Assembly: GCA_038045385.1 (NCBI GenBank)
Contig: JBBSYE010000001.1
Span: 42,165 to 106,164 of the forward strand
Source of the DNA: Nanobdellota archaeon
Lineage (GTDB): Archaea; Nanobdellota; Nanobdellia; Pacearchaeales; GW2011-AR1
Length of the DNA stretch: 64,000 bases
Direction of reading: 5' to 3'
Below are positions 1 to 64,000 of this stretch, piece by piece; positions within the stretch are counted from its first letter, which is position 1; every line of letters starts with the position of its first letter. The notes beneath the pieces were generated by a model. That model searched no databases. It had not been told where the DNA came from and worked only from the letters and a program-made list of their open reading frames with translations. The position numbers and the translations under genes were made by a program.

Positions 1-262
1 CCGCAACGCTTTCATTTCCAAATTCTATCTTTTCAATTTTTCTCTTAATATCCTTTCCAAGCAAATTTTGTGCAAGACTAGTTGAAGAAATCATTTCCTT
101 GCAAGAATCATTAAGAATCTTTATCCTATTCCTCAAAGAGGCACTAACTCCCTCAATAAGTTTCTTCTCATTCTCGCTACTATTCCTATGCTCAATAAAT
201 CCAATCAACTGCCTAGTCATCTCAAGCTCAACCGCCAGGTTTTTCTTTATCTCGTCTATCAT
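1..262 (-). CDS. Hypothetical coiled-coil protein, partial (N-terminal 87 aa visible, continues past window start)
   Basis: Reverse complement of 1..262 reads MIDEIKKNLAVELEMTRQLIGFIEHRNSSENEKKLIEGVSASLRNRIKILNDSCKEMISS... with no stop before the window edge. It is not in the ORF track because it is truncated. It lies immediately downstream of the pilus ATPase. Confidence 0.3.
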   Translation of the reverse strand, partial: MIDEIKKNLAVELEMTRQLIGFIEHRNSSENEKKLIEGVSASLRNRIKILNDSCKEMISSTSLAQNLLGKDIKRKIEKIEFGNESVA

Positions 263-414
263 ATCAAAGAATCAATCCTTTCACTTAACTCAAGAAGTTG
301 TTTTTTTGTCTTTTGAAAATTATCTACATTCTTATCATTAAAAGACTTTTCAAAATCAACAATCTTTTCTTTCATAGAAATTATAAGCTGAGCCAGAACC
401 ATAGCATCTCCTCT
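262..414 (-). CDS. Small ORF (50 aa) downstream of pilus ATPase, N-terminus MKRGDAMVLAQLII
   Basis: Manual translation of the reverse complement gives MKRGDAMVLAQLIISMKEKIVDFEKSFNDKNVDNFQKTKKQLLELSERIDSLI*. Its stop overlaps the ATG of the next ORF (ATGATAG). It is below the 60-aa track cutoff. Confidence 0.2.
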
Positions 415-453
415 CTTCATTTTAATAAATAATGAATGTTATTTATATACCTT

Positions 454-1977
454 TCAACCAACGGCGTATTGCTTCAAAACGGCGTCAGGGTTTCTATAGT
501 AGTCGTTAACAATTTTTCGCATTTCGTCAAACCCAAATACTTTTTTCTGAAAAAGAGAGTACAGCAATTTTGCTCTCTTCTTGAATTCCTCTTGAAGCTT
601 TTCATTTGGAATTCCATATCTAGTTGAAATTTTATCAAAGACTCTACTTTCTTTCTTGAAATAAAAGACATCTTGTGCAGGATTCCATGTAAAAGGAGTA
701 TTTATCAAAGCCGTCCCGTCCTTGTCAACATTAACAACTTCAACAATTTCTTTCAGCCTTCTTGTTTGTTTATTATTTACTATCGCATGAGTCATAATAA
801 CAACACAATCAAGAGAATTTACCAATGTAGGAGAGAGACTTATCGGAGGAGTTTCAAGTCTTCTTATAACCGTATCAAGAGAATCTGCGTGAATTGTACT
901 TATCGAAGCATGACCAGAAGCCATACCCTGAAATAAAACGAAAGCCTCCTTTCCTCTAACCTCTCCAACAATAACGTAATCTGGATTTTGACGAAAAGAG
1001 TTCTTAAGCAAATCAAATAAATCAACTTCTCCAACCTTACCAACTCCAATTGATGTTCTTGCTACAGCCGGAAGCCAATTCTCTCGAGGCAAATTTATCT
1101 CTCTTGTATCTTCAATTGAAATTACTCTTGCCTCTGGCGGAATGAAAAAAGCAAGTGCATTAAGCAGAGTAGTTTTTCCAGACGATGTACCACCGGCAAT
1201 CATAATGTTTGATTTATACTGCGTCAAAAGCCAAAAATAAGCAAGAATCTCCGGACTTAAACTACCAAGAGCAATAAGCTGAGTCGGCGTCCAAGGAACA
1301 TGAGTAAACTTTCTTATTGTAAACGTCGGTCCTCTAGACGTCACGTCCTTAGTATAAGTAGCATTTACTCTGTTCCCATCTGGCAAAGTCCCATCAAGCA
1401 AAGGTTGAGCATAAGAGATATACCTTCCACATCTCTGCGCAAGCTTCTCAACGAAGCTAGCGACTTCATTTACATCTTTGTAAACAATATTAGTCTTAAG
1501 ATTTCTATAGGCCCTATGAACTATGTAAATCGGCGTATTGATACCATTACACTCAATATCTTCAATAAAATAATCCTTTATTAGAGGATCAATTTCATTA
1601 AACCCAATAAAATTTCTATATAAATAATAAAACATTTTTTCATAAACATTCTCAGGGAAAGAAAGATCCATTTCCTGTATAACCAATCTTGCAGTCTTGT
1701 CAATATAATCAATCATACTTTCAAGAGTTCTTTCTTCTGCAACATTTATATTCATCAATTCAACCATGGCAGATTCAATCATCTTAAGCCACTGCTCCTC
1801 TTGAGGTTTAAGTAGGGGCTCTTCAACCTCATAAATCAACTCCCCCTCTTTTTCATTCCAATATATGTGAACTCCAGCGTAAGGCGCAATCAACGAATAT
1901 CTCACGTCAAGTTTAGTCTTATCTTCAATTCTCGGCAGAGCAGGAACTGAAGGATTTACATTAATATTTATTACCAT
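454..1977 (-). CDS. Type IV pilus / archaellum-type secretion ATPase (FlaI/PilB/TadA, VirB11 superfamily)
   Basis: 507 aa with Walker A GGTSSGKTTLLNALAFFIP and the conserved VirB11/FlaI core (DYVIVGEVRG..EA, hexamerisation region). Five pilin genes lie adjacent. Confidence 0.85.
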   Translation of the reverse strand: MVININVNPSVPALPRIEDKTKLDVRYSLIAPYAGVHIYWNEKEGELIYEVEEPLLKPQEEQWLKMIESAMVELMNINVAEERTLESMIDYIDKTARLVIQEMDLSFPENVYEKMFYYLYRNFIGFNEIDPLIKDYFIEDIECNGINTPIYIVHRAYRNLKTNIVYKDVNEVASFVEKLAQRCGRYISYAQPLLDGTLPDGNRVNATYTKDVTSRGPTFTIRKFTHVPWTPTQLIALGSLSPEILAYFWLLTQYKSNIMIAGGTSSGKTTLLNALAFFIPPEARVISIEDTREINLPRENWLPAVARTSIGVGKVGEVDLFDLLKNSFRQNPDYVIVGEVRGKEAFVLFQGMASGHASISTIHADSLDTVIRRLETPPISLSPTLVNSLDCVVIMTHAIVNNKQTRRLKEIVEVVNVDKDGTALINTPFTWNPAQDVFYFKKESRVFDKISTRYGIPNEKLQEEFKKRAKLLYSLFQKKVFGFDEMRKIVNDYYRNPDAVLKQYAVG

Positions 1978-2014
1978 CTTTTTCGTTAAAAGAAGAATTT
2001 ACTTAAATTTAAAC

Positions 2015-2548
2015 CTATCCACTAGAAATTTCCCTAAAGTCTATTCGATAGAAATCTCCTCCTTCAAGTAGCCCAATATTTTCAAATCTAAATCTATAAG
2101 GCACAGGAGAAGGTGCAAAAATTCTCTCGCTATCGGCCTCTTCAACAATATCAAATCTTCCAGAATAATCCAAAGAGAGCATTACATCAACTCTATCTCC
2201 GACTTTGCTTGTCAGTACATCAATATTTCCTATTTGAGTCTCAATTCCTTCTTCAGAATATACAATATCACTATCTTCAAGCAGATAAGATATTTTTTCA
2301 TTTTCAGAATCCACAGAAATAACTCCTTCTTTTATCCTAACATCAATTACTCTAGCATTTCCAGGATCTGTAGAGATTGCTTTTATTACAGAGTCTATAG
2401 AATTCATAACGGAGATTGTTTGCTCAATTACTGCCTTATCACGATATTCATTTATTCTCGGCGTAACAACCCCAAGTACAAGCCCAATAAGCGCAAGTCC
2501 AACTAGCGTATAAATAACCGTCTCAATCCAAACTTGTCCCCTCTTCAT
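2015..2548 (-). CDS. Archaeal type IV pilin-like protein (class III signal peptide, KRG|Q cleavage motif)
   Basis: N-terminus MKRGQVWIETVIYTLVGLALIGLVLGV: a basic residue, then G, then Q, then a hydrophobic helix. This is the classic PibD/FlaK substrate motif. Confidence 0.65.
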   Translation of the reverse strand: MKRGQVWIETVIYTLVGLALIGLVLGVVTPRINEYRDKAVIEQTISVMNSIDSVIKAISTDPGNARVIDVRIKEGVISVDSENEKISYLLEDSDIVYSEEGIETQIGNIDVLTSKVGDRVDVMLSLDYSGRFDIVEEADSERIFAPSPVPYRFRFENIGLLEGGDFYRIDFREISSG

Positions 2549-2549
2549 T

Positions 2550-3062
2550 TTAACTTAGCGTAATACCTTCCTCACACGGAACCAAATCTATAGAATCACT
2601 AACATCACAACTCTTTGAACCAATAATCGGCGCAACCTCAATCTTGCTGAAAGAACCAGTTGCAACATAAGTTCTCAATCCTCCTTTAGCAGGAATATTT
2701 AAGACATTATCTGAAGCTCCTAGCATCTTGATAACTCCCCCCAAATCACCATCTTCTGTAATTTTATAAGGAGTTGCACTTCCGGCATTATGAAGTATCA
2801 GTGTAAATCCCTCAATATCAATAGCTCCTCTCTGAACAGATATTCCCGTCAATTCTGTTGTTCCAGAAGCATCAAGACAAGCATAATCCGTTCCAACAAG
2901 CGTTAACTTATTTATTGTTTCAAAGCAATCACTTCCGCCGTCAAGGCTATTTCTAACAAATGGGATGACAAAAGCAGCAAGCACAGATATTAAAGCCACA
3001 GTTATCACGAGAAGCAAAACAGTAGCAACAACCGGCGAAACCCCTCTTTTCATTCTCATCAA
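2550..3062 (-). CDS. Archaeal type IV pilin (class III signal peptide)
   Basis: N-terminus MMRMKRGVSPVVATVLLLVITVALISVLAAFV. It is a paralog of the next gene. Confidence 0.7.
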   Translation of the reverse strand: MMRMKRGVSPVVATVLLLVITVALISVLAAFVIPFVRNSLDGGSDCFETINKLTLVGTDYACLDASGTTELTGISVQRGAIDIEGFTLILHNAGSATPYKITEDGDLGGVIKMLGASDNVLNIPAKGGLRTYVATGSFSKIEVAPIIGSKSCDVSDSIDLVPCEEGITLS

Positions 3063-3087
3063 AAAGGAATCTCTTTTTTATACTTTG

Positions 3088-3546
3088 CTATGAAATGAGT
3101 TGAACATTCTTTCCAGTGGAATCAGGGCAAGGATAAGTAACTCTATTTCCTCCAGAAGCTTCAGCAAGCAAAACAGGGACAACAAGCCCACTATCATAAT
3201 CTCCAATAACAAAATTATTAGATTCACCAGGGTTTAGTTTACTATCTCCATTGCTATCTTGAACACTCTCCGGAGTTATACTTCCATCGCGAGCTCCTCT
3301 AAATTCAAAACCAAAGATTGGAACATTCCCGCTATTACTTATCCCAAGTGTTCTAACTCCGTTATTGTCGTTATAAAGTTCAGCAGAAAAAACTATCTTA
3401 TCACATGACAACTCAACAGCCCTATCATTTTTCTGCGCCCCCTCCCTAAGAAAGCTTTGAGCCCAAAGAAAAATTATCGCAGCCAAAACGACAGTTATAG
3501 CGATAAGAAGCACAGTAGCAACAACCGGCGAAACCCCTCTTTTCAT
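3088..3546 (-). CDS. Archaeal type IV pilin (class III signal peptide)
   Basis: N-terminus MKRGVSPVVATVLLIAITVVLAAIIFLWAQ, nearly identical to the N-terminus of the 2550..3062 gene. Confidence 0.7.
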   Translation of the reverse strand: MKRGVSPVVATVLLIAITVVLAAIIFLWAQSFLREGAQKNDRAVELSCDKIVFSAELYNDNNGVRTLGISNSGNVPIFGFEFRGARDGSITPESVQDSNGDSKLNPGESNNFVIGDYDSGLVVPVLLAEASGGNRVTYPCPDSTGKNVQLIS

Positions 3547-3576
3547 ATTCCATTAGAGAAAATCAGCTTTTTATAT

Positions 3577-4095
3577 TTATAGTGAACAAGTAAGCTTCTG
3601 TTTTATAATTGCCCCCGAGCAGATTATATCCTTTTTCACATTTCCAGAAGCAAGTATAATCGGCTGAATCTCTACTTCTCTCTCCCCAGTTCCCAGAAGA
3701 GGATTCTCTTCAAAGTAGCTAACGCTCTGCCCAGGTTTTAGCCCGTCTTCATAATCTTGATTATAATTAATAAAATAAACCTTGCAAGAAGAATCGTCAC
3801 AAGGAAGCAAGTCTAGCTTCACAATTCTTCCCTCTTCCCCAATTTTAATCAAAACACCATCTACACTAAATAACCCCTTATTATCTAAAGTAATATTTAC
3901 TTTTCCCCCAGAACAGCTTAAACTCCTTATCACGAGCGCAACATCATCCGGACATCTCTCAGCATCAGGAGGCGCATAATTAGCAAGAAAATTATATACT
4001 CCTCCAGCAAGCGCAAGAGCTATAACAACAAGAAGCACATAACCGATAATAGGGCTAACTCCTTTTTTATCCAGTTGTAACAAACCTATCTTCAT
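3577..4095 (-). CDS. Pilin-like protein (class III-type signal peptide)
   Basis: N-terminus MKIGLLQLDKKGVSPIIGYVLLVVIALALAGGVY: KG then a hydrophobic segment. Confidence 0.5.
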   Translation of the reverse strand: MKIGLLQLDKKGVSPIIGYVLLVVIALALAGGVYNFLANYAPPDAERCPDDVALVIRSLSCSGGKVNITLDNKGLFSVDGVLIKIGEEGRIVKLDLLPCDDSSCKVYFINYNQDYEDGLKPGQSVSYFEENPLLGTGEREVEIQPIILASGNVKKDIICSGAIIKQKLTCSL

Positions 4096-4600
4096 TTTCC
4101 TCCCTTACGAGAACAAAATAAAAGTTCTGTCCATTTTCCAAATTAAAATTATAATCTATTCCGTCAATACTAACTCTTACCAAATCTCCAGTTTGGGAAA
4201 TAGCAGGCACCTCATTAACTTGTGTTCTTGCGACACCCTCGCAAGTTACTAAACCTCCCGTATCAATGCCAATGCAGCCAACTCCATCTTGAGTAAGTGT
4301 ATAGGCATGAAGTTCTTCAGAATTTCCATAAACAAAAACAACTCTATCTCTTTCAATATAAGGTGCATAATCTTCAATCAAACGTCTTATCAAATCGTCT
4401 GTACCTTGACCTTCGCCTTCATAGTCATTATAAGTACCATAATCACTAACTTGCCTTGCTTCAAAACCAATCTCCTTTCCCAAATCATAAAATCTTTCAT
4501 TCTCTCCGCTTTTCTGAACGTAATTTACAACAACAGTAAGCCCAAGAAGCGCGCCAACAATTACAATAGCAGCCATCAAGAAAAATTGTCCTCTTTCCAT
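4067..4600 (-). CDS. Pilin-like protein (class III signal peptide, RG|Q)
   Basis: N-terminus MERGQFFLMAAIVIVGALLGLTVVVNYV. It overlaps the upstream pilin gene by 29 nt. Confidence 0.55.
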   Translation of the reverse strand: MERGQFFLMAAIVIVGALLGLTVVVNYVQKSGENERFYDLGKEIGFEARQVSDYGTYNDYEGEGQGTDDLIRRLIEDYAPYIERDRVVFVYGNSEELHAYTLTQDGVGCIGIDTGGLVTCEGVARTQVNEVPAISQTGDLVRVSIDGIDYNFNLENGQNFYFVLVREENEDRFVTTG

Positions 4601-4635
4601 AAATTAAATATAACTTCGTTGTATTTAAAGATTAG

Positions 4636-4932
4636 TCAAAAGTAATTTTTTACAGCGAAGAGGCCTTGGCTTGACCAACCATCGAGAACTTTTCCCTCAA
4701 CTAGCCAACCATTAAAATTTCCAAATCTTTCTCTTATCTCTGCTTCAATTTCTTCTTTTGATTTCAAATGAGGAAATCCAGATTTCTCAATTAAGGTTCT
4801 AGAAAGGCGCCCCAATATATCATCATAATAAAAAGAAACACTTTGTGGCTCTTCAAATTCTCTTATTTTATCTTCTCTCACAATATAAATCGCATCTCTG
4901 CTAAAATTGTAAAATTCAACATCATCTATCAT
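4636..4932 (-). CDS. Hypothetical protein
   Basis: 98-aa ORF with no recognisable motif. Confidence 0.35.
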   Translation of the reverse strand: MIDDVEFYNFSRDAIYIVREDKIREFEEPQSVSFYYDDILGRLSRTLIEKSGFPHLKSKEEIEAEIRERFGNFNGWLVEGKVLDGWSSQGLFAVKNYF

Positions 4933-4983
4933 AAGAAAACCTCATTCGGGCACTTAATAAACATTATTATCAAAAAAATAAAA

Positions 4984-5241
4984 GTGTAGACGGGGAGTCT
5001 GCTCAAACAAACCGCCTGAGTTGATTCGCGCCTTTCTCGGCCATGCAACCCGGTAAGCACCGCGTTTCCTGTTTAGGGCTGCTCCGATCAAGGCCTGACC
5101 CGATTCACAAGAGCACGATCGAACCGGACATAGCGTCAACGTCCAGTACGAGACGCAAACGACAAGTTCTCACGCGCTCCTTTAAGCCTGCCTAAAGCCC
5201 GTTTGCAAATAGCGGAGGGCTACCCCGCCGGCTCGTCTACA
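4984..5241 (-). ncRNA. Signal recognition particle RNA (7S/SRP RNA)
   Basis: An approximately 260-nt GC-rich island in an AT-rich genome. The minus-strand transcript contains GGUCAGGCCUUGAUCGGAGCAGCC, matching the conserved helix-8 GGUCAGG...AGCAGCC core. The 5' end GUAGACG... pairs with the 3' end ...CGUCUAC as a terminal helix. Exact ends are uncertain. Confidence 0.7.
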
Positions 5242-5298
5242 TAAACTAAGACAGTAAAGTGTTTTTAAACCTTCTTCCAAACCCTATTCAGCCCATCT

Positions 5299-5601
5299 TC
5301 ATAACATTTCCTTCGCTTCTACTTTTTTATCATCATAAATAAAAATTTCCAAACAAAATTCGCTAGTCCCATCCCTTCTCGGAATAAAGCTCTCAATGTT
5401 TGCACTAACAATACACTTGCCAACAGGAGTATCGGATATAATATAATTCGTAGTGCGAGGCCTTACTAATCCCAAGTAATTGAAAAAATCTCCTCTTTCC
5501 ATACTATCAACTTTCCCCAAACTTTCTATGCTCTTAAGCACATCTAAAAATTCATCTGGCTCAATATCTCTCTTAATAGTCTCAGCCAAAGACAAAACCA
5601 T
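5299..5601 (-). CDS. Hypothetical protein
   Basis: 100-aa ORF. Confidence 0.35.
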   Translation of the reverse strand: MVLSLAETIKRDIEPDEFLDVLKSIESLGKVDSMERGDFFNYLGLVRPRTTNYIISDTPVGKCIVSANIESFIPRRDGTSEFCLEIFIYDDKKVEAKEML

Positions 5602-5606
5602 CTTTT

Positions 5607-5828
5607 CTAAATCTCGCCATATCTAACCGATTTCTTTCTCATCTTATACGGCACAGTTTCAGAAACAACTTCTTCCTCAACTTGCTCTTTAATCGCCTTA
5701 TAGTCATCATCCTTCTTTTCCACACGAGGAGGAATTATTAGAAATAAAAATACAAAAAATACTAGAAAAAATATTAAAATTCCAGTCACAATCAACATCA
5801 AAGTCAAAGCATCCATATATCCAAGCAA
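5607..5828 (-). CDS. Small membrane protein
   Basis: 73 aa with one strong TM segment (LTLMLIVTGILIFFLVFFVFLFLII). Confidence 0.35.
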   Translation of the reverse strand: MLGYMDALTLMLIVTGILIFFLVFFVFLFLIIPPRVEKKDDDYKAIKEQVEEEVVSETVPYKMRKKSVRYGEI

Positions 5829-5855
5829 AAAATCAGGTATTTAATGATTATTGTG

Positions 5856-7517
5856 CTACATTCTCTCAATAACATCAATGCCCAAAAGACCAAGCGCATT
5901 CTTTAAGGTCTGCGCAAAAGCTTCAACAAGTGTAAGCCTAAAGTTCTCTTCGGCACTCCCGATGACTTTACAAGAATGATAAAATTCATTAAATGTCTGC
6001 GATAAATCATAAGCATAATGTGCAATTAAATTTGGCGAGTAATCAAGTGAAGATTGTCGAACAACTTCTGGAAATCGAGCAATTTCAGAAACAACTTTTT
6101 TTTCAGAGTCATTAACCCCAGTAATAATCATTTTTTTTCCCTTATTTTTCTTTAAAATATTCTTTGCCCGAGCGTAGCTATAAAGCAAGTAAGGCCCGGT
6201 ATCTCCCTCAAAAGAAACAAATCTATCAATATCAAAAACAACATCTGTGCTTCTATTATTTTTCAAATCACCATAAAAGATAGCGGCTCTAGCAATTGCC
6301 AGCGCGCGTCGCTCAAGTTCTTTATCGCTAATCTTTTCTCTCTTCAAAATTTCCTTTTTGGCAAGGTTGGCAGTTTCCTCTAAAATATCTTTCATAAAAA
6401 CAGTCTTGCCCTTTCTTGTAGCAAACTTTTTTCCATCTCCATCCAAATACAACCCGTGATCAATATGAACGCACTTAGCTGCCCAATTAAATCCAAGTAG
6501 TTCAAGCACTTTGAAAAACTGCCTAAAATGTAGCTTCTGTTCAGCGCCCACTTCGTAAAGAAGATAATCTGCTCCAAATCTATTGTGTCTATCAATAGCG
6601 GCAGTTATATCTCTTGTAGCATAAAGAGTTCCTCCATCGGCTTTCTTAATCAAGCAAACTCCAAGATTATATCTCTCAAGGTTCACAACCCAAGCACCAT
6701 CACTTAGCTCAAGTAAACTTTTCTTCTTCAATAGCCCAATAGTTGAGTCCATTTTAGAATTATATTCCGACTCTCCAGAAAATACATCAAATTTCACATT
6801 CAGAAGTTTGTAAATTTTTTTGAATTCATCCAAACTTAGTTTGCGAAATTCAGCCCATATTTTCAAAGCCTCTTTATCTCCTTGCTCCATTTTTCTAAAC
6901 CAATTCCTTCCCAATTCATCAAATCTTTCATCAGAAGAGGCTTTTACATAAACTTCCAGAAGATGTTTTAAAGGCTCTTTTTTTAACAATTTAGAATTTC
7001 CAAATTCTTTATATCCCGCTATAATTTTTCCAAATGGAGTCCCCCAGTCTCCCAAATAATTCAACTTTTTTACTTTATATCCGCTAAAACTTAGCGTCTT
7101 TGCAATAGAGTTTCCAATTATAGTAGATCTAAGATGTCCTATTCCGAATGGTTTTGCAATATTCGGAGAAGACATATCAATAACAACTACTTTTTCAGCT
7201 CCAATTTTCGAAGAGCCGTATTTATCTCTTTTCTTCTTGACTTCCAAAATTGTTCCACTCGCTAGCATTTTTCTACTAACAAAGAAATTAACGTAAGGAC
7301 CAGAGGCTTGAACTTTCTCAATCTCCTCAGTTTTGATTATCTTGCTCGCTAGTTCTTTAGCAATTTCTACAGGATTCTTCTTCATAAATTTAGCAAGAGC
7401 AAAGCATGGAAATGCATAATCTCCCAAAGAATCATCTTTCGGCTTTTCAATAAGTTCCTCAATATCAAGTTCATCTTTCACAACCTTCTTAAGAAGTTTA
7501 ACAACAATTTCCCTCAT
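5856..7517 (-). CDS. argS: Arginine--tRNA ligase
   Basis: 553 aa, class I synthetase. The HIGH-region equivalent is PNIAKPFGIGHLRSTIIGNSI, and there is a C-terminal DALR-type anticodon-binding region. Confidence 0.9.
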   Translation of the reverse strand: MREIVVKLLKKVVKDELDIEELIEKPKDDSLGDYAFPCFALAKFMKKNPVEIAKELASKIIKTEEIEKVQASGPYVNFFVSRKMLASGTILEVKKKRDKYGSSKIGAEKVVVIDMSSPNIAKPFGIGHLRSTIIGNSIAKTLSFSGYKVKKLNYLGDWGTPFGKIIAGYKEFGNSKLLKKEPLKHLLEVYVKASSDERFDELGRNWFRKMEQGDKEALKIWAEFRKLSLDEFKKIYKLLNVKFDVFSGESEYNSKMDSTIGLLKKKSLLELSDGAWVVNLERYNLGVCLIKKADGGTLYATRDITAAIDRHNRFGADYLLYEVGAEQKLHFRQFFKVLELLGFNWAAKCVHIDHGLYLDGDGKKFATRKGKTVFMKDILEETANLAKKEILKREKISDKELERRALAIARAAIFYGDLKNNRSTDVVFDIDRFVSFEGDTGPYLLYSYARAKNILKKNKGKKMIITGVNDSEKKVVSEIARFPEVVRQSSLDYSPNLIAHYAYDLSQTFNEFYHSCKVIGSAEENFRLTLVEAFAQTLKNALGLLGIDVIERM

Positions 7518-7547
7518 TTCATCAAGTCTTAAACTTTCTTAATAAAT

Positions 7548-8000
7548 CTATCCAAGACAACCGCCATATTTCAACAGAGCCCTATATTTTAAACCCAAAG
7601 AGGCCTCAGGGCCCCTAATATCAACAATCAAATCTCCATTTGTCCTCGCCTGTTGCAATCCAGAACACCATCCTTGTTCTCCAATCTTATCAAGGTAGCT
7701 TTCTGGAATAGAAACATAAACATCCGCTCTTTCGCTAGCCCCAGAAGAAACAGAATTTCCAGAGATAGTATAATCTTCCTCCCCAACTCTCAAGCCTATA
7801 ATCCCACTTTCAGGCATATCCTGTACTACTGCAAACTTGCCCAATTCTGAAGGTAAATTTTCCTGTGTTATCTCTCTAGGCGTCCAAGTAGAATACTGAG
7901 GTTTAGCAAAAAAACTATCATAAAAAAAATAGCCTGCAATTAAAAGAACAACAAGAAAAAAACCAATAAGAACAAATCTTACACTTCTTTTTTTAATCAT
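7548..8000 (-). CDS. Membrane-anchored hypothetical protein
   Basis: N-terminal TM segment followed by a soluble domain. Confidence 0.4.
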   Translation of the reverse strand: MIKKRSVRFVLIGFFLVVLLIAGYFFYDSFFAKPQYSTWTPREITQENLPSELGKFAVVQDMPESGIIGLRVGEEDYTISGNSVSSGASERADVYVSIPESYLDKIGEQGWCSGLQQARTNGDLIVDIRGPEASLGLKYRALLKYGGCLG

Positions 8001-8045
8001 AATCTAGCATAATAAGAAGAGTATATAAATTTTCTAAACTTAAAT

Positions 8046-8888
8046 CTAGTATCCCCAGTTTGCAAGAATTTCAGTTATATCATTAAAGTTTACCATTTTA
8101 TCTCCATCTACATCAGCTCTGCCTGTTTCAGCTCTACCTATTAGGTATCTTACAATTTCGACATCAATCACATCAGCAACGCCGTCTCCATTGACATCGC
8201 CCTTCTTATTAGGGTCAAGCAATAAGAATTTGATTGGATTAGCCTTATCAGCAACAATCTCTCCTGTTTTTTGCACAGACATCTCAAGGCCGTATACCCC
8301 TGCGTTATAATTGTTTGTAGATAGCATAAGAGTTATGATGCTAACAGTTCCATCCTGCTCACTTACAGTAGAAAGAACGCTCAATTCAGGACAACTTGTA
8401 GATGAGTCTCCATGCATAAAAGAGCACGTTTGTACAAGCGGGTTACCTGAGCCTGTACCAATTCCACTAAGTTCAATTCTAATCGCTTCATCATTTTCAA
8501 TAGCAACATCACTCTGTAACTCTAGATAAATTGGCAAATCAGTTCCAAGCCAAGTTTTATCATATCCCACATCAATAAATGCAGTAATATTAGAAGATAC
8601 ATTTAATCCAAGATTTACTGGAACCACTCTATTAATAATTCCGTTATCGCTATTTCTACTTTTTGAGCTTCCAGAACTGCTTGAACTTTGAGGAGTATTC
8701 ACAACTTCATCTTTATCATCAATTACGACAAAAGAGTTTTCAGTAACAGAACCTTCAAGAGCAGCATTACTATCTATCCCGCTATTAAAATCTTCAGAAG
8801 CAAATCCAAAAATACTCAACATAGTAACTAAAGCTAAAGTCAAAGCGACTCCCGCAAAGAACATCTTATTCATAAATAAACCCTCCAA
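8046..8888 (-). CDS. Secreted protein with C-terminal dockerin-like Ca-binding repeats
   Basis: N-terminal signal/TM segment. The C-terminus has DVNGDGVADVIDVEIVRY...DVDGDKMVNFNDITEILANW, i.e. two DxNxDGxV dockerin-type repeats. Confidence 0.55.
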   Translation of the reverse strand: MEGLFMNKMFFAGVALTLALVTMLSIFGFASEDFNSGIDSNAALEGSVTENSFVVIDDKDEVVNTPQSSSSSGSSKSRNSDNGIINRVVPVNLGLNVSSNITAFIDVGYDKTWLGTDLPIYLELQSDVAIENDEAIRIELSGIGTGSGNPLVQTCSFMHGDSSTSCPELSVLSTVSEQDGTVSIITLMLSTNNYNAGVYGLEMSVQKTGEIVADKANPIKFLLLDPNKKGDVNGDGVADVIDVEIVRYLIGRAETGRADVDGDKMVNFNDITEILANWGY

Positions 8889-8948
8889 AAGAGGTATTTA
8901 AACTTTTCGGCATCAAATTTAAAACCCTCCAAACTCAAATATAATCAT

Positions 8949-9021
8949 GCCTCTATAGCTCAGCGGTTAGAGCGTTGCACTCGTAATGCAAAGGTCGGGA
9001 GTTCAATTCTCCCTAGAGGCT
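8949..9021 (+). tRNA. tRNA-Thr (anticodon CGU)
   Basis: GCCTCTATAGCTCAGCGGTTAGAGCGTTGCACTCGTAATGCAAAGGTCGGGAGTTCAATTCTCCCTAGAGGCT. The cloverleaf folds by hand: 7-bp acceptor stem, CTCGTAA anticodon loop, GTTCAAT T-loop. Confidence 0.85.
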
Positions 9022-9098
9022 TATAACCAACAAACACTGCGGTGTTTGTTGGAAGTCCTTCTAGAAAAGCTTAAAAACCTGATAAAAGCCAGAATTAT

Positions 9099-9371
9099 AT
9101 GATAACTGAAAGACAAGTACTAGAACAAATTTTAGGAGCTAGAAAATATGTTAGAGAAAACGCAGAGGCTCTTAGACAGCAGTATGGATCACATTATCTT
9201 GCAATAAGTGGGAATGCAGTTGTAGATCACGACGCTGATGAAGGAGAACTTATAAAAAGAACATTAGGTTCTAATAGAGGAGTTACTTATGGCACAATAG
9301 ATCATTTAACTGGCCTTCCTGAACTGGTAACTGCCGCAGAAGAGAGATTAAAAGAATTAGCAGTTGCTTAA
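9099..9371 (+). CDS. Hypothetical protein
   Basis: 90-aa ORF. Confidence 0.35.
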   Translation: MITERQVLEQILGARKYVRENAEALRQQYGSHYLAISGNAVVDHDADEGELIKRTLGSNRGVTYGTIDHLTGLPELVTAAEERLKELAVA

Positions 9372-9517
9372 AAATAGCAAAGTAAATAAACTCCTAGAAC
9401 ATTAGATAACTAAGTTACGAGATTAGGCGGTTCAAAGCCACTAGCGAGGTTCCCGAAAAGTTCAGAGCCAAATAGAGGCTTAAGATACTTTTAAATAAGC
9501 AAAAAAGTCATATTTTT

Positions 9518-9814
9518 ATGGCGAAAGATTGCATTGAAGTTATAGTAACTCCTGAGTTCGCATCAAAGGAAAAACCAGGCAAACTCGTCTTCCGAGGAAA
9601 ACCTCCGGCAATAGATATAAGACAAGAAATGCATCATGGTAGATCTTATGTAGTAAAGGCTCCTGCGTATGCCTATGGTCGTGAAATTGAAATAGTAGGT
9701 TCTATGGTCAAAGAAGCATTATGTTTAACTGACGCCCACCAAAATCATAGAATTAAATATTGCCTCTTCCAAGACGGAAAGAAGAAAATTGATATTTTTC
9801 CCCTCAAGACTTAA
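9518..9814 (+). CDS. Hypothetical protein
   Basis: 98-aa ORF. Confidence 0.35.
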   Translation: MAKDCIEVIVTPEFASKEKPGKLVFRGKPPAIDIRQEMHHGRSYVVKAPAYAYGREIEIVGSMVKEALCLTDAHQNHRIKYCLFQDGKKKIDIFPLKT

Positions 9815-9977
9815 CAATGGTGATAATAACCTTAAAATAAGAAGAACGTTATAGCAGAGAAGTCGGAGATAAAATTAAAGCCCTTATCCATAAGGAAAGA
9901 TTTCCAAGGGCAAGAACATCAAAAAACTATCAGAGAAAACAGGCCTAACCCAGAGTCATTCAGACAAAATTCTTACT

Positions 9978-10205
9978 TTGCTTGAAAATGGATTGATATG
10001 GGGCACAACAAGCGTTCATCCTGCACCAGAAAGTCTTGATAGAGTCATTACTGCTTTAGCCATATTAGGATTATCTTCAGAAGATGAAATTATTAACGAT
10101 TATAAAGAAAGAATCGGGCATTATGGTTTTACAATTCATAGATCCCAATCGGAGTTCGAACGTTATCAATCTATTTCTTTAGAGGCTCAAACAATCCAGT
10201 TTTAA
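9978..10205 (+). CDS. Hypothetical protein
   Basis: 75-aa ORF. Confidence 0.25.
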   Translation: MLENGLIWGTTSVHPAPESLDRVITALAILGLSSEDEIINDYKERIGHYGFTIHRSQSEFERYQSISLEAQTIQF

Positions 10206-10737
10206 GACCATAAAAAGTATGTATTCCTCTAGTTAGTAAAAGAGCAAAAATATAGGATAAAGCGAAAGCACTAGTCCTATCAAACCCTTTGGTGATTAGA
10301 AAATAATGTCCTCCTGTCGCAAAAACAAAATAAAATACAGATAAGACGATCCTTTCAGCTTGAATTCTAAAGATATCTTTTTTCAATGAGCTTGAAATCT
10401 TTCCTTGACTGATTTGTTTTTTATTCAAAAATCCATGAAGTATAATAAAAATTCCAAAATCAATCAAAGCATCAATCCCAAATGAAATTAATGCAATCGC
10501 TCTAGGAGAATCAGCAATCATCTTTGTCAAATAAACAGGGTATAAAGCAAGAAAAATAGAAGCCAAACTTGCAATTATTATATTTACATTTATATTGACA
10601 ATTCTTTTTTTCTTATAAATTTCAAACAAGTTCATATGACGATTAGAACAACAATTTTTAAATAGCCTACTATTCAAAATGTTATATGGTAAAAGGAGAC
10701 GAGATGTTGAAGATAGCAGTAATGGCTGGAGCTTCAA
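10171..10737 (-). CDS. Integral membrane protein
   Basis: 188 aa with multiple hydrophobic helices. Confidence 0.45.
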   Translation of the reverse strand: MKLQPLLLSSTSRLLLPYNILNSRLFKNCCSNRHMNLFEIYKKKRIVNINVNIIIASLASIFLALYPVYLTKMIADSPRAIALISFGIDALIDFGIFIILHGFLNKKQISQGKISSSLKKDIFRIQAERIVLSVFYFVFATGGHYFLITKGFDRTSAFALSYIFALLLTRGIHTFYGLKTGLFEPLKK

Positions 10738-10830
10738 GAGCGCTCAAATTTAAAGAAGAAAATTGGAAAGCTACTTCTGAAGAAGTCCTTCGTCACGTTA
10801 GTTCAAGCATGCCTGAAATTATTAATAATA

Positions 10831-11106
10831 TTGATTCTGACTAATATGGGAGAATATGCCTTCAAAGAACTAAGGGAGAAGGTGAGCCAAAGATTAGGCC
10901 AAGAAGAAGCTAGAAATTTATTAAGAAAATGGACGACAAGAGCAAATACAAACTATAGGTTAAAATCCAAATTAGAAAAACCTAAAGAAGCCCCACTTAG
11001 ACTAATCGCCAGAACTGATTATGTAAAAAGAGATGTATTAGTATCATATAGCCTCTGGCTTGCAGATACACGAGTTCATGCTTTAGATTCTTTAGTTTCT
11101 GAATAA
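10831..11106 (+). CDS. Hypothetical protein
   Basis: 91-aa basic protein. Confidence 0.35.
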   Translation: MILTNMGEYAFKELREKVSQRLGQEEARNLLRKWTTRANTNYRLKSKLEKPKEAPLRLIARTDYVKRDVLVSYSLWLADTRVHALDSLVSE

Positions 11107-11144
11107 GCATAATCTTTTATACCTTTATTTCGCTAATTTAATGT

Positions 11145-11275
11145 GCGGGGGTAGCAAAGCGGTTAAATGCGCAAGACTTAAGACGTCCCGCGCTCGTTAG
11201 AGCGCGTGAAGCATTAGATTTCGGAAGAAATCTTGTGGCTTAGTGCCTTCGGAGGTTCGAATCCTCCCTCCCGCA
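11145..11275 (+). tRNA. tRNA-Leu (anticodon UAA) containing a ~47-nt intron in the anticodon loop
   Basis: GCGGGGG acceptor stem, 3-bp D-stem, and anticodon stem CAAGA...TCTTG. The stem is interrupted at 11184..11230 after the loop CTTAAGA. A long variable arm (GGCTTAGTGCC) indicates a class II tRNA. T-arm GGAGGTTCGAATCCTCC, discriminator A. Confidence 0.8.
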
Positions 11276-11289
11276 TTTTTGTTTATCGA

Positions 11290-11392
11290 TGCGAGTCTTC
11301 GAGCCTGTGAGAAGGGTCGAGCGAGAATAAACAAAAAATCTTACTCCGCAGCGAATCTCCGAGCATGTGAGGAGGGTTGAGCAAGAGAGTAA
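11290..11392. repeat. Two imperfect direct repeats (~42 nt each) downstream of tRNA-Leu
   Basis: GCGAGTCTTCGAGCCTGTGAGAAGGGTCGAGCGAGAATAAAC and GCGAATCTCCGAGCATGTGAGGAGGGTTGAGCAAGAGAGTAAAG. Confidence 0.5.
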
Positions 11393-11473
11393 AGAGAATG
11401 GTCAAACAAGAATGAAACGAGAAGTAAGTCAAGCAAGACAATAATTTTTAAATATTATAATCTATAAATTTTA

Positions 11474-12115
11474 ATGTCAAAAATATCAGAATTAAAAGCA
11501 AAAATAAACTCTATTCCAGAAGAATATAAGCAAATAATAGACTTGCGAATATCAGAATTCAGCTCTTTCAATCAAAAAACGAACGAAGACTGGTTTTCAG
11601 AACTCTGCTTTTGTCTGTTAACGGCAAACTCAAAAGCACAAACTGCAATCAACATTCAAAAAACTCTAGGATACGATGGCTTCACCAAACTCTCTCAAGA
11701 AAATTTAGCGAGAACAATAAGAGAACATAAACACAGATTTCATAATAACAAAGCCAAATACATAATCCAAGCAAGACAAAATAAAAATATCAAAGAAATA
11801 ATACAATCTATAGTAAAAAAAGAAAACGAATTTAAAGCAAGAGAATGGCTTGTTCAAAATATAAATGGCCTTGGCTATAAGGAAGCCTCTCATTTTCTAA
11901 GAAACACGGGCCATAAAAGTTTAGCAATTTTAGACAGGCACATTTTGAATATTTTAGCAGATAACAACATTATAGAAAAGCCAAAATCTCTAAACAAAAA
12001 GATTTATCTTGATAATGAAAAAATATTTCAGAATTTAGCTTCAAGTCTTGAGACAACGCCAGCGAAGCTAGACTTGCAATTATGGTATCTTCAGACAGGC
12101 AGAGTGCTTAAATAG
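11474..12115 (+). CDS. ogg: N-glycosylase/DNA lyase (8-oxoguanine DNA glycosylase, archaeal Ogg-type, HhH-GPD superfamily)
   Basis: 213 aa. Helix-hairpin-helix segment NGLGYKEASHFLRNTGHKSLAILDRHILNIL, typical of Ogg2-type enzymes. Confidence 0.6.
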   Translation: MSKISELKAKINSIPEEYKQIIDLRISEFSSFNQKTNEDWFSELCFCLLTANSKAQTAINIQKTLGYDGFTKLSQENLARTIREHKHRFHNNKAKYIIQARQNKNIKEIIQSIVKKENEFKAREWLVQNINGLGYKEASHFLRNTGHKSLAILDRHILNILADNNIIEKPKSLNKKIYLDNEKIFQNLASSLETTPAKLDLQLWYLQTGRVLK

Positions 12116-12123
12116 TTATCAAA

Positions 12124-12432
12124 TTGCTATTCGGCGTGGTGATACATATAAGTTCTGGAAGAGGAGATTATAGGAGTCATACAGGTAGCGAGCCAGTGTA
12201 CAGAATAGTTCTTTCAAATGGAGATTCAATTCCAAAAAATTCTCTTGGTCTTGTTAACGCAAGAGATTTATCCCGGGCTAGAGAATTGTATCTCGGAGCA
12301 GTCGGCGAGATTCATTTAAGCATGGAATCCAACGGAGGAAATAGCACAATAACTTTTAATTATGATCCAATTAGTGAGCCCCATATAAGAGAAAAAATAT
12401 CTGGCTTATTAAAAAAGGCAAATGAAGAATAG
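12124..12432 (+). CDS. Hypothetical protein
   Basis: 102 aa. Overlaps the ogt start by 11 nt in another frame. Confidence 0.3.
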   Translation: MLFGVVIHISSGRGDYRSHTGSEPVYRIVLSNGDSIPKNSLGLVNARDLSRARELYLGAVGEIHLSMESNGGNSTITFNYDPISEPHIREKISGLLKKANEE

Positions 12433-12721
12433 TTTCAATGAACGTTGCTACGAAATATTAAGAAAAGTTCCAAAAGGAAAAGTCACAACTTACAAGTCTT
12501 TAGCGCAAGTTTTAAAAACAAAAGCATATCGCGCAGTCGGAAATGCAATGAACAAGAATCCTTATGCTCCCCAAGTTCCCTGTCATCGAGTAATAAACAC
12601 GAGCGGAAAGCTAGGTGGCTTTGCCCTAGGTTTAAGCGCAAAGATAAAATTGTTAAAATCCGAAGGTATCGAAATAGAAAATAATAAAATCAACTTTGAT
12701 AAATACGAATATAAATTTTAA
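12422..12721 (+). CDS. ogt: Methylated-DNA--protein-cysteine methyltransferase (short, C-terminal-domain-only MGMT)
   Basis: 99 aa with the complete MGMT DNA-binding/active-site domain and the PCHRV motif (QVPCHRVINTSGKLGGFALG). Confidence 0.8.
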   Translation: MKNSFNERCYEILRKVPKGKVTTYKSLAQVLKTKAYRAVGNAMNKNPYAPQVPCHRVINTSGKLGGFALGLSAKIKLLKSEGIEIENNKINFDKYEYKF

Positions 12722-12732
12722 AAATAAAAATC

Positions 12733-13551
12733 TTAAATCTTAACTTTACTCAAAGGCGTGAAAGAATCCCAAGTCATGCCAAACATCTGTGCTACAGATT
12801 GAGCAAAATAATCGCTCGCAAGCCATACAGCAACGTCATAACTTGGATGAACGGTCTTATCATCAAGTAACATAAACATCATCTGCTTTTCATCAACAAT
12901 GGTAAATCTTCCCTGTGGTTTAGAAAGTCCACGAACTTCCGCAACCTTTGATAATTCCTTAGCGACTTTATAATTTCCAGAAGTTATAGGCGCAGCAATT
13001 TTAACAGAAACTCCCCTCTTCTTTGCTTTCTCAAGAGCAGGCATCAAGGCTTCCATCTTTCTGCTAAGTCCTTCAGCAGTTGTCACAATAGAAACACTTT
13101 TCTCTGCACCCTTAATCATCATATCAAGATGATTATGAATATTCTGTCTACCTTTCAAACTTCCAGAAAGATCAGCAGGTTCAATATATTTTACTCCATT
13201 AGTATAAAGTGAACTAAGCTCATTAAGAACATCATCTCCTTTTAGCTGCTCAAGTCTCTTCGACTTTTCTTGAGCATTAACAACTAAATTTCTTTTAACT
13301 CTTTCAACAACATCCTCAGGCTTTAGTGCGATAAACTTTATTGGCTTCCCAAGCTTCATAACAATAAATCCTCTCTTTTCTAAGGATTCTAAAACATCAT
13401 AAGTCCTACTTCGCGGAACATCAGAAATATTACTTAACTCCCCAGCAGTAGAAACTCCTCTGGAAAGCAGAGAAGCCCAAACCTTAACTTCATACAAATT
13501 CAAGTCGAATATTTTCCTCAAACGACCTAGAAATTCTTCTTTGACTATCAT
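12733..13551 (-). CDS. TrmB-family transcriptional regulator
   Basis: 272 aa. N-terminal wHTH (LYEVKVWASLLSRGVSTAGELSNISDVPRSRTYDVLESLEKRGFI) plus a TrmB-type C-terminal domain. Confidence 0.7.
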   Translation of the reverse strand: MIVKEEFLGRLRKIFDLNLYEVKVWASLLSRGVSTAGELSNISDVPRSRTYDVLESLEKRGFIVMKLGKPIKFIALKPEDVVERVKRNLVVNAQEKSKRLEQLKGDDVLNELSSLYTNGVKYIEPADLSGSLKGRQNIHNHLDMMIKGAEKSVSIVTTAEGLSRKMEALMPALEKAKKRGVSVKIAAPITSGNYKVAKELSKVAEVRGLSKPQGRFTIVDEKQMMFMLLDDKTVHPSYDVAVWLASDYFAQSVAQMFGMTWDSFTPLSKVKI

Positions 13552-13596
13552 TTTACTATCATTCTAGAGAGACAGACTATTTAAATGTTTTTTCAA

Positions 13597-16371
13597 TCAA
13601 ATCTTAGTAAACGAGAATCCAATTTTCTCATTTTTTATTTCAAAATTAAACTCACAATTCTCCTCGGTAAAATTAATTTTTTTAGCATTTACTCTATTAG
13701 CAATATAATCTTTATTTTTCATAACTCTTTTATAAAGCTCTTTATCTAATCTAAGAGTTAAAAATATCTCATCGCTCTTTATAAGCCCAAGATTCTTCCT
13801 TTCTGCCTGTATTTTTCTAGCTATTTCTCTAGCAAAACCTTCAGCTTCAAGTTCGTCAGTCATATTCAAGTCTAGTTCCGTTCTTAACTCGACACCTTTA
13901 GAAAATTCTATCTTTTTGACATTTAATTGCCTCGCAACAATTTCCCCAAGTTCCGCACCAACCTTCTCCCCAGTCAGCAAAGCTTTTTGTAAAGGCCATT
14001 TCAAACCAACTCCCGCCTTATCTCTTTCCCTCAGTCCAAGTTCAATATATTTAACGACAAGTTCAAATTCTTTCTCAAGTTCATTATCAACTTTCTTTGC
14101 ATCAAACGAAGGCATTTCAGAGAGATGAACAGATTTTTCCTTAACTAAACCCCTAGTCTTAAGTTCTTGCCATAATATCTCTGTAGAAAAAGGAATAATT
14201 GGCGCAAGTATTTTCAGAAGCCCGAGCCTTATTTCATTAACAATATCAAAAGTTTCATCCGCTCTTTCTCTTATCATCTGAATATATGTCTTACTCAAAT
14301 CAAAAACTAGGAATCTCTCAATCTTCTGTACAACCTCATAAAACCTATAATTATTATATCCAGTCATAATCTCTTTAATCAAATTATTAAATTTTGATAA
14401 AATCCATCTGTCCTCGATATTTCTTCTTGCTTTCTTCGCTTGAAGTTGATTAGCAAAGGCGTTAACATTTGTCAGAACTCTAAAGAATCCCTGTATCTCC
14501 TTAAAATCTTTTTCATCAAAAGTAATATCCTCTCCTCGAGACATTTTTGCAAGGTAGTATCTCAAGTAATCCCGACTATATTTTTTTATAATATCTTCAG
14601 GAGAGACAATATTGCCAAGAGATTTAGACATCTTTCTCTTACTTATATCTAAAATCATCCCATGAACTGAAACATTCAAAAATGGCTTTTTATCAAAAGC
14701 AATAGTGCTAAGTATCAACTGTGAGTTCCACCATCCTCTAAATTGATCTTTTCCTTCTACATTAAAATCAGCAGGCCAGTATTTCTTAAACTTCTTCTTA
14801 TCTGCAGGGAATCCTAATGCTGCCCAGCTTGAAACTCCAGAGTCAAACCACACGTCCAAAACTTCAGGAATTCTTTTGAATATCTTTCCGCCTTTTTTTA
14901 TTGTAATCTTATCAATTCCAGGCTTATGCAATTCAATATCTTTCACACCAGAAAGCTTTTTTAGCTCTTCTAAACTACCAACAACTATCACCTCTCCATC
15001 TTCGCCGGACCAGATAGGCAAAGGAGTGCCCCAATATCTTTGTCTTGAAATTGGCCAATCACTTATTCCCTCAAGCCAAGCCTTCATTCTAAGTTTCATA
15101 TAGTCTGGAACCCAATTGGTTTTTTCATTTTCTTCCAATAGTTTTTTATGAATTGCAGATATTTTCAAAAACCATTGCGGTTGCGTTATCATTAACAAAG
15201 GGGACTTGTCCCTCCAACATAATGGATAATCATGCTCATGCTTCTCAGCTAGAACTAGAAACCCATCTTTCTTCAAATCTTCAATTATCTCTCCATCGAC
15301 AATTCTCGCTTTTTTTCCCGCATATTTTCCAGCACTAGAGTCTAGTATTCCATCGGAGCCAACAGGACAAAGCATATCAAGATTATTCTCCCTACCAACT
15401 TCATAGTCCTCTTTTCCATGTCCTGGAGCGCAATGCACAAGTCCAGTACCTTCGTTGGTTGTAACGTATCTATCAGATAAAACTACTCTATACCCATTAT
15501 TAACTTTAACATTAATATGTCCTTTTAGCGGGTTAGAATATTTCAAACCCTCAAGTTCATTACCCTTAATTTCCTTAAATTTTTTACACTCAACGCCAAA
15601 TTTCTGAGCCAACTTATCCGCAAGTTCAGAAGCTACAATCCATTTTTCCTCATTTTTAAGCTCCATTTCTCTATAGCTTATTTTAGGCCCAACCATAACT
15701 CCAGTATTTGCAGGTAATGTCCAAGGAGTAGTTGTCCAGATAATCAAATAACTATTTTTCTTATCTACAATTGGAAATTTAACGTACACAGAATTATCTT
15801 TTTGCTTAGCATATTCTATTTCATTATAGGCTACCGCAGTCTCACATCTAGGACAAACATGAATTGGATATTTTCCAAGATAAAGCAGACCTTTTTTATG
15901 TGCTTCTTTGAAAGCATGCCATATCGCTTCAATGTAGTCATCAGATAAAGTAAGATAAGGATTTTCCCAATCCATCCACACGCCCAAATTCAAAAACTCC
16001 CGGTTCATAATATCAATATGTTGCGTAGCAAACTTCTTGCACCTTTCAATAAAATTTTCAACACCAAATTTCTCAATATCTCGCTTTGATTTCGAGTCAA
16101 TCTCCTTCTCAACTTGTAGTTCAATAGGGACTCCATGTGTATCATATCCTGGTCTATCAAAAACATCGTATCCTTGCATTCTTTTCATCCTCATAGCAAT
16201 ATCTTTAGAAGTCTTGTTCAAAGCAGTTCCGAGGTGTATATGTCCAGTCGCATAAGGCGGACCATCCATCATATAGAACTTTTTTCCATTGGAATTTTTC
16301 TTTTTTGAAGCCCCATAGATTCCTTCTTTAGCCCAAAATTCCAGCACATGTTCTTCGTTTTTTATTTCCAT
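13597..16371 (-). CDS. ileS: Isoleucine--tRNA ligase
   Basis: 924 aa. HIGH region PPYATGHIHLGTALNK, KMSKS motif (KMSKSLGN), and the IleRS-type DWPISRQRYWGTPLP motif. Confidence 0.8.
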   Translation of the reverse strand: MEIKNEEHVLEFWAKEGIYGASKKKNSNGKKFYMMDGPPYATGHIHLGTALNKTSKDIAMRMKRMQGYDVFDRPGYDTHGVPIELQVEKEIDSKSKRDIEKFGVENFIERCKKFATQHIDIMNREFLNLGVWMDWENPYLTLSDDYIEAIWHAFKEAHKKGLLYLGKYPIHVCPRCETAVAYNEIEYAKQKDNSVYVKFPIVDKKNSYLIIWTTTPWTLPANTGVMVGPKISYREMELKNEEKWIVASELADKLAQKFGVECKKFKEIKGNELEGLKYSNPLKGHINVKVNNGYRVVLSDRYVTTNEGTGLVHCAPGHGKEDYEVGRENNLDMLCPVGSDGILDSSAGKYAGKKARIVDGEIIEDLKKDGFLVLAEKHEHDYPLCWRDKSPLLMITQPQWFLKISAIHKKLLEENEKTNWVPDYMKLRMKAWLEGISDWPISRQRYWGTPLPIWSGEDGEVIVVGSLEELKKLSGVKDIELHKPGIDKITIKKGGKIFKRIPEVLDVWFDSGVSSWAALGFPADKKKFKKYWPADFNVEGKDQFRGWWNSQLILSTIAFDKKPFLNVSVHGMILDISKRKMSKSLGNIVSPEDIIKKYSRDYLRYYLAKMSRGEDITFDEKDFKEIQGFFRVLTNVNAFANQLQAKKARRNIEDRWILSKFNNLIKEIMTGYNNYRFYEVVQKIERFLVFDLSKTYIQMIRERADETFDIVNEIRLGLLKILAPIIPFSTEILWQELKTRGLVKEKSVHLSEMPSFDAKKVDNELEKEFELVVKYIELGLRERDKAGVGLKWPLQKALLTGEKVGAELGEIVARQLNVKKIEFSKGVELRTELDLNMTDELEAEGFAREIARKIQAERKNLGLIKSDEIFLTLRLDKELYKRVMKNKDYIANRVNAKKINFTEENCEFNFEIKNEKIGFSFTKI

Positions 16372-16395
16372 AATCTTAAGTTAAATAATACACTT

Positions 16396-16767
16396 TTATA
16401 CCTTGCTCTTTATATATAAAAGACTAATTCCGGTCATAATTACCCCAGAAGCAAAAAAGATAACTTCCCATCTCTTTAGGAAAAAGAAAATAATTGAAAT
16501 CACAACGAGCAAAGAGAAAACTAAAATAATTTTATTTTTTATTACTCCAATCTCTTTTTCAGACATTTTAGCAATTAAGAATCCATAAGCAACAACGGCC
16601 ACAGAGAAAAAATAGAGTTTACTAGAAGATAGCGTAAACCCTAAAGCAAATATTCCTCCAGTTAACAAACTCACAGGCAATAACTCATCTCTCTTATAAA
16701 ATGCAACTATAAGTCCAAAAAGAATTATCAAAAAGAAAATCCATCTAGCATCTAAAAACTGAATCAT
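16396..16767 (-). CDS. Small integral membrane protein
   Basis: 123 aa with four hydrophobic helices. Confidence 0.4.
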   Translation of the reverse strand: MIQFLDARWIFFLIILFGLIVAFYKRDELLPVSLLTGGIFALGFTLSSSKLYFFSVAVVAYGFLIAKMSEKEIGVIKNKIILVFSLLVVISIIFFFLKRWEVIFFASGVIMTGISLLYIKSKV

Positions 16768-16848
16768 ATCTCCTCATGGACAAACAGAAGAAAACATATA
16801 TAAATGCTCCTTAACTATGTAAAATATTCTAGATAAAAGGAGGTAAAG

Positions 16849-17181
16849 ATGAAAAACAGTTCAAATCATTTTGGAAGTTGGGCCTTTCTTATTGGCGTAA
16901 TCCTTGCACTTGCACTTGCTGTCTTCAATGTTTCTGGAGGTAGCTGGCCATTAGTGATGGTAATAATTGGTTTGATAGTTGGTCTGCTTAACATAAACGA
17001 ACATGAAACACATCATTTCCTTATGTCTGGAGCAATCTTAATTATCGTATCATATCTTGGAATGGGCGCAATGGAAACCGTTCCAGTGTTCGCAAGAACT
17101 CTTGGCGGATTGCTAATGATATTCGTTCCTGCAACAATCATAGTTGCAATAAAGAACGTATTCTCGCTAGCAAGACATTAA
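16849..17181 (+). CDS. Small integral membrane protein
   Basis: 110 aa with three to four TM helices. Confidence 0.4.
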   Translation: MKNSSNHFGSWAFLIGVILALALAVFNVSGGSWPLVMVIIGLIVGLLNINEHETHHFLMSGAILIIVSYLGMGAMETVPVFARTLGGLLMIFVPATIIVAIKNVFSLARH

Positions 17182-17238
17182 CACCAAGTAGAATTTTCTT
17201 TTTTTATTTAATTTTTATTTTTTTATACTAAACTCGGC

Positions 17239-17796
17239 TTACCATTTACTCTTTCTTTCTAAGGCCCTAGCAACAACCGCAAGAATTCTCTTCTTTTTTG
17301 TTTCAATCCCCTTAGCTCTAACAATCCATCTATAATACATCTTTTTGTAAGATTTTCCGAATTTCTCAAAATTTTCCCTAGCCATTTTATTTTTTTTCAA
17401 AGCAAGCTCTAGCTCCTTAGGCATTTCCAAGTTTTCAAGCCCGTGATCAATAGTCTCTTTTCCTAAACCCTCTAAATATCTCTTCTTCCCATTCTCAACC
17501 ATTCTATCCTCATCAAGTAGCTTCTTCCCATATTTCATAGTATTATTACTCCATCTACTCTTATCTGTTCTTTTTGCGAACCTTATAACATATTTTTCAT
17601 CATCAATTCTCTTAACCGTAGTATCTATCCATCCAAAACAAATTGCCTCATGCATAAATTCCAAGTGTGTAGGAGAATTTTTACCAGTATGCTTCTTATA
17701 TCTAATAACCGCAATCTTACTTTCCTTCAGATGATTCTTTTCAAGCCATAACCTCCAAGACTTAATATCTTTGAAATAAATCTCCTCCGCGGTCAT
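17239..17796 (-). CDS. YdeI/OmpD-associated (DUF1801-like) family protein
   Basis: WLEKNHLKESKIAVIRYKK...HEAICFGWIDTTVKRIDDEKYVIRFAKRTDKSRWS matches the YdeI N-terminal pattern. Confidence 0.5.
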   Translation of the reverse strand: MTAEEIYFKDIKSWRLWLEKNHLKESKIAVIRYKKHTGKNSPTHLEFMHEAICFGWIDTTVKRIDDEKYVIRFAKRTDKSRWSNNTMKYGKKLLDEDRMVENGKKRYLEGLGKETIDHGLENLEMPKELELALKKNKMARENFEKFGKSYKKMYYRWIVRAKGIETKKKRILAVVARALERKSKW

Positions 17797-18494
17797 CTTA
17801 TTTTTTTGATTTCCTTCTTAATCCTCATGGCTTCTTTTTTTTCTTTTTCAGCTTTCTTCAGCTCAACTTTTTTCAACTCAGTCCTTAACTCTTTAAGTTT
17901 CTTTTCCATCTCTTTTATCTCAAATTCTTCCTCTTTAATATAACCTATCCGCTCCTTCTCCTTAATTTTTTCGGCATAAGCAAAAAACATCTTTAGTGGT
18001 ATCTTAATGATATTCAATACTATTGAAATAACTACAATTATGAATAACAATGCAACTACAACACCCAAGCCGACTCCAAGATTAGAATGTACAAATAGAA
18101 TAATTGCATAGGCAAAAAGATGTAAAGTCAATACGGAGCTCAAATGTTTTGCGAATTTTTCAGGCAGTATATGATTAAAATTAAACTTTAGTATTGCCCA
18201 TCCAATAAACAGCACAAAAATAGCCGCAATGCTCTTACCAGAATAAGTTATAAAATTATCAAAACCTCCAATTCCAATTCCATAAATATATCTAAATAAT
18301 CCAAGAGATACAAAAAACAGAACTAAAGAGTTAGATAAATAAGCCCCCCAATTTTCTCTTTCGTGCTTATATTTCTCGAAATAGCTTAATATAATAATGG
18401 TAGCAAAAAACAAAGGAACTATTTCCCATAATACCTCTGGAGTAAAGCTTAGTTTAATAAAATAAATAATCAAGGAAGTTATTTCGTTCACCAT
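17793..18494 (-). CDS. Membrane protein with K/E-rich coiled-coil tail
   Basis: 233 aa with about five TM helices, then EKERIGYIKEEEFEIKEMEKKLKELRTELKK. Confidence 0.4.
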   Translation of the reverse strand: MVNEITSLIIYFIKLSFTPEVLWEIVPLFFATIIILSYFEKYKHERENWGAYLSNSLVLFFVSLGLFRYIYGIGIGGFDNFITYSGKSIAAIFVLFIGWAILKFNFNHILPEKFAKHLSSVLTLHLFAYAIILFVHSNLGVGLGVVVALLFIIVVISIVLNIIKIPLKMFFAYAEKIKEKERIGYIKEEEFEIKEMEKKLKELRTELKKVELKKAEKEKKEAMRIKKEIKKIR

Positions 18495-18592
18495 CTTTCT
18501 TCAAAAAAGCTAGTAAGTTTATAAAACTTCTATTTCTCAATCTTCGCACAAAAATAAGTTAGCAAAATAAATAAAAGACACTTTCTTTAAAG

Positions 18593-20032
18593 CTAATCAT
18601 CAAAACTTTGGAATGAAGAGTTATAATTTATAACATCTTCCAATATAGAACCAGAATAGGATTTTTGTTTTTTCTTGAGGATATTGTTACTTCCAAATAA
18701 ATCATAGTACTCTCTATCATCATTCCGTAAAATATAGCTATTTCTATCATCATTCCGATTAGATAACTTTGAAAAAATACTATCATCTCCAGCTCTTGCT
18801 CTACCGACATCAAAAGTAAATGGCACTCCACTTTCTCTTAACAAAGTAAAAACTGCATCAAGTTTGCCTATGTCAATCTCGTTATTATATTTATCACCAG
18901 TAAAAGCATACCCTTCAATAATCCCTCTGATAAATTCTTCTCGTGCGCCCATAATACCAACTACCCTTGGCCCATCTTCGGTATTAATCAATCCTCTACT
19001 TATTTTGCCTCCGACAATAGCGCGAGAGCTTATAGGATTAAGATGTTTAATATTAGTAAGAAAATCATATTCTCGCCTTTGTTGTCTTCGTATTTCTCGT
19101 TTGCCAAGCTCAAAAGAATCGCATGAAGCATCAAAATCAACAATTCCAACTTTAAGTTTATTCGTTCCATTTGAGAGAACTATATTTCCCCAGTGAGCAT
19201 TACTCCCCGAAGAATCAGGACAGCTCCATGTTTGCCCACTTTTATCCATAAGTTTTTTAAGTCTTCCAGTAGTGTATCCAATATCATACATAAGTTCTTT
19301 TGTAGCTTGAATTAATTTTCTCCCAGTAGAAGTTTCTCCACCATAACAAAAGATAGGTTTTCCTGTTGTAATATCTTTTCTCATATCTCCTCGAAGTCCT
19401 CTAGTATAAAGGTGGTCTAAAAGAACAAGGACTTCATCTACTCTAGTATCTCCAACAACTTCCGAAAGCGTTGCAGTAGGTCTTACTTTGCGAGCCAAAA
19501 CAGGATATTCCCAGAGACCCTTAACTTTCATAGCAGGCTCAATACCATGCCATTCAAGAGTCTTAGCCCATTTATCTGACTGTTCTTTTTCATATTTCGC
19601 ATTATGCGCTTTCTGCCCGCCCGCAATAATCCACCCATCATCAGTGTTTACAATTTTTGGATTTTCAGGATTGAGAGCAACCCCCTTTAATCTAAATAGT
19701 CTATCTGTTTTAGAACAATATACTAAAGTTGAACGATACCCGCTCCATAAACCCGGGATTATTTGAGGCTCTATACCAAGCAATCCCCTAGTTATTCGAC
19801 TAATTGGACTTCCATCAAGTTCATCTGAAGTCAAATGTTTTTCAATTTCATCATAATCCCCCCGTTGCGCTATCATTAAGTCATCATTTTCAGACCTATC
19901 CTTAAAGTGTTCAACAAGTTCAGGACTTACAACTCTAGGAACTCTAAGACTTTTGGGCACATCACTATCAATTTGTGCGGTGCCTTCAGTTTTTACCAGA
20001 AGGTTAGTATCCCGTTTTACAAGCAATTTCAT
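18593..20032 (-). CDS. Hypothetical protein (479 aa) with C-terminal RNDDR repeats
   Basis: No confident family. Contains the degenerate kinase-like HWGNIVL...VDFDAS segment. A nucleotide tandem repeat (TCTATCATCATTCCG x2, about 18.68-18.76 kb) encodes RNDDR repeats. Confidence 0.4.
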   Translation of the reverse strand: MKLLVKRDTNLLVKTEGTAQIDSDVPKSLRVPRVVSPELVEHFKDRSENDDLMIAQRGDYDEIEKHLTSDELDGSPISRITRGLLGIEPQIIPGLWSGYRSTLVYCSKTDRLFRLKGVALNPENPKIVNTDDGWIIAGGQKAHNAKYEKEQSDKWAKTLEWHGIEPAMKVKGLWEYPVLARKVRPTATLSEVVGDTRVDEVLVLLDHLYTRGLRGDMRKDITTGKPIFCYGGETSTGRKLIQATKELMYDIGYTTGRLKKLMDKSGQTWSCPDSSGSNAHWGNIVLSNGTNKLKVGIVDFDASCDSFELGKREIRRQQRREYDFLTNIKHLNPISSRAIVGGKISRGLINTEDGPRVVGIMGAREEFIRGIIEGYAFTGDKYNNEIDIGKLDAVFTLLRESGVPFTFDVGRARAGDDSIFSKLSNRNDDRNSYILRNDDREYYDLFGSNNILKKKQKSYSGSILEDVINYNSSFQSFDD

Positions 20033-20162
20033 AAAATATCCCCTAGTTTGTAGTTTTTAAATCTTTTGTCATTTTTAAGTTATAACTATTTGTTATTAAT
20101 TCATAATCTACTTCTCAAAATCTCTAAATAAAAGTTTATAATCTCACTTTTTAGTAAATTTC

Positions 20163-20729
20163 ATGAGCAAAAGCAGAAAAATAAAATTAGAAGGAAAGAG
20201 AATCATACTTAGGGGTCTAAGGAGAGAGGACGCATCAGATTTAGTTGCTATTGCAAATGATTCTGAAATAGCAAAATATACGCCCATTCCCTTTCCCTTT
20301 TTACCAGAACACGCTAAAAAACTAATAGACGGAACAAGAGCGTCAATTAATAATGACAAAGCTTATTTTCTCGGAATTGAGTTTACAGAAAAGATTATCG
20401 GAATGGCTGGGTTGCAAAGAGTAGACAGAACGAAAAGAACGGCAGAAGCAGGCTATTGGATTGGCAAAGATTATAGAAATCAAGGTTTTGCAACAGAAGC
20501 TCTGGATTTGGTTTTAGATTTTGGTTTCATGACAGAAAATCTACAAAAAATATGGGGAAGAGTCACAGAGAACAATGCCCCATCAATAAAGATTTTAGAA
20601 AAAAGAGGTTTTTCTTTATCTGGCCGAGTGCCAAGCTCAAGAGAAATTGAAGGTTTATCTGTAGATGACAGGATATATGAATTAACTTCTCAGCAATACC
20701 TTGGGAGTTCTCAAAAACTCTGTTCTTGA
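20163..20729 (+). CDS. GNAT family N-acetyltransferase (RimJ/RimL-like)
   Basis: 188 aa with motif A region YRNQGFATEALDLVLDFGF. Confidence 0.8.
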   Translation: MSKSRKIKLEGKRIILRGLRREDASDLVAIANDSEIAKYTPIPFPFLPEHAKKLIDGTRASINNDKAYFLGIEFTEKIIGMAGLQRVDRTKRTAEAGYWIGKDYRNQGFATEALDLVLDFGFMTENLQKIWGRVTENNAPSIKILEKRGFSLSGRVPSSREIEGLSVDDRIYELTSQQYLGSSQKLCS

Positions 20730-20853
20730 CGTCAAAGTGAACACAGTTTTCTGTTCAATTATTTGTGTTTTCCACTATAGGATATTTTAATCCCAATTTG
20801 TAACTACTATAAAGAAACGATATCTTTATATACTCTGCTAAAAAAATGTTCAT

Positions 20854-21906
20854 ATGCAAAAAGCAATTAACTTATATTTAGAAGCTTCCGATGCTCCTGA
20901 AAATGTAATTAGCAAGTTTGAGAAGTTAGTTAGAACTCTACCAATCCTTCCAAAAGACCCATATGATGCAGTCATTGCAGTTTCTTCACATCTAAAAAAA
21001 GAAGGTTTTTGCTATGATTCTAACAATTTTACTGCCCAAGACGTTCTGAATAAAAGAGCAGGCAACTGCTTAGGCCTACCCCTCATTATCGGAGCAATAC
21101 TTGATAGCAGAGATGTGGCTTTTACACCAAGAGTTTTGATAAATCCCCAAGATATAATTTCTAAAGAAGAAAGAAAATTTGTTGAACGATATAATCAAGA
21201 GATAGCGTATGATAAACCAAATCTAGCAGATCCTCAAATTGAATCAAACTCTGACGAATCAATAGGCTACCGATTTGTGCCCCTTGAACACCTTGTTTTA
21301 GTAGCAGGAGGTAGAGCTTTTGAAACTACCTCAACTGAATCTGGAGAAGTTAAGGGTGGCGAGTCTGAAAGAAGTATTACATATGCTCAAGCAGTAAGTT
21401 TTGTTTTAAAAGATAGGGCTATTGAAAAAATTAATAATGGCGAAACGAAAGAATCTAAACAACTAGCCGAAAGAGGGCTACAAATGTGGCCAGAAAACAG
21501 AGAGCTTAATGGTCTTTGTGCAGATATAGAAAACATGCTTGGAAATTATTCTGTAAGGCAAGGTTTTTTGGAAAAATACAAAACTATTGGGGGAAATGAT
21601 TCTCTCTTTAACTACAAACTCTTTTTCTTAGAGAACAATCCCGCTTTTCTAGATAACGCTCTTGCGATATATCCAGAAAATGCTCTTGCAATAGTAGAGA
21701 AGGCGGCTTCTCTTGTTCAAACTGACTTAAGAGAGTCCAGATTCTTATTTGGTCTTGCGTCCCATTTATATGCAGAATCCTCTATTCTTAGTTTAAGAGA
21801 TTTTTATACAAGGCACGTTAAAGAACTTTCACAAGTTTTTGGGGCAGGCGAGATTAATGCTCGTTTAAGGAAATATCTAAACAATCAAACCAAAAGAACT
21901 AAATAG
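20854..21906 (+). CDS. Transglutaminase-like cysteine-protease-fold protein with C-terminal helical repeats
   Basis: RAGNCLGLPLIIGAIL resembles the transglutaminase-core G-N-C catalytic cysteine motif. The C-terminal half is TPR-like. Confidence 0.35.
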   Translation: MQKAINLYLEASDAPENVISKFEKLVRTLPILPKDPYDAVIAVSSHLKKEGFCYDSNNFTAQDVLNKRAGNCLGLPLIIGAILDSRDVAFTPRVLINPQDIISKEERKFVERYNQEIAYDKPNLADPQIESNSDESIGYRFVPLEHLVLVAGGRAFETTSTESGEVKGGESERSITYAQAVSFVLKDRAIEKINNGETKESKQLAERGLQMWPENRELNGLCADIENMLGNYSVRQGFLEKYKTIGGNDSLFNYKLFFLENNPAFLDNALAIYPENALAIVEKAASLVQTDLRESRFLFGLASHLYAESSILSLRDFYTRHVKELSQVFGAGEINARLRKYLNNQTKRTK

Positions 21907-21926
21907 CCAAATATACTCACAAAAAA

Positions 21927-22232
21927 ATGACATACGAACAATCTATGAGAATGGCCATGAAGATGGGGGGCCCAAGTGGAGATGTGATTCAGAGGATGAG
22001 TCTTAGTCCTCCAATAGCAAATTCCATCGAGGAAGCTCGTAGCATCGGCTCTTCGCGAAAGGTTGAAAAATCATCTTCGTTAGACGAGGCTGGATTAAAT
22101 CATATTCGTAGTTATCTATCGAGTCATCCAAGGGCAGTCAACCGAGATTTAATTGACTATCTAGCAGGGAGCGGTTATTCAGTAAATACTACAGACATAA
22201 ATCTTGCAAGAAGCTTATTAGAAACTGAATAA
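21927..22232 (+). CDS. Hypothetical protein
   Basis: 101-aa ORF. Confidence 0.3.
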   Translation: MTYEQSMRMAMKMGGPSGDVIQRMSLSPPIANSIEEARSIGSSRKVEKSSSLDEAGLNHIRSYLSSHPRAVNRDLIDYLAGSGYSVNTTDINLARSLLETE

Positions 22233-22243
22233 AATTTTTTGAT

Positions 22244-25057
22244 TCACTTCTCAATCTTCGCACAAAACTCGCAATTCTTCTCGGCCTTACAAAAAGCAAA
22301 ACCTTTCTTATAACATTCAAGAATTTCTTTAGCCGCCTCAATTATCTCCTTCCTAACTTCATGCAAAGAAAAAGCCATCCTATTGCTCCTAGAGTCTCTA
22401 GCAATACCCATGTTATCAATCTCATATTCCAACGGCTTCTCATTCTTAAAAACATCAAGAGTCACACGCTTCACATTCCCCAATCTTTGAGCCGCTAAAG
22501 CATAAAATCCTAACTGCCAATCTCTCTCACGTCCGTAAGGCACATGCGCTCCAGTTTTATAATCAATAATCTCAATCCAATCAAGATGGAAATCAATTCT
22601 ATCAGCATAACCTATAAAACGCAAACCATCAAGCGAAAGAAATAAAGACTGCTCGTTCTTAGACTCTTTATTATACTTATTTTTATTTCTCTCGAAAAAT
22701 ATTTTTAAAAGATGCTCTGCCTCTTTCAAATTAACTCCTCTCCACTCTGCCTTGAGGGCCATCTGTTCAGCAAGAGAAATAAATTGCCTATCGCTAGTAA
22801 AAAGCTCTTTAACGCCCTCTTCAATAATCAAATGCACAAAGCTACCAAGAGAGCGTTGCTCCCAAGTCACAATTTCTTCAGGCATATTAAACACATACTT
22901 ATACTCATATTTTTTTTGACAATCTTTGAACAAATTTAACGCCGAAGGAGAAAATGTAATGTCTTTCTTAACTTCAATCTTTTCAGTTACTCCAAAATCT
23001 GAGTCAATCTCCTCGGTTTTATCTAAATCTCTCAAGAAGGTAACATTCTCATTATTCTTAAAATCAATTTCATTCAGAAATTGACTAACCTCTAAATTCT
23101 TTGCACCATATTTCTGCGCATAAGTCAAATAAAGTCGCTTCTTAGTTCTAGTACAGGCCACGTAAAACAATCTCCTTTCTTCAGCAAGTTGTTGCTCCTC
23201 TTGCTCTTCCTCAGAAGTCAAGTTAAAATCAGCAGGAATAAGCTTATTTCCAGAAATTGTAGTAATAGGAAATTTACCTTGAACTAAATTAGCAATTATA
23301 ACAATCTCATATTCAAGCCCCTTAGTAGCATGGGCAGTCATTATTCTCACTCCCTCGCTTTTAGCTTTAGGCATCGCCAAGTCTAGCCCAAGATGCGTCC
23401 TAGCGTCCAAATGTGCAAGAAAGCTCTCTAGGTCGGCATACTCACGCTCACTAAATTCTTTAGCATATTCAGTAAAAGTTTGGATTATAGCATTCTCTCC
23501 ATCCTCTTCCCTTGAAACTCTTGAAGCAATATTTGCTATCAAAGCAGATAGCTGTTGGCCTTTTAATTTCTCCAATTCCCTCAACAAAACCTGCATAATC
23601 TCAAATTTTTTCTTAGATTCATTAGAAAAAATTTCAGGAACATTTTTCAGCAGATACAAAGACAAGCCCTCGGCCCCTTTGTGCTCTCGAACATATTTTC
23701 CAAACTTTCCTAACTCCTCTCCATCAATTCCTTGAATCTTAGCAAATCCCCACCAAGCGTTACTTCCCCCAGATTTAGCCTGAAATATTTTATCTAATAT
23801 CACACACAAATTCCTGATAAGCTCAATCCTAGTATGAGCAAGTAAAGATTGCCTTTTTGATGAGCTAAACACAATTCCTCTACCTTGCAACGCTTTCTTT
23901 AGCAAGTTTGCCTGATTATGTGTTCTAAAAAGCACACAAATTTCTCCTCCAAGAACACCGCTCTTAATTTCAGACTCAATAATCTCCACAATCTTTCTCA
24001 CTTCTTCTTTGCTATCAAGCAATTCAATCACATTAACTTTCTCGCCTTCGATTTCTCTCGCATTCAAAACTGAAAAGCATTCATCTTTATCTTTGTAATT
24101 ATTTTCAATAGCCTTATGTGCAACTTTCAATATTTTATTTGGAGAGCGATGTGACTTATCCAACTTAACAAATTCCGTTTTCCCATATCGCTTCTTAAAT
24201 TCATCAAAAGTTCCGCCATAAGCTCCTCTAAACTGATAAATAGACTGATTCAAATCTCCGACTATAGTAATATTCCCTCTAGGCGCAAGAGCAAATAGCA
24301 AGTCTAACTGTATCTTATTTGTGTCCTGAAATTCATCAACTATAAGATATCCAAAATTACTCGCCAAACTTGGCTCTTTCTCCAGTAATTTTAAAGCATA
24401 ATAATGCAAGTCAGAATAATCAAGCATATTATATTTTAACTTTATTTTTTCATAGCCCCTCCAGCTTTGCAAAAATCTTCTCTGTTGCACATACGTTCCA
24501 AGCCGCTCAATTTCTTTTTTAATCTCATCTTTTTCCTCTTTCTCCAATCTAGTTGAATGATGTCTCAAGGTAAGCTTCTCAAGTTCAGCTTCAGGATTAT
24601 CAGGAAAATCTTTTGCGCTATTTTTCAAAAAAGATTCATACTTTTCAAGCATAATAGAAGATTCTTTCAAAGCCCCAATCGCCTCAATATACTGGCTACA
24701 TCTAATTGGAATGGTCTTAAAATATTGATAAAGCATTATCATTCCATCTTCAGGAGTTATAATCTTAAACTTCTTTGATATTCCAATTTTCTCGCCATAC
24801 TCTCTTAGCAAATCCCCACACAATCCATGAAAAGTCCGCACAATAGGAACTGCTTGCTCGCCAACCATTCCAACTAGGCGCTTATGTAAAGAATCGACCG
24901 CCTCATTTGAAAAAGTAACACAAGCAATTCTTCCAGGTGAGAAGATCTTATTTTTCACAAGATATGTGACCTTATCCGAGATAGTTCGCGTTTTTCCCGT
25001 TCCCGCTCCTGCAAGTATCACACACGGCTTATCAACACAAGAAAGAAAGTCCTCCAT
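22244..25057 (-). CDS. UvrD-like SF1 helicase fused to C-terminal PD-(D/E)XK (RecB/Cas4-like, Cys-cluster) nuclease
   Basis: 937 aa. N-terminal Walker A VILAGAGTGKTRTI with UvrD motifs. The C-terminus has GSFVHLIIEE...IDYKTG and a four-Cys cluster CKAEKNCEFC, typical of an AddB/Cas4-type Fe-S nuclease. Confidence 0.75.
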   Translation of the reverse strand: MEDFLSCVDKPCVILAGAGTGKTRTISDKVTYLVKNKIFSPGRIACVTFSNEAVDSLHKRLVGMVGEQAVPIVRTFHGLCGDLLREYGEKIGISKKFKIITPEDGMIMLYQYFKTIPIRCSQYIEAIGALKESSIMLEKYESFLKNSAKDFPDNPEAELEKLTLRHHSTRLEKEEKDEIKKEIERLGTYVQQRRFLQSWRGYEKIKLKYNMLDYSDLHYYALKLLEKEPSLASNFGYLIVDEFQDTNKIQLDLLFALAPRGNITIVGDLNQSIYQFRGAYGGTFDEFKKRYGKTEFVKLDKSHRSPNKILKVAHKAIENNYKDKDECFSVLNAREIEGEKVNVIELLDSKEEVRKIVEIIESEIKSGVLGGEICVLFRTHNQANLLKKALQGRGIVFSSSKRQSLLAHTRIELIRNLCVILDKIFQAKSGGSNAWWGFAKIQGIDGEELGKFGKYVREHKGAEGLSLYLLKNVPEIFSNESKKKFEIMQVLLRELEKLKGQQLSALIANIASRVSREEDGENAIIQTFTEYAKEFSEREYADLESFLAHLDARTHLGLDLAMPKAKSEGVRIMTAHATKGLEYEIVIIANLVQGKFPITTISGNKLIPADFNLTSEEEQEEQQLAEERRLFYVACTRTKKRLYLTYAQKYGAKNLEVSQFLNEIDFKNNENVTFLRDLDKTEEIDSDFGVTEKIEVKKDITFSPSALNLFKDCQKKYEYKYVFNMPEEIVTWEQRSLGSFVHLIIEEGVKELFTSDRQFISLAEQMALKAEWRGVNLKEAEHLLKIFFERNKNKYNKESKNEQSLFLSLDGLRFIGYADRIDFHLDWIEIIDYKTGAHVPYGRERDWQLGFYALAAQRLGNVKRVTLDVFKNEKPLEYEIDNMGIARDSRSNRMAFSLHEVRKEIIEAAKEILECYKKGFAFCKAEKNCEFCAKIEK

Positions 25058-25087
25058 GAACTCCAGAATGCAAGGAAGTTAAAAAGA

Positions 25088-25836
25088 TTGCTATGGGCAA
25101 GTTTAAAAAGCCCGTTCTTAAGAAAAATTATGGAATACTTAAGATTAATAGGAACTAGCAAAGAAAATGATTTAGACAAATCTTGTCTAAACGTCCCCTT
25201 AGAATACCAGCTAGCAGTTCTCGGAATAAATAATAAAGTCATTGCAAGTCTGCAAGGCAAGCAAGTAATGGACGTAGGTTGTGGCAATGGGTCTCTAGTA
25301 AATTATTTAATTAGTCAGGGAATACATGCAAGAGGCATAGACTCTAAAGCCCCAGAAGGGCCGCAGTTTACAAGAAGATGGGTCATAGGGCAGGTAGCGG
25401 AGGAATTCCAGCAGGGGACCGATCTCTTGACCTTATAGTCTCATTTCAAAATACAACTCTGAATCATGCGTTAGCTACCTCAAGAGACGGCATTTTGTCT
25501 TTCCCTAAATCCGGAGAACCATTCTATGAAGAATTTGATCCAATGAGATCAATAGTCGATGAATCAAAGGGACATGCACAATATCTAATCTCTGAAATTG
25601 GTCGAACATTAGCAGATAAAGGTAAAGCGATAATTTATCCATTACTTGTTTATCTCAACGAACACGCGGGACACTTACTTAAAATGGATAATCTTTTTCA
25701 TAGCTCTAGAAGAATAAAAGACAGAAAATTACTGGTAAGCTACTTAAAATGGGAAGATTGTCCTTTAACTGCAGCTAACATCGATAAAGAAGTTTGTCGC
25801 CCTTGGAGCGAAGTTTCAGTTATATCTAGAAAATAA
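25088..25836 (+). pseudogene. Class I SAM-dependent methyltransferase interrupted by a frameshift (ORFs 25088..25438 and 25378..25836)
   Basis: Motif I VMDVGCGNGSLV sits in the first frame and motif II SLDLIVSF in the second. Adding one C at about 25408 (ttcc to ttccc) restores ...AEEFPAGDRSLDLIVS. Confidence 0.6.
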
Positions 25837-26340
25837 TTATTATGCTCTTAAAATCTAGAACGCAAGAAAGTTAAAAATAAAAAGATTGCTATCCTTTAGC
25901 AACTTTATTCCAAAGGTAAGAATGATACTGCTTATAGTTTTCAGCAAGTTCTTTACTATCAAGCTCAACCCATTTCATTATAGGAGAAAAAGCATAACGT
26001 CTATGGCTTTCGAGATATTCACGAGCATCAGAAATATCTTTTCCTAATAAATCATAAAATCTTTCTTGAGAAAAATCTCTTTTGAGAAGCTATTTGCCCT
26101 TGAGTAGCAATTGCTCCAGCTAAAAGATAACCCGCAACCGTTTGAAGGACCTTGCTCATATAATTCAATACAGACATATCTTTTAAATCTTTCAGCAGAG
26201 ATACCTATAACGCAAGGCTTTTAAGGCAAAGAGATTTATGATAAAAATATACTCCCCAGTATTGCTTCGGTAAGACCGGGTTCCAAAGTTAATTTAATCT
26301 TTTCCCAGAGTCTTTATTAACAAAAAAAGCCTCTAATCAG

Positions 26341-26859
26341 GTGAGCGAAAAAGAGCGTGTTGCAATTTTCATTGACGGAAGCAATCTTTATCATAGTTTA
26401 AAAAAATATAAAATTAAATATAATTTTGAAAAAATAATAAGCAAACTAGAAAACAAAAGAGAAATAGTCAATATATTTTACTATACGGCTCTCCTTGACA
26501 AGTATTTTGACGAAGAAAAATATAAAAATCACCTAAAATTTTTAGAAAAACTAAAGAGAATACCTAAATTTAATATTGTTTTATGCAATTTGAAGAAAAT
26601 AATTCTAAAAGATGGCTCTGTTACATTCGCCATAAAAGGAGATGATGTTTGTCTCACAACCGATATTATTAGTGGCGCATATGAAAATCTTTATGATATA
26701 GCTATTCTTGTTTCTGGAGACGAAGATTTCGTTCCTGCAATCAAGGCAGTTCAAAAAATAGGTAAAAGAGTAATAAATGCCTTCTTTCCTAAAAGTTCAT
26801 CCTATATTTTAAGAAATTACTGTAATGACTCAATAAATCTTAGAAAAGAATTAATCTAA
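26341..26859 (+). CDS. NYN-domain (LabA-like PIN-fold) protein
   Basis: 172 aa with VAIFIDGSNLYHS...ILVSGDEDFVPAI, the hallmarks of the NYN/LabA family. The start codon is GTG. Confidence 0.7.
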   Translation: MSEKERVAIFIDGSNLYHSLKKYKIKYNFEKIISKLENKREIVNIFYYTALLDKYFDEEKYKNHLKFLEKLKRIPKFNIVLCNLKKIILKDGSVTFAIKGDDVCLTTDIISGAYENLYDIAILVSGDEDFVPAIKAVQKIGKRVINAFFPKSSSYILRNYCNDSINLRKELI

Positions 26860-26937
26860 AAAAGAAGTCCCATATGGAAACCACATGGGACAATTATTAA
26901 AAATCAGAAGCTAATCCAGCTTAAAAATCCTTCTATT

Positions 26938-28137
26938 CTACAAAATCTCGCCATAACCAATTAGTCGCCAATGGTTAGCAATATTACGAGCAATCGCAAT
27001 ATTCTCCCCCTTAAAAGGCACAATAGGAATACGTAAGTGAACTTCAGCTTCATCTTTCCCAAGTTTCTTAATCATTCCAATAGTTACCGAAGTGTTAATA
27101 CTCATCATAATAGTCTCACTCGGCTTTAAAGCATCAACATTAGTTTTTGCCTGCGCTCCCAAAACTTCCGAAAATAATTTATATTTCATTTTCAAAGCAA
27201 AAGCAATCTCCGGAAGTTTACCTGAATGAGAAACCACAGCACCAGAAAGCAAATCGCTCTTTCCCAAAGCCATATCTAAACTGGTCTCAATGCTAACGCT
27301 CCCCCCAGGAGTTATCTCGTTAACTTCTCCAGAACCTTTAAACAATTTATTTATTCTAGTCCTCAAGGTTTTATAATGAATCTGATTAGCTTCCTTAACC
27401 GCAATACCAGGCTTAATTTCAATTTCATCCCCAACACGTAAAATCCCCTTCTTTAAAGTGCCCCCAAGAACTGCCCCGCTTAGTTTCTCAGGCGTAGTTC
27501 CAGGCTTGTTAATATCAAAACTTCTAGCAACAATAAACATCGGATCGCCCTCTAAATCTCTTTCCGGAATTGGCAGCTCACATAGCGCCTGATAAATTTT
27601 AGAAATATTTACATTCTGTTGGGCGGACACAGGAATAACTATTGGCTTCTCTCCTCTAACTGCTTTAAATAACTCGAGAATTTCATTATAATTTTTCTTA
27701 GCCTGCTCTTTAGAAACTAAATCAACTTTATTTTGTAATACGATAACATTCTTTACTCGTTTAGCTTGAAGTGCAATTAAATGCTCTCTAGTCTGTGGCT
27801 TTATTCCCTCATTCGCAGCAACAACCAAAAGCGCAGCATCAACAATCGCAGTTCCAGATAACATAGTGGCCATTAACATCTCATGTCCCGGAGCATCAAT
27901 GAAAGACACATATCTCAAAGCTTTGCCTTTACTCTCTCGATTATATTCACCATTATTTTCAAAAATAGTAATATCTGCATATCCTAATTTTATAGTTATA
28001 CCGCGTTTCATCTCTTCAGAATGTGTATCGGTCCACTTTCCACTCAACCTCTGCAACAAAGTAGTTTTACCATGGTCAATATGTCCTGCAATTATTACAT
28101 TCAAAGTAGGTAGTTCTTTCATAAAAGTAAGATACAA
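26938..28137 (-). CDS. eif2g: Translation initiation factor 2 subunit gamma (aIF2-gamma)
   Basis: 399 aa. G1 motif GHIDHGKTTL, aIF2-gamma-specific LSGKWTDTHSEEMKRGITIKLGYAD, and DAPGHE. The neighbouring rps6e is the conserved archaeal context. Confidence 0.85.
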   Translation of the reverse strand: MYLTFMKELPTLNVIIAGHIDHGKTTLLQRLSGKWTDTHSEEMKRGITIKLGYADITIFENNGEYNRESKGKALRYVSFIDAPGHEMLMATMLSGTAIVDAALLVVAANEGIKPQTREHLIALQAKRVKNVIVLQNKVDLVSKEQAKKNYNEILELFKAVRGEKPIVIPVSAQQNVNISKIYQALCELPIPERDLEGDPMFIVARSFDINKPGTTPEKLSGAVLGGTLKKGILRVGDEIEIKPGIAVKEANQIHYKTLRTRINKLFKGSGEVNEITPGGSVSIETSLDMALGKSDLLSGAVVSHSGKLPEIAFALKMKYKLFSEVLGAQAKTNVDALKPSETIMMSINTSVTIGMIKKLGKDEAEVHLRIPIVPFKGENIAIARNIANHWRLIGYGEIL

Positions 28138-28153
28138 AAGCCTATTTTAAAGC

Positions 28154-28390
28154 TTATGTTGGCCAACAATAACTTCTATTAGTTAAAGCTACCCTTAAAG
28201 CCTCATCACTTAAAGGTTCAACACTACGGGCGCCACCACAAACATGTCTTATTGCCCTAGTAATCGAGACATTCCAAGCCCTATCCGGAATTGGCTCTTC
28301 AGAAGGTGCGCTCCAAGAAATAACAGGTCGCTCAGATAAACCAAAACAAGATTCTTTCATTCTCTCGCCAAAATCATAACCTAATGGCAT
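28154..28390 (-). CDS. Small hypothetical protein (78 aa from internal Met MPLGYDF...)
   Basis: Sits between rps6e and eif2g and starts 1 nt after the rps6e stop. The 132-aa track ORF extends upstream into rps6e and is probably over-called. Confidence 0.35.
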   Translation of the reverse strand: MPLGYDFGERMKESCFGLSERPVISWSAPSEEPIPDRAWNVSITRAIRHVCGGARSVEPLSDEALRVALTNRSYCWPT

Positions 28391-28391
28391 C

Positions 28392-28799
28392 TTAAACAGC
28401 AGGCTCTTGTGGCTTTTCTTTAGGTTTATTTTGATCCGGAAATAAATCTGCAAGTTTAGCGCTACCGTGTTTAACAACAACAATATTAATCTGACTAGTC
28501 TTTTCAGACAACTGCTTACCGCGAACGCTTTTTCTTCTTCTAATTCCCTCATGTTTATCGTGCATTCCCCATCCTCTAGTTAAGAGAACGCGCTTCAAAT
28601 TTGGCCCTTCAACATCTTTTCCATGAGGCAATCCAGAAATATCGGAAGCTCCAGCAATAGTAAATTCATATCCTTCTAGAGTTTCCGCAACATCTTTTCC
28701 ATGAATCTTATCTCCAAGTTTTTTACCGATAAGTTCCTCACTACCAGACTCGATTTTCCAAGTCTTTCCTTTGTCAGCTATGTTAACTTTGAATGGCAT
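28392..28799 (-). CDS. rps6e: 30S ribosomal protein S6e
   Basis: 135 aa. MPFKVNIADKGKTWKIESGSEELIGKKLGDKIHGKDV... matches the S6e N-terminal signature. Confidence 0.8.
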   Translation of the reverse strand: MPFKVNIADKGKTWKIESGSEELIGKKLGDKIHGKDVAETLEGYEFTIAGASDISGLPHGKDVEGPNLKRVLLTRGWGMHDKHEGIRRRKSVRGKQLSEKTSQINIVVVKHGSAKLADLFPDQNKPKEKPQEPAV

Positions 28800-28954
28800 A
28801 TATGCAGAGAATAAATGTGCTTTTTAAAGGTTTGTCTAATTAGGGCTTTGCATATAAATGATTAGTGTTTATTAAATCGTTTTACCCCACAGCTTGTGCG
28901 TCGAGTAGTTCATTAGATATACAAAAATGCAACGTTAGAATTATAGAATTTTAA

Positions 28955-29821
28955 CTATCTACAAGAGATTCTTCCGCCATCCAAATCATATTCCATCTTC
29001 AACCAATCAAAGTTTAATTCGTTTGCCTTGCTGCAAAATTCTGCTGGTTGTAACTCATATTCTACGCCAAAAACAGCCTTATCTTGTTCAATAAATGGCA
29101 AAAGAGTTTCGCACTCGTCATATTCAAAACATTGTTCATTTAAAGCAAAATCAAAATAATCAACTAATTCGGGAATTTGCTCTAAGTCATTTTTCAAACC
29201 AACTGTTAATCCTCTTTTATGAGATTCTTCTGCAAGCCATTTGTTATAAACCAATTGGTCTTGATAGGTTAAATCAAACCCATTATCGTTCAAATAACCG
29301 TCCACATTATCTGGCTCAACACCATCACAACCCTTTTCTACTGCTAAATCCAATCTGTTCCTCATAATCGGCGCAAGCAAGTCAATTTTGGAAATGTCAA
29401 GCCATTTCTCATCTTCCCATCCTTCAAGAGTTTTTCCCTGAACCTCATTTGGAAAATCATCTTTGTCAATTCTCCAGTTTTCATAACTTCCAGCACTAAA
29501 ATAGCAAATAACCTTTATACCTCTATTTTGCAACGCATTTATTACTTCTTTTGAATTATCAAATAAATCCAGATCATACATATCAACATCATGGTTCTGA
29601 TTTATTGTTCCCAGTAATTGCCATTGCCACGATGTATTTGGATTTGGTTTCCACCAAACGATGTTCTCTACGTCTTCATCAGTTTGCACTTCTCCTAGTT
29701 CTGATTCATTTGCTTCAACTGGTTCAGAGAGATCATCTTCTGCTATTTTTTTTGCAGTATAGCCACCAAGCAAAAGAATTCCTATAAACATTAGCACTAA
29801 CAACTCTTTTTTAATTTCCAT
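28955..29821 (-). CDS. Secreted glycoside hydrolase family 114-like (endo-alpha-1,4-polygalactosaminidase-like) protein
   Basis: Signal peptide, then the WQWQL motif, VICYFSAGSYENWR and VDGYLNDNG, consistent with the GH114 TIM-barrel. Confidence 0.6.
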   Translation of the reverse strand: MEIKKELLVLMFIGILLLGGYTAKKIAEDDLSEPVEANESELGEVQTDEDVENIVWWKPNPNTSWQWQLLGTINQNHDVDMYDLDLFDNSKEVINALQNRGIKVICYFSAGSYENWRIDKDDFPNEVQGKTLEGWEDEKWLDISKIDLLAPIMRNRLDLAVEKGCDGVEPDNVDGYLNDNGFDLTYQDQLVYNKWLAEESHKRGLTVGLKNDLEQIPELVDYFDFALNEQCFEYDECETLLPFIEQDKAVFGVEYELQPAEFCSKANELNFDWLKMEYDLDGGRISCR

Positions 29822-29934
29822 TTTATTTTAATATTAACATAATATTATATTATCCATTACCTCTAATCACTATCATAATAATTTTGATTTTTATAAATCT
29901 TCCGAGTTCGACTCTTCTAAAAAATCTCCATTCC

Positions 29935-30405
29935 TTATTTATATTGAAGAGAACATTTGCAATTATTTCTTAGCTTAACAAAACTCATAACTTCACTCTT
30001 AACACTAGTAAAGAAAGCCTTATCTTTCGGATGCGTCAATAAATTCGCGACATCATCAATATCAACCCATCTGGCCTCCGGATTTTCAGGATCTTCTGGC
30101 GCAATCTTATCATTATTTGTAGTAAAAAGTAATATTGTAATGACCTTTAACTCATCGAGATTATCTTTATTTTCACTAGTCATCTTATGTCTTTCATAAG
30201 TTCCAAGTTCTTTTACAAATTCTAAATCCGACACACCACTCTCTTCTTTAATTTCTCTTTTAGCCGCAACTAACGCGCGCTCTCCCTTTTCCAAATGTCC
30301 CTTCGGCAATGACCATGCTCTACCACGTTGACTAACAACAAGAACCTTATTCTCATTATTCAGCACAACACCGCCAGCACTATAAGTTCTTCTCATGCAC
30401 CCCAA
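29935..30405 (-). CDS. NUDIX hydrolase
   Basis: Nudix box GHLEKGERALVAAKREIKEESGV. Confidence 0.85.
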   Translation of the reverse strand: MGCMRRTYSAGGVVLNNENKVLVVSQRGRAWSLPKGHLEKGERALVAAKREIKEESGVSDLEFVKELGTYERHKMTSENKDNLDELKVITILLFTTNNDKIAPEDPENPEARWVDIDDVANLLTHPKDKAFFTSVKSEVMSFVKLRNNCKCSLQYK

Positions 30406-32123
30406 CTTCCATTCTTTCTTCTTTTAATTTCCGCTAACTCTTGCAAAACTCCAAGTTCTTGCGCATTAAGCAAATCTTTATTTTTCTTGAAAGCTTTAAA
30501 TTGCATCTCCGAAATATTCGAATACAAGAATTTCTTATCCGAGAGTTGTCGTTCAAAATTTACTCCAGTAAGAGAGAGCGCCACCTCCAATCCGGCTTCA
30601 GCTTCATTAACACTCTTTTTATCAGACTGAATTCCCTTTACATGCGCAATCTCTTCTCCAGCATTATCAATTAAAGGGATCCCCACTCTCAACTTGCCCC
30701 CAAGCACTTTAACTCCAAATATCGCAGGATTAGAATTTCTAAAAACATATTGGCTAAGTATTTGTAGCTTACAAATCGTAGCCAACCCCATCAGTCTTTC
30801 TTTTTCAATCTCCTTAGTCTTTTTCTCTCTCCAAAGTTTCAAATCATCAATCAACTTATAAACAACATCGTGCGTAAATATTTTAACATTTCCTTTATCA
30901 ACCTCTTCAATCGGAACATTAAACCCAACAATAACTCCATCAAGTTCGTTAGTCTGCATTATCGCTTTAGCCGCACTTATATCAGCTTTTCCAATAGGCC
31001 CAATTGAGGCTTTCAAAATAGAAACTTGCGCCTGTCTCAACAATACAAGTAAAGCTTCAAGACTTCCAAGTGAATCTGCTTTCGCAATTATTCCACTTGA
31101 ATCTAGCTCAATAGAACCCGAAACTTCTTTTTTAAATCTCGATTTAATTTCCTCTAAATTTCCTCTGATTTCCTCAAACGGCATTCCCGGCAAGATATCT
31201 TCAGTATTAGCAAGCCTCAATCTCAAACCCGTCGCCGCCAAAACAGAAGACGCGGATTTATATTTAAAAGACAAAGGTTGTATCTCCTCAATCGCACGAA
31301 TTTTAGTAATTATCGGCTCTCCAAAACTAGCGATAGCAATTTCATCGCCTTCATCAATTTTCCCATCGTAAATAATCGCCTCAACTTGCTCCATGCTTTT
31401 CTCTTTCTTAATCTCAAGAATGACTCCCTTTGCCTCTTCAGTCAAAGTCAATTGTTCAGTCAAGAATCTTTGACATAATCCACATAGCATAAAGAGAAGC
31501 TCAGAAATTCCCTGTCCAGTCCGAGCAGAACAAGGCACTATAGCAACTTGCTTCTTAAAATCCTCAATCTCGTAATACAAACTAGATTCAAAACCATGAC
31601 TATGTAAAGAACCCTGAAATGTAAAGAGAGCAGTGTCAAATTCCTCTCTCACATTAACAGGCAACATATCAATACTCTCTTTCATTGAATCTCTGCGTTT
31701 CCAGCCAGATAAATTATCAATTTTATTCAACGCAATAACAAAAGGAGTTTTATGCGTCTTTAATATAGAAAGCACTTCAGCAGTTTGCGGTTTTATTCCT
31801 TCTTTAATATCAACAACAACAATCGCTAAATCCGCCAACGAACCCCCTCTCTTCCGCAAATTAGTAAAAGCAGCATGTCCAGGCGTATCAATAAAAAGAA
31901 ATCCAGGAATTTTAATATCAACATTCTTCTCTTTTATAAGCGGGCACATCTCATGCACTTTCTCAATTGGAAATCTAGTAAATGAAATCTTCTGCGTTAT
32001 CCCCCCCGCTTCGCCTTCCTGCACACTCGAGCCTCTAAAGGCATCAAGTAAAGATGTTTTGCCGTGGTCTACGTGACCGCATACTGTTATGATTGGCTGA
32101 CGTATTTTAGTTTCGTTTGTCAT
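30393..32123 (-). CDS. infB: Translation initiation factor aIF5B (IF-2 homolog)
   Basis: 576 aa with PIITVCGHVDHGKTSLLD and DTPGH, four-domain aIF5B architecture. Confidence 0.85.
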   Translation of the reverse strand: MTNETKIRQPIITVCGHVDHGKTSLLDAFRGSSVQEGEAGGITQKISFTRFPIEKVHEMCPLIKEKNVDIKIPGFLFIDTPGHAAFTNLRKRGGSLADLAIVVVDIKEGIKPQTAEVLSILKTHKTPFVIALNKIDNLSGWKRRDSMKESIDMLPVNVREEFDTALFTFQGSLHSHGFESSLYYEIEDFKKQVAIVPCSARTGQGISELLFMLCGLCQRFLTEQLTLTEEAKGVILEIKKEKSMEQVEAIIYDGKIDEGDEIAIASFGEPIITKIRAIEEIQPLSFKYKSASSVLAATGLRLRLANTEDILPGMPFEEIRGNLEEIKSRFKKEVSGSIELDSSGIIAKADSLGSLEALLVLLRQAQVSILKASIGPIGKADISAAKAIMQTNELDGVIVGFNVPIEEVDKGNVKIFTHDVVYKLIDDLKLWREKKTKEIEKERLMGLATICKLQILSQYVFRNSNPAIFGVKVLGGKLRVGIPLIDNAGEEIAHVKGIQSDKKSVNEAEAGLEVALSLTGVNFERQLSDKKFLYSNISEMQFKAFKKNKDLLNAQELGVLQELAEIKRRKNGSWGA

Positions 32124-32161
32124 AATAAAGACACAAAGAGTAGATTTAAAAAGGTTAACTA

Positions 32162-32485
32162 ATGGTAAAAATTATGGGCTTAAGTGAATTTAGAGAATTA
32201 ATAAATGATAAAAAATCAAGAAATATGATAATCAGAGGAATAATAGGAACAACAATCTTGGCAGGAGGAGGCGGTGTAGCTACTTATCTTTTAGTGGATA
32301 GTTCTCGTATAGACTTAATTTATCATAAAGACATTAACGGAGATGGAAGAGAAGATATAGTAAACCAATCGGGCTCAAAATCTAGACCTGCGTACGAAGT
32401 CTTCCTCCAAGAAGGTAACGGGGAATTTGTTAGAAGTTACAGATTTTCAGGAAAAGAAATAACTTCTAAATTATCAGGTAAATAA
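32162..32485 (+). CDS. Membrane-anchored hypothetical protein
   Basis: 107 aa with an N-terminal TM segment. Confidence 0.35.
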   Translation: MVKIMGLSEFRELINDKKSRNMIIRGIIGTTILAGGGGVATYLLVDSSRIDLIYHKDINGDGREDIVNQSGSKSRPAYEVFLQEGNGEFVRSYRFSGKEITSKLSGK

Positions 32486-32547
32486 TAAATAAAATCTTAA
32501 ATTTCTACTCGGCATAGTTTTTTAAACATTCATAAAATTGTCAAGAA

Positions 32548-32949
32548 ATGAAAAGAATAGAAGAACCTCAAGTCCGTTCAGAATATCTACATCGTGATCA
32601 CCCTGGAGTTTATCGCTGCCTTGTTAAGATTGGTGAAAATGTCAAAGGAATTTCAAGACCAAGAATTATTGACACCTATCCTCTTGAAGAAGTAGGTGCA
32701 AAATATTTACATGAAATTCTTAAGAAGCCATGTTGTGCTTCAGGAGTTGAAGAAAGCCAACTCTACAATCGTCTAGAAAGAATTGGGATAGATAAGACCT
32801 TTGCTAAAAGAATGCTTGATGAAATAATAAAAAATAATTTATTTGTATTTACAGAAGCAGGCGAAGGCTATAAGGGTATAGAAGGATTTAATCTATCTCG
32901 TATTGAGAGAAAAGGAAAATTTTACTACCATCGCAAAGACAAAATCTAA
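32548..32949 (+). CDS. Hypothetical protein
   Basis: 133-aa ORF. Confidence 0.35.
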   Translation: MKRIEEPQVRSEYLHRDHPGVYRCLVKIGENVKGISRPRIIDTYPLEEVGAKYLHEILKKPCCASGVEESQLYNRLERIGIDKTFAKRMLDEIIKNNLFVFTEAGEGYKGIEGFNLSRIERKGKFYYHRKDKI

Positions 32950-33000
32950 CTAGCAACAAAACACATTAATCTTTTTATACCCTCAATTATGCGATAATTC

Positions 33001-33438
33001 ATGACCAAAGAAGGCTACGGAATAGAAGGCGAAAGTCAAGGTAAAAATCCAAAACCCCAAGTAGTTTATCCTGCAGATATTATAGAGAGAGGAACCGCTC
33101 GCAAGCCCTATGAAATTTTTAGAGCAAGACTATCAAAATCTCCTCGAAGCAATCCAAATAACATCGGGATAAGAATTCTCAAATCAGATTACTCTGCATT
33201 AGTCGGCTTGGGCTTTGAAATTACTCCAAGAGAATCAGAGCTAATCTTCCCCTATCAAGAACCTAGAAATGGAGAATTAAAGGGTCTATCAAGAAATCTA
33301 ATTAATTTACTAGAGAAAAAATCTAAAGAAGAGGCAGATAGAATAAGAGCAAGTTTAATATTATCATCAGAAGAAATTTCAGACGAGATAAATTTCGAAG
33401 GTCTTCTTGAATTAGAAGACAATAATCCAAAACTCTAA
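33001..33438 (+). CDS. Hypothetical protein
   Basis: 145-aa ORF. Confidence 0.35.
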   Translation: MTKEGYGIEGESQGKNPKPQVVYPADIIERGTARKPYEIFRARLSKSPRSNPNNIGIRILKSDYSALVGLGFEITPRESELIFPYQEPRNGELKGLSRNLINLLEKKSKEEADRIRASLILSSEEISDEINFEGLLELEDNNPKL

Positions 33439-33737
33439 AATTCAACTTCTTCCATTTCAACTTTTTGAGTTGGCTTTTTAGAAACGTCTGTTTTCTCACG
33501 CTTAATCTCTTCGCCTATTATCTCGGCCAAATCTTTTTCATCAATAGAATTTATCGCGGCCTTAAACACGGCAAACTTATCCGCAGGAATTCTAGTTCCC
33601 GCTTTAGTAAATCCAGTATATCTTTCAGATTTCACGAACTCGCGAATAGTAAGCCCCTTGCGCCCGTTAAAATCATCAATTCTAATTACTATATCAGTCT
33701 CATGATTCTTTGCAATTCTATCAATGTCTTTTTCCAT
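33435..33737 (-). CDS. PC4/Sub1-like ssDNA-binding transcriptional coactivator homolog
   Basis: IVIRIDDFNGRKGLTIREFVKSERYTGFTKAGTRIPADKFAVFKAAINSID follows the PC4 C-terminal domain pattern (V.VREF...IDIREY...PGKKGISL). Confidence 0.45.
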   Translation of the reverse strand: MEKDIDRIAKNHETDIVIRIDDFNGRKGLTIREFVKSERYTGFTKAGTRIPADKFAVFKAAINSIDEKDLAEIIGEEIKREKTDVSKKPTQKVEMEEVEF

Positions 33738-33784
33738 ATTAAATCCGAGTTTAAGAGCTATAAAAGCTTTGTTATTCCAATACG

Positions 33785-36037
33785 CTAACCAATAACCTCA
33801 CTGCATCCAAAGGAAAGAGAACAAGTAGTTATGTTAACTATTCCGTTCAAAGGCTGAACAATCCAATATCCTTTTGTTGAAACAGGATTTTGTGGATTCC
33901 AAATAATTCCTTCTGAAAAAGTTATTGTTCTGTCCACGCGAGAAAATCTAACTCCTTCACTATAATTTCCATCAACAGAATATCCTGCACTATCAAGAGG
34001 ACTAAATCTCCAGACTTTTCTCCCACCAGAAGCCATTCCAGTTAGAACATAATCATTACCCCAATGAGCCAGTTCTTTCCAAGATTTTCCAGCACCATAA
34101 GCATCTCCTGTTCTATCATTATCAAGCAAACTCTGTCTATCAGAAAAACCAGCAATCAAATTAAACTCAGCAAGAGTATTAGACAGCATATCGCGATCTT
34201 CATCAATTCTTAGCAAATCCGCTTCAGGAGTTATCATAGCCCCCCCATTACAAATTGAAGAAGGTGCCCAAAATATAAAATCATCCGCACCAGCTAAAGC
34301 AGAATGTAAAACACTCTCCTGCCAATAGTCAGTATTAGCCATAGCCACTAGAGGACCACCCAAATCGCACTCCTCATTTGTACCTCCTTCCCAGCTTTTT
34401 CTTGCAATCCACGGAATTACCTTGTCTTCGTCATTGAGGACAGAAGCACGCATTTGATTAACACTATATCTGAAAGAGTTAAAACTAGTAGAAGGATAAT
34501 TTATTCCATCAGGCCCATTACCAGCTAATGTAATTTGCCCCAACCAACCATAAAGATTAGGCGATTGTCTATTTCCTATATGAATATCATCTTGGGGATT
34601 AAGACCAGGCGCACTAATAGTAGCAATACCATTTCCATTTAAGTCTTCAAGTGGAACATCTCCCGAGCCAGCAACAATAGTATCCCAATTATTCGCACTA
34701 CCATAGCTTGCATATTTTATATTCGGAAATAAGTTTTGCGAAGTATTTAAAAAGGAAATATTAAAATAATCGCGCCTATGTATTTCAGTTACCATATTCC
34801 ATATTCTATAGGCATAGCCCACTCTATTATCCACATTATCAACAAGATATTGCCCATTTTGCATCTCCACATTTACAAGATATTCTGGAAAACCCATGCT
34901 TGCCCTAATAGCCTCATATCCGGAGTCTGCACCAATTGCCCTCCAGCGTGCTTCTTGATTAGAGAGATTTATTTGACTATCTATTTGCCAGTTACTAAAC
35001 CCTGATTCTATATCTGTTAATAGTATATCAAGTTCGCCCTCTTCACCACTTCCTTGATTTTTATACAGACGCATTAACTCCTCCACAAATAAAGCAGTTT
35101 CATCAGCCCCATTATCCCACCAGATAAGATTAGCTGTGCTTTCTATTCCTGAAACACCATCATCTTGAATTTCCTCTTCACTAAAACTAATTCTATCATC
35201 AATGTTTCTTGTAAGTAAACTAGACTGGTCATCCCTAGTAAGAATTATCATGGCTTTTTTACCATTCGGTTGTCCCATCAAGAAATTTCTTGCAATATCA
35301 ACTTGGCTTAAATCACCTCCAGCTGGGCCATTTCCTTGGTAATGATAAATATGCGAAATAAATGGCTCATTCACAGGACCTATTGTCCATGCTAATGCGA
35401 AAAGATTATTTCTCGCAGGATCCTGTTCATTAGCATCATCCTCGCTAGAACATCCAGGGTCAAAAGGCCAATCTATCAAACCATCTCCATCATTCCCACT
35501 ATTTGCAGAAGAAGAGTCAGAATTATCAGAACAAGCAGCTTGATTTATTATCGGAGCAGTTTCATCAACATCACCATTTGAGCAAACAACAGGACTACCA
35601 ATTAGGGAACAAGCAGAAACTCCAATAATTCCAGCGACGTCAACATTAAATGATTGAGCAACATCAACATCAGAAATCTGATAAACTTTAGTTTCAAATG
35701 TTTCAGGAAAAAAAGTTGTTGAGAATGTCTCAATTCCATTAGGAGTATTAAATACCAACCTAACTCCATCAAGAGAACCTTCAGGCAATCCTCTACGAAC
35801 TTGAACAGAAGTTAGTCCCCTTGTAACGTCGGTAATGCAAGAAATAATCTGAAGATTTGCATTTATACAACTAGTTGCTCTATCAATTCCCACCGAACTT
35901 CCAGAGCCATCATCAGAAGAATCACCAAGAGAGAAAATCACATGCTTCACTCCAACCCATAAAATCCCAGCAGATATAACAACAAGCAATATAATAAGCA
36001 CAGAAGTAACTATGCCTGACAAACCCCCTTTTAACAT
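33785..36037 (-). CDS. Large secreted/surface protein (750 aa) with class III (prepilin-like) signal peptide; paralog A
   Basis: N-terminus MLKGGLSGIVTSVLIILLVVISAGILWV. Long blocks are conserved with the 36081..38177 gene (RLVFNTPNGI, GVSACSLIGSPVVCS, DIESGFSNW, GSGDVPL...ISAPGL...GNRQSPNLYGWLGQIT...GPDGINYP...FNSFRYSVNQMRA, WQESVLHSALAGADDFIFWAP). Confidence 0.7.
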   Translation of the reverse strand: MLKGGLSGIVTSVLIILLVVISAGILWVGVKHVIFSLGDSSDDGSGSSVGIDRATSCINANLQIISCITDVTRGLTSVQVRRGLPEGSLDGVRLVFNTPNGIETFSTTFFPETFETKVYQISDVDVAQSFNVDVAGIIGVSACSLIGSPVVCSNGDVDETAPIINQAACSDNSDSSSANSGNDGDGLIDWPFDPGCSSEDDANEQDPARNNLFALAWTIGPVNEPFISHIYHYQGNGPAGGDLSQVDIARNFLMGQPNGKKAMIILTRDDQSSLLTRNIDDRISFSEEEIQDDGVSGIESTANLIWWDNGADETALFVEELMRLYKNQGSGEEGELDILLTDIESGFSNWQIDSQINLSNQEARWRAIGADSGYEAIRASMGFPEYLVNVEMQNGQYLVDNVDNRVGYAYRIWNMVTEIHRRDYFNISFLNTSQNLFPNIKYASYGSANNWDTIVAGSGDVPLEDLNGNGIATISAPGLNPQDDIHIGNRQSPNLYGWLGQITLAGNGPDGINYPSTSFNSFRYSVNQMRASVLNDEDKVIPWIARKSWEGGTNEECDLGGPLVAMANTDYWQESVLHSALAGADDFIFWAPSSICNGGAMITPEADLLRIDEDRDMLSNTLAEFNLIAGFSDRQSLLDNDRTGDAYGAGKSWKELAHWGNDYVLTGMASGGRKVWRFSPLDSAGYSVDGNYSEGVRFSRVDRTITFSEGIIWNPQNPVSTKGYWIVQPLNGIVNITTCSLSFGCSEVIG

Positions 36038-36072
36038 TTCAAAATATGGAAAACATCATTAAAAAACTCTTC
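36028..36072. repeat. Duplicated promoter/5' region (copy 1), ~45 nt identical to 38168..38212
   Basis: On the gene strand this reads GAAGAGTTTTTTAATGATGTTTTCCATATTTTGAA|ATG. The TATA-like TTTTTTAATGA lies about 29 nt before the ATG, suggesting a leaderless transcript. The plus strand carries ATGGAAAACATCATTAAAAAACTCTTC, a copy of the dus 5' end. Confidence 0.6.
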
Positions 36073-36080
36073 TACTATCT

Positions 36081-38177
36081 TTAATTTGCAGATGGCTCTC
36101 GTGCATCAGACGCCTGCACTATCCATTTTCCACAACTTGAAACTGAACTGGCAGGAGTGTAAACTCGCGCCTGCTCAAAAATAATGTTCTTCGTCGCACT
36201 CTTGCATGAAACTTGATTGTTCGCAATATTTGTGCAATCAACATTAGAACAAGAAGAACCAGACAAAGAAACTTCAGGAGCAAATCTCCAGACTTTTCTT
36301 CCTCCAGACAACATCCCAGTCAAAACAAAATCTTCTCCCCAAGGAGCAAGTTCCTTCCAGGGCTTTCCAGAGCCGTAATAATCTCCAGTTCCGTCGTTAT
36401 CAAGTAAACTCCTTTTATCTGAAAATCCGGCGATTGTGTTAAATTCAGCGAGAGTACCTGATAATTTTTCTTGATCACTATCAAGCCCCGCAGGGTTAGG
36501 ATTTTGTGGTGCCCAAAATATAAAATCATCCGCACCAGCTAAAGCAGAATGTAAAACACTCTCCTGCCAGAAATCACTATTGACCATCCCTATTTGAGGC
36601 CCTCCAGAATCTCCAGGAAAACTTCGTCTTGCAATCCATGGAGTGACTTTGTCATCATCGTTCAAAACTGTCGCTCGCATTTGATTAACACTATATCTAA
36701 ATGAATTAAAAGCACTATTTGGATAATTTATTCCATCAGGCCCTCTTCCTGACCAAGTAATCTGTCCAAGCCATCCGTACAAGTTAGGTCCTTGTCTATT
36801 TCCAGCATGAAAAATATCTCCGCTCCCAAGTCCAGGCGCACTGATAGTCACAGTACCATGACTATTAATATCAATTAAAGGTACATCTCCTGAGCCAGAA
36901 ACAATTACGTCAAAATTATTCGCACTTTCATAATTTCCAAATTTTGCACCCTCAAAATTATTTTCCAAAGGTTCATAAAATGCCTTGTTGATATAATCTC
37001 TCTTTCTTTTTTCATTAACCAGATTCCAAATCTTATAATTATTTCCACTCTGCCAATTATGTACACTCGTTAAATCAGTAAAACCAATGTCGCTCTTTAT
37101 CTGAGCTATTCCCAGACCATTAACATCGTCGCTGATAGTTTTCCATTTAGCTTTCTGTGCTTCATCAGAAAAGCCCGAGCCAATATGCCAGTTGCTAAAC
37201 CCTGACTCTATATCAACAATCAAAAAGTCCAGTTCTCCTCCTTTTGATTTATATTTGCTAAGAAAATCATCTACTATAATTTTAGTATTTGTCGCCCCAT
37301 TATCCCACCAAATACAATTTGCAACCCCCCATTGTGTAGGGCAAATTGGATATCCGTCTGTTGAGTTTCCAGTCAACTTAAGCCAATCTATTGCAAGATT
37401 AAATATTATCATTGCTCTATGTCCTTCTGGTTGCTCGTCGAGAATACTTTTTGCCTCATTAGCTATAGAGTCTGCAGAATTTGCAGAATTATAACTGCTA
37501 TAAATTTTGCTTAGATAGGGTCTTTCTTCAGAGTTTGGATTGGACCACATAAGTGCGTAAATCTCTCCCTTTGATTTATCTTCATTCTCATCTTCATCAT
37601 CCGCGCTCACACAACCAGAGTCAGCGGGCCAATCGATAAGCCCATCGCTATCATTATCAATATCATCAGAACAAATCCCTTCAGTTTCATTAACTACTCG
37701 TTCTTCCACAACATCACCAGAACAAATCACAGGACTACCAATTAGGGAACAAGCAGAAACTCCAATAACTACAGAAATATCAACATTAGAAGCTCTAGAA
37801 ATTGCCTCATCCTCAATTCTATACACAATAGATGCAGAATAATTGGGGGCGACATTACTTGAATAGGTTTTTATTCCTTCAGGAGTATTAAATACCAACC
37901 TAACTCCTCCAATAGCCCCGCCGAAATCAACCCTTCGGACATTTACATAACTTATATTATCTATGTAATTTGTAAAGCAAGAATTTATTTGAAAACTTAC
38001 ATTAGCACAAACGATGTTGCTTTCCAAAACATCTTCTTCTTCTTCAACCACTCCAATATTATTATTAAGAGAACTAATTATTGGCTTAATACCAAACCAA
38101 AAGACGCCAAAACCCATAGCCAAAACGAGAATAAAAATAGTAAATATAACAACTCCAGAAATTCCTCTTTTTAACAT
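36081..38177 (-). CDS. Large secreted/surface protein (698 aa) with class III (prepilin-like) signal peptide; paralog B
   Basis: N-terminus MLKRGISGVVIFTIFILVLAMGFGVFWF (KRG then a hydrophobic segment). Tandem paralog of the 33785..36037 gene. Confidence 0.7.
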   Translation of the reverse strand: MLKRGISGVVIFTIFILVLAMGFGVFWFGIKPIISSLNNNIGVVEEEEDVLESNIVCANVSFQINSCFTNYIDNISYVNVRRVDFGGAIGGVRLVFNTPEGIKTYSSNVAPNYSASIVYRIEDEAISRASNVDISVVIGVSACSLIGSPVICSGDVVEERVVNETEGICSDDIDNDSDGLIDWPADSGCVSADDEDENEDKSKGEIYALMWSNPNSEERPYLSKIYSSYNSANSADSIANEAKSILDEQPEGHRAMIIFNLAIDWLKLTGNSTDGYPICPTQWGVANCIWWDNGATNTKIIVDDFLSKYKSKGGELDFLIVDIESGFSNWHIGSGFSDEAQKAKWKTISDDVNGLGIAQIKSDIGFTDLTSVHNWQSGNNYKIWNLVNEKRKRDYINKAFYEPLENNFEGAKFGNYESANNFDVIVSGSGDVPLIDINSHGTVTISAPGLGSGDIFHAGNRQGPNLYGWLGQITWSGRGPDGINYPNSAFNSFRYSVNQMRATVLNDDDKVTPWIARRSFPGDSGGPQIGMVNSDFWQESVLHSALAGADDFIFWAPQNPNPAGLDSDQEKLSGTLAEFNTIAGFSDKRSLLDNDGTGDYYGSGKPWKELAPWGEDFVLTGMLSGGRKVWRFAPEVSLSGSSCSNVDCTNIANNQVSCKSATKNIIFEQARVYTPASSVSSCGKWIVQASDAREPSAN

Positions 38178-38212
38178 TTTAAAATATGGAAAACATCATT
38201 AAAAAACTCTTC
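38168..38212. repeat. Duplicated promoter/5' region (copy 2), overlapping the dus start codon
   Basis: Identical to 36028..36072 apart from one mismatch. Confidence 0.6.
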
Positions 38213-39178
38213 GTAAAAAGTTATAAACATCTTATTTCTCTAAAGTGGATGACTCTACATATAGGAAAAATAAAACTCTCCAGTCCTTTACTCCTAGCGC
38301 CAATGGTAGACGTCACAGATATAGCTTATCGTATTCTATGTAGAAAATATGGCGCATCGTTGGCGTATACTGAAATGCTCAATATTGGGGCAATTTTGCA
38401 TGAAAACGAAAAGACAAAGCGCATGCTAATAACTTCAAGCGAAGACCGCCCACTAGGGATTCAAATTACCGCACCCAAAGTAGATGATTTCAAAAAAGTA
38501 ATTCCCTATATAAAAGAATACGATTTAGTAGACATAAATTGCGGTTGTCCATCAATAAGAATTACAGACAATGCATCAGGAAGTTATCTACTAAAAACTC
38601 CATTAAAAATCGCCAGTTATATCAAAGTTCTAAAATCCTCTGGCTATTCAGTGACCGCAAAAATCCGTCTAGGCTATAAGAAAAATAATGTGTTAAAAAT
38701 TGCAAAGATAATAGAAAAAGCTGGCGCAGATGCAATAACAATCCACGCTCGTCTTTCTCATGAAAGCTACAAAACTCCGGCAGATTGGCTTTGGATAAAA
38801 GAAGTCAAGAAAGCATTAAAAATTCCAGTAATCGGAAATGGCGACGTTAATTCAGGGGAATCAGCAAAAAAAATGCTTGAATGTGCAGACGCAGTCATGA
38901 TAGCACGTGCAGCGATAGGCAATCCCCTAATTTTCCGCAATATATTGCATTATCTTAAAACCGGTCAAGAGCTGCAAACAACAAAACACGAACGACTAAA
39001 TTCATTCTTAGAATATTTACAACTTGCAGAAAAGCACAAAGTCATCGAGCTACCACGAATAAAATCTCTCGGCGGTTATTTCTTATCTGACTTTCCAAAT
39101 TCCTCTAAAGCAAGAGCAAGCTTTATGCAATTAAAAACCCTAGATGAAATGAAAAAATTTATTAAAAAATTAATTTAA
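38186..39178 (+). CDS. dus: tRNA-dihydrouridine synthase
   Basis: 330 aa with LAPMVDVTDIAYRILCRKYGASLAYTEM and a FMN-binding TIM-barrel. Confidence 0.85.
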   Translation: MENIIKKLFVKSYKHLISLKWMTLHIGKIKLSSPLLLAPMVDVTDIAYRILCRKYGASLAYTEMLNIGAILHENEKTKRMLITSSEDRPLGIQITAPKVDDFKKVIPYIKEYDLVDINCGCPSIRITDNASGSYLLKTPLKIASYIKVLKSSGYSVTAKIRLGYKKNNVLKIAKIIEKAGADAITIHARLSHESYKTPADWLWIKEVKKALKIPVIGNGDVNSGESAKKMLECADAVMIARAAIGNPLIFRNILHYLKTGQELQTTKHERLNSFLEYLQLAEKHKVIELPRIKSLGGYFLSDFPNSSKARASFMQLKTLDEMKKFIKKLI

Positions 39179-39282
39179 AAAATAAACCCATCCTTGGCTT
39201 AGCAAGAATGGGTATATACAAACATAAAAGAGATAATCTCTTTTTAACCCTTTCGTTAGACTAATTGATTTTAAAGTGATAA

Positions 39283-40554
39283 CTATCTTCTTCCTCTATC
39301 GTGTCGCCATCTTGGCTTGTAATCTCCACTACCCCGACTCTCTTGCTGTCCTCTATCTCTATATCTTCCCCCTCCGCGTCCACCAAAGCCTCCTCTTCCT
39401 TCTCTATCTCCTCTGTCATCAAACCTAATCATGATACTCTCGAACTCAGGCAATTCAACTTTATCAATTTTCAGCTCGTCATCCAGAAGTATACGTCGGA
39501 AATTATCATAGTCTCTCTCTGAAACAACATTGACAGCAATTCCATCCTTCCCAGCCCTAGCAGTTCTCCCAATTCTGTGGACATATTCCTTAGGATTTTT
39601 TGGAATATCATAATTGTAAACATGAGAAACATTCTTTATATCAAGCCCTCTAGCAGCCACGTCAGTGCAAACCAAAATAACTGCCTGCCCAGATTTGAAT
39701 TTTTCCATAATTCTATTTCTTTTATTTTGTGTCAATCCGCCATGTAGGGCCATTGCGTCAATCTGCATCTTATAAAGATTCTTAGCTACGAAATCCGCAT
39801 TTCTTCTCGTATTACAAAACACCATCACAAGTCCAGCTCTCTCTTGCTTAAGCAAATGGACAAGCAAAGAAAACTTTCCCTGTTTAGGCACATCATAATA
39901 AACTTGCGTCAATTTAGAAGCATCAACATAAGATTCAACTGAAACGTCAACAGCATCACGCAAGTATTTCCTAGAGAGGTGCTTAACATCTTGACTTAGA
40001 GTAGCAGAAAATAGCAAAGTCTGCCTTTCCTTAGGACAATTCTTAATTATAGTTTCAACATCCTCAATGAACCCCATGTCCAACATTCTATCTGCCTCAT
40101 CTAAAATTAAGACTTTTACGTGTTTCAAATCTATAGTTCCTCTCTGGAGATGGTCAAGCAATCTTCCAGGAGTTCCAACAACAACATCAGCATATCTCAA
40201 ATCTCTCATCTGTGGCTTTATATCAACACCCCCGTAAATAGTCGCAATATTCAACTTCTTATAACGAGCATATTTTTTAAGAGATTGAGCAACTTGTTCA
40301 GCCAACTCGCGTGTCGGCGCCATAATTAAAGCCTGAATTTTTTCAGTATGAGCAATTCTATCAACAATAGCCGCACCAAAAGCAAGCGTCTTTCCAGAAC
40401 CTGTAGCCGCACTACCCACGACATCGCGCCCAGCAACGACATAAGGAATCGCTTTCTCTTGAATTTCACTCGGTTCAGTGTACTTACTATCTTGAATCGC
40501 TCGCAGAAGGTCTCCGCTTATTCCTAACTTCTTGAATTTTTCCATTTTACTCAA
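39283..40554 (-). CDS. DEAD-box ATP-dependent RNA helicase with RGG/RGD-rich C-terminal tail
   Basis: Q-motif, AATGSGKTLAF, DEAD, SAT, HRIGRTAR. C-terminus GDREGRGGFGGRGGGRYRDRGQQESRGSGDYKPRWRHDRGRR. Confidence 0.9.
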   Translation of the reverse strand: MSKMEKFKKLGISGDLLRAIQDSKYTEPSEIQEKAIPYVVAGRDVVGSAATGSGKTLAFGAAIVDRIAHTEKIQALIMAPTRELAEQVAQSLKKYARYKKLNIATIYGGVDIKPQMRDLRYADVVVGTPGRLLDHLQRGTIDLKHVKVLILDEADRMLDMGFIEDVETIIKNCPKERQTLLFSATLSQDVKHLSRKYLRDAVDVSVESYVDASKLTQVYYDVPKQGKFSLLVHLLKQERAGLVMVFCNTRRNADFVAKNLYKMQIDAMALHGGLTQNKRNRIMEKFKSGQAVILVCTDVAARGLDIKNVSHVYNYDIPKNPKEYVHRIGRTARAGKDGIAVNVVSERDYDNFRRILLDDELKIDKVELPEFESIMIRFDDRGDREGRGGFGGRGGGRYRDRGQQESRGSGDYKPRWRHDRGRR

Positions 40555-40740
40555 ATTCGTGTAATGTATTAAGTGATATCTAGAAACAGATTCCCGTAAG
40601 GGGCTGTTTCACACACAAGCGCTACACGCTTCATTCTTTCGTGTTTTCAAGGCTTTTTAAATGTGCTTGTTTCAGCAAAATTCCTCAAATAATTTTTTAG
40701 GTGACTACACAACAGGCAATTGTAGTCGCCCATATCAACA

Positions 40741-41169
40741 ATGATTTTAAACCTCTTTTATCATCTCAAACCAATGCCCCAATTTGTTGACATAGAAACC
40801 CCTTACTCTGCTAGGACAGAAGGAGAACTAAGAAGAAATATAAGATACGCAAGAGCTTGCGTCAGAGATTCAATTCTAAAAGGTGAATTTCCCTTTGCTT
40901 CGCATTTATTTTATACTCAATCAGGCATTCTCGATGATAACATCCAAGAAGAGAGAGATAGGGGAATAATGGCAGGAAAAGAAATAATCTCACATCTCAA
41001 AGCAACAACTGCAGTCTATACAGATTTAGGAACTTCTAAAGGCATGCAGTTAGGCATAAACCTCGCAAAAGAACAAGGAAGAAATATAGATTACAGAACT
41101 TTAGGAAAAGATTGGGATGCCGAGTTTTCAAAGCACGAACGCTCCCACTCGCATAATAATGTGTGGTAA
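40741..41169 (+). CDS. Hypothetical protein
   Basis: 142-aa ORF. Confidence 0.35.
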   Translation: MILNLFYHLKPMPQFVDIETPYSARTEGELRRNIRYARACVRDSILKGEFPFASHLFYTQSGILDDNIQEERDRGIMAGKEIISHLKATTAVYTDLGTSKGMQLGINLAKEQGRNIDYRTLGKDWDAEFSKHERSHSHNNVW

Positions 41170-41333
41170 TTAAATCTTATTATCAATCTCAAAATTCCCC
41201 AGTATTCTTTCTATTTCCTTATCGGACGCTTTACAAAGAAATAATAAGCCAAAACACAAACAAATAAATACCCTCAATTCTAAAAAAGGTTACATAAAAA
41301 TGACGGAAGGAGATATTACCGATAAGGAATACA

Positions 41334-41933
41334 ATGACTCAATCAGATTTATCTTTACGAATGCAGGAAAACGCTTGGGTTAACTTAAAGATACGAAAAG
41401 CAGTTCCTCAAGACGCACAAAAAGTTTACGAAATAGCAAATTCTCTTAAAATAAACAAAGAAAACCCACAAAAAAACGGCTTCCTAGTCTATGTTACAGA
41501 CTTAGAAGGTTACAAAAAAAGAATAGAACACACACCATATTTTTACATAGCCGAACGCGACGGAGAGGCAATAGGTTTTATGTTTTGCTTTGACGAAAAA
41601 GTTCTTACAAAATTAGTTCAAAAGAAAATAATCACGGGAGAAGATGAAACATTCTCTTTCTATTTCGGAAAGAAAAAACAATTCGTTTTAGTAGATCAAC
41701 TAGGGGTTCAAAAACAACATACCAATCAGGGAGTCGGTAAGGCTTTGTTTGATGCTTTCTTCAAAGATATAATAGGGAAAAGATGCGATGTATATGCAGA
41801 AATTCTTCATAAGCCCATAAGAAACAATTCTACAATCGGTTTTTGCAAGTCAATAGGTTTCAATGAAATAACAGAAATAGCAAATGCCGACAAAAACACA
41901 TGGGGAATTTATCATATTCCCTCCGAATTATAG
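41334..41933 (+). CDS. GNAT-like acetyltransferase
   Basis: FVLVDQLGVQKQHTNQGVGKALFDAF resembles GNAT motif A. Confidence 0.5.
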   Translation: MTQSDLSLRMQENAWVNLKIRKAVPQDAQKVYEIANSLKINKENPQKNGFLVYVTDLEGYKKRIEHTPYFYIAERDGEAIGFMFCFDEKVLTKLVQKKIITGEDETFSFYFGKKKQFVLVDQLGVQKQHTNQGVGKALFDAFFKDIIGKRCDVYAEILHKPIRNNSTIGFCKSIGFNEITEIANADKNTWGIYHIPSEL

Positions 41934-42133
41934 CAAGATTTATTAACGAGTTTTCTTTCAAAAAACTATGTTGCCCTACGAATTACCATTTAGTCATGTT
42001 GTTGCATTTTTTTTAACGCCCTCAAGACAACTTTTAGAGCAAAGATTTTTCTGGGAAGACGTTCTAGAAAATAACTCTCAAAATGAAATAAATAGACAAC
42101 CGGAATATTTCCCTGCTAATCGCAAAAGAAATT

Positions 42134-43579
42134 ATGACCTCCCGCCCAAATCAAATATTTCCCCGCGTCGTGTTTCTCATCAATAAACTATTAAAACACT
42201 CAAATAATACTAGCTATATGCTAAATCTTTACAATACTCTATCTCGAAAGAAAGAATCATTCAAACCAATAAAAAAAGAAGTCGGGATGTATTCCTGCGG
42301 CCCAACAGTATATTGGTATCCTCATGTAGGAAATATGCGTACCTATATCTTCTCTGATATATTAAAAAGAGTTTTAGATTACAACGGCTACAAAGTAAAA
42401 CACGTTATGAACATAACTGACGTAGGCCATCTAACTTCCGATGCAGACGCGGGCGAGGATAGAATGGAATCCGCAGTTTTAAGAGAGCACAAATCTGCTG
42501 AAGAAATTGCAGACTTCTACACTCAAGTCTTTTTAAGCGACATGAAAAAACTCAATATTCTAATTCCAAATTTTATGCCCAAAGCAACAGAACATATCAA
42601 AGAGCAAATTGCCCTAATCAAAGAATTAGAAAAAAAAGGATTCACCTATAAAACTCATGATGGAATCTATTTCAATAGCACAAAATTCAAAAATTATGGT
42701 AAACTTGCAAAAATCAATCTCAAAGGCTTAGAAGCTGGAAAGCGAATAGATATTGGCGAAAAAAAACACAAAACAGATTTTGCACTCTGGAAATTCTCGC
42801 AAAATCCCGGAGAGAGACAGCAAGAATATCAAAGCCCTTGGGGTCTAGGCTTTCCGGGATGGCATCTAGAATGCTCTGCAATGAGCATGAAATATTTAGG
42901 AAAAAGCTTTGACATTCATACTGGCGGAATAGACCACATCCCGATTCATCACACGAATGAAATAGCGCAAAGCGAATCGGCAACTGGAAAGAAATTCGTA
43001 AAATACTGGCTACATGGCGCTTTCTTAAATTTCAAAGGCGAGAAAGTAAGCAAAAGTAAAGGCGGACTTTACACAATTTCAGAGCTAGAAAAGCTAGGCT
43101 ACAATCCAATGCACTTCCGTTATCTCTGCCTTTTAACACACTATCGCAAGCCACTAAATTTCACTTTAAGCCATTTAGAAGCCGCAAAATCCGCTTACGA
43201 GCGACTAAAAAGAAAAGTTCAAAACATAGAAGGCGGCAAAGCAAAAAAAGATTATGAAAAGCAATTCGCCAAAGCATTAAACAATGATTTAAACATGCCT
43301 GAAGCAATTCAAATTCTCTGGAAAGCCCTAGAAGACACACAATATAACTCCAAAGCAAAGAAGCAATTTTTAGAAAAAGCAGATTCAGTTCTAGGCTTAG
43401 AACTCTTAATCACTCAAGATGACCAAATACCAGAAAATGTCCAATCTCTCTTAGTCTCACGTCAAGAAGCCCGAGAGAAAAAAGATTTCAAACTTGCAGA
43501 TAAAATTCGTGAGCAGATTAAATCCCTCGGATTTATAGTTGAAGATACTCCCGAAGGCCAGAAGGTTTCTAAATCTTAA
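42134..43579 (+). CDS. cysS: Cysteine--tRNA ligase
   Basis: MYSCGPTVYWYPHVGNMRTY and KVSKSKGG (KMSKS). The true start is probably the internal Met at about 42218 (MLNLYNTLSRKKE). Confidence 0.8.
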   Translation: MTSRPNQIFPRVVFLINKLLKHSNNTSYMLNLYNTLSRKKESFKPIKKEVGMYSCGPTVYWYPHVGNMRTYIFSDILKRVLDYNGYKVKHVMNITDVGHLTSDADAGEDRMESAVLREHKSAEEIADFYTQVFLSDMKKLNILIPNFMPKATEHIKEQIALIKELEKKGFTYKTHDGIYFNSTKFKNYGKLAKINLKGLEAGKRIDIGEKKHKTDFALWKFSQNPGERQQEYQSPWGLGFPGWHLECSAMSMKYLGKSFDIHTGGIDHIPIHHTNEIAQSESATGKKFVKYWLHGAFLNFKGEKVSKSKGGLYTISELEKLGYNPMHFRYLCLLTHYRKPLNFTLSHLEAAKSAYERLKRKVQNIEGGKAKKDYEKQFAKALNNDLNMPEAIQILWKALEDTQYNSKAKKQFLEKADSVLGLELLITQDDQIPENVQSLLVSRQEAREKKDFKLADKIREQIKSLGFIVEDTPEGQKVSKS

Positions 43580-44205
43580 TATGGATTTTTATATTTTGAA
43601 TAATATCTTTTTCCAAAAAATACATGTCCAAGGAAATAAGCTCCAGAGCCAAAAATTCCTATAAGCAAGTCCGCCATGGTATCATCAAGCGGGTCCATAA
43701 GAAGATTAAATTTCTCAAGCCCGCTATATTCTCTCAAATAAACTCCTTGAAGCTTTAAATCAAATAAATAATCTAGCCCATACTCTGCGATTTCAAACAT
43801 TCCCAATAAGCCCATAGTTACCATAAACGCCAATAACAAACGATATTTTCTCTCAATATTCAGATAGGAAATCATGTAGAAAACTATTGAGGAAACCAAG
43901 ATGGGCTGAATGAAATGCTGTATCTTATCATAGTTAGGATAAAGATAATAAGCAGGACTAAAAAGAAAACTTGCAATCGCGATGATAAAAATGAAAGCAT
44001 AATGTCTCTTCCTGAACCTTATATCAAATCCATGATCTAATGCATAAAAAGCAACTACAAATCCAATAGCAGAAAAAACTCTCAAAACAATAGAAGCGTT
44101 CTTAAAAAAATAAATAAGAAGCATCAAAAGAATCGCAAAAATTACTACGAACCTTCTCTTCAAATGATAAGCAACATGAAACTTGCTAATCAATCTCTTT
44201 CTCAT
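43576..44205 (-). CDS. Integral membrane protein
   Basis: 209 aa with about six TM helices. Confidence 0.45.
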   Translation of the reverse strand: MRKRLISKFHVAYHLKRRFVVIFAILLMLLIYFFKNASIVLRVFSAIGFVVAFYALDHGFDIRFRKRHYAFIFIIAIASFLFSPAYYLYPNYDKIQHFIQPILVSSIVFYMISYLNIERKYRLLLAFMVTMGLLGMFEIAEYGLDYLFDLKLQGVYLREYSGLEKFNLLMDPLDDTMADLLIGIFGSGAYFLGHVFFGKRYYSKYKNPY

Positions 44206-44519
44206 ATAAAACCTAATATTCCCTTATTTAATAATCTCACGATTCTAAATAAAACTCTTAATTCAGCCTTTTCTTCTTCTCAAACACAACTCTTCTTCTA
44301 TCAAAAATATACTCTCTTTCCATTTCAATATTACAAGAGTAACCTCCAACAACTGCATTTTCAGCATAAGGAATTCCATAGCTAATAACACAAGAAATAA
44401 GATGCACAGCTAAAGATTTTCTCATCTACCCCAATAGATAGTCCATTTAAAAAAATATAGGTCCTCAAATGAAGACCTAAAAACTTAATTAAAAAATAAA
44501 AATAATATTTATTTAGCGT

Positions 44520-44852
44520 TTATTGCTCTTCGTTTGAACTTTCAGAGCTTTCTTCGTTGTCTTCGTTTCTTGGCGTAATTCCTTTCTTCTTCATGAAGCA
44601 ACTCTTGCATAATACAGGAGTGCCTTCACGAGGTTTGAATGGAACTTCTCCTTCGTTTCCACATTCAGAGCAGGTTATCTTGTGCATTGTGCGAGGTCCA
44701 AAATCTCTTCTGAATCCTCCTCCACCGCCTCCTCCGCGTCCGCCGAATCCACCGCCGCCACGTCTGAAGCCACCGCCTCCTCCGCCACGTCGATCTCCTC
44801 CGCCTCCGCGTCCGAAACCGCCTCTGTCTCCGCCGTCTCTATCAAATGCCAT
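44520..44852 (-). CDS. RGG-box / zinc-ribbon protein (putative RNA-binding)
   Basis: 110 aa. N-terminus GGDRGGFGRGGGGDRRGGGGGGFRRGGGGFGGRGGGGGGGFRR, then a C-x2-C-x17-C-x2-C zinc ribbon (CSECGNEGEVPFKPREGTPVLCKSC), then an acidic Ser-rich tail. Confidence 0.6.
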   Translation of the reverse strand: MAFDRDGGDRGGFGRGGGGDRRGGGGGGFRRGGGGFGGRGGGGGGGFRRDFGPRTMHKITCSECGNEGEVPFKPREGTPVLCKSCFMKKKGITPRNEDNEESSESSNEEQ

Positions 44853-44977
44853 ATCTTATATTGAGTCCTCCTTTCATCCTAATTGTTTCATTTTCTTGTT
44901 TTCTATAAGAACTAGTACTGGACTCCTTCTTACATTTCCCCTAAAAACTCTCACTATATAAATCTTATGAAGTCGTT

Positions 44978-45285
44978 CTATAAGGCATTTTCACGCATTA
45001 CTCTAGAAGCATAATTCCTCTTCTCATCAGTTAATGCCTTAACTGAAGACGCAACACAAAGACCATATTTCTCCCTAACCTCTTCCATCATACCTTCCGC
45101 TACGTAATCTATATACATTATACAAGTAAAAGTATCAATAACTCCAGTAAAATCAGCAACCCCCTCAAGATTTACATCTCCAATAACTTCCCCAATCCCA
45201 TAAATAATTATTTCTTCTCTTTTCTCTCCACAGCCCGCTAAAAAAGAGCTCCAGAAAGCAAACCTATTAATCCCTTTGATTTCAT
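44978..45285 (-). pseudogene. Putative lipoprotein gene interrupted by a frameshift in a T6 run
   Basis: Reverse complement reads MKSKGLIGLLSGALF*. With one extra T (T6 to T7 at about 45244) it reads MKSKGLIGLLSGALFLAGCGEKREEIIIYGIGEV... (signal peptide plus LAGC lipobox) and stays open to 44978. The span is 308 nt, not a multiple of 3. Confidence 0.5.
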
Positions 45286-45335
45286 ATCTAAAATTCTCAA
45301 ACTAGCGATATAAACTTTATCAATTTTCATATAAA

Positions 45336-45737
45336 TTAGATCTCTCTTTCTTCATAGACTTTATTTGCGATAAAATTCTGAATTCTCATAATTGCATCAG
45401 GATGCATTTTATCTCCAAACATTTTAGGCATTTCACCCAAATCTCTTGTGCCACTATCTACCCTCGCCCAAAGGTCTTCAAAAGGAGAAGGAATATCCAA
45501 AGGAACACTAGCCAATTTACCTTCAATTATCTCCAATTTATAATCATAACCTGTTTTAGCATTATAATTTTTTATCTCTTCAGGTTTTCTCTTGCATGAA
45601 CCGCAAGAATCTTTTGCTCTTACCATATTAAATTCTTCATCAGTTAACTTCCAAGTATTCATTCTCATCAGCATATTCCCAAGAATATGGCAACCATTAC
45701 AATTCCCGCAATCTTTGATTACATTCAATTTAACCAT
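45336..45737 (-). CDS. Cys-rich hypothetical protein
   Basis: 133 aa with CGNCNGCH and CGSC clusters. Confidence 0.4.
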   Translation of the reverse strand: MVKLNVIKDCGNCNGCHILGNMLMRMNTWKLTDEEFNMVRAKDSCGSCKRKPEEIKNYNAKTGYDYKLEIIEGKLASVPLDIPSPFEDLWARVDSGTRDLGEMPKMFGDKMHPDAIMRIQNFIANKVYEEREI

Positions 45738-45766
45738 AAAATTATCCCAAGAAATACTACTTAAAT

Positions 45767-46597
45767 CTAAGCCTTAATTCTTCCTTCTTGCCAATCTTTC
45801 AGCACTAGCCGAGCAGTCCTATCTGTATCAACAAATCCATGTTTCTTGAGAAAATTTCTTTGTTTCCCAAGAACCTCAAGAAAATCATCATCGGCTTTTA
45901 AAGAGAGATGATAATATTTTTCAATTAGCCCAGGATATTGACGCATAAGTTGCACAACCATCAATTCAGGATTTTTAACACTATCAAATCTTCTTATTCC
46001 AATAGCAGTATGTTTAGCCAAAATATCTCTTCCAGCTCTAGTTCCCTCATGATCCGGAATAACTCCTGGGCTATCCAAAATAGCAATATCTTTTCCAAAT
46101 CGCACTTTCTGAATTCCTTTTGTATGTCCGGATATCGGCGATACTGGCGCAGAAGCTCGCCTAGTTAAAACATTCATCAAACTAGATTTACCAGTATTAG
46201 GATAGCCAATAACCCCCACAAGCACTTTCCTCTTCAATTTCAATCTCTTGGCCTCAATCTGAATTCTCTTTCTCAACTCATTCCTCCCAATCTTCTTTGT
46301 GCAAGAGAAAAATACCCAAGGCACTAATTCAAGCGCGGCAGCCTCTTCTTCAGCCTTTTTCATATCAGTCAAGTCAGCCTTATTTAAAATATAAATGAGT
46401 TGTTTCCCTTCTTCACGAACAAGTTTTTCAATTTCGCGATTTCTCGTTTGGTCAATAAAACGTGCATCCAAAATCTCAAGAACAATATCTGCCATTCCAA
46501 CAACTTCAAGGAGAATAAGAGGGAATGCCTTCTTATGCTTATTAGTTCCAACTATAATTCCTGTCTTTCGCGAAGAAAATGAATATCTAATTCTCAT
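45767..46597 (-). CDS. Circularly permuted GTPase (YlqF/RbgA/MJ1464-like ribosome biogenesis GTPase)
   Basis: G4 (NKADL) precedes G1 (GYPNTGKSSLMNVL) and G3 (DSPGV). The start may be the internal Met MADIVLEILDARF. Confidence 0.7.
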   Translation of the reverse strand: MRIRYSFSSRKTGIIVGTNKHKKAFPLILLEVVGMADIVLEILDARFIDQTRNREIEKLVREEGKQLIYILNKADLTDMKKAEEEAAALELVPWVFFSCTKKIGRNELRKRIQIEAKRLKLKRKVLVGVIGYPNTGKSSLMNVLTRRASAPVSPISGHTKGIQKVRFGKDIAILDSPGVIPDHEGTRAGRDILAKHTAIGIRRFDSVKNPELMVVQLMRQYPGLIEKYYHLSLKADDDFLEVLGKQRNFLKKHGFVDTDRTARLVLKDWQEGRIKA

Positions 46598-46629
46598 AAT
46601 AATAAATTGCTAATGCGTTATATAATCCT

Positions 46630-47352
46630 TTAGTTATCAAAACATCTTCTAACTTCTCTAACAATATCCATTAGCTCTCTAACTCTTATTCTATCAACGG
46701 GCATTTGAGTGTCCCCATTGGGTTTGAAATAGCTACCTATAATTGCTCCATCACAAACCCTCAATTGTTCATAAGCATTCTTCGCATTCACACCAGCCCC
46801 AACAACTAAAGGAAAATCTCCAAGATGATATTTGAAAGCTCTAAGTTTATCAGTAGGAGTCTCAATTCCTGTGCCTTCCCCAGTTGTGACAATAGCCTCA
46901 CATATTCCCATAGCTAAAGTTAAATCTTTCTCAAGAGAATTTCCAGTATCTTTAGTATATTTGAATCTCACTCCACCAAGAAGAGAAATATTCGGAAATT
47001 TTCCTCTTAATAGCCCGAGAGTTGAGAAATCAATTCCTCCGCTTACGTTATCAAACTGAACAAACTTTGCCCCATAATTCGCAGCAAATTGGAATCCCTC
47101 ATAAGGATTATGAAGATAATTGACTCCTCTGACAATTTTAAAACCCCTCTCACTTTGTTGCAGAGCATCAAGCAAATTTGAATAATTTCCATGATAATCC
47201 TCAATTATCGCCCCATCAACTCCCTCTTCCTCGTAAATGCCCAATTCATCCAAAGCTCTCTTAATCTTTCCATCTCGTCCATTTCCAGCAAGATGAATCA
47301 TTCCAATAATAGGTTTTTTTATAGGAAATAATTTAGCAAAATCTCTAGTCAT
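46630..47352 (-). CDS. BtpA/SgcQ-family TIM-barrel protein
   Basis: PIIGMIHLAGNGRDGKIKRALDELGIYEEEGVDGAIIED matches the BtpA family N-terminus. Confidence 0.6.
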   Translation of the reverse strand: MTRDFAKLFPIKKPIIGMIHLAGNGRDGKIKRALDELGIYEEEGVDGAIIEDYHGNYSNLLDALQQSERGFKIVRGVNYLHNPYEGFQFAANYGAKFVQFDNVSGGIDFSTLGLLRGKFPNISLLGGVRFKYTKDTGNSLEKDLTLAMGICEAIVTTGEGTGIETPTDKLRAFKYHLGDFPLVVGAGVNAKNAYEQLRVCDGAIIGSYFKPNGDTQMPVDRIRVRELMDIVREVRRCFDN

Positions 47353-47405
47353 TAAATTAAAAATCCAGAATCCCTTTTAATAATTGTTATACTAAAAAAC
47401 AATCT

Positions 47406-47783
47406 CTATCTCACACTAGATTTTTGCAAGGCATATTTTCCCGCGCCAAAAGCATTCAATACAAATAAAACGGCAAGTATCAAAAAGTCTCTTTCAAATC
47501 CAGAAGTTAAACTTGCCTTTGCAAAACATCCCGGAATCTGCACAAAAGCCAGAGCAACTAAAATAATTACCATTAAAGGATAAGTCGCCCAAGGAAATCC
47601 AGCACCAAGAATAAGGAGAATACCAAACAGGACTTCAACAGCTCCAACAAGAAAACCAACAAATCCGTTCAATCCAAGTAATTCAGGCGAAGTAAACAAC
47701 TTAGGCCATCCATGATAAACGAATATAACTCCAACAATAATCCTCAAGGCAAGAAGCGAAGCATTCTGCCACTCTTTATTCAT
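47406..47783 (-). CDS. DoxX-family membrane protein
   Basis: LLALRIIVGVIFVYHGWPKL, a DoxX signature. Confidence 0.65.
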   Translation of the reverse strand: MNKEWQNASLLALRIIVGVIFVYHGWPKLFTSPELLGLNGFVGFLVGAVEVLFGILLILGAGFPWATYPLMVIILVALAFVQIPGCFAKASLTSGFERDFLILAVLFVLNAFGAGKYALQKSSVR

Positions 47784-47817
47784 AAATAAAATAAGCGCAA
47801 TTGTTATTTAAACGTTT

Positions 47818-48504
47818 CTAGATGTCTAAGCCCATATTATCTATTTCTTCTGGTTCAAGAGCCATAATTTTTGTACTAGCGATTTTTACATTATCTTCAT
47901 CAATTTTTGGGAAAATTTCTTTAATACTTTTTTGAACATCTTTGAAATTCCACTCATCCATTAGACGTTTGGAGCTAATAGTATTTTTTACATCTTTTCC
48001 CAAGTTTTCTCTATGTTTATGCCTAATTGGGTCTATGTCCTTCAAATCCACAATATAAAAGTAAGGTTTTTCTTGATGTACAACAAAAAGTTTGGTTGCA
48101 CTCCAAAATTTTAAATATCTATCAATTGAATTTTTTTGAAATTTAAATAAAAGCTTATTTGATTGCCTTTTATCAATAAATCTCGTACTTTTTACTTCAA
48201 AAAACATGATTTGATTATTATTATCTAAAACAATAAAGTCAGGCATAGATTTTATTTTTTCTGCAGAATCAGTATAATTTCCCTTCAAGTTTTTCTTCAA
48301 TTCTTCAATATGGTTTTCCACCCCAAACTTTATTATTTTATATCCTTCCATTGACTTAACCAGAAATTCAAAAATACTCTCAGCATTTTTTCCAAACAAA
48401 TAATTTTTGTTAAATCTTTTGCCAGATTCGTCCATGAAAACAAAAAAGCTCTCGATTAATAAACCTTTACTAAATATGACAACTCGCGCCATTTTTCTCA
48501 GCAT
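47818..48504 (-). CDS. Hypothetical protein with PD-(D/E)xK nuclease-like motif
   Basis: PDFIVLDNNNQIMFFEVKS gives the D...E.K pattern. Confidence 0.35.
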   Translation of the reverse strand: MLRKMARVVIFSKGLLIESFFVFMDESGKRFNKNYLFGKNAESIFEFLVKSMEGYKIIKFGVENHIEELKKNLKGNYTDSAEKIKSMPDFIVLDNNNQIMFFEVKSTRFIDKRQSNKLLFKFQKNSIDRYLKFWSATKLFVVHQEKPYFYIVDLKDIDPIRHKHRENLGKDVKNTISSKRLMDEWNFKDVQKSIKEIFPKIDEDNVKIASTKIMALEPEEIDNMGLDI

Positions 48505-48946
48505 ATTTCTGATGATATTCTTCCGCGCGATAAAACACTCCCGCTTTAGAAATTTCAGTAACTATTTTTCTATCTAATTTTTTCTGTAACTCTTCTCTAG
48601 ACTTTAGTGCCTCTTTCTTTTGCTTCTCGCTCGTGTAAAATATCGCCGAGCGATATTGACTTCCAACATCCGCCCCTTGTCTATTCATAGTTGTAGGATT
48701 ATGACACTTCCAAAAAACTCGCAACAATTCAGTATAACTTATTTTATCAGAATCAAACACAACTTTAACCGCTTCGGCATGTCCAGTTTTACCAGAACAA
48801 ACCTGCTCATAGTTCGGACCCACAACAACTCCTCCAGTATATCCAGATTCCGCCGAAATAACTCCTTTAACTTTAGCAAAAGCATATTCAACTCCCCAGA
48901 AACACCCCGCTGCAAAAATAGCTTCTTCAGTTTTTACTTTAGCCAT
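48470..48946 (-). CDS. msrA: Peptide-methionine (S)-S-oxide reductase
   Basis: AIFAAGCFWGVEYAF catalytic motif. Confidence 0.9.
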   Translation of the reverse strand: MAKVKTEEAIFAAGCFWGVEYAFAKVKGVISAESGYTGGVVVGPNYEQVCSGKTGHAEAVKVVFDSDKISYTELLRVFWKCHNPTTMNRQGADVGSQYRSAIFYTSEKQKKEALKSREELQKKLDRKIVTEISKAGVFYRAEEYHQKYAEKNGASCHI

Positions 48947-48952
48947 AAAAAA

Positions 48953-49411
48953 TTATCTTCTCATCTTCGGCTTCCAAGCAACAAAGCCTATCGCTACAAA
49001 ATATAGAACCCATCCGATTTTAGGAATAATCATAGATAAGCTAAACCATCCAGGGTAATTAGCTTTCTCAAAAATTCTCCAGGTAGCAATCACAAGTAAT
49101 ACAAGTATCGCAAGCCAACCAGCTATTGGAATCAACATCAAGAAAATCCAAGCCCAATGGAATCCGCCCATCTGCAAAATCATAGACATATTAGCAAAAG
49201 GTATCCAAGCAAGCCAAGGAGATTTATGTTTCTGCCTTCGTGCAATGGTCTGCCAAGCCAAAGCAAAATAACAATATAGAGCGATGAAAAAGATTAGTGC
49301 AACCATTATTCCAATAGCAACAACAGTTCCAAAAAGTCCGCCGAAAAATCCACTAACAAAAGGGTCCATGCTCTCCCTAAAAATTGAACTTTTAAATCCC
49401 ATATCTAACAA
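48953..49411 (-). CDS. Integral membrane protein
   Basis: 152 aa with four TM helices. Confidence 0.4.
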   Translation of the reverse strand: MLDMGFKSSIFRESMDPFVSGFFGGLFGTVVAIGIMVALIFFIALYCYFALAWQTIARRQKHKSPWLAWIPFANMSMILQMGGFHWAWIFLMLIPIAGWLAILVLLVIATWRIFEKANYPGWFSLSMIIPKIGWVLYFVAIGFVAWKPKMRR

Positions 49412-49432
49412 TAGAAATTATACTTAATAAAT

Positions 49433-49822
49433 CTATTTAACACTCTTTCCGTTGGCCACCCAGAAGTCAACACCATATTTTTTATTCATTAAAAAAAGAG
49501 CAATAGTCGCCATCGCCAGACCAAAATCTCTAATTCCTACCGGATTAAAACCAATAGAAAACGCTATAAAAAGTAAATGAATTCCCAAAATCAAAGCGGA
49601 AAATCTACTATAAAGACCAATAAGCAAGAATATCCCAAAAGTCAATTCAAGAATTCCATTAAATATAACCCAATTATTCGCAGTCAATATAACTCCCGTC
49701 AAAAAATCAGGCACAAGTTCAGCCCAATCATCCGGCGAGCTAATTTGCGAAAAGCCAAAATATAAAAATACAACTGCTAAAGAAATAGACAACAAAGGAT
49801 AGGAATATTTCTCAAGATTCAT
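49433..49822 (-). CDS. DoxX-like membrane protein
   Basis: 129 aa with four TM helices and a DoxX-like topology. Confidence 0.45.
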   Translation of the reverse strand: MNLEKYSYPLLSISLAVVFLYFGFSQISSPDDWAELVPDFLTGVILTANNWVIFNGILELTFGIFLLIGLYSRFSALILGIHLLFIAFSIGFNPVGIRDFGLAMATIALFLMNKKYGVDFWVANGKSVK

Positions 49823-50256
49823 TGAATTTCTCCTAGAACATCAAAATCTCCAATAAAAACTCCAACTTTCATTAACAAACTCACCTTACTTTGCCCATGC
49901 TGTCCAGTAAAAGCGTTTTCAAATCCAGAAGAAGTTCCACAATAATTCAATATCCTATTAACTCCCCCAGGATGCCTCGGCAAATAAGAAGTTATATCAT
50001 ACACTTTCCCTTCAAAAGATACCCAACAATCATCTCTTGAATTATGTTCTCCAAGGGCCGAAGTAGTTATTGCATTGCTTAAAGGCCCTACATTTTCTAT
50101 TGTTTCATTAGACACATTAACATCCTCAAGAGGTCCAGAAGTTCCAGAGTCATCAACAACATCCCGTTCCTGATTCATTCTAATAAAATAAACCGAATTA
50201 ATAACAACAAGAAATATCAAAACAGCAAAAATAATTTTCACGTTCACAAAAAACAA
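49819..50256 (-). CDS. Membrane-anchored cytochrome b5-like heme-binding domain protein
   Basis: N-terminal TM segment, then DDCWVSFEGKVYDITSYLPRHPGG with the HPGG motif. Confidence 0.65.
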   Translation of the reverse strand: MFFVNVKIIFAVLIFLVVINSVYFIRMNQERDVVDDSGTSGPLEDVNVSNETIENVGPLSNAITTSALGEHNSRDDCWVSFEGKVYDITSYLPRHPGGVNRILNYCGTSSGFENAFTGQHGQSKVSLLMKVGVFIGDFDVLGEIQ

Positions 50257-50380
50257 AATTCAAGTTAGGTTTTAAACGTTACTAATATATCCAGATATAT
50301 GCCAGCAATAAGCTCATTTTCAAAGAGATAAGTTTATATTTGCTCTAAGATAATATTACTTATTCATAAAGAGGTAAGAG

Positions 50381-50902
50381 ATGAATTCCAAGGATAAAAA
50401 AGACTATTTATTTTCAATTTTAAGAATTCTCATCGGGCTTATTTTTCTCTGGGCCTTTTTTGATAAGCTTATAGGATTGGGCTTCGCAACCTGTCTAAAT
50501 ACAGAAACACAAAAGCTAGAAATTATGTGCGATAAAGCTTGGCTCAATGGTGGCTCTCCAACTTTCGGCTATTTGAGCTATGCAACAAAAGGCCCCCTAG
50601 CCGGCTTTTATCAATCTCTCGCGAGTCTCCCAATAGTTGATTGGCTCTTTATGTTCGGTCTTCTCGGAGTTGGCTTAACGCTCACATTTGGATTCCTAAT
50701 CAGATTCGGTAGTCTTGTAGGTGCATTAATGCTCTTCTTAATGTGGACAGCAGTATTCCCTCCAGAACATCATCCTTTTGTTGACGACCATATTATAAAT
50801 ATTATAATACTTCTCGGACTCGCATTTATCAATACTGGCAAAAATTGGAGTCTAGGAAATTGGTGGTTAAATCTTTCGTTTCTTTTCAAAAAGATAATAT
50901 AA
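50381..50902 (+). CDS. DoxX/DoxD-like membrane protein
   Basis: ILRILIGLIFLWAFFDKL with four TM helices. Confidence 0.55.
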   Translation: MNSKDKKDYLFSILRILIGLIFLWAFFDKLIGLGFATCLNTETQKLEIMCDKAWLNGGSPTFGYLSYATKGPLAGFYQSLASLPIVDWLFMFGLLGVGLTLTFGFLIRFGSLVGALMLFLMWTAVFPPEHHPFVDDHIINIIILLGLAFINTGKNWSLGNWWLNLSFLFKKII

Positions 50903-50982
50903 CTCCCAACATCTTTTGCCTTTTTCATCACATAAGTAGAAATTGGAATTAATAAGTATTACTTATTAGAAGCATTATCTAA

Positions 50983-51642
50983 TTATTTTGTAGGCACGTA
51001 ACGCTCGCCTTTCTTTTCAAGCTCACGTCGCGCAAGTTGTTGAAGAAACTTTGGTCCTCTTGTTAAAAGTAATAAATGAAGAACCAAATTACGTGCCCAA
51101 ATAGGAATCAAACCACAATCCTTATTGTAAGCATTGACAAATCTTCTATGATGAGGAGAAATATCTTTAAGCACATCTTCAGCAACAACCGCATTCTCAA
51201 TAATCGCACCATAATGTGCAAACGAGTCCATAGAACGCGGTAAGTGATATCTGCTTGTTATGAGCGTCATATCACCAAAGAACTCTCTTTCTCTAAGAAG
51301 ACCCATGGTAAATTCCGCATTTTGAGTCGTATCAATAGAATTTTCTTCCAAGGCTATATGTCTAGGATTAATTCCATATTTGCGAATTGCAATATCTCCC
51401 AGAACGCTTGATAAAGAAGGATTATTTGCGCCATTAATCTTCCCGCCAGCAATAACCACAAGCGCAGCCTTTTCAGATTTACTATCCATAAAATCATGAT
51501 AAAGTTTAGCTCCTGCTGCAATACGCATATGTGCTGCTAGGTCAGGCTTCCAACCTATCTTTCTTTCAGGCGCTCGCATCATCCCATTAGTTAAAACTAC
51601 AATCGCCTTATCATATCTCATGAAAATTAACCCAAATATCAA
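50983..51642 (-). CDS. DUF218 (YdcF/ElyC-like) domain protein
   Basis: ALVVIAGGKINGANNPS...TTQNAEF...LITSRYHLPRS matches the DUF218 core. Confidence 0.65.
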   Translation of the reverse strand: MIFGLIFMRYDKAIVVLTNGMMRAPERKIGWKPDLAAHMRIAAGAKLYHDFMDSKSEKAALVVIAGGKINGANNPSLSSVLGDIAIRKYGINPRHIALEENSIDTTQNAEFTMGLLREREFFGDMTLITSRYHLPRSMDSFAHYGAIIENAVVAEDVLKDISPHHRRFVNAYNKDCGLIPIWARNLVLHLLLLTRGPKFLQQLARRELEKKGERYVPTK

Positions 51643-51669
51643 CTTATAAATCTATCCTACTAGCGTTAA

Positions 51670-51978
51670 TTATAATGTTGCTATCAAAAAAACAAATGCT
51701 ACAATAGTTATCAAAAACAGCATTCCAATAGTATATCCAAGCAACCAAACGGCATCATTCTTTTTTCCGTCCAGATATAACATTACAGGTTTTCCAAGCA
51801 CCAAGAATCCCGTAATCGCTGCGGAACAGACAAATAGCAAAAGCATAGCAATTGGAATAAGTATAGTATCTGGTTCAGAGGAAAAAGTCTGAAGAGAAAA
51901 GATAAAAGAAACTACTAAGAGAATATATGCCGTAGTTCCAAGTGAGTTAAGAATCGCTCTTTTTATTATTTTATTCAT
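51670..51978 (-). CDS. Small integral membrane protein
   Basis: 102 aa with three TM helices. Confidence 0.4.
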   Translation of the reverse strand: MNKIIKRAILNSLGTTAYILLVVSFIFSLQTFSSEPDTILIPIAMLLLFVCSAAITGFLVLGKPVMLYLDGKKNDAVWLLGYTIGMLFLITIVAFVFLIATL

Positions 51979-52010
51979 AATCCTCAGTATCTTTAATCTT
52001 TATATAATTT

Positions 52011-52268
52011 TCAGCGATGCTTGCATCCAGCCCAACAGCAAGGTCTGCGCTTTCCATTGATAAGATCTTCACATACTCTCTGTATATGATACTCCCTTGT
52101 TTCCGGCTTTTTAACAGAGGTAACCCAGCAAATCCACTCATTATGCGCAAGTGGCGTAAGACTTTTCCAGGCTTCCATAACCTTCGCGTTAGAGCCCATA
52201 GCTTTTCGTAAATCTGCAGGCATTTTATGCATCGCTTCTTTAGATTTTTTCATAGTAATTAGTAGCAA
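52011..52268 (-). CDS. YdeI-C-terminal-like small protein
   Basis: AHNEWICWVTSVKKPETREYHIQRVCEDL resembles the YdeI/YdhG C-terminal pattern. Confidence 0.35.
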   Translation of the reverse strand: MLLITMKKSKEAMHKMPADLRKAMGSNAKVMEAWKSLTPLAHNEWICWVTSVKKPETREYHIQRVCEDLINGKRRPCCWAGCKHR

Positions 52269-52382
52269 AGGTTTTATTTAAAGAATACGCCGGGATATAT
52301 ACATGGTGAAAAAAGTGTACGCTTTATAAAGAGGGATTTTCTCGCTTTGTTAGGTTGTAGAATTTGATAACTTTTCTTCTAT

Positions 52383-53948
52383 TTACATATAAAACATATA
52401 ATGCGTTTGAAGTGGAACGTTCCTATCTGCTTCGGATAAAATCTCTCCTACTTTCTTTGAAAATGCCAAAGTTATAGGCATTTCTGTACAAAACGCAGTA
52501 GTATTCCAATTTAATTTAGTTAAACCTAATATCTCTTCACAAATCTCTTTTATTTCTGAATCTCCATCATGATTAATTAAAACTGGTTGAGGAATACTAT
52601 TTCCTGGATAAGTTCTTAATCTTGGGATATACCCTATAGTGTACAATAGATGCTCTCCTTTATCCAGATTGATAAGCGTACCTCTTAACACAGGGTAGGA
52701 TCCTTTTCTCATAAATCTAATCCCCTTCCTTTTAGACAATGTAACGTAATCTCTTTTTGCAGTACCTATCGCTTTAGAGAATCCATTTTTTTCAGCTTTG
52801 GTAAATAAAGTAGATTTATGGACAACAACTCTCACTGGATCTCTTCCGGCCCTATTCTTATATCTTTCAATGGATTGAACTAATAACTCCTCCGCCTGTT
52901 TCTCAGATAAATGGGGTTCTTTGGTTTCTTCATCGACATAAACTTCAGTTCCTCTTAAAACCAACCCTTGTCCATCATGTGTAAAAACTTGAGCCATGGA
53001 AGTCTGAATATCCTGATTTGATGTTAATTTATCTCTATAAAAAGAAATTCCAACATAACAAGTATCGTCTCTAAGTTTTGCTAGCCTCCAAGGTTTTCCG
53101 TTTGCCTTGTAAAATAAAGCTGTAGAAAAATTCCAAGCAAAGGAAGATGGGTCCTGTTTTCTTTTACCAGCAGGATCATAATTTAGTATAACGTCTATAG
53201 TAGATTCTCTTAAGATTTGTATAGGCTTTGTTGGACTGATGCTCATCACTTTTCCTTTTAAAGCATTTCTAAAATCATAACCTTTTGGAATTTGCTGACT
53301 AGGAGATTTCATAGTTACACCCCACTCAGTTAGAAACATTTGGCTTTTCTTCTTTAGGTCATCTATCTTTTTCCCCAATTCAGACGTCTTGACTATTTTA
53401 GCTCCTCTCGTTCTAAGAGATATCCCGCAATATTCCTCTATCTCTTTCGGTAGACAGCAGATAATAACTTCCGGAGGATTATCATCCGCCATTATGTTTT
53501 TTATCTTAGACAGATATAATTCTACTGCTGAACCTATTCTTTCATTTACATCTATAATGTTTTTTATTTTTTCAATTTCATATTGTTGAACGGTCTCTTG
53601 CCAATTCTTAGCAATGTCAATAGAACAATTAAACTTTGTATCTTTAGACATGCCTGGATAAGGAGGATATAGCCACTTATTTGATTCTTTGTTTTCAATT
53701 GGTTTTTTTATCAGGTCAAGTATTTTTTTAACCTTCTCTATGGTGTTACTGTCTCCGATTATGCCTACAGAGACTTTGCTTAAAGAAACGCTTTCTGTTT
53801 CGTATCTATAGGGGCCATGGTATTTTAGTCCTAGTCGAGGGTCTTTTTCTTCCTTAAAGTCTCCAAAGACAAGATTACTCTCGTTTAGAAATTCTGAATC
53901 AAAAATCATTTTCTTCCTCCATGTGTTCGATTTCTTCACTATCTTCAA
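52383..53948 (-). CDS. Short prokaryotic Argonaute-like protein (MID-PIWI, predicted catalytically inactive)
   Basis: 521 aa. The block ALFYKANGKPWRLAKL..TCYVGISFYRDK matches the Ago KxGGxxW to GxDVxH segment, with the catalytic Asp replaced by Ser. VRVVVHKSTLF matches the RDG block, with RDG replaced by HKS. HLLYTIGYIPRLRTYPGNSIPQPVLINHD matches the PIWI C-terminal ...R.TRSVSIPAPAYYAH motif. Confidence 0.6.
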   Translation of the reverse strand: MKIVKKSNTWRKKMIFDSEFLNESNLVFGDFKEEKDPRLGLKYHGPYRYETESVSLSKVSVGIIGDSNTIEKVKKILDLIKKPIENKESNKWLYPPYPGMSKDTKFNCSIDIAKNWQETVQQYEIEKIKNIIDVNERIGSAVELYLSKIKNIMADDNPPEVIICCLPKEIEEYCGISLRTRGAKIVKTSELGKKIDDLKKKSQMFLTEWGVTMKSPSQQIPKGYDFRNALKGKVMSISPTKPIQILRESTIDVILNYDPAGKRKQDPSSFAWNFSTALFYKANGKPWRLAKLRDDTCYVGISFYRDKLTSNQDIQTSMAQVFTHDGQGLVLRGTEVYVDEETKEPHLSEKQAEELLVQSIERYKNRAGRDPVRVVVHKSTLFTKAEKNGFSKAIGTAKRDYVTLSKRKGIRFMRKGSYPVLRGTLINLDKGEHLLYTIGYIPRLRTYPGNSIPQPVLINHDGDSEIKEICEEILGLTKLNWNTTAFCTEMPITLAFSKKVGEILSEADRNVPLQTHYMFYM

Positions 53949-55353
53949 TTTCTAATCTAAACTCTGAAGATGGAATATCAAAAAGGATTCCTTTTGAAAC
54001 TTTAGTAGACGAAGGTTTCGAACTTATTTCTAAATAGTCTTGTACTTTGATATTTTCTCCCTCACCAAGTTGGTGTATCCAAAATAAAAGAGTATTAAGA
54101 TACATACTGTTGTATCTATTATAGGAAAGACGAGTTATTACTGCTCCCTCCTCCGGCCCAGAAACAACTCTTTTTCCATCATCAGTTATAACAAAAGTTG
54201 GGTTTATTTTAAGAAATAATCTCTTATTCAATATAATTGTACTCGCTTGAAAAGCCATATGACAATAAATATATCTTTTCAGTTGCTCAGCCCACATTCT
54301 ACTCGCCACTTGCCTATCTGATCGAACATATCTCCCAGCCCAACTTTCTTTTCTTTTTTCAGAATTAGATGGATAATAAAGTTTGTAGCCATCACGATGA
54401 TAATATAAACCTCTATTTATTGCTAAAAAAGTTATTTCTTTGTTAAGTAGTTCAATAATAATCTTTGATTTCTCTGGATCATCTAGCCAAGATTCAACTA
54501 GTTCTCTCGAAGCCGAGCTTGTAACTAATCCCGAATAAGGATTTTTACTATCTTGTAGATTCTCAAAAGTAACTATTTTTTTATTCCAACTTTTAAACTT
54601 TTTATAGAAGTCTGGTCTTATACTTCTCTCATACAAGTATTGTTTAATTGAGACATCATCTTCAAACTTACCCTCTCCTAGAAAAACGTATTTAGGTAAT
54701 TTTATAATCTCAAATAAATTACTAAAAATTTCTTCTTCTACATCATCAGGTTCTCCGCTCAAGACAGAAGTTTGATAATCAGTCTTTTCTATTCTCTTCT
54801 TAATTATTTCAATTTCGTAAGAAGTTGGATGTATGCTTTGAGTTCCCCTCCTATAAAATAATTCTCCTTTCTTGAATACTGATTTTGGTTTCCCATCTTT
54901 GTCATATTCACCATCTTTCTTTGGAACAAGCAGAGAACGAGAAGGCGGTATGTAAATATAAGCAAACCTCTTAGGAATGTTTCCTATCTCAATAATTTCT
55001 TCATGATAAAGTATCTCTAAAGGCTCATCAACATATGAATTGAATTTTTCTTGAAGAGTTGCTTGATCTACCTTATAATCTTCTCGGAGGCCTACAGGGA
55101 TAGGTTTTCGTTTTTCATCTTTCCAACCTATTAAAATCCAACCACCTCCATAATTACTGAAAGCTAGTATATCTTTTACTATCTCGGGAAAGTCAGATCC
55201 TTTTGAAACATCTATTACCAGCTTATAGTCAAGGTAAGGATTTTCAGATTTTTCTTTAAGATAATCTAATGCGTATTGCCCAAGTGGCGAAGACTCAACA
55301 TTGTCTATAACCACTTTCATTACAGGTTTTAAATTTACCTCTTGTTTTTCCAT
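53899..55353 (-). CDS. AlbA_2 (Schlafen-core-like) domain protein, putative pAgo-associated effector/partner
   Basis: 484 aa. N-terminus YLDYKLVIDVSKGSDFPEIVKDILAFSNYGGGWILIGWKDE matches the AlbA_2/Schlafen-box consensus (ExK...AFANT.GG.I.IGV.D). The gene overlaps the PIWI gene by 50 nt. Confidence 0.6.
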   Translation of the reverse strand: MEKQEVNLKPVMKVVIDNVESSPLGQYALDYLKEKSENPYLDYKLVIDVSKGSDFPEIVKDILAFSNYGGGWILIGWKDEKRKPIPVGLREDYKVDQATLQEKFNSYVDEPLEILYHEEIIEIGNIPKRFAYIYIPPSRSLLVPKKDGEYDKDGKPKSVFKKGELFYRRGTQSIHPTSYEIEIIKKRIEKTDYQTSVLSGEPDDVEEEIFSNLFEIIKLPKYVFLGEGKFEDDVSIKQYLYERSIRPDFYKKFKSWNKKIVTFENLQDSKNPYSGLVTSSASRELVESWLDDPEKSKIIIELLNKEITFLAINRGLYYHRDGYKLYYPSNSEKRKESWAGRYVRSDRQVASRMWAEQLKRYIYCHMAFQASTIILNKRLFLKINPTFVITDDGKRVVSGPEEGAVITRLSYNRYNSMYLNTLLFWIHQLGEGENIKVQDYLEISSKPSSTKVSKGILFDIPSSEFRLEIEDSEEIEHMEEENDF

Positions 55354-55402
55354 AGAAAGAGGATTAATTGGCTATGTATAAACTTTTCTAGCCTAGAGAA
55401 TA

Positions 55403-57304
55403 TTATTCAATTATATCTAGAAAATGAGATCTCTCGTTCTCTCTTCCCCAACCATTCTCATCGTAGTGTGTGATAACAAGAGAATTCTTTGCTCTGGAAA
55501 TAGCTACGTAAAATAATCTTAGTTCACTATCTCTCTTGTTGGTATCTAGCTCTTTAGTATAGAACGGTAAAGTTTTCTCATTACAGGAAATAAGAAAAAC
55601 GTGTTCCCATTCAAGTCCCTTCGCACTATGTATTGTACTGAGAATAACTTTGTCTTTTGTTTTGTCTTTTTTGTCTAGTTCAATCAGGCTATCCAAAAAA
55701 TCTTGTATCTGGTCCTTAGCTGGACCATATTCCTTAAAGAGTTCCTTTAAAACGTCAATGTTTTCTATTTTATCTTGTAATCTTCCAGGCTCCTCTCGAT
55801 ACTTATTTACAATTCTGGTCCTATAACCAAAGTCCTTTAGAAAAGATGAGATTGGATCTTCTTTAAAATTAATAATTAAGTCTTTTAATTTTTTAACTTG
55901 GTTTATTTTATCCTGGCTTAATTTAACTTCATCATAAAAGTCTAATGCCTCTATTAATGAACAGCCCCTTGTTAACGAGATATCTTCAAACTTTTTGACA
56001 GTTGTCTTACCTAAACCATCAAGTAAGGTAAAAATTCTTTCAAAATCAATAATAGAATGCGGATTGACCTTTAATTTTAGGAAAGCAGTAATGTCTTTTA
56101 TTTCCTCTCTTTCAAAGAAGTCTTTAGACTTAGCTAAATGACAAGGAATTTTATTCTTTTTCAACTCACGTTCAACGTCTTTTCCTATTCTATTGGTTCT
56201 AAACAAAACTGCTATTTGGTCTTTAGGAGTTTCCTTACTAATTAATTCTTTAATCTGATAGGCTATAAATTCAAGTTCTTCATCAAAATTAGAGAAAGAT
56301 TCAATTGCAACGTTCCCAGCATGGCTCTTAGTGCAGTTTAGTTGTTTGTCTATCTTAAACTTCATAGAGCCTATAACTTTATTGACAGAATCAATAATAT
56401 TCTTGCCAGAACGATAATTTTCTTTTAAGAAAATAGTCTTCTCGTTTTCGCTGAAATCAAAAACGAGTTGATTTGAAGATCCCCTCCATTCATAGATATT
56501 CTGACAATCGTCTCCAATAAGACATAGGTTGTTGTTCTTCAATAGATTAAGAATATTTTTTTGAACAACATTGAGATCCTGAGCTTCATCCACCATAATA
56601 GCCTTAAATCTTTTTGCATACTTTTCCCTTATTTCTTTATTCTTATCAAATAATTTATGAGTTAAGATAAGAATATCATCAAAGTCTATTAAATTTCTTT
56701 TTTTCAGTTCTTCCTCATATTTTTTATATACTTTGTTCACATATTTTCTTAAGTTTGGGTCTACTTTTATAATATCATCATCGAGAGCTTCTTCGACAAC
56801 ACCACCTTGAATATTGTCATCCAGGCTTGATTTTTCTGATAAGTTTTCAGCAAGAATACCTCGACTTTTGAATTTTCCAATCCAACTAACAAAATATTTC
56901 AGATTGTCTCCCTTGTAGTCTATATTCTCTCTAGTCATTATTTGTTTGACTATCTTCTTTTTATCAGCTTCATCATCGATTAAGGTAAATCCCTCGGCTA
57001 AGGAAGTAAATTTAACATTATCTCTTAGTATTCTAAGAAATAGTGAATGCATAGTCCCAATGTAAGGAGGTTCAGATCCCGTTCTTTCAACAATTTTCTT
57101 TACCATATCTTTAGCTGCCTTATTAGTGAATGTAGTCATCATTATTTCTCTCGGCTTGTATCCATGATTTTCAATCATATTTACATATCTCTCTACAATC
57201 GTTGTGGTTTTTCCGGTACCTGCACTTGCCATAATTAGGAGATTTCCGCTTACAAAATTAACTGCCTCTAATTGGTCTATATTGAGCTTTTTTACCTGAT
57301 TCAT
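55403..57304 (-). CDS. UvrD/Rep-like SF1 DNA helicase
   Basis: 633 aa. LLIMASAGTGKTTTIVERY (Walker A), FTNKAAKDM, VDEAQD, and the C-terminal YVAISRAK motif VI. Confidence 0.8.
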   Translation of the reverse strand: MNQVKKLNIDQLEAVNFVSGNLLIMASAGTGKTTTIVERYVNMIENHGYKPREIMMTTFTNKAAKDMVKKIVERTGSEPPYIGTMHSLFLRILRDNVKFTSLAEGFTLIDDEADKKKIVKQIMTRENIDYKGDNLKYFVSWIGKFKSRGILAENLSEKSSLDDNIQGGVVEEALDDDIIKVDPNLRKYVNKVYKKYEEELKKRNLIDFDDILILTHKLFDKNKEIREKYAKRFKAIMVDEAQDLNVVQKNILNLLKNNNLCLIGDDCQNIYEWRGSSNQLVFDFSENEKTIFLKENYRSGKNIIDSVNKVIGSMKFKIDKQLNCTKSHAGNVAIESFSNFDEELEFIAYQIKELISKETPKDQIAVLFRTNRIGKDVERELKKNKIPCHLAKSKDFFEREEIKDITAFLKLKVNPHSIIDFERIFTLLDGLGKTTVKKFEDISLTRGCSLIEALDFYDEVKLSQDKINQVKKLKDLIINFKEDPISSFLKDFGYRTRIVNKYREEPGRLQDKIENIDVLKELFKEYGPAKDQIQDFLDSLIELDKKDKTKDKVILSTIHSAKGLEWEHVFLISCNEKTLPFYTKELDTNKRDSELRLFYVAISRAKNSLVITHYDENGWGRENERSHFLDIIE

Positions 57305-57362
57305 ACTAGACTTTAGAGATTGTCTACTTTCTTAAGTTATTCTATCACTAATATTAAATCTC

Positions 57363-57638
57363 TTAATAATTGAACACAACTTGACTTTTTGAGAAAATAA
57401 CCCTGCTTCTTACCTTTACTTCTTTTCCGACTTTTGTCTTTGATATGAGGCCTAAATTTTCAAGCATCTTAACATAATCGGCCACTTTAGTGTAGGCTAG
57501 ATTCAGGTTAGACGCTAGCTCAGTAATACTGAGATCCTTATGTTGGGTGAGTTCAAGGACAGCGAATCGCATCATGTTTGACATGGCTTTTATTCTATCA
57601 TACACTTGAGGGTTCTTTAGGGTTGTTGAGGTTGTCAT
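57363..57638 (-). CDS. ArsR/winged-HTH family transcriptional regulator
   Basis: 91 aa. FAVLELTQHKDLSITELASNLNLAYTKVADYVKMLENLGLI is a wHTH motif. It is the first gene of the helicase-AlbA_2-PIWI operon. Confidence 0.6.
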   Translation of the reverse strand: MTTSTTLKNPQVYDRIKAMSNMMRFAVLELTQHKDLSITELASNLNLAYTKVADYVKMLENLGLISKTKVGKEVKVRSRVIFSKSQVVFNY

Positions 57639-57703
57639 TACACCAAATTTAGGGTAATTTTATATATTAACATAGTTCACCAAAAATGGTGTAATGTTCT
57701 CAC

Positions 57704-59124
57704 ATGGAAACCTCTACCATCCTCTATCCTCAAATTTACGATTATGATAACCTTATTTTAGCCTGGCAAAACGCCAAAAGAGGAAAGACAAAGCGAAGAT
57801 ATGTAAAACGATTTCAAAGAGACCTTAGAGAAAACTTGATTAAATTACAGGAAGAGCTTACTCATCAGACCTATCAACCGTGTGAACTAAAAACATTCAC
57901 GTTAAGAGACCCTAAAACAAGGAAAATATCAAAATCAGCCTTTAGAGATAGAGTTGTTCATCATGCGCTTTGTAATATTATCGTTTATACCTTTCAGAAG
58001 GGATTCATCTATGACTCGCACGCAAATCAAATAGGGAAAGGAACGCTCAAAGCTTTAGAGCGATTTGATGTTTTCAAAAGAAAGGTATCTAAGAACAATA
58101 CAAGAGAGGCTTATGTGTTAAAAGCAGATATTAAGCACTATTTTGAAGAAATTGACCATCAAATCCTTATAGGAATATTACGGAAGAAGATTAAAGATGA
58201 AAAAATTATCTGGCTCATAGAAAGAATCTTGTCAGTTAACCATAGGATAAAGGGCATGCCTTTGGGAAATTTAACAAGTCAGTTCTTTGCGAACCTATAT
58301 CTTAACGAATTAGATGTTTTTGTCAAGCACAAATTAAAGGCTAAATACTACATAAGATATGTGGATGATTTTGTTATTTTGCATGAATCAAAGGAGCAAC
58401 TAGGTAAGTGGAAGCAAGAGATTAATACTTTTTTAGATGAACGTTTGAAAATAGAACTACATCCAAGCAAATCAAATGTTTTAAGACTGAATAGTGGTAT
58501 AAACTTCTTAGGTTTCAGAGTTTTTTCTATCATAAACTTATAAGAAAAAGCAATTTAAGGAATTTTGAACGGAAATTCAATAATCTCAAAATATTATTTG
58601 ATGAAGAACTAATCGGGAGAGAAAAAGTACTAGAAGCCTTAGAAGGATGGCTCGCTTATTGTTCTCACGCAAATACGTACAAGTACCGAAAGTATCTCAT
58701 TAGAAACTTCAATACATCGTTTTCTCATGGAAACAAGCTCTTAGTTCACAATAAAAAGAATTATGCCAATTACATTAAGAGAGTTAAAGAAAGTGAATTA
58801 CAATTTTCAGTTCAAAAGACATTATTTCATTATAAGAAAGGTCTCAGAATAAAAGAAATCTCGGTCAAAGAAGGAATAAAAGAAGCAACAGTCTGGGGAC
58901 ATTTGGCTAATTTAATAGAACATAAACAACTTTCAGTGTGGGAAATTCTTCCACATAATAAAATCCATGCAATTATAAGAAAAATATATCGTAGAAAAGA
59001 AAGATTGCGAGATATCAAAAAGAGATTGCATGATAAATCAATAACATACGATGAAATTGCATGCGTGATGGCTAATATTAAATCAAAAAAGAAGTGGAAG
59101 AATAAGAGTCCTGGAAACAAGTGA
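57704..59124 (+). pseudogene. Group II intron-like reverse transcriptase/maturase, interrupted by a frameshift in a T6 run (~58523..58528)
   Basis: RT motifs 0-7 are present (NLILAWQNAKRGK; PKTRKISKSAFRDRVVHHAL; SHANQIGKG; YVLKADIKHYFEEIDH; MPLGNLTSQFFANLYL; RYVDDFVIL; LHPSKS; INFLGFRV). With T6 to T7 the frame continues ...FRVFFYHKLIRKSNL...EALEGWLAYCSHAN... (maturase X-like) to a stop at 59122..59124, about 472 aa. As sequenced the RT ORF stops at 58543. Confidence 0.65.
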
Positions 59125-59234
59125 GTTATTCCGAGCAAACGGCCATTGTCATTGTCAAGATTGTTCCTGCCGTTCGCATTCGACCTGTTCTCGAGCCTGT
59201 TGACAATCCACGCCCCAGAGCATAGCCCATTCAC
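59125..59234 (-). pseudogene. Fragment (~35 codons) of a paralog of gene 59964..60755
   Basis: 59131..59216 is about 80% identical to 60128..60213 at nucleotide level (DxDNGRLLGI vs DYDDGRLLGI). The fragment starts 7 nt after the RT stop. Confidence 0.5.
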
Positions 59235-59411
59235 TTATTACTCTTATCACCACCATTTCACGCATTAGGTGTTATGGCTGTATTTTATGACAATAAATTG
59301 CCACAGTGAACGAGCGTATAACCCAGCTTCTCATAGTTTCCCACGGTTGCCAGGACTTAGAATTTTAATAATAGGTGTATAAAAGGTTTATTGCAATATA
59401 TTAACTATTAT

Positions 59412-59939
59412 TCAATTGATAAAATCTAAGCTTGAATAAGTGTTTTTATTATCGCTATCGCACATGAGTAGTACTTTAGACTTCTTTTCTCCTCTTTTAA
59501 TTAAACACATAGCTCTATGATTTCCTAAAATAACTTCAAACAACTCCCCATATTTTCTAACGATTATTGGAATCTGAAATAATATTTCATCTACAACAGG
59601 ATATAATAAAGAAATTCTTTGAATAGATTCTTGACTATTCATTTTACTGGAATCTTTCAATTTTGTTCCTCTTTCTAAACCTCCATGAAAATCATCTAAA
59701 CATAACGAGTCTAAAGAAACTTCAATTAGTTGACAATACTTCTCGTTTAATCTGTCGAACCACATAAAGTCTCCCGAATTTAGTTTACTTCTAATCTGCT
59801 CTTTTGTAAGTGGAGAAACTCTCTTTTTTATATCTTTAATTTTCTTCTCAATTGAAGAATTTGATTTATTAGTAACGTGTTCTTGTTCATACAGTTTATC
59901 TATATAGAATAGTTTTTGTAGAATCTGTTTCTTATCCAT
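59412..59939 (-). CDS. Hypothetical protein
   Basis: 175-aa ORF. Confidence 0.4.
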   Translation of the reverse strand: MDKKQILQKLFYIDKLYEQEHVTNKSNSSIEKKIKDIKKRVSPLTKEQIRSKLNSGDFMWFDRLNEKYCQLIEVSLDSLCLDDFHGGLERGTKLKDSSKMNSQESIQRISLLYPVVDEILFQIPIIVRKYGELFEVILGNHRAMCLIKRGEKKSKVLLMCDSDNKNTYSSLDFIN

Positions 59940-59963
59940 TTATCAAACAGATAGAAGACTAAT

Positions 59964-60755
59964 TTAAAGTTTCTTTCTTAATGCAGCAAATGGTTTTAAT
60001 ACGTCAGGGTTTAGAACTCCTTCTAATCCTTTCATTGCACCGTCAAAAGCCTGTAAATCTGCCATAGTATATGCTTTTATGTTTGAAGCACCTTTTCCGG
60101 GCGCACTAAGCGCCTCCGGCGCTATACCGAGCAAACGGCCATCGTCATAGTCAAGATCGCCCCCGCCGAGCGCATACGACCCGTACTCGAGCCAGTCGAC
60201 AACCCACGCCCTCATCTTTGGAGCGTCGCCTGCTGAATCTGGGTAAACTCCCATTGCAGTATCATAACTAAATCTTTCCTTGCCTTCCGCAAAGATAAAA
60301 TCAGTATAATCATTAAGTAATGTCTGATCTCTAGCTAACACTTTCCATACAGGATGAGCTTTAACATCTTCTCTTGAAAGTGGAGTTTCTGTCTTTCCAA
60401 GTTTTCCTTTCTTGAATTCTTCTCCTTGTAAAGCATTGTAAACATCATCTGTTAAAGTTAAAGCACCATTACTTCTTGGACTTTCAGGAGTCATATCTCT
60501 TAAAGTTTGAGAATCAAGAACAATCTTTACTCTCCCATCTGGGTGATACACAACGGCATCTCCAGTATCGAAATAATTATCCATATAAGAAGTTTTAACG
60601 GCCTTATCAGAATTTCTAACATCAAGTCGTCTTTGCATCAATTGAGAAACATTCATAGGAACTCTGCCATCCGCTATCAATTTCGGCATTTGCTTTACAT
60701 TCTGGCCGTAAAATTCCTGATATACTTCTCTTGTTGCATTTAGCTTTAATCCCAT
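59964..60755 (-). CDS. Hypothetical protein (263 aa), GC-richer than surroundings
   Basis: Intact ORF with locally elevated GC (for example about 60.10-60.25 kb). It has a partial paralogous fragment at 59125..59234. Confidence 0.5.
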   Translation of the reverse strand: MGLKLNATREVYQEFYGQNVKQMPKLIADGRVPMNVSQLMQRRLDVRNSDKAVKTSYMDNYFDTGDAVVYHPDGRVKIVLDSQTLRDMTPESPRSNGALTLTDDVYNALQGEEFKKGKLGKTETPLSREDVKAHPVWKVLARDQTLLNDYTDFIFAEGKERFSYDTAMGVYPDSAGDAPKMRAWVVDWLEYGSYALGGGDLDYDDGRLLGIAPEALSAPGKGASNIKAYTMADLQAFDGAMKGLEGVLNPDVLKPFAALRKKL

Positions 60756-60810
60756 AGTAATTCTATAAAACTCCTATTTATAAACTTTTCTATTAGTTAC
60801 TACTTAGTAA

Positions 60811-63087
60811 TTACAATACCTTAATTTTATTTAACACTTCTTCTGTATTACCAGTATGTGCTAAAAAGAAATGTAGCTTACCCTTACCTAGCTCAGCCCA
60901 CTTATTGGCAATCTCAACTTTATAGCCAGTATCTTCGTTGCTTATTCTATCTCCGCCCTTCCACTCGATAGCTAGAAAGTTGCCTCTACTCGTTATTGCT
61001 ATAAAATCAGGATAGAATTTATTTGGTCTCCATCCTTGTATATAAAACGGATCTTTCTTTTCTTTATTTCTTACCCAAAATTTGATATTTGGCAAGGCTT
61101 CTGAATCTAACCTTGAAATAAAGGCATGTTCTTCTTTGTTTAACTTTCCAATATCTTCATAAAAATTTCTCTTAAACTTTTCTCCGACTCTATCAGCAAT
61201 CATAACTTTATCTGAGAATTTCTCAAACTCTTTTATTTTAATCTTCTTATCTTTTATAGATTTGTCAAATTGTTTCTTTGCATACTCAATAAGTCTGTCT
61301 CGGATAATCTCATCTAATTTATCTTTAAAAATAAAACGATTAACTGATAGTTCCGATAAACTATATTTCTTAAGCTGATATTCAACTGCCTTGTCCAAAA
61401 ATTTAATCTTATCTCCTTGGTCAATCATGACAAACTTAAGTTTTCCGTCTAACCATGAAATAAGTTCTTTTTCAGAGAAATTCTTATCTAAATAGGTAAT
61501 ATTGAGAGTTGTCTGCCTTTCTTTTACCCATTCGTTTTCTTTATGTATATCTAAAAGAAGTCTGCCATCATTGTCATAATGAATCTTAAAATCAAATTGA
61601 GTGTCTTGCTTGGAAAGTTCAAAATCTTCCCCTATAAGGTCTGCAAACTCTAAAGGCTCATCTTCAAAAGCCATGATCGGGGCAAATAAGTCGTCTTTTA
61701 CAGTTTTTCCTACTTCGAACTCATATTTTGGATTTTTCTCTTGTGCATTGATTAAGTCATATCTGCTAAAGCCGTTTGTTTCTAATCCATCTATAATCTC
61801 ATTTGCTACTTCGTTGAAATTCTTACCTGTTGCAAATATATAGGAATTGTTTAGTTCAGGATTCTTTTTTTCTTTGGCATTAGGAAGCCTTACAATTCTA
61901 CCTATAATCTGCTCAACAGATATTTTAGATCCGATATTTGCTACTGATATTAAAATGTAGGCAAACGAGCAATCCCATCCTTCAGCCAAAGCATTAACTG
62001 TGATGATATAGTTTATTGGACATTTCTTACTGAATAAGTCTACTCCTTCTAACTGGTTTTGAGAAGAAGTTTTTATTGCAATTTCTTCGTCAGGAATCTT
62101 ATGTTCTTTCATTAAGAAATCTTTTATATGTTGAACTGTAACAACAGTAGTCTTATCACTTTCCTTTTCTTGTTGTGCTTGTAGGAGTGCAATAGGTCTA
62201 ATATATTCGCCCTTCTCTTTCTTCGCAATATCAGACAATTCTTTTCTCTTAAGTATTCCTCTAGTTACTGCTTGTTGCCATTGGGAAACGCTCTCTAAAA
62301 CTATTGGAATTTTAACCATCTTCTCTTCTTTTAATTCAACAGAGCTAGTCTTTACCAAAACATTACTTTCTTTTCTTGGAGTTGCAGTATATTCTATGAT
62401 AAAACAGGGGTTAAGGTCTTTCAAAAATTGAATAGATAAATCTGTTTTTGTTCTATGTCCTTCATCTATTACAATTAAAGGATTACTAATTCTTATGACA
62501 TTAGCCAAGGAATTAATCACAGTACCCGACTCGTCTTTCTCTAGTTTGCTATCCTCTGCTAGATTTTCAAAATGACTTATGAGTTCACCGTTTTCTTGAT
62601 AAACTTTATATTTATTCTGTAATTTCTTGTCTTTTCTAAAGGAATCAAGACTAGATACGATAATACAAAGATTATTTTCTACATCTTGCTTTCTTATTCT
62701 TAGAGATTCTTCATTAGAGAAAATTCTTATTTTATTATCAAAATATTCATCTAAGATTTGTCTATGAAAGTCTTTTTTATCATTAAGCTTTCTTAATGTT
62801 TGAGATTTAATCGCTTCAGAAGGAACAAACCATATTATTATTCCTCTTTCTAACTTATTTTCTAAGGAAATATCAATTATTTCTTTAATTGAATGACAAG
62901 CAACAAGAGTCTTACCGCCACCTGTTGGGATCTTAATACATACAAATGGTACATTCCCAAAGAACTCTTCATTATATTTCTCTGCCGCTTTTGAGATAAA
63001 GGCATGCTTTGCTCCAAACTTATTTAATTCCTTTAGATAATCTTTTAACTCTTGAATTGCTTTTTCTTGATATTTCTTTAGTTCCAT
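60811..63087 (-). CDS. res: Type III restriction enzyme Res-like subunit (SF2 helicase + C-terminal PD-(D/E)xK nuclease)
   Basis: 758 aa. Motif I KIPTGGGKTLVA, motif II IVIDEGHR, motif VI QIIGRIVRL. The C-terminus YPDFIAITSRGNFLAIEWKG carries a D...E.K nuclease motif. The start overlaps the mod stop (ATGA). Confidence 0.7.
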   Translation of the reverse strand: MELKKYQEKAIQELKDYLKELNKFGAKHAFISKAAEKYNEEFFGNVPFVCIKIPTGGGKTLVACHSIKEIIDISLENKLERGIIIWFVPSEAIKSQTLRKLNDKKDFHRQILDEYFDNKIRIFSNEESLRIRKQDVENNLCIIVSSLDSFRKDKKLQNKYKVYQENGELISHFENLAEDSKLEKDESGTVINSLANVIRISNPLIVIDEGHRTKTDLSIQFLKDLNPCFIIEYTATPRKESNVLVKTSSVELKEEKMVKIPIVLESVSQWQQAVTRGILKRKELSDIAKKEKGEYIRPIALLQAQQEKESDKTTVVTVQHIKDFLMKEHKIPDEEIAIKTSSQNQLEGVDLFSKKCPINYIITVNALAEGWDCSFAYILISVANIGSKISVEQIIGRIVRLPNAKEKKNPELNNSYIFATGKNFNEVANEIIDGLETNGFSRYDLINAQEKNPKYEFEVGKTVKDDLFAPIMAFEDEPLEFADLIGEDFELSKQDTQFDFKIHYDNDGRLLLDIHKENEWVKERQTTLNITYLDKNFSEKELISWLDGKLKFVMIDQGDKIKFLDKAVEYQLKKYSLSELSVNRFIFKDKLDEIIRDRLIEYAKKQFDKSIKDKKIKIKEFEKFSDKVMIADRVGEKFKRNFYEDIGKLNKEEHAFISRLDSEALPNIKFWVRNKEKKDPFYIQGWRPNKFYPDFIAITSRGNFLAIEWKGGDRISNEDTGYKVEIANKWAELGKGKLHFFLAHTGNTEEVLNKIKVL

Positions 63088-64000
63088 TAGTAAATTCTCA
63101 CCTCATAAGGAATTTGTTTAAACTGAATTTTATGTTTCTCTAAGTTTTCTTCATCAAGAAGACATTTATCTGCGTAAATAACTCGGTTATTATCATCTTT
63201 CTTTATACTCTTTAGAAAAGATTTATTGAGTATATTTTTACCCCTTTCCTTAAAGATAAGATAATAATCTGTTTCGTTAAGGCTTCCAATTAGACTGTTC
63301 TTTATTTGCTTTTTATCTAAGTTCGTTTGTGTTTCCGTAAAATAAATATAATTGGCAAGTTGTTCAAATGTGCATTCTTCATCTATCTTTCCCTCTTCAT
63401 TGAATAATGGTTTATCTAATTCGCAGAATTCAAAACCTCCATTATGGTCTTCCTTCTCAATAGCTCTTTTTATTCTTTCGACAGTTACTTTTTTAGCAAC
63501 GTGATCTTCCATTTCTATCAGAATAAACCTCCTATCTCCTTTGTCTTTTTTATTTAATTGTAGAACTGCGTGTCCTGTTGTTCCTGTCCCGGCAAAAGAG
63601 TCTAATATAATAGATTCTTTATGATCATGAGTAATTATTGCTATTAGATATCTGATAAGACTCGATGGTTTTGGATAGTTGAATACTTTTTCTCCAAAGA
63701 TTTCCTTTAACTCTCGATTTCCATCTAAGGTAAAACCCTGCTCAGAAAAAATACTTCTAGGTTTAATCCTTCTTTCTTCTCCACTTTCGTGCAGATATAT
63801 TTTAGTAAATACTTGCCATTCACCTGATTTCTTATTTTTTACAAAATCTATTTTGCCTTCTTTCTTTGCCTGTAAAAATGTTTCTTTGCTATACCTCCAA
63901 ATATGCGGTTTAATGCTAATTTTTGATCCATCGGGGGCATCTATTTCATATTGTAAATTAGGTCGATTTTCATCTATTCCCGGCTGATAAAGATTATATC
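63087..64000 (-). CDS. mod: N6/N4 DNA methyltransferase (type III Mod-like, beta class), 5'-truncated by window end
   Basis: The frame is open from 64000 down to the stop at 63087. It contains LDSFAGTGTTGHAVLQLNKKDKGDRRFILIEMED, which is motif I (DPFxGSGTT-like) near the C-terminus as expected for the N6_N4_Mtase family. The DPPY motif is expected upstream, outside the window. The track ORF 63087..63512 is its internal-Met tail. Confidence 0.7.
   Translation of the reverse strand, partial: YNLYQPGIDENRPNLQYEIDAPDGSKISIKPHIWRYSKETFLQAKKEGKIDFVKNKKSGEWQVFTKIYLHESGEERRIKPRSIFSEQGFTLDGNRELKEIFGEKVFNYPKPSSLIRYLIAIITHDHKESIILDSFAGTGTTGHAVLQLNKKDKGDRRFILIEMEDHVAKKVTVERIKRAIEKEDHNGGFEFCELDKPLFNEEGKIDEECTFEQLANYIYFTETQTNLDKKQIKNSLIGSLNETDYYLIFKERGKNILNKSFLKSIKKDDNNRVIYADKCLLDEENLEKHKIQFKQIPYEVRIY

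Follow-up and report, generated by a model that had tools for sequence, protein, structure and literature searches.

Our analysis of a 64,000-nt stretch of archaeal DNA (hereafter, the window) indicated that the genes at its start very probably make up an entire operon for the assembly of a type IV pilus (type IV filament) in a Woesearchaeota/Pacearchaeota-like DPANN archaeon; the operon is cut by the window start. The window is part of a 145-kb groundwater metagenome contig, and all 11,977 of the 11,977 bases compared between the window and the ENA contig were identical. The open reading frames (ORFs) were confirmed on the minus strand as five pilin-like genes (4600 to 2015), an ATPase gene, a 53-aa ORF, and an ORF that extends past position 1. 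On this strand, the genes follow the order pilE, pilD, pilC, pilB, pilA, ATPase, s53, TadC1, and TadC2, and neighbouring operon genes overlap by up to 29 nt or are separated by up to 37 nt. Beyond TadC2, the source contig carries an FmrO-like methyltransferase gene on the opposite strand, followed by two pilin-like genes, pilF and pilG. The initial annotation had described the locus as type IV pilus-like, with class III-signal pilins and an ATPase of the FlaI/PilB family, and our results supported such a locus, with the ATPase being of the FlaI/GspE family; its compactness, on the other hand, was an artefact of the window edge, as the platform genes and two further pilin-like genes continue on the source contig. 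The same order of genes was found in 15 distinct related loci from Woesearchaeota, Pacearchaeota, and Nanoarchaeia genomes, which demonstrates that it is conserved across the lineage. The features within the window are as follows (a slash follows the Gly of the class III-like motif).

4622..4629, minus strand: TATA-like box TTTAAATA, read from the sequence, ending 22 nt ahead of the pilE ATG
4067..4600, minus strand: pilE, first operon gene, ORF for a 177-aa pilin-like protein (MERG/QFFLMAAIVIV) that passed the test for a class III-like motif plus hydrophobic stretch
3577..4095, minus strand: pilD, 172-aa pilin (..DKKG/VSPIIGYVLLVVIAL) of the PilA/UpsA-like class; TIGR02537, 30.1 bits; Pilin_N, E=1.1e-4
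3088..3546, minus strand: pilC, 152-aa pilin (MKRG/VSPVVATVLL); Pilin_N, E=1.9e-8; TIGR02537, 48 bits; UpsA model, E=1.1e-9
2550..3062, minus strand: pilB, 167-170-aa pilin (MKRG/VSPVVATVLL), paralogue of pilC; Pilin_N, E=3.8e-6; TIGR02537, 28.4 bits
2015..2548, minus strand: pilA, 177-aa pilin-like protein (MKRG/QVWIETVIYTL), always directly upstream of the ATPase gene
454..1977, minus strand: assembly ATPase of the archaeal GspE/FlaI type, 507 aa; T2SSE, E=8.7e-31
259..420, minus strand: s53, conserved 53-aa soluble protein, with a stop codon that overlaps the platform start codon (ATGA)
1..262, minus strand: N-terminus of TadC1, the first 87 codons of 426 aa, starting at 262 and running off position 1, with the remainder beyond the window start

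The TTTAAATA box may represent a putative operon promoter, in which case the transcript would be leaderless. The genome is AT-rich, and similar boxes also lie ahead of several internal genes.

The Walker A (GGTSSGKT), Asp box, Walker B, and His box motifs of the ATPase could all be read in the sequence and are intact. The best solved relative of the enzyme was GspE of A. fulgidus (afGspE; 2OAP), which aligned over the full length (E=6e-114, 384 bits), and the matches to the other solved ATPases were FlaI (8e-80, 272 bits), CpaF (5e-45, 157 bits), and VirB11 (1e-17). The score against the TadA-family model (143 bits) fell under the cut-off of 373, and the C-terminus gave a weak PilB3-like match (PF23989, E=0.021). 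Collectively, these data revealed that the ATPase is a member of the archaeal GspE/FlaI family. Grouping with non-pilus secretion ATPases, which would have spoken against a pilus locus, was not indicated by the scores, since those for VirB11/TrbB were far lower than those for archaeal ATPases of the pilus/archaellum type.

The platform genes were absent from the initial annotation, which had reported none in the window and had listed a separate "coiled-coil ORF" after the ATPase gene. This ORF is actually the cytoplasmic N-terminus of TadC1, since its in-window translation equals residues 1-87 of the source-contig ORF 11716-12996 (GenBank entry MEK6898513.1, "type II secretion system F family protein"). 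The reported absence therefore held for the membrane part of the platform but not for the first 87 TadC1 codons, and the suggestion that the platform might be located past the window start was exactly right, with two T2SSF genes located there on the source contig. TadC1 (426 aa) and TadC2 (291 aa) adjoin and carry one T2SSF domain each (E=2.7e-14 and 2.6e-15, respectively); along the ArlJ/FlaJ model of 555 positions, TadC1 covers positions 45-248 and TadC2 positions 265-541. Furthermore, the helical bundle in the TadC1 model (pLDDT 82.7) matches the cytoplasmic domains of EpsF, PilC, and OutF (Foldseek probability 1.00, target TM-score 0.68-0.74). [quoted passage not shown] A split platform is already known in archaeal Epd-like and DPANN systems, and the TadC1 gene is already annotated in GenBank: two platform genes per locus were described for archaeal clades 1 and 2 (PMC4858521) as well as for type IV filament system 1 and DPANN 4A loci (preprint 10.64898/2026.04.22.720090).

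The platform and ATPase scores also bear on the question of whether the locus encodes an archaellum, as the JGI names "flagellar protein FlaI" and "flagellar protein FlaJ" for the ATPase and platform homologues would imply. The ATPase and platform folds are indeed homologous to those of FlaI/ArlI and FlaJ/ArlJ, the FlaI and ArlJ models were the best NCBIfam matches, and the class III-signal N-terminal domain detected by TIGR02537 is common to archaellins. However, the ATPase reached only 373.9 bits against the FlaI equivalog model and the platform 94.5 bits against the ArlJ equivalog, both under cut-offs of 550, and 94.5 bits was the highest platform score for any of the ArlJ models (cut-offs of 400-570). 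Moreover, the ATPase is nearer the non-archaellar afGspE than FlaI, the platform is encoded by two genes, the best pilin matches were pilin models (UpsA and Pilin_N), and FlaH/ArlH, FlaF, FlaG, FlaC/D/E, and FlaX were unmatched in the locus and its flanks in Pfam and NCBIfam scans and precomputed hits. We therefore consider an archaellum extremely unlikely.

Seven of the 266 window ORFs of at least 40 aa combine a [KR]G motif with a subsequent hydrophobic stretch of 20 residues, and five of these seven are the consecutive genes described here, a clustering that is far from chance. Cleavage-type motifs are conserved across the orthologues of all seven pilin and pilin-like families (pilA to pilG), including the five small proteins in the window, for which a lack of class III cleavage sites had been named as a possible objection. 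The conserved motifs match sites whose processing has been demonstrated by experiment, for example KGQV and KGIS (PMC4371748, Table 1).

Three of the five genes scored above the cut-off (20 bits) of TIGR02537, the archaellin/type IV pilin N-terminal domain, and two scored above that of Pilin_N. The two pilins whose N-termini had been noted as nearly identical, PilB and PilC, share MKRGVSPVVATVLL exactly and are 37% identical over 105 residues, although the start codon of pilB is ambiguous (TTG at 3062, ATG at 3059, or ATG at 3053). In hhalign comparisons, PilB matched the PilC family with a probability of 98.6%, and PilD matched the PilC and PilB families with probabilities of 98.4% and 97.1%, respectively, over approximately 130 residues. 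Collectively, these comparisons established PilB, PilC, and PilD as three paralogous PilA/UpsA-like pilins. The profile of 14 PilC orthologues matched a solved archaeal filament subunit (PDB 8FK7) over residues 3-112 with an E value of 1.8e-11, and pilC was found in all 14 loci that cover its position; PilC is the strongest candidate for the main subunit of the filament.

The remaining pilin-like proteins are divergent, and Pfam and NCBIfam scans of PilA, PilE, PilF, and PilG matched no curated pilin family. PilE belongs to a "minor pilin-like" class; its motif [KR]xG/QF(F or Y) is kept in 8 orthologues, its sole Pfam match was weak and limited to the N-terminus (DUF7261, E=0.0043), and the gene is optional, being absent from several related loci. 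In PilA, Gln+1, Trp+3, and Glu+5 are invariant in alignments of 14 and of 46 sequences. None of its 430 homologues carries a Pfam domain, and some are labelled "pseudopilin PulG" by JGI. In an AlphaFold2 model of PilA (pLDDT 92.9), residues 2-58 form an N-terminal helix ahead of a beta domain, and a comparison of this model with the PDB gave no significant fold match. Among the four divergent proteins, PilA has a confidently predicted pilin architecture.

The same type of N-terminus occurs in much larger proteins, which raises the question of whether the product of the machinery is a short structure of the pseudopilus or bindosome type that displays or anchors large class III-signal surface proteins instead of a long adhesive pilus. 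Two paralogues of 698 and 750 aa with class III-like N-termini (MLKRG/ISGVVIF..) are encoded at 33785-38177 in the window, one relative (locus L012) encodes a 584-aa PilB-like protein within the locus itself, and a recent preprint (10.64898/2026.04.22.720090) proposes that class III-signal binding proteins widely functionalise type IV filament machineries. Nevertheless, the 698- and 750-aa proteins are encoded 30 kb away and resemble the locus pilins at the N-terminus only, and the weak matches to the ATPase and platform models of the Sulfolobus bindosome (Bas) lie far under the cut-offs (BasE, 218.6 bits versus 1000; BasF, 37.8 bits versus 1300). With three PilA-like pilins, one of which matches a solved filament subunit, a true filament is favoured and a bindosome-like structure appears unlikely.

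The short ORF with an MKRG start, which the initial annotation had placed after the ATPase gene as a 50-aa ORF, is present but 53 aa long and not pilin-like. This gene, s53, appears at a length of 53 aa in the gene calls of four genomes and has homologues in 14 of the 15 related loci, and the search for Pfam families yielded no match. A role of s53 as a pilin was rejected because our motif and hydrophobicity test detected no hydrophobic segment and the MKRG start is not kept in the homologues, which begin with MERE, MNKA, or MEKE; the MKRG start is a coincidence of this genome. One related locus (L019) lacks both s53 and the N-terminal extension of TadC1. This single locus links s53 to the extension. 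More speculatively and by analogy, s53 and the helical TadC1 N-terminus of approximately 115 residues would probably serve together as an adaptor in the cytoplasm that connects the ATPase with the platform.

As the initial annotation had stated, the window contains no detectable prepilin peptidase gene: neither Pfam scans of the polytopic and larger ORFs nor the Pfam matches precomputed for genes called on the contig revealed a Peptidase_A24 domain in the window. Similarly, no A24 peptidase (PibD, FlaK, or EppA) was found at contig positions 47951-130584 (83 kb of the 145-kb contig), and the related loci of 11-21 kb yielded no class III signal peptidase. In archaea, the genes for prepilin peptidases such as PibD and FlaK usually lie apart from the pilus loci, and the 83 kb searched represent a minority of the genome. 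The missing peptidase, together with the report of two nanoarchaeal genomes without a detectable one (Makarova et al., PMC4858521), could mean that the locus is an incomplete or decaying remnant which is non-functional for want of the signal peptidase. However, all nine in-window and adjacent genes are intact and have kept their catalytic motifs, and the 15 related loci share the gene order. Furthermore, the ATPase has more than 7,600 homologues, the best 120 of which show identities of 70-99%, a sign of strong purifying selection. A remnant is therefore very unlikely.

We compared the operon with known systems. The full-length alignment with afGspE relates the ATPase to the euryarchaeal clade-2 pili (A. 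fulgidus GspE and the H. volcanii PilB3/PilC3 and PilB4 loci), and, as in these systems, the locus carries PilA-like Pilin_N pilins together with further divergent pilin-like genes. Clade 2 comprises many loci with two tadC-like genes and includes some nanoarchaea (PMC4858521); the platforms of system 2, in contrast, are single genes (preprint 10.64898/2026.04.22.720090), whereas the platform here is split into two. The locus also differs from clade-2 pili in its PilA, PilE, PilF, and PilG families, which match no curated family, and in s53 and the N-terminal extension of TadC1, neither of which is described for clade 2. We infer from the scores only that the locus would belong to clade 2.

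Two platform genes beside one ATPase gene and many pilin genes are also found in type IV filament system 1, reported in DPANN archaea (preprint 10.64898/2026.04.22.720090), and in the Epd pilus of Methanococcus maripaludis, in which the EpdL ATPase is accompanied by two co-transcribed platform genes, EpdJ and EpdK (PMC4371748). In addition, Gln+1 of PilA and PilE and Glu+5 of PilA (QVWIETVIY) recall the QXSXEXXXL/DUF361 motif of EppA substrates, while the remaining locus pilins have V or W at position +1. Nevertheless, apart from the Pfam matches given above, the five in-window pilin-like proteins and the 46 PilA-family members had none, including to the Epd-type class III signal family, and an EppA-type peptidase was not found in this locus or the 15 related loci. 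The pilins described here also possess globular domains of 100-200 residues, in contrast to the main Epd pilin, which has none (preprint 10.64898/2026.04.22.720090).

The bacterial Tad/Flp pilus (CpaF/TadA, TadB, and TadC) likewise has a platform of two single-T2SSF-domain proteins and an ATPase, CpaF, that is related to ours. However, the ATPase described here is much nearer the archaeal enzymes (157 bits for CpaF versus 384 bits for afGspE), the locus pilins are proteins of 152-243 aa with globular domains rather than short Flp-type peptides, none of the scanned locus genes matched Tad accessories (RcpA secretin, TadZ, and others), and the host is an archaeon.

By analogy with the established archaeal and bacterial type IV filament model, the prepilins would enter the membrane by insertion and would be cut after the conserved Gly by a class III signal peptidase, assumed to be encoded elsewhere in the genome. 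The hexameric ATPase would bind the TadC1/TadC2 heterodimer, and ATP hydrolysis would power the removal of pilins from the membrane and their assembly into a polymer. More speculatively, the filament is most likely made of PilC, possibly with PilB and PilD, and PilA, PilE, PilF, and PilG would most likely be subunits of low abundance with a function in priming or at the tip.

Such a pilus could serve mainly DNA or nutrient uptake, in a competence-type role, instead of adhesion. The split-platform Epd-type pilus (epdJ, epdK, and epdL) is essential for natural transformation of M. maripaludis (PMC10133366), and passages in PMC11291902 and PMC9938205 describe DPANN archaea as having reduced genomes and relying on scavenging. 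However, the conserved locus contains no DNA-binding or DNA-transport gene, and no retraction ATPase was seen. Uptake as the main role thus appears rather unlikely, although adhesion and uptake are compatible and the sequence data do not tell them apart. Collectively, our results describe an ordinary and widely conserved operon in a tiny DPANN archaeon from groundwater (Nanoarchaeota in the broad sense), the filament of which is likely to mediate adhesion to surfaces or host cells.

The pilus locus at the window start lies on the minus strand, and its features are listed below; pilA to pilE are five pilin-like genes, s53 is a 53-aa open reading frame (ORF) and TadC1 is a platform gene that is cut by the window edge.

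Features of the pilus locus inside the window (window positions)
4067-4600, minus strand: pilE, small pilin-like ORF
3577-4095, minus strand: pilD, small ORF
3088-3546, minus strand: pilC, small ORF
2550-3062, minus strand: pilB, small ORF
2015-2548, minus strand: pilA, small ORF
454-1977, minus strand: ATPase, 507 aa
259-420, minus strand: s53, 53 aa
262-260, minus strand: ATG of TadC1, overlapping the s53 stop codon; 87 codons, running off position 1

Consecutive genes of the locus are spaced between a 29-nt overlap and a 37-nt gap, as expected for one operon. When all window ORFs of at least 40 aa were searched for a run of 20 strongly hydrophobic residues preceded by a [KR]G motif, 7 of 266 were selected and five of these seven were the consecutive pilA to pilE; the pilin-like gene cluster proposed in the initial annotation is therefore genuine rather than a product of chance. 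A bacterial promoter/terminator scan gave 19 promoter-like sites versus 15.3 ± 3.2 expected and no terminators, but it targets sigma-70-type promoters and is of little informative value for an archaeon. Directly upstream of the operon, a GC-rich structured RNA (5007-5236, minus strand) matches the SRP RNA model RF01854 with 60.3 bits versus a gathering score of 60.

The striking feature of the initial annotation, a pilus locus devoid of a platform gene, is an artefact of the window start. The exact ATPase sequence was found on a source contig of 145,448 bp from a 0.1-μm groundwater metagenome fraction (ENA ERZ1292624), to which window positions 1-11977 are base-for-base identical. On this contig, the ORF that starts at position 262 continues past position 1 to yield the 426-aa TadC1, already deposited in GenBank as a type II secretion system F family protein (MEK6898513.1). 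A T2SSF domain occupies residues 257-382 of TadC1 (E value of 2.7e-14). The next gene, TadC2 (291 aa), overlaps TadC1 by 1 nt and carries a second T2SSF domain (E value of 2.6e-15). The two products align to successive parts of the 555-position NCBI archaellar platform model (TadC1 to 45-248 and TadC2 to 265-541), and at the sequence level TadC1 and TadC2 jointly match a single FlaJ/TadC-type platform encoded by two genes. The AlphaFold2 model of TadC1 (pLDDT of 82.7) contains a helical bundle that, among PDB entries, best matches the EpsF, PilC and OutF cytoplasmic domains (Foldseek probability of 1.00, target TM-score of 0.68-0.74). The ORF previously described as coiled-coil thus exists, but it is the N terminus of TadC1, whose first ~115 residues are modeled as a helical hairpin, a beta hairpin and a further helix. 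Matches of some TadC1 homologues to PF20990 (DUF2207_C) were discarded because they were below the cut-off and fell on transmembrane segments. Since the platform genes and two more pilin-like genes, pilF and pilG, lie beyond the window start, the locus is not compact, as had been assumed, but spans ~8.4 kb with 11 same-strand genes.

The s53 ORF is a real gene, called as a 53-aa gene in four genomes; it has homologues in 14 of 15 related loci, where they separate the ATPase gene from the platform. Its MKRG start was pointed out in the initial annotation. A hydrophobic segment is absent from s53, and the homologous proteins start with MERE, MNKA or MEKE; therefore the motif is coincidental here and s53 is not a pilin. 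The sole related locus without s53, that of a Candidatus Nanoarchaeia archaeon (L019), also has a shorter first platform gene (11548-12456, 302 aa) devoid of the helical N-terminal ~115 residues. The joint absence of both elements in this single case hints that s53 and the TadC1 N terminus work together.

The ATPase contains a T2SSE domain, and its sequence shows readable Walker A, Asp box, Walker B and His box motifs. Among solved structures, the secretion ATPase GspE of Archaeoglobus fulgidus comes closest (2OAP; E value of 6e-114, aligned residues 21-502), followed by Sulfolobus FlaI (8e-80), bacterial CpaF (5e-45) and, at a large distance, VirB11 (1e-17). Judged by these scores, the ATPase does not cluster with non-pilus secretion ATPases, as the GspE and FlaI matches greatly exceed that of VirB11. 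With the FlaI equivalog model it reached 373.9 bits versus a cut-off of 550, and the JGI label "FlaI" on its homologues is therefore generic. At E ≤ 1e-20 the ATPase has more than 7,600 homologues; identity is 70-99% for the top 120, and the named members among these carry the labels Nanoarchaeota, Pacearchaeota or Nanoarchaeia.

The pilin-like proteins fall into two sets. PilB, PilC and PilD match the archaellin/type IV pilin N-terminal domain model (28.4, 48 and 30.1 bits, respectively, at a cut-off of 20) and are paralogous across almost the entire sequence (hhalign probability of 97-98.6%). A profile of 14 pilC orthologues matched the solved archaeal filament subunit 8FK7 with an E value of 1.8e-11 over residues 3-112; the leading candidate for the major filament subunit is pilC. 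PilA, PilE, PilF and PilG matched no curated family and are weakly related to each other (hhalign probability of 44-68%). Class III cleavage sites were sought in the small proteins, and the predicted motifs are present and conserved, the orthologues of this second set retaining both the cleavage-type motif and the hydrophobic segment. The pilA motif reads [KR]G|QVWIETVIYTL, with Gln+1, Trp+3 and Glu+5 invariant in 46 sequences; the orthologues of pilE, pilF and pilG show G|QF(F/Y), G|xxH(I/V)E and G|W(L/I)(K/R)IxE, so that three of the four families have an invariant Glu at +5 or +6. PilF (243 aa, TKG|VSHIE) and PilG (138 aa, NRG|WLKIVE) have class III-like N termini. The predicted sites of all four resemble the experimentally processed archaeal sites, which include KGQV, KGIS and RALS (PMC4371748, Table 1), and the combination of Gln+1 with Glu+5 is reminiscent of QXSXEXXXL, a motif found in EppA substrates (PMC2910488). 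The model of PilA (pLDDT of 92.9) predicts a pilin-type architecture, in which a 57-residue N-terminal helix precedes a beta domain. A PDB fold search with this model returned only nonsignificant Ig-like matches, a profile search against PDB sequences only nonsignificant matches to the Geobacter pilin N terminus, and a Pfam scan of the 46 family members only noise. In the pilin block of one relative (L012, 6597-8351), a 584-aa protein with the pilB-type N terminus KRG|ITPIIATVLL combines a pilin with a large additional domain.

The initial annotation also reported that the window has no prepilin peptidase gene, and our searches agree. Pfam scans covered all polytopic ORFs of the window and the ORFs of at least ~190 aa in its uncovered part; precomputed Pfam matches on the contig were also inspected, and all fetched loci were scanned for a GxGD-type motif. 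No prepilin peptidase was detected by these means in the window, at contig positions 47951-130584 or in the related loci, and the motif scan gave only chance matches in the platform halves. A 233-aa membrane protein (17793-18494) contains GGFD, but it was rejected for having no matching first Asp and no A24 match. The archaeal PibD and FlaK genes are usually located away from pilus loci. Nanoarchaeal genomes without a detectable peptidase also exist, according to Makarova et al. (PMC4858521).

Across 15 distinct loci, the order (pilE pilD) pilC pilB pilA, ATPase, s53, TadC1, TadC2, pilF, pilG is constant. Twelve loci taken from species-representative genomes carry the labels Woesearchaeota, Pacearchaeota or Nanoarchaeia, except for one labeled only "uncultured archaeon". 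On the source contig, the platform genes and pilF/pilG are separated by an oppositely oriented gene for an FmrO-like rRNA methyltransferase (E value of 1.7e-18; 13868-14596 of L001, the fetched stretch holding the locus). Its orientation and its absence from more distant loci, where pilF directly follows TadC2, speak against a pilin N-methylase or another part of the system. The gene is restricted to closer relatives, which suggests that it was inserted into an older operon and stands outside the system. The gene after pilG often encodes a PKD-domain protein; large proteins of this kind lie directly downstream of the locus in L001 (17863-21524), with equivalents in the related loci L006, L007, L011, L012, L015, L016 and L018. 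The second PKD gene of L001 has the one complete readable N terminus, which looks Sec-type. By analogy with euryarchaeal pilus loci, for which such partners have been noted, these recurrent proteins may be S-layer-like or adhesin partners.

Elsewhere in the window, two adjacent minus-strand paralogues (33785-36037 and 36081-38177; 750 and 698 aa, 46% identical) carry the class III-like N termini MLKGG|LSGIVTSVLIILLVV and MLKRG|ISGVVIFTIFILVL and match no Pfam family. Possible identities are surface proteins processed by a peptidase, or pilus-associated adhesins or enzymes; a pilin domain was rejected, as they have no significant similarity to PilB past the N terminus. A 280-aa secreted protein (8046-8888, minus strand) ends in a dockerin-like repeat (Dockerin_1, 22.0 bits versus a cut-off of 22.9). 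At 11145-11275 on the plus strand, Rfam gave a 131-nt tRNA match (47.6 bits) and ARAGORN none; this is probably a tRNA with an intron. An RT-16 RNA motif (RF03019, 70.3 bits; 59217-59354, minus strand) adjoins a reverse transcriptase gene (RVT_1; 57704-58543, plus strand) within a block of SLFN/AlbA_2, UvrD-like helicase, ResIII and N6/N4 methyltransferase genes, and looks like a DPANN defence island with a reverse transcriptase-associated RNA. Farther along the contig, ~1.6-7.6 kb past the window end (L010, 1479-7494), a family-B DNA polymerase (925 aa) encoded near Cas1 (408 aa) resembles a casposon.

Tests of the locus as an archaellum, a bindosome or a bacterial Tad pilus were all negative. 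Two tadC-like genes per locus are known from archaeal clades 1 and 2, the latter including some nanoarchaea (PMC4858521). In the present locus, the scores of the ATPase lean towards clade 2, as does a weak PilB3-like C-terminal match. The Epd pilus of M. maripaludis likewise requires two platform paralogues, EpdJ and EpdK (PMC4371748). Split platforms have further been described for system 1, which includes DPANN archaea, and for DPANN variants of subsystem 4A (preprint 10.64898/2026.04.22.720090); the split platform and the Gln+1/Glu+5 pilin of this locus point to system 1.

Following the established type IV filament model, we infer that the prepilins would be cleaved by a peptidase encoded elsewhere and that a hexameric ATPase would act on a TadC1/TadC2 heterodimer to polymerise pilC-type subunits. 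PilA, PilE, PilF and PilG could serve as priming or tip subunits, and s53 could form a cytoplasmic adaptor with the platform N terminus. DPANN archaea probably live in attachment to other cells, a contact for which pili readily suggest themselves. The putative filament most likely functions in adhesion to hosts or surfaces. Uptake of DNA or nutrients is a plausible alternative, because transformation of methanogens depends on Epd-type pili (PMC10133366).

A groundwater study reported type IV pilus components to be missing from DPANN genomes (preprint 10.1101/2020.05.14.094862); in contrast, the operon described here is complete, of archaeal type and highly conserved in Woesearchaeota, Pacearchaeota and Nanoarchaeia. 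Pili in DPANN archaea are already covered by type IV filament surveys (PMC4858521; preprint 10.64898/2026.04.22.720090), and the chief outcome here is the removal of an artefact of the window edge, with the seven-gene pilin-like set, the conserved 53-aa partner gene and the platform N-terminal extension as small additions. A further-reaching proposal, to which we give a low probability, is that this Woesearchaeota/Pacearchaeota-wide operon follows a bacterial-style division of labour, in which three PilA-like filament subunits and a priming/tip complex of PilA, PilE, PilF and PilG would be driven via a lineage-specific cytoplasmic module of s53 and the TadC1 N terminus. If this were true, the operon would encode the organelle on which these ultra-small archaea chiefly rely for host contact or uptake.

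Follow-up and report, generated by a model that had tools for sequence, protein, structure and literature searches.

Two tandem genes from a groundwater DPANN archaeon encode modular proteins that we regard, with slightly better than even confidence, as exported archaeal type IV pilin-like proteins carrying an enzyme as cargo. Both genes lie on the minus strand of the window, the 64-kb stretch of DNA that was analyzed, with gene 1 at 36081–38177 (698 aa; AABW79_00510; an ORF that exactly matches protein P0001) and gene 2 at 33785–36037 (750 aa; AABW79_00505). The two proteins share a four-part architecture: a class III signal with a helix, an Ig/FN3-like beta-sandwich, an acidic disulfide linker with a DxDxDG motif, and a C-terminal domain (C-domain) of ~500 aa. 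Because a pilin-type export and anchor module is joined to a glycosidase-like domain, the cell probably displays the enzyme on its surface or on its pili. An earlier note on this DNA had described the tandem ORF pair, which is present as described, and each of the conserved blocks that it listed (DIESGFSNW, GSGDVPL, GNRQxPNLYGWLGQIT and WQESVLHSALAGADDFIFWAP) was found in both proteins. Its word “giant” overstates the case, as ~700 aa is large for a pilin but not giant, and its end coordinate of 38212 falls 35 nt upstream of the gene 1 start codon (38177), where it coincides with a promoter-like element.

Evidence in support of a pilin-like N-terminal module (N-module) comes first from the extreme N-termini, which read MLKRG followed by ISGVVIFTIFILVLAMGFGVFWF for gene 1 and MLKGG followed by LSGIVTSVLIILLVVISAGILWV for gene 2. 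The MLK(R/G)G leader noted earlier is thus present in both copies and precedes a hydrophobic helix of ~23 residues; the ISG said to follow it is found in only one copy (MLKRGISGVV), the other having LSG (MLKGGLSGIV). In gene 1, the putative class III leader MLKRG occupies 38163–38177 (minus strand, as for all features of these genes), an assignment based on the sequence, conservation in homologs and TIGR02537, and cleavage would presumably occur after G5. The leader is followed by a hydrophobic, pilin alpha-1-like helix at aa 6–38 (38064–38162; hydropathy, AF2 and hhalign) and by an Ig/FN3-like beta-sandwich with two conserved Cys pairs at aa 57–153 (37719–38009). The corresponding N-module of gene 2, with its MLKGG leader, helix and beta-sandwich, spans aa 1–160 (35558–36037). 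The N-terminal helix is the sole strong hydrophobic segment of each protein (Kyte-Doolittle >2, windows starting at residues 1–17). When the 76 window ORFs of at least 100 aa were scanned with a class III regular expression plus a hydrophobic run, only five were selected, namely three Pilin_N pilins and the gene 1 and gene 2 proteins.

Profile comparisons of 15 homologous N-modules point the same way. K3 and G5 are nearly invariant among them, TIGR02537 matches nine of the 15 at E<=1 (best 1.4e-5), Pilin_N (PF07790) matches one (E 0.28), and UpsA and BasA/BasC give weak matches; all matches are to archaeal models. For the two proteins themselves, the gene 2 protein matches TIGR02537 at residues 5–30 with an E-value of 0.028 and 14 bits, below the cut-off of 20, and the gene 1 protein does not match this model. 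A Pfam search with both proteins gave no match, and neither reaches the curated cut-offs of Pilin_N or TIGR02537. An alignment of the N-modules compared with an alignment of the window pilins gave an hhalign probability of 95.9% (E 6.3e-9, 86 columns), with much of the signal coming from the helix; this profile match reaches into the globular domain, whereas pairwise BLAST between the N-module and the window pilins aligns the leader and helix and nothing more. In the AF2 model, helix 6–38 and the beta-sandwich are separated by a low-confidence 15-residue linker, unlike in compact pilins, and the sandwich resembles generic FN3/Ig folds rather than pilins specifically. Together, the K3/G5 conservation, the TIGR02537 matches, the hhalign result and the predicted helix and sandwich bear out the earlier proposal that the N-termini are those of class III, type IV pilin-like proteins.

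A close point of comparison is provided by the window's own Pilin_N pilins. They share with the gene 1 and gene 2 proteins a KRG-[VIL]S leader and helix, and a predicted helix-plus-beta-sandwich architecture. They are, however, stand-alone proteins of 150–170 aa encoded inside a pilus operon, whereas the gene 1 and gene 2 proteins are four to five times longer and encoded 30 kb away; the cleavage site is followed by SP in the former and by SG in the latter. The N-module has been re-used with other cargo in P0127 and P0131, and no Pfam match was found for the cargo of the other N-module proteins (P0127, P0131, P0042 and P0048). Between the N-module and the C-domain of gene 1 lies an acidic double-disulfide repeat (CSDDIDNDSDGLIDWPADSGC) with a DxDxDG motif (37605–37685), which matches NF033662 with an E-value of 0.0035. 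The same model matches 15 of 57 members of the C-domain family, with a best E-value of 2.6e-21.

The C-domain spans aa 200–698 in gene 1 (36084–37580) and aa 206–750 in gene 2 (33788–35422), where all strongly conserved residues are kept. It is predicted to consist of a (beta/alpha)8 barrel and a C-terminal beta-sandwich, and belongs to an unnamed, glycoside hydrolase-like family. The structural model of the (beta/alpha)8 (TIM) barrel is a confident one, and the nearest solved folds to the model are all glycoside hydrolases, albeit distant ones, with Foldseek TM scores of 0.25–0.44 and identities of <=10%. A word-indexed homolog search, run three times, returned two to six proteins each time; the family became visible only in an exhaustive HMMER search, which yielded 902 representatives at E<=1e-3 and 284 at E<=1e-10. 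A profile search of genome contigs found one Woesearchaeota locus. The earlier note had been unable to name a family for the mature domain, and its view holds: the Pfam, NCBIfam and PDB sequence searches gave no family for it. Specifically, no glycoside hydrolase Pfam family was matched at E<=1 by more than one of 57 family members, an NCBIfam search with both proteins and the 57 members gave no family for the C-domain, and a PDB profile search with the C-domain found nothing. The window also encodes a GH114 enzyme, a TM-anchored polysaccharide hydrolase. A relation between this enzyme and the C-domain was considered and rejected, as hhalign comparison of the C-domain family with this enzyme shows none.

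The suggestion that the domain is “possibly enzymatic” looks sound, given the confident TIM-barrel model, the glycoside hydrolases as nearest folds and an invariant Glu. The candidate active site centers on a DxE motif, D322-I323-E324 (gene 1 codons at 37206–37214), directly after predicted strand beta-4. E324, which lies three residues past predicted strand 318–321, is invariant among 57 family members and D322 is 96% conserved; both residues are present in both paralogs. Also retained in both paralogs are W514 and W555, which are conserved in the family, and a set of polar residues (D322, D351, E539, H543, Y467 and Q462) that are 93–98% conserved among the 57 members, with E539 at 98%.

The closest clan GH-A-type folds are GH42 beta-galactosidase (1kwk) and GH164 beta-mannosidase (6t5o), each with 7–8% identity to the C-domain. 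The clan GH-A motif is N-E, whereas that of the C-domain is D-x-E. Clan GH-A enzymes carry their nucleophile Glu at the end of beta-7. The C-domain differs in having no conserved Glu at the predicted beta-7 end: predicted beta-7 is P-W-I-A (513–516), without a conserved carboxylate, and the nearest is E539, where the next helix begins. A D-x-E on beta-4 is shared with GH18 chitinases and GH56 hyaluronidases, but the full GH18 signature DxxDxDxE is absent from the C-domain (D317-x4-D322-x-E324), and the Glyco_hydro_18 and Glyco_hydro_56 models gave no match at E<=1 among the 57 members. Our assignment of roles to D322 and E324 follows what we take to be the arrangement of GH18 and GH56 active sites, with substrate-assisted catalysis. 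Given an unnamed family with a clear hypothesis for D322 and E324 as catalytic residues, we put the C-domain forward as a candidate for a new glycoside hydrolase family.

An alternative, corresponding to the adhesin reading of the earlier note, is that the barrel does not catalyze anything and is instead a lectin-like glycan-binding scaffold on a pilus, acting as an adhesin that binds host surface glycans. GH18-like families include catalytically dead TIM-barrel lectins, which lends this idea some credit, as does the lack of a conserved Glu at the clan GH-A nucleophile position. In addition, Arg353 of a “DPR” motif (95% conserved) and several other conserved positions have been lost in both window copies. 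Binding modules are also the usual cargo of known modular pilins, as described in an excerpt of PMC8179133. A non-catalytic adhesin is an improbable reading, because the Glu after beta-4 is invariant in 57 divergent archaeal and bacterial members, because the conserved and retained residues around it form the pattern seen where purifying selection maintains an active site, and because the bacterial members with T9SS or lipoprotein signals resemble ordinary secreted enzymes.

Family members always carry export signals, which include archaeal pilin-type, Sec, lipoprotein and T9SS signals, the last three accounting for most members. The domains that co-occur with the C-domain (a T9SS tail, PG_binding_1 and PKD) are all extracellular. 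One bacterial member is annotated as Balneolales, and in two contigs a bacterial homolog has an exopolysaccharide biosynthesis cluster as its neighbor. The main competitor to the pilin-cargo model is a membrane-anchored ectoenzyme that never enters a filament, its pilin-like N-terminus, either cleaved, as in the bindosome substrates of Sulfolobales, or uncleaved, acting as export signal and anchor only; the glycosidase-like domain would then scavenge sugars from environmental polysaccharide or remodel the cell's own envelope or EPS. We consider this possible, if unlikely. The export of most family members by Sec, lipoprotein or T9SS routes is in keeping with it, as is the homolog adjoining EPS biosynthesis genes. 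The word-indexed homolog search also turned up P0152, a third paralog from this MAG, which has a plain TM anchor without a pilin sandwich, and GH114 provides another example of a TM-anchored polysaccharide hydrolase in the same window.

Genomic context also favors such an ectoenzyme. The neighbors of the locus are Dus, a PC4-like ORF, IF-2 and a DEAD helicase, and the Dus–gene–IF-2 arrangement is syntenic in four other contigs (L007, L008, L013 and L017), one of which has a tandem pair of its own. The earlier note had proposed looking for the family near pilus genes in relatives. Of six contexts inspected, those of gene 1/gene 2 and of five homologs, none has pilus genes beside the family; instead, the housekeeping neighborhood is conserved, with Dus, DEAD helicase, IF-2 and CysRS kept in five contigs. 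These contexts lend no support to the pilus-tip position and the part in cell-cell attachment that the note had proposed. No transporter genes were seen near gene 1 and gene 2. Distance from the machinery has a precedent in bindosome substrates, whose genes also lie apart from those of the machinery that serves them (bioRxiv 10.64898/2026.04.22.720090). Against an anchor-only role, a sandwich of ~100 residues with conserved Cys pairs has been kept in 15 homologs and re-used with different cargo, which fits a carrier (pilin) module, and the contig also carries the genes for a complete pilus machinery.

That machinery is a type IV pilus-like cluster at 454–4600 (minus strand; Pfam T2SSE and Pilin_N), 30 kb from gene 1 and gene 2, which is a candidate assembly system. 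It comprises a T2SSE ATPase (454–1977, minus strand) and five pilin-like genes (2015–4600, minus strand), three of which match Pilin_N (2550–3062, 3088–3546 and 3577–4095), and two T2SSF platform genes lie just left of the window (L003). Pilus machinery (T2SSE, two T2SSF and five pilins) is thus encoded on the same contig. The earlier note had also hinged its proposal on a prepilin peptidase. No prepilin peptidase (Peptidase_A24) was found in ~84 kb (the window plus 10 kb on each side), among ten window membrane ORFs and the precomputed Pfam matches of flanking genes. With five pilins, an ATPase and two platform genes encoded here, the genome presumably has a class III peptidase as well.

The conserved housekeeping neighborhood is also what might suggest that these are intracellular housekeeping enzymes, or mis-annotated ORFs, with a resemblance to pilins that arose by chance. 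We judge this very improbable. No housekeeping family was matched, export signals and extracellular domains are consistent across the family, and the conserved Cys pairs together with the disulfide repeat point to an extracytoplasmic protein. The N-terminal motif, the helix and the Cys-paired sandwich are conserved in homologs, and the ORFs are long and conserved with nominal dN/dS values below 1. Both a housekeeping enzyme and a chance N-terminal resemblance were rejected.

The gene 1 and gene 2 proteins align from end to end with 46% identity (BLASTP, 584 bits) and are mutual best matches among the homologs, which makes them in-paralogs. The copies probably arose by tandem duplication, and both are probably active. 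With the Arg of the “DPR” motif lost from each of them, their specificity may be derived. Each is preceded by a promoter-like element on the minus strand, GAAGAGTTTTTTAATGATGTTTTCCATATTTTAAA upstream of gene 1 (38178–38212) and a copy identical at 34 of 35 nt upstream of gene 2 (36038–36072), with a BRE/TATA-like box that begins ~32 nt before the gene 1 ATG. The element is near-identical at both genes although coding dS is about 1. An exact 19-mer of it occurs at these two sites only, with 0.16 sites expected at up to three mismatches. Homologs in L007 and L008 are preceded by a related element at an equal distance, and the spacing fits leaderless transcripts; the two copies are expected to be transcribed independently. 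The earlier suggestion of diversifying evolution is not borne out by the paralog comparison. Pairwise NG86 estimates by region gave nominal dN/dS values below 1 in every folded region, the exception being an unalignable 18-aa linker, and dS was 0.76–2.0 or incalculable. Since dS is saturated, diversifying selection is neither supported nor rejected.

Under the preferred pilin-cargo model, a class III signal peptidase would cut off the MLK(R/G)G leader on the cytoplasmic side of the membrane, and the mature protein would be held in the membrane by its N-terminal helix. From there, the type IV pilus proteins whose genes lie 30 kb away could draw it into a filament, where it would be a minor subunit or sit at the tip, with the acidic linker pointing the barrel outward. 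The substrate of the barrel would be a polysaccharide, either extracellular or part of the cell envelope, in which a glycosidic bond is hydrolyzed with E324 serving as general acid/base. E324 could be partnered by D322, acting via a substrate acetamido group as in GH18 and GH56, or else by E539 or D351. Incorporation into pili, cleavage, the substrate and a role in host attachment are all inferred.

The proposed architecture has parallels with the modular type IV pilins of bacteria. An excerpt of PMC8179133 describes more than 1,200 such proteins in InterPro, in 264 architectures, including PilB of Streptococcus sanguinis with a vWA module and PilC with a lectin module. As in gene 1 and gene 2, a small N-terminal pilin module is connected through a short linker to a large functional module with no specific tie to pili, and one carrier recurs with several kinds of cargo, in this case in P0127 and P0131. 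One difference is that the pilin module is archaeal here (KRG-[IL]S, TIGR02537/Pilin_N-like) and belongs to a DPANN archaeon, while the bacterial one is the IPR012902 N-methylation motif. The gene 1 N-terminus, KRG followed by ISG, lacks the Glu5 of the bacterial motif (G followed by F/M-T-L-x-E), so these proteins are analogues of modular pilins and not members of the group. Predicted peptidase cargo (S74 and M26) is already noted in the excerpted text, but glycoside hydrolase-like cargo of ~500 aa is not in the cargo list given there. A second comparison is with the bindosome substrates of Sulfolobales, archaeal cargo proteins with class III signals and an N-terminus of the pilin blueprint (bioRxiv 10.64898/2026.04.22.720090). 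Their cargo is an ABC transporter-linked solute-binding protein, whereas that of gene 1 and gene 2 is an enzyme-like TIM barrel. Unlike in bindosome substrates, an entire Ig-like pilin sandwich comes before this barrel, as does an acidic disulfide linker.

For the ways in which DPANN archaea attach to hosts and draw resources from them, there are very few candidate surface effectors whose activity can be predicted. Gene 1 and gene 2 provide a concrete candidate effector, an enzyme-like domain on a pilin export pathway, at a syntenic locus conserved across divergent relatives. The C-domain represents a widespread family of secreted TIM barrels that has no name in Pfam or NCBIfam and no solved relative. 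The modular pilin concept of bacteria would come to cover archaea as well, with an enzyme as the cargo. A bolder proposal, which we hold to be a long shot, is that both proteins are glycosidases carried on pili, serving as minor or tip pilins that cut a host cell-wall or S-layer glycan, and that they are the founding archaeal example of the new family. Cryo-TEM of groundwater samples has revealed pili extending into host cells (PMC7906910). If the proposal is true, cutting of the glycan would let pili pierce the host envelope or fasten to it, giving a molecular account of those observations, and the recurrent tandem duplications at the locus would track host range.

Two adjacent genes on the minus strand, 43 nt apart, encode proteins of 698 aa (gene 1, 36081..38177, AABW79_00510) and 750 aa (gene 2, 33785..36037, AABW79_00505), both exact matches to "hypothetical proteins" of a Nanoarchaeota MAG whose 145-kb contig comes from the 0.1-um fraction of Hainich groundwater. 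The two proteins are 46% identical across their full length (584 bits). Their N-termini read MLKRGISGVV... (gene 1) and MLKGGLSGIV... (gene 2), and each has a single strongly hydrophobic segment, at residues ~6-28. When window ORFs of at least 100 aa were searched for a basic leader, Gly, [ILV][SA] and a hydrophobic run, five of 76 matched: the two genes and three Pilin_N pilins supported by Pfam. The ORFs, their identity and this search bear out the earlier note's description of a tandem pair with pilin-type N-termini. The sequence blocks it quoted are all found in the proteins. The end coordinate it gave, 38212, precedes the gene 1 start codon by 35 nt.

In both proteins, the N-terminal module is followed by a glycosidase-like barrel, the C-domain (residues ~200-698 of gene 1), which found no match among Pfam or NCBIfam models or PDB sequences, even with 57 members or their profile as the query. 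The C-domain family is large, with 902 cluster representatives at E<=1e-3 and 284 at E<=1e-10, and the source name of every member seen is "hypothetical protein"; one member is from a Balneolales bacterium. Members carry archaeal pilin-type, Sec or lipoprotein signals, and some have T9SS tails, PG_binding_1 or PKD; these accompanying features are all extracytoplasmic.

Four columns are invariant in the 57 C-domain sequences (E324, R631, G683 and W685, gene 1 numbering), D322 is 96% conserved, and D317, D351, D274, Q462, Y467, N498, E539, H543, W290, W514 and W555 are 89-98% conserved. Enzymes of clan GH-A carry their acid/base Glu after beta-4, where GH18 and GH56 have D-x-E. Going by predicted strands, D322-I-E324 of the C-domain, directly past beta-4, occupies the same position. 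No conserved carboxylate follows predicted beta-7 in the 57 sequences, which leaves the classical GH-A nucleophile without an evident counterpart. Both window paralogs retain all of the listed residues; they lack the 95%-conserved Arg of a "DPR" motif and a few other conserved positions. On this evidence the C-domain is probably a glycosidase that is active and belongs to a new family; the invariant Glu makes a purely adhesive role without catalysis less likely. As to substrate, exopolysaccharide (EPS) biosynthesis genes adjoin one bacterial homolog in two contigs, a weak hint of polysaccharide processing.

The gene lies divergent from Dus, near DEAD helicase, CysRS, IF-2, S6e and eIF2-gamma genes, and this setting is shared by the window and four other contigs (L007, L008, L013 and L017). 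Since this position is conserved despite only 28-33% identity between the homologs there and the window proteins, the gene is vertically inherited in the lineage and not part of a mobile island. Contig L007 carries its own tandem pair (P0004 and P0009). The window genes are mutually closest by bit score (584 bits, versus at most 389 to the other homologs), indicating that they are in-paralogs and that duplication is recurrent at the locus. Synonymous divergence between them is saturated (dS 0.76-2.0 or incalculable), and the dN/dS, nominal given this saturation, is below 1 in all folded regions.

A 35-nt element, GAAGAGTTTTTTAATGATGTTTTCCATATTTT(A/G)AA, lies upstream of each window copy (38178..38212 for gene 1, 36038..36072 for gene 2), and its 19-mer core occurs at just these two sites within the window. 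The two elements are identical at 34 of 35 positions while coding synonymous sites are saturated, implying either that a promoter and the start of the transcribed region are strongly constrained or that gene conversion confined to ~46 nt occurred recently. The K-R-G start codon of both L007 genes and of the L008 gene is preceded, at 29-32 nt, by a related box, GAAG(A/C)(G/C)TTTTTTAA(T/G)G, a spacing that fits a BRE/TATA promoter with leaderless transcripts. Public gene calls misplace the start codons of P0003 and P0009 (L008 7186, L007 6398). Box spacing allowed these to be corrected to class III-type N-termini: with the alternative starts (MIKKRGMSALIV..., 18 nt upstream, and MQKRGVSG..., at Met8), both proteins regain the class III motif and their genes the shared 29-32 nt distance from TATA to ATG. 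The listed Dus ORF (38186..39178, plus strand, 330 aa) is ~15-40 aa longer than its orthologs on the four contigs (290-315 aa). The nine codons that open it (MENIIKKLF) are reverse-complementary to the gene 1 element, and this reading recurs at the second copy of the element; translation of Dus probably begins at M22.

A type IV pilus-like cluster of five pilin-like genes, a T2SSE ATPase and two T2SSF platform genes lies ~30 kb from the tandem genes on the same contig; the ~84 kb inspected contained no gene for a class III signal peptidase. A few kb past the platform genes, left of the window, two very large PKD-domain proteins (924 aa and >860 aa; L003 17863..21524) are candidate surface proteins. 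The best-supported reading is that genes 1 and 2 are an archaeal counterpart of the bacterial "modular pilin", as described in PMC8179133; they are also similar to the bindosome-type cargo proteins of archaea, which carry a class III signal (bioRxiv 10.64898/2026.04.22.720090). On this reading, an enzyme-like glycosidase domain would be displayed outside the cell by a pilin-type module for export and anchoring. The data establish how the proteins are built and their class of fold, a conserved motif that is putatively catalytic, the extracytoplasmic character of the family, synteny and duplication at the locus, and a pilus machinery encoded alongside; cleavage after G5, extraction into a filament and hydrolytic activity are predictions. 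The main alternative is that the protein remains membrane-anchored and acts at the archaeon's own surface, in nutrient scavenging or envelope or EPS remodelling. The housekeeping gene context and the EPS-linked bacterial homolog favour this alternative, as does a third paralog in the same MAG (P0152, 597 aa), which adjoins the RNA polymerase operon and has a plain TM anchor. The pilin sandwich is conserved and re-used as a carrier, which argues for the modular pilin.

The window encodes a second exported polysaccharide hydrolase, a TM-anchored GH114 (endo-alpha-1,4-polygalactosaminidase family) protein (28955..29821, minus; Pfam E 3e-88); kinship with the C-domain family was ruled out by a negative hhalign comparison. 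An apparent DPANN short-pAgo defence pair (52383..55353, minus) comprises a short prokaryotic Argonaute (PADLOC pAgo class I, E 2e-153) and an overlapping upstream partner with an SLFN_AlbA_2 N-domain and an Aga "REase-PNTD" (APAZ-like) region. A UvrD/GajB-like helicase (55403..57304, minus), a reverse transcriptase (57704..58543, plus) and an Rfam RT-16 RNA (59217..59354, minus; 70 bits) may form an RT-associated defence or retroelement module. Type III restriction-modification genes Res and Mod lie at 60811..63512 (minus) and, right of the window, at L005 8430..12277. Res matches ResIII (PADLOC REase_III, E 3e-93), a 141-aa ORF (63087..63512) aligns with just the C-terminal portion of the Mod model, and immediately past the window's right end there is a 523-aa N6_N4_Mtase gene. 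Also to the right (L005 1479..7494), a Cas1 gene and a nearby family-B DNA polymerase (PF03175), separated by small ORFs, form a casposon-like arrangement. Other features include a 280-aa secreted protein whose C-terminus has a dockerin-type I-like repeat (8046..8888, minus; Pfam E 1.8e-4, just below the cut-off); an SRP RNA (5007..5236, minus) called by the "Bacteria_large_SRP" model at the gathering score (60.3 versus 60), though the genome is archaeal; and a 131-nt tRNA match (11145..11275, plus) that presumably has an intron. A 110-aa protein (44520..44852, minus) starts with a long N-terminal half rich in Gly and Arg (RGG-like) and contains Cys in a C-terminal motif, CSECG...CKSC; an RGG-rich tail is likewise found at the end of the DEAD-box helicase (39283..40554).

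[quoted passage not shown] What is new is the combination, in a DPANN archaeon, of an archaeal pilin module, an acidic disulfide linker and glycosidase-like cargo, and a large cargo family with neither a name nor a solved structure. Cryo-TEM of groundwater has shown pili of ultrasmall cells reaching into host cells (PMC7906910). The proteins described here may have a role in host contact, and a pilus-borne glycosidase, hypothetical here, would if true be an attractive explanation of how pili enter host cells.

Follow-up and report, generated by a model that had tools for sequence, protein, structure and literature searches.

A nanoarchaeal short Argonaute paired with a Schlafen-APAZ protein: a probable two-gene defence system beside a lineage-specific UvrD-like helicase

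The window analysed here, a 64,000-nucleotide stretch of a Nanobdellota archaeon genome (contig JBBSYE010000001.1 of assembly GCA_038045385.1), contains a short prokaryotic Argonaute (pAgo) gene preceded by genes for a Schlafen/AlbA_2 protein with an APAZ region (SLFN-APAZ), a UvrD-like helicase and a wHTH protein (Table 1). The first-pass annotation had placed four co-directional open reading frames here, all on the minus strand, and all four are present where it put them. The 49-nt gap that it reported does separate the helicase from the SLFN-APAZ gene, but 58 nt lie between the wHTH and helicase genes. The 50-nt overlap it gave for the pAgo and partner genes shrinks to 11 nt (ATGATTTTTGA), because the pAgo start is placed at the ATG at 53909 and not at the TTG at 53948: solved homologues align from that Met, the NCBI gene call MEK6898584.1 has the same start, and GGAGG precedes the ATG. 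The overlap is of identical length in homologous loci and, judging from the sequence, it couples the two genes translationally. A diversity-generating retroelement adjoins the locus.

Table 1. Features of the pAgo locus (positions in the window)
Feature	Position	Strand	Description
Short pAgo	52383..53909	(-)	508 aa; MID-PIWI alone, inactive PIWI; predicted guide-loaded sensor subunit
SLFN-APAZ (predicted effector subunit)	53899..55353	(-)	484 aa
Schlafen/AlbA_2 nuclease domain	54778..55320	(-)	aa 12-192
APAZ domain	53989..54747	(-)	aa 203-455; predicted pAgo-binding scaffold, equivalent to N/L1/L2 of long Argonautes
Acidic C-terminal tail	53902..53976	(-)	aa 460-484, IPSSEFRLEIEDSEEIEHMEEENDF; 11 acidic, 1 basic residue; disordered
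BRE/TATA-like element	55377..55389	(-)	AGAAAAG-TTTATA, from sequence
UvrD/PcrA-like SF1 helicase	55403..57304	(-)	633 aa, every motif intact
wHTH protein	57363..57638	(-)	91 aa; flanking gene, outside pAgo module
Accessory block (helicase, SLFN-APAZ and pAgo)	52362..57362	(.)	~5.0 kb; from junction sequences and a blastn comparison of the window with L035 and L036
Conserved 80-nt tail	52282..52361	(-)	now downstream of pAgo; T6 tract 52309-52314

The Argonaute has MID and PIWI domains but neither an N nor a PAZ domain, as seen in alignment and with PADLOC. The first-pass annotation had named the lack of a Piwi or MID hit for its 521-aa frame as refuting; in Pfam neither model matches at E<=0.1, and this condition would have applied, but the identification is secure by PADLOC and phmmer. 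The PADLOC pAgo_I model matches over its full length (1.9e-153; residues 17-521 of the frame against 2-455 of a 455-position model), and phmmer aligns the protein end to end with solved SPARDA, SPARHA and SPARTA Argonautes (2e-69 to 4e-57), including those of NbaSPARDA (9jsb_A, 2e-69), XauSPARDA (9qbl_B, 3e-67), AcaSPARHA (9om4_B, 9e-65) and BabSPARTA (8qlo_B, 1e-63), such that the alignments to solved short pAgos (471-507 aa) span Met1 to the C-terminal ...HYMFYM. By E-value, SPARDA/SPARHA (~1e-65 to 1e-69) rank ahead of SPARTA (~1e-57 to 1e-63) and SPARSA (5.5e-29); this nearness to SPARDA/SPARHA (clade S2B) is a ranking of E-values and not a phylogeny. The reported replacement of the PIWI catalytic residues is correct: VGISFY stands in place of GxDVxH (D to S) and VVVHKS in place of RDG (RDG to HKS), both align with equally inactive positions of the SPARDA, SPARHA and SPARTA Argonautes, and from these two positions the PIWI domain is predicted to lack the catalytic DEDX tetrad. 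The region that makes up the guide 5'-phosphate pocket in the solved relatives aligns with the MID motif F-R-x3-K...P-x-Q-I and the C-terminal ...FYM of the window protein. Here D takes the place of the base-specific N179 of XauAgo, so the preference for the guide 5'-base may differ.

The identification of the 484-aa partner as an AlbA_2/Schlafen protein is borne out by Pfam SLFN_AlbA_2 (aa 37-175, E=2.1e-12), the sole Pfam match in the N-terminal domain, where no TIR, SIR2, DREN (DUF4365) or HNH domain was found. Its APAZ domain had been missed: PADLOC APAZ models match at 2.7e-25, and the PADLOC Aga models cover the protein solely from aa 182-209 onwards, that is, in its APAZ part. As an effector-APAZ fusion the partner fits the standard short-pAgo design, and it runs from a Schlafen/AlbA_2 nuclease domain through a flexible linker to APAZ and an acidic C-terminal tail. 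The AlphaFold model (mean pLDDT 81.6) has two domains and a low-confidence linker (aa 193-202), with pLDDT below 50 at aa 456-484, and structure matches to the model bear out APAZ and give the N-terminal domain an AlbA_2/Schlafen fold, Schlafen C-lobe-like alpha+beta. Averaged across 111 homologues, the net charge of the final 25 aa is about -6.6, and the tail is a candidate auto-inhibitory nucleic-acid mimic.

The nuclease domain contains E37-x4-D42-x-K44, K60-D61 and the Schlafen box A64-F-S-N67-YGGG. Across 30 sequences E37-NPYL-D42-Y-K44 and A64-F-S-N67-YGGG are invariant, and E-x4-D-x-K is present in all members of the family (113/113). The AlbA_2 fold is also found in non-catalytic, DNA-binding proteins; the invariance of the triad and the Schlafen box argues for catalysis and not mere binding. 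Pfam gave no GHKL or HATPase match in either the SLFN-APAZ protein or the pAgo.

The two genes are obligatorily paired. They lie side by side in about 25 loci spread over archaeal phyla, namely with the same order and strand in every one of the 21 genome loci with enough DNA, and also in L026, L028, L037 and L039. Their identities to the window pair correlate closely over the 21 loci (r=0.95), as co-evolving partners do, and natural in-frame SLFN-APAZ-MID-PIWI fusions exist (P0272, full length at 981 aa, P0263 and P0082); fusions of the P0272 type are rare and have no GHKL domain. The SLFN-APAZ family is almost entirely archaeal, and in other loci the pair is flanked by RM, GmrSD, HsdS, AbiEii and integrase genes, a defence-island context. 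Comparison of the 21 neighbourhoods revealed no further gene family common to more than four loci, and in the survey of Koopal et al. 2022 (PMC9097488) the sole gene specifically associated with short pAgos was that of the APAZ protein. The proposal of an inactive short pAgo paired with an AlbA_2/Schlafen-core effector stands; the four-gene operon gives way, as a conserved unit, to the pair alone.

We consider it likely that these two genes make up the functional unit at this locus, as a short-pAgo defence system of effector-APAZ type that works by the mechanism proposed below. The configuration had been presented as undescribed or barely described, but Schlafen/Alba-APAZ is already among the catalogued classes of short-pAgo effectors (10.1101/2023.07.12.548734; PMC5995195; 10.64898/2026.05.29.728809 Fig. 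1e; PMC13462974, as 'Cluster 6'); we found no experimental characterisation of an SLFN-APAZ/short-pAgo system in the literature.

By analogy with characterised relatives, to which we look for guide type, oligomerisation, substrate and phenotype, the two proteins would form a heterodimer, as their correlated identities and the natural fusions indirectly suggest, in which APAZ provides the Argonaute's missing N-terminal lobe and the pAgo loads a small 5'-phosphorylated guide, this guide being RNA in all of those relatives. At rest, the duplex channel may be occluded by the APAZ tail, which is acidic and disordered like the auto-inhibitory CrtSPARTA tail; once the guide pairs with complementary DNA of an invader, the tail would be expelled and the PIWI sensor loops would shift. 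The complex would then oligomerise, as shown after guide-RNA/target-DNA recognition for SPARTA, SPARDA and SPARHA (as oligomers or filaments), and the Schlafen domains would join as a composite active nuclease that cuts RNA, most likely tRNA, so that translation stops and infection or plasmid establishment is aborted.

SPARDA (DREN-APAZ) and SPARHA (HNH-APAZ), of clade S2B, are organised as here, with an effector-APAZ gene upstream of and overlapping a gene for an inactive MID-PIWI protein, and the putative MID pocket motif of the window pAgo aligns with theirs. The expected logic is also the same, with guide RNA and target DNA leading to oligomerisation, collateral nuclease activity and abortive infection; their effectors, however, are PD-(D/E)xK (DREN) or HNH nucleases and their substrate is DNA, whereas here the fold is Schlafen/AlbA_2 and the substrate, by analogy, likely RNA (tRNA). 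SPARTA (TIR-APAZ, clade S2A) would share the heterodimer architecture, and its Argonautes align end to end with the window pAgo (1e-63 to 4e-57), but its effector is a TIR NADase where the window protein has a nuclease-type Schlafen domain. A different arrangement of similar parts is found in the SLFN-pAgo RzAgo of Runella zeae, which joins an inactive Argonaute sensor to a Schlafen C-lobe-like nuclease, as predicted here, and whose E(x)4(D/E)xK motif and Schlafen box both recur in the window protein. Experiments have established that guide-RNA-directed DNA recognition by RzAgo licenses Schlafen tRNA cleavage and abortive infection, and the D32A mutant loses target-DNA-triggered tRNA cleavage (10.64898/2026.05.29.728809); the E-x4-D-x-K motif and Schlafen box of the window protein match this validated active site. 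RzAgo is nevertheless a single protein of ~1,100 aa, a long-B pAgo with PAZ and a tetramerising GHKL ATPase, mostly bacterial, whereas the window pair has a short Argonaute, carries the Schlafen domain on the APAZ partner and has no ATPase domain, a lack that counts against the proposed joining of the Schlafen domains. Cash (CRISPR-associated Schlafen; Csx15-Schlafen) is likewise a prokaryotic Schlafen tRNase serving as effector of nucleic-acid-guided immunity, triggered by cA4 from type III CRISPR instead of the Argonaute/APAZ scaffold found here.

An alternative that keeps the two genes together, but which we regard as unlikely, is that the Schlafen/AlbA_2 domain acts on DNA, either as a collateral DNase or as a mere nucleic-acid-binding module. 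The nearest solved relatives of the pAgo come from SPARDA and SPARHA, systems with DNase effectors, and older surveys annotate AlbA_2 as DNA-binding (PMC6299218). Mere binding is opposed by the invariant triad and Schlafen box described above, and a DNA substrate by the finding that the prokaryotic Schlafen nucleases we found characterised, RzAgo, Cash (PMC13462974) and an Ig-fused Schlafen, cleave tRNA.

The helicase is, as proposed, UvrD-like: it is a full UvrD/PcrA-type SF1 protein (Pfam UvrD-helicase 2e-67, UvrD_C 4e-57) that matches the NCBIfam PcrA, Rep and UvrD models alike at 1e-95 to 1e-110 (371 bits for PcrA, under the cutoff). More than 3700 homologues were found, the best 120 of them at 51-84% identity and chiefly in Nanoarchaeota or Woesearchaeota. 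The four full-length orthologues elsewhere that come closest to it (73-84% identical) lie in four different contexts, none with a pAgo pair, and nucleotide similarity to these four breaks off precisely at the stop codon of the helicase gene. The helicase adjoins the pair in two places alone, the window and its close relative L040, an independent sample in which the junction between helicase and SLFN-APAZ genes is kept and the helicase C-terminus is 94% identical. No UvrD or wHTH relative occurs within 8-10 kb of the pair in the ~25 other loci, including four from the same DPANN lineages, in which the helicase family is abundant and a UvrD relative is also absent.

The wHTH identity was confirmed (Pfam HVO_A0114 at 1e-7, HTH_45 and HTH_24), but the gene lies outside the accessory block. 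It is present unchanged in two sister genomes without the block (L035 and L036, 87% nucleotide identity), where it is followed 6 nt later by window positions 52361-52282, with no helicase or pAgo. In these genomes the stretch that immediately follows the wHTH gene matches the 80-nt tail at 87.5% identity; the block is inserted between the wHTH stop codon and the gene's conserved 3' tail. With its T6 tract, the tail is a likely terminator. The accessory block is a presence/absence polymorphism relative to the two sister genomes. In L034 the wHTH gene stands beside the same DGR RT and is followed by a third, unrelated sequence. The wHTH gene is a pre-existing flank gene and the helicase a lineage-specific neighbour in the same block, and neither is a defining component.

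The 49-nt gap ahead of the SLFN-APAZ gene contains a BRE/TATA-like element whose TATA begins 29 nt upstream of the ATG. It is kept in L040, where the bases after it diverge, and many other loci have a similar A/T-rich, TATA-like box 25-35 nt ahead of their SLFN-APAZ gene. The two-gene module probably has its own promoter, with this element as the putative one, a weak assignment in AT-rich DNA that would yield a leaderless or short-leader mRNA.

These observations bear on a further alternative, a little less probable than the DNA-acting one, in which the UvrD-like helicase works with the SLFN-APAZ/pAgo pair in a three- or four-gene system with the wHTH protein as regulator, and in which the helicase may expose targets by unwinding invader DNA, generate guides or serve as the Schlafen ATPase. 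The genes are co-directional and closely spaced (the 49-nt and 58-nt gaps), and pAgo neighbourhoods in general are enriched in helicases (PMC6299218). Helicase and pair were gained or lost as one ~5-kb block with respect to L035 and L036 and are adjacent in L040, which makes a local functional link possible, although such shared synteny is expected from common ancestry, as the window and L040 are close relatives. Characterised Schlafen nucleases are, moreover, ATPase-dependent, through GHKL in RzAgo, where it tetramerises the Schlafen domains, and through SF1 in mammals, and SLFN-APAZ has neither ATPase. Weighing against this reading are the lack of a UvrD relative near the pair in the ~25 other loci, the four closest orthologues without the pair, the similarity that stops at the helicase stop codon, the promoter-like element within the 49-nt gap, and a wHTH gene that is kept without the block and in L034 goes with the DGR RT.

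The mammalian group III Schlafens (SLFN5/11/13/14) have the acidic active-site motif in common with the window protein, and an antiviral tRNase role is plausible for both; they have an SF1 domain fused to Schlafen, whereas here an SF1 helicase gene lies next door in one lineage. The window protein has the C-lobe-like half of the Schlafen domain alone, and the helicase is a UvrD/PcrA-type protein from a separate gene, unlinked in the ~25 other loci. The suggestion that the locus recapitulates a split Schlafen nuclease and helicase therefore finds no stable association behind it and is speculative. Recruitment of the helicase as a third component in this Nanoarchaeota sub-lineage, for which the shared 5-kb block and the junction conserved in L040 speak, we rate as just as improbable as the three- or four-gene alternative above; if true, it would give the system the ATPase or unwinding activity that RzAgo gets from GHKL and mammals from the fused SF1, and would represent an independent, split reinvention of Schlafen-plus-helicase immunity coupled to an Argonaute sensor.

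Finally, it is very improbable that the helicase is instead the partner of a divergent RT (a DRT-like 'RT-associated helicase') or a Gabija GajB, with the pair as an unrelated neighbour: it matches PADLOC RTasHel (2.6e-80) and GajB models (up to 1e-89), and 400 nt upstream there is an RT gene on the opposite strand, but these matches reflect generic UvrD similarity, given that the NCBIfam PcrA, Rep and UvrD models all match, no GajA or OLD-type partner was found among the scanned neighbours, and the RT is part of a diversity-generating retroelement, whose TR/VR pair is a textbook one, in a conserved flank outside the block that in L034 runs through the wHTH gene into unrelated sequence and not into the helicase leader.

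Short pAgo systems are classed by the effector that an APAZ domain delivers, and versions with TIR, SIR2, DREN and HNH effectors have been solved. The locus analyzed here, in which the genes of a Schlafen-APAZ protein (SLFN-APAZ) and a short pAgo stand side by side, represents, in clean and intact archaeal form, the Schlafen branch of short-pAgo immunity; it is excluded from SPARTA, SPARSA, SPARDA and SPARHA because its effector differs. The first-pass annotation took the configuration to be undescribed or at best barely described, but Schlafen/Alba-APAZ has already been named as a short-pAgo effector class (10.1101/2023.07.12.548734) and catalogued as 'Cluster 6' (PMC13462974), and both Schlafen boxes in archaeal Ago neighbourhoods (PMC5995195) and a SIR2+Schlafen-APAZ grouping, og_40 (PMC6299218), are on record. 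A full-text literature search gave one preprint only, and no experimental study of SLFN-APAZ was found. The pair therefore adds to a catalogued, apparently uncharacterised sub-class.

The presence of an inactive MID-PIWI sensor is directly supported. The PADLOC model pAgo_I covers the whole protein (1.9e-153), and phmmer searches of the PDB recovered, in end-to-end alignments, the Argonaute chains of NbaSPARDA (2e-69), Eae/XauSPARDA (~2e-67), AcaSPARHA (9e-65), Bab/Crt/MapSPARTA (1e-63 to 4e-57) and GsuSPARSA (5.5e-29). Aligned to these solved relatives, the protein keeps the F-R-x3-K...P-x-Q-I stretch of the MID pocket region, and two PIWI catalytic positions read VGISFY and VVVHKS, like those of the inactive ones; the product of 52383-53909 is accordingly a short, catalytically dead pAgo. 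A Pfam search of the ORF yielded no Piwi or MID match at E<=0.1, the outcome that the first-pass annotation had named as refuting; given the overwhelming matches in PADLOC and the PDB, this miss is taken as a limit of the model, and the earlier identification of a short inactive pAgo stands. The assignment is of value for annotation, as the protein is missed by Pfam and is a 'hypothetical protein' of a Nanoarchaeota MAG at NCBI (MEK6898584.1). The most likely start codon is the ATG at 53909, which gives a 508-aa product, since solved short pAgos align from that methionine, the NCBI gene call for the same sequence is the 508-aa form, and GGAGG stands before this ATG. The overlap with the upstream SLFN-APAZ gene is then 11 nt (ATGATTTTTGA) instead of the 50 nt first reported, and an 11-nt overlap is also present in homologous loci.

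The partner, labelled 'ATP-binding protein' at NCBI (MEK6898585.1), is directly supported as a fusion of an APAZ scaffold to a Schlafen domain whose active site is conserved. Pfam SLFN_AlbA_2 matches residues 37-175 (2.1e-12), bearing out the AlbA_2 domain assigned on first reading; the C-terminal half, in which that reading had recognised no APAZ, is matched by the PADLOC Aga_*-PNTD1-PNTD2 models (residues 196-456, 2.7e-25) and by the HNH-APAZ chain of SPARHA (residues 201-433, 4.7e-11), and is APAZ. Within the Schlafen domain, E37-x4-D42-x-K44, K60-D61 and an AFSN-YGGG box show no variation across 30 diverse homologues, and the E-x4-D-x-K motif occurs in 113/113 full-length homologues. This is the same signature, E(x)4(D/E)xK with 'SAFAN', that marks the active site of human SLFN11 and of RzAgo, the SLFN-pAgo of Runella zeae, in which the D32A substitution abolished target-DNA-triggered tRNA cleavage (10.64898/2026.05.29.728809). 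The pair differs from RzAgo-type SLFN-pAgos in lacking GHKL and PAZ and in being split over two genes. The last 25 residues of SLFN-APAZ include 11 acidic and 1 basic; such an acidic tail is a trait of the family and resembles the acidic APAZ tail that is auto-inhibitory in CrtSPARTA (10.1101/2023.07.12.548734).

Directly supported, too, is the obligatory pairing of the SLFN-APAZ and pAgo genes, which co-evolve and are in some cases naturally fused. SLFN-APAZ has 174 relatives at E<=1e-5 (90%-identity clusters). Across 1.84 billion representatives, full-length proteins fall into only ~50 clusters at 50% identity, and weaker hits match over the APAZ half only. The family is compact and almost wholly archaeal: a genome scan gave 23 good loci, from Methanophagales, Methanoperedens, Micrarchaeota, Woesearchaeota, Nitrososphaeria, Bathyarchaeia, Thermoplasmata, Archaeoglobus and Thorarchaeota MAGs and from one MAG labelled gammaproteobacterial. 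This sole 'bacterial' locus (L009, CATQGX010000003.1) has an upstream promoter motif nearly the same as that of the Nitrosotenuis locus L010 (TTACTTATAT...AAAGGAAT/AAAGAAAT-ATG) and may be a mis-binned thaumarchaeal contig. A short pAgo gene directly follows SLFN-APAZ in 21/21 loci with enough downstream DNA, and the same order is found in four further loci (L026, L028, L037 and L039); identities of the two proteins to those of the window are correlated (r=0.95). Three proteins in the databases join SLFN-APAZ to MID-PIWI in frame: P0272 (981 aa, complete; 45% identity to the window pAgo across 506 residues), P0263 (913 aa) and P0082 (744 aa). Clade S1A has an analogue in its fused SIR2-APAZ-pAgo, and no mention of such single-chain fusions was found in the literature examined. 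All-vs-all clustering of neighbours within ±8 kb at 22 loci gave no third conserved gene, the next-best families (e.g. anaerobic ribonucleotide reductase) being limited to 3-4 closely related Methanoperedens-type loci, in agreement with the finding of Koopal et al. 2022 that no gene other than that of the APAZ protein shows a specific association with short pAgos (PMC9097488).

Feature coordinates in the window and block junctions
Feature	Position	Strand	Remarks
pAgo ORF	52383-53948	minus	521-aa ORF; 508 aa from ATG at 53909
SLFN-APAZ	53899-55353	minus	484 aa
Helicase	55403-57304	minus	633 aa
wHTH	57363-57638	minus	91 aa
DGR	57704-60755		diversity-generating retroelement: RT, template repeat (TR), variable repeat (VR) in target ORF
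RT of DGR	57704-59124		including frameshift; ORF 57704-58543, 279 aa
TR of DGR	~59125-59215		~93-nt repeat
VR of DGR	~60121-60211	minus (target ORF)	inside 263-aa ORF 59964-60755
Junctions examined	57363 / 52362		L034:9277-9381; L035:302-386; L036

The first-pass annotation had joined the pair to a helicase and a wHTH gene in a four-gene operon. All four ORFs are indeed present on the same strand, with gaps of 58 nt (wHTH/helicase) and 49 nt (helicase/SLFN-APAZ), and the inactive short pAgo with its AlbA_2/Schlafen partner is retained; the operon itself, helicase included, finds no support in comparative genomics and is unsuited as a system definition in annotation. In L001-L029, tblastn gave no UvrD or wHTH relative within 8-10 kb of the two genes, and neither was annotated by Pfam in L037 or L039, the latter having an SNF2 helicase downstream. 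The 633-aa protein is a complete UvrD/PcrA-type enzyme by Pfam (NCBIfam PcrA scores below cutoff) with >3700 homologues at E<=1e-30; identity is 51-84% among the best 120, most of which belong to Nanoarchaeota or Woesearchaeota. Each of its four closest full-length orthologues (73-84% identical) has a different context: two stand beside type I RM genes and none (0/4) has the pAgo pair. Nucleotide similarity to two of these four spans 57338-55401 only, i.e. the helicase gene and a 34-nt leader. The 82%-identical orthologue (L030) belongs to a type I RM/GmrSD island, where it follows a small GIY-YIG protein and a distant wHTH that shares 35% identity with the one in the window, and another (L031) adjoins HsdR and two CYTH proteins; the DPANN helicase seems often to lie at defence-island edges. 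It was rejected as an RT-associated (DRT) helicase or GajB: the RT belongs to the DGR in the conserved flank, none of the scanned neighbours is a GajA, and the matches to both reflect generic UvrD similarity.

The pair lies in a defence-island context and inside an accessory block, both directly supported. Across loci, the genes around it are of kinds usual in defence islands: HsdS, Eco57I-type methylases, GmrSD, type III Res, OLD-like ATPases, AbiEii and one integrase. In the sister contigs L035 and L036 (87% nucleotide identity) the wHTH gene is followed by six bases and then by sequence matching 52361-52282 of the window, and hence 52362-57362, carrying helicase, SLFN-APAZ and pAgo, is one ~5-kb presence/absence block, bounded on one side by the wHTH stop codon and on the other by an 80-nt tail with a T6 tract. 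A further relative, L034, is 88.7% identical across DGR and wHTH and has another sequence past the stop. Three variants thus follow the wHTH gene (the block in the window, nothing in L035/L036, unrelated sequence in L034), which marks a cargo hot spot with wHTH as its flank; on the strength of these contigs, wHTH was rejected as the system's regulator. At either end of the block, the junction sequences show no convincing target-site duplication or repeat. In an independent sample, L040, SLFN-APAZ is 83% identical, the gene upstream has at its end the helicase C-terminus of the window (94% across 70 aa), and the spacer is the same in its first 30 nt, AGAAAAGTTTATAC included; the adjacency of helicase and pair is thus genuine and not a mis-assembly, and is limited to one narrow sub-lineage. 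Promoter and terminator junctions were judged by eye, a sigma-70 scan being set aside since the host is archaeal. The TATA of AGAAAAGTTTATAC begins 29 nt upstream of the SLFN-APAZ ATG, and similar boxes occur upstream of this gene in other loci; because the DNA is AT-rich, a putative archaeal BRE/TATA promoter with a leaderless transcript is only suggested.

By analogy with SPARTA, SPARDA, SPARHA and RzAgo, we hypothesize that SLFN-APAZ and pAgo would form a heterodimer loaded with a 5'-P guide RNA, that pairing of the guide with invader DNA would expel the acidic tail and rearrange the sensor loops ('beta-relay'), and that the complex would then oligomerise and juxtapose Schlafen domains, the activated nuclease cutting tRNA and causing abortive infection. 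Active Schlafen dimers are assembled by ATPases in RzAgo and mammalian SLFNs, and this system has no ATPase. The alternatives are that APAZ/pAgo oligomerisation is enough or, at low probability, that the adjacent helicase contributes in this lineage. In the pair, Argonaute and Schlafen, both ancient immune modules, would be joined in split form and without an ATPase; it raises the question of how APAZ/pAgo oligomerisation alone assembles Schlafen domains into an active nuclease, and is a candidate programmable RNase triggered by target DNA.

Beyond the wHTH gene, TR and VR of the DGR differ at no sites other than template-strand adenines (T on the plus strand and A on the minus in the 59127 copy), the classic signature of TR-to-VR adenine mutagenesis, and VR lies close to the C-terminus of its target protein; L034 has two 263-aa target genes. 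Relative to the 473-aa L034 orthologue (RVT_1 + HTH_40), residues 1-274 and 268-473 of which align in two different frames, the RT is split by a frameshift near 58504-58525, in the stretch 58504-58543, and its 279-aa ORF is a truncated pseudogene or else reflects an error of assembly. A perfect palindrome, CACCA-TTTT-TGGTG (57678-57691), which may be the wHTH operator, lies in the 65 nt of divergent promoter region that separate wHTH from RT, and an extra TTGGTG stands nearer the wHTH start. Farther on lies a type III restriction Res-like helicase (60811-63087, upstream to ~63617; PADLOC REase_III, 2.8e-93), which in syntenic L034 has an N6_N4 DNA methylase before it; this gene, the DGR and the pAgo block together make this end of the window a defence and variability island. 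A second UvrD-family protein (22244-25057, minus strand, 937 aa), 24% identical to the 633-aa helicase and encoded near the eIF2-gamma gene, is AddA/RecB-like, with a C-terminal PD-(D/E)XK nuclease fusion.
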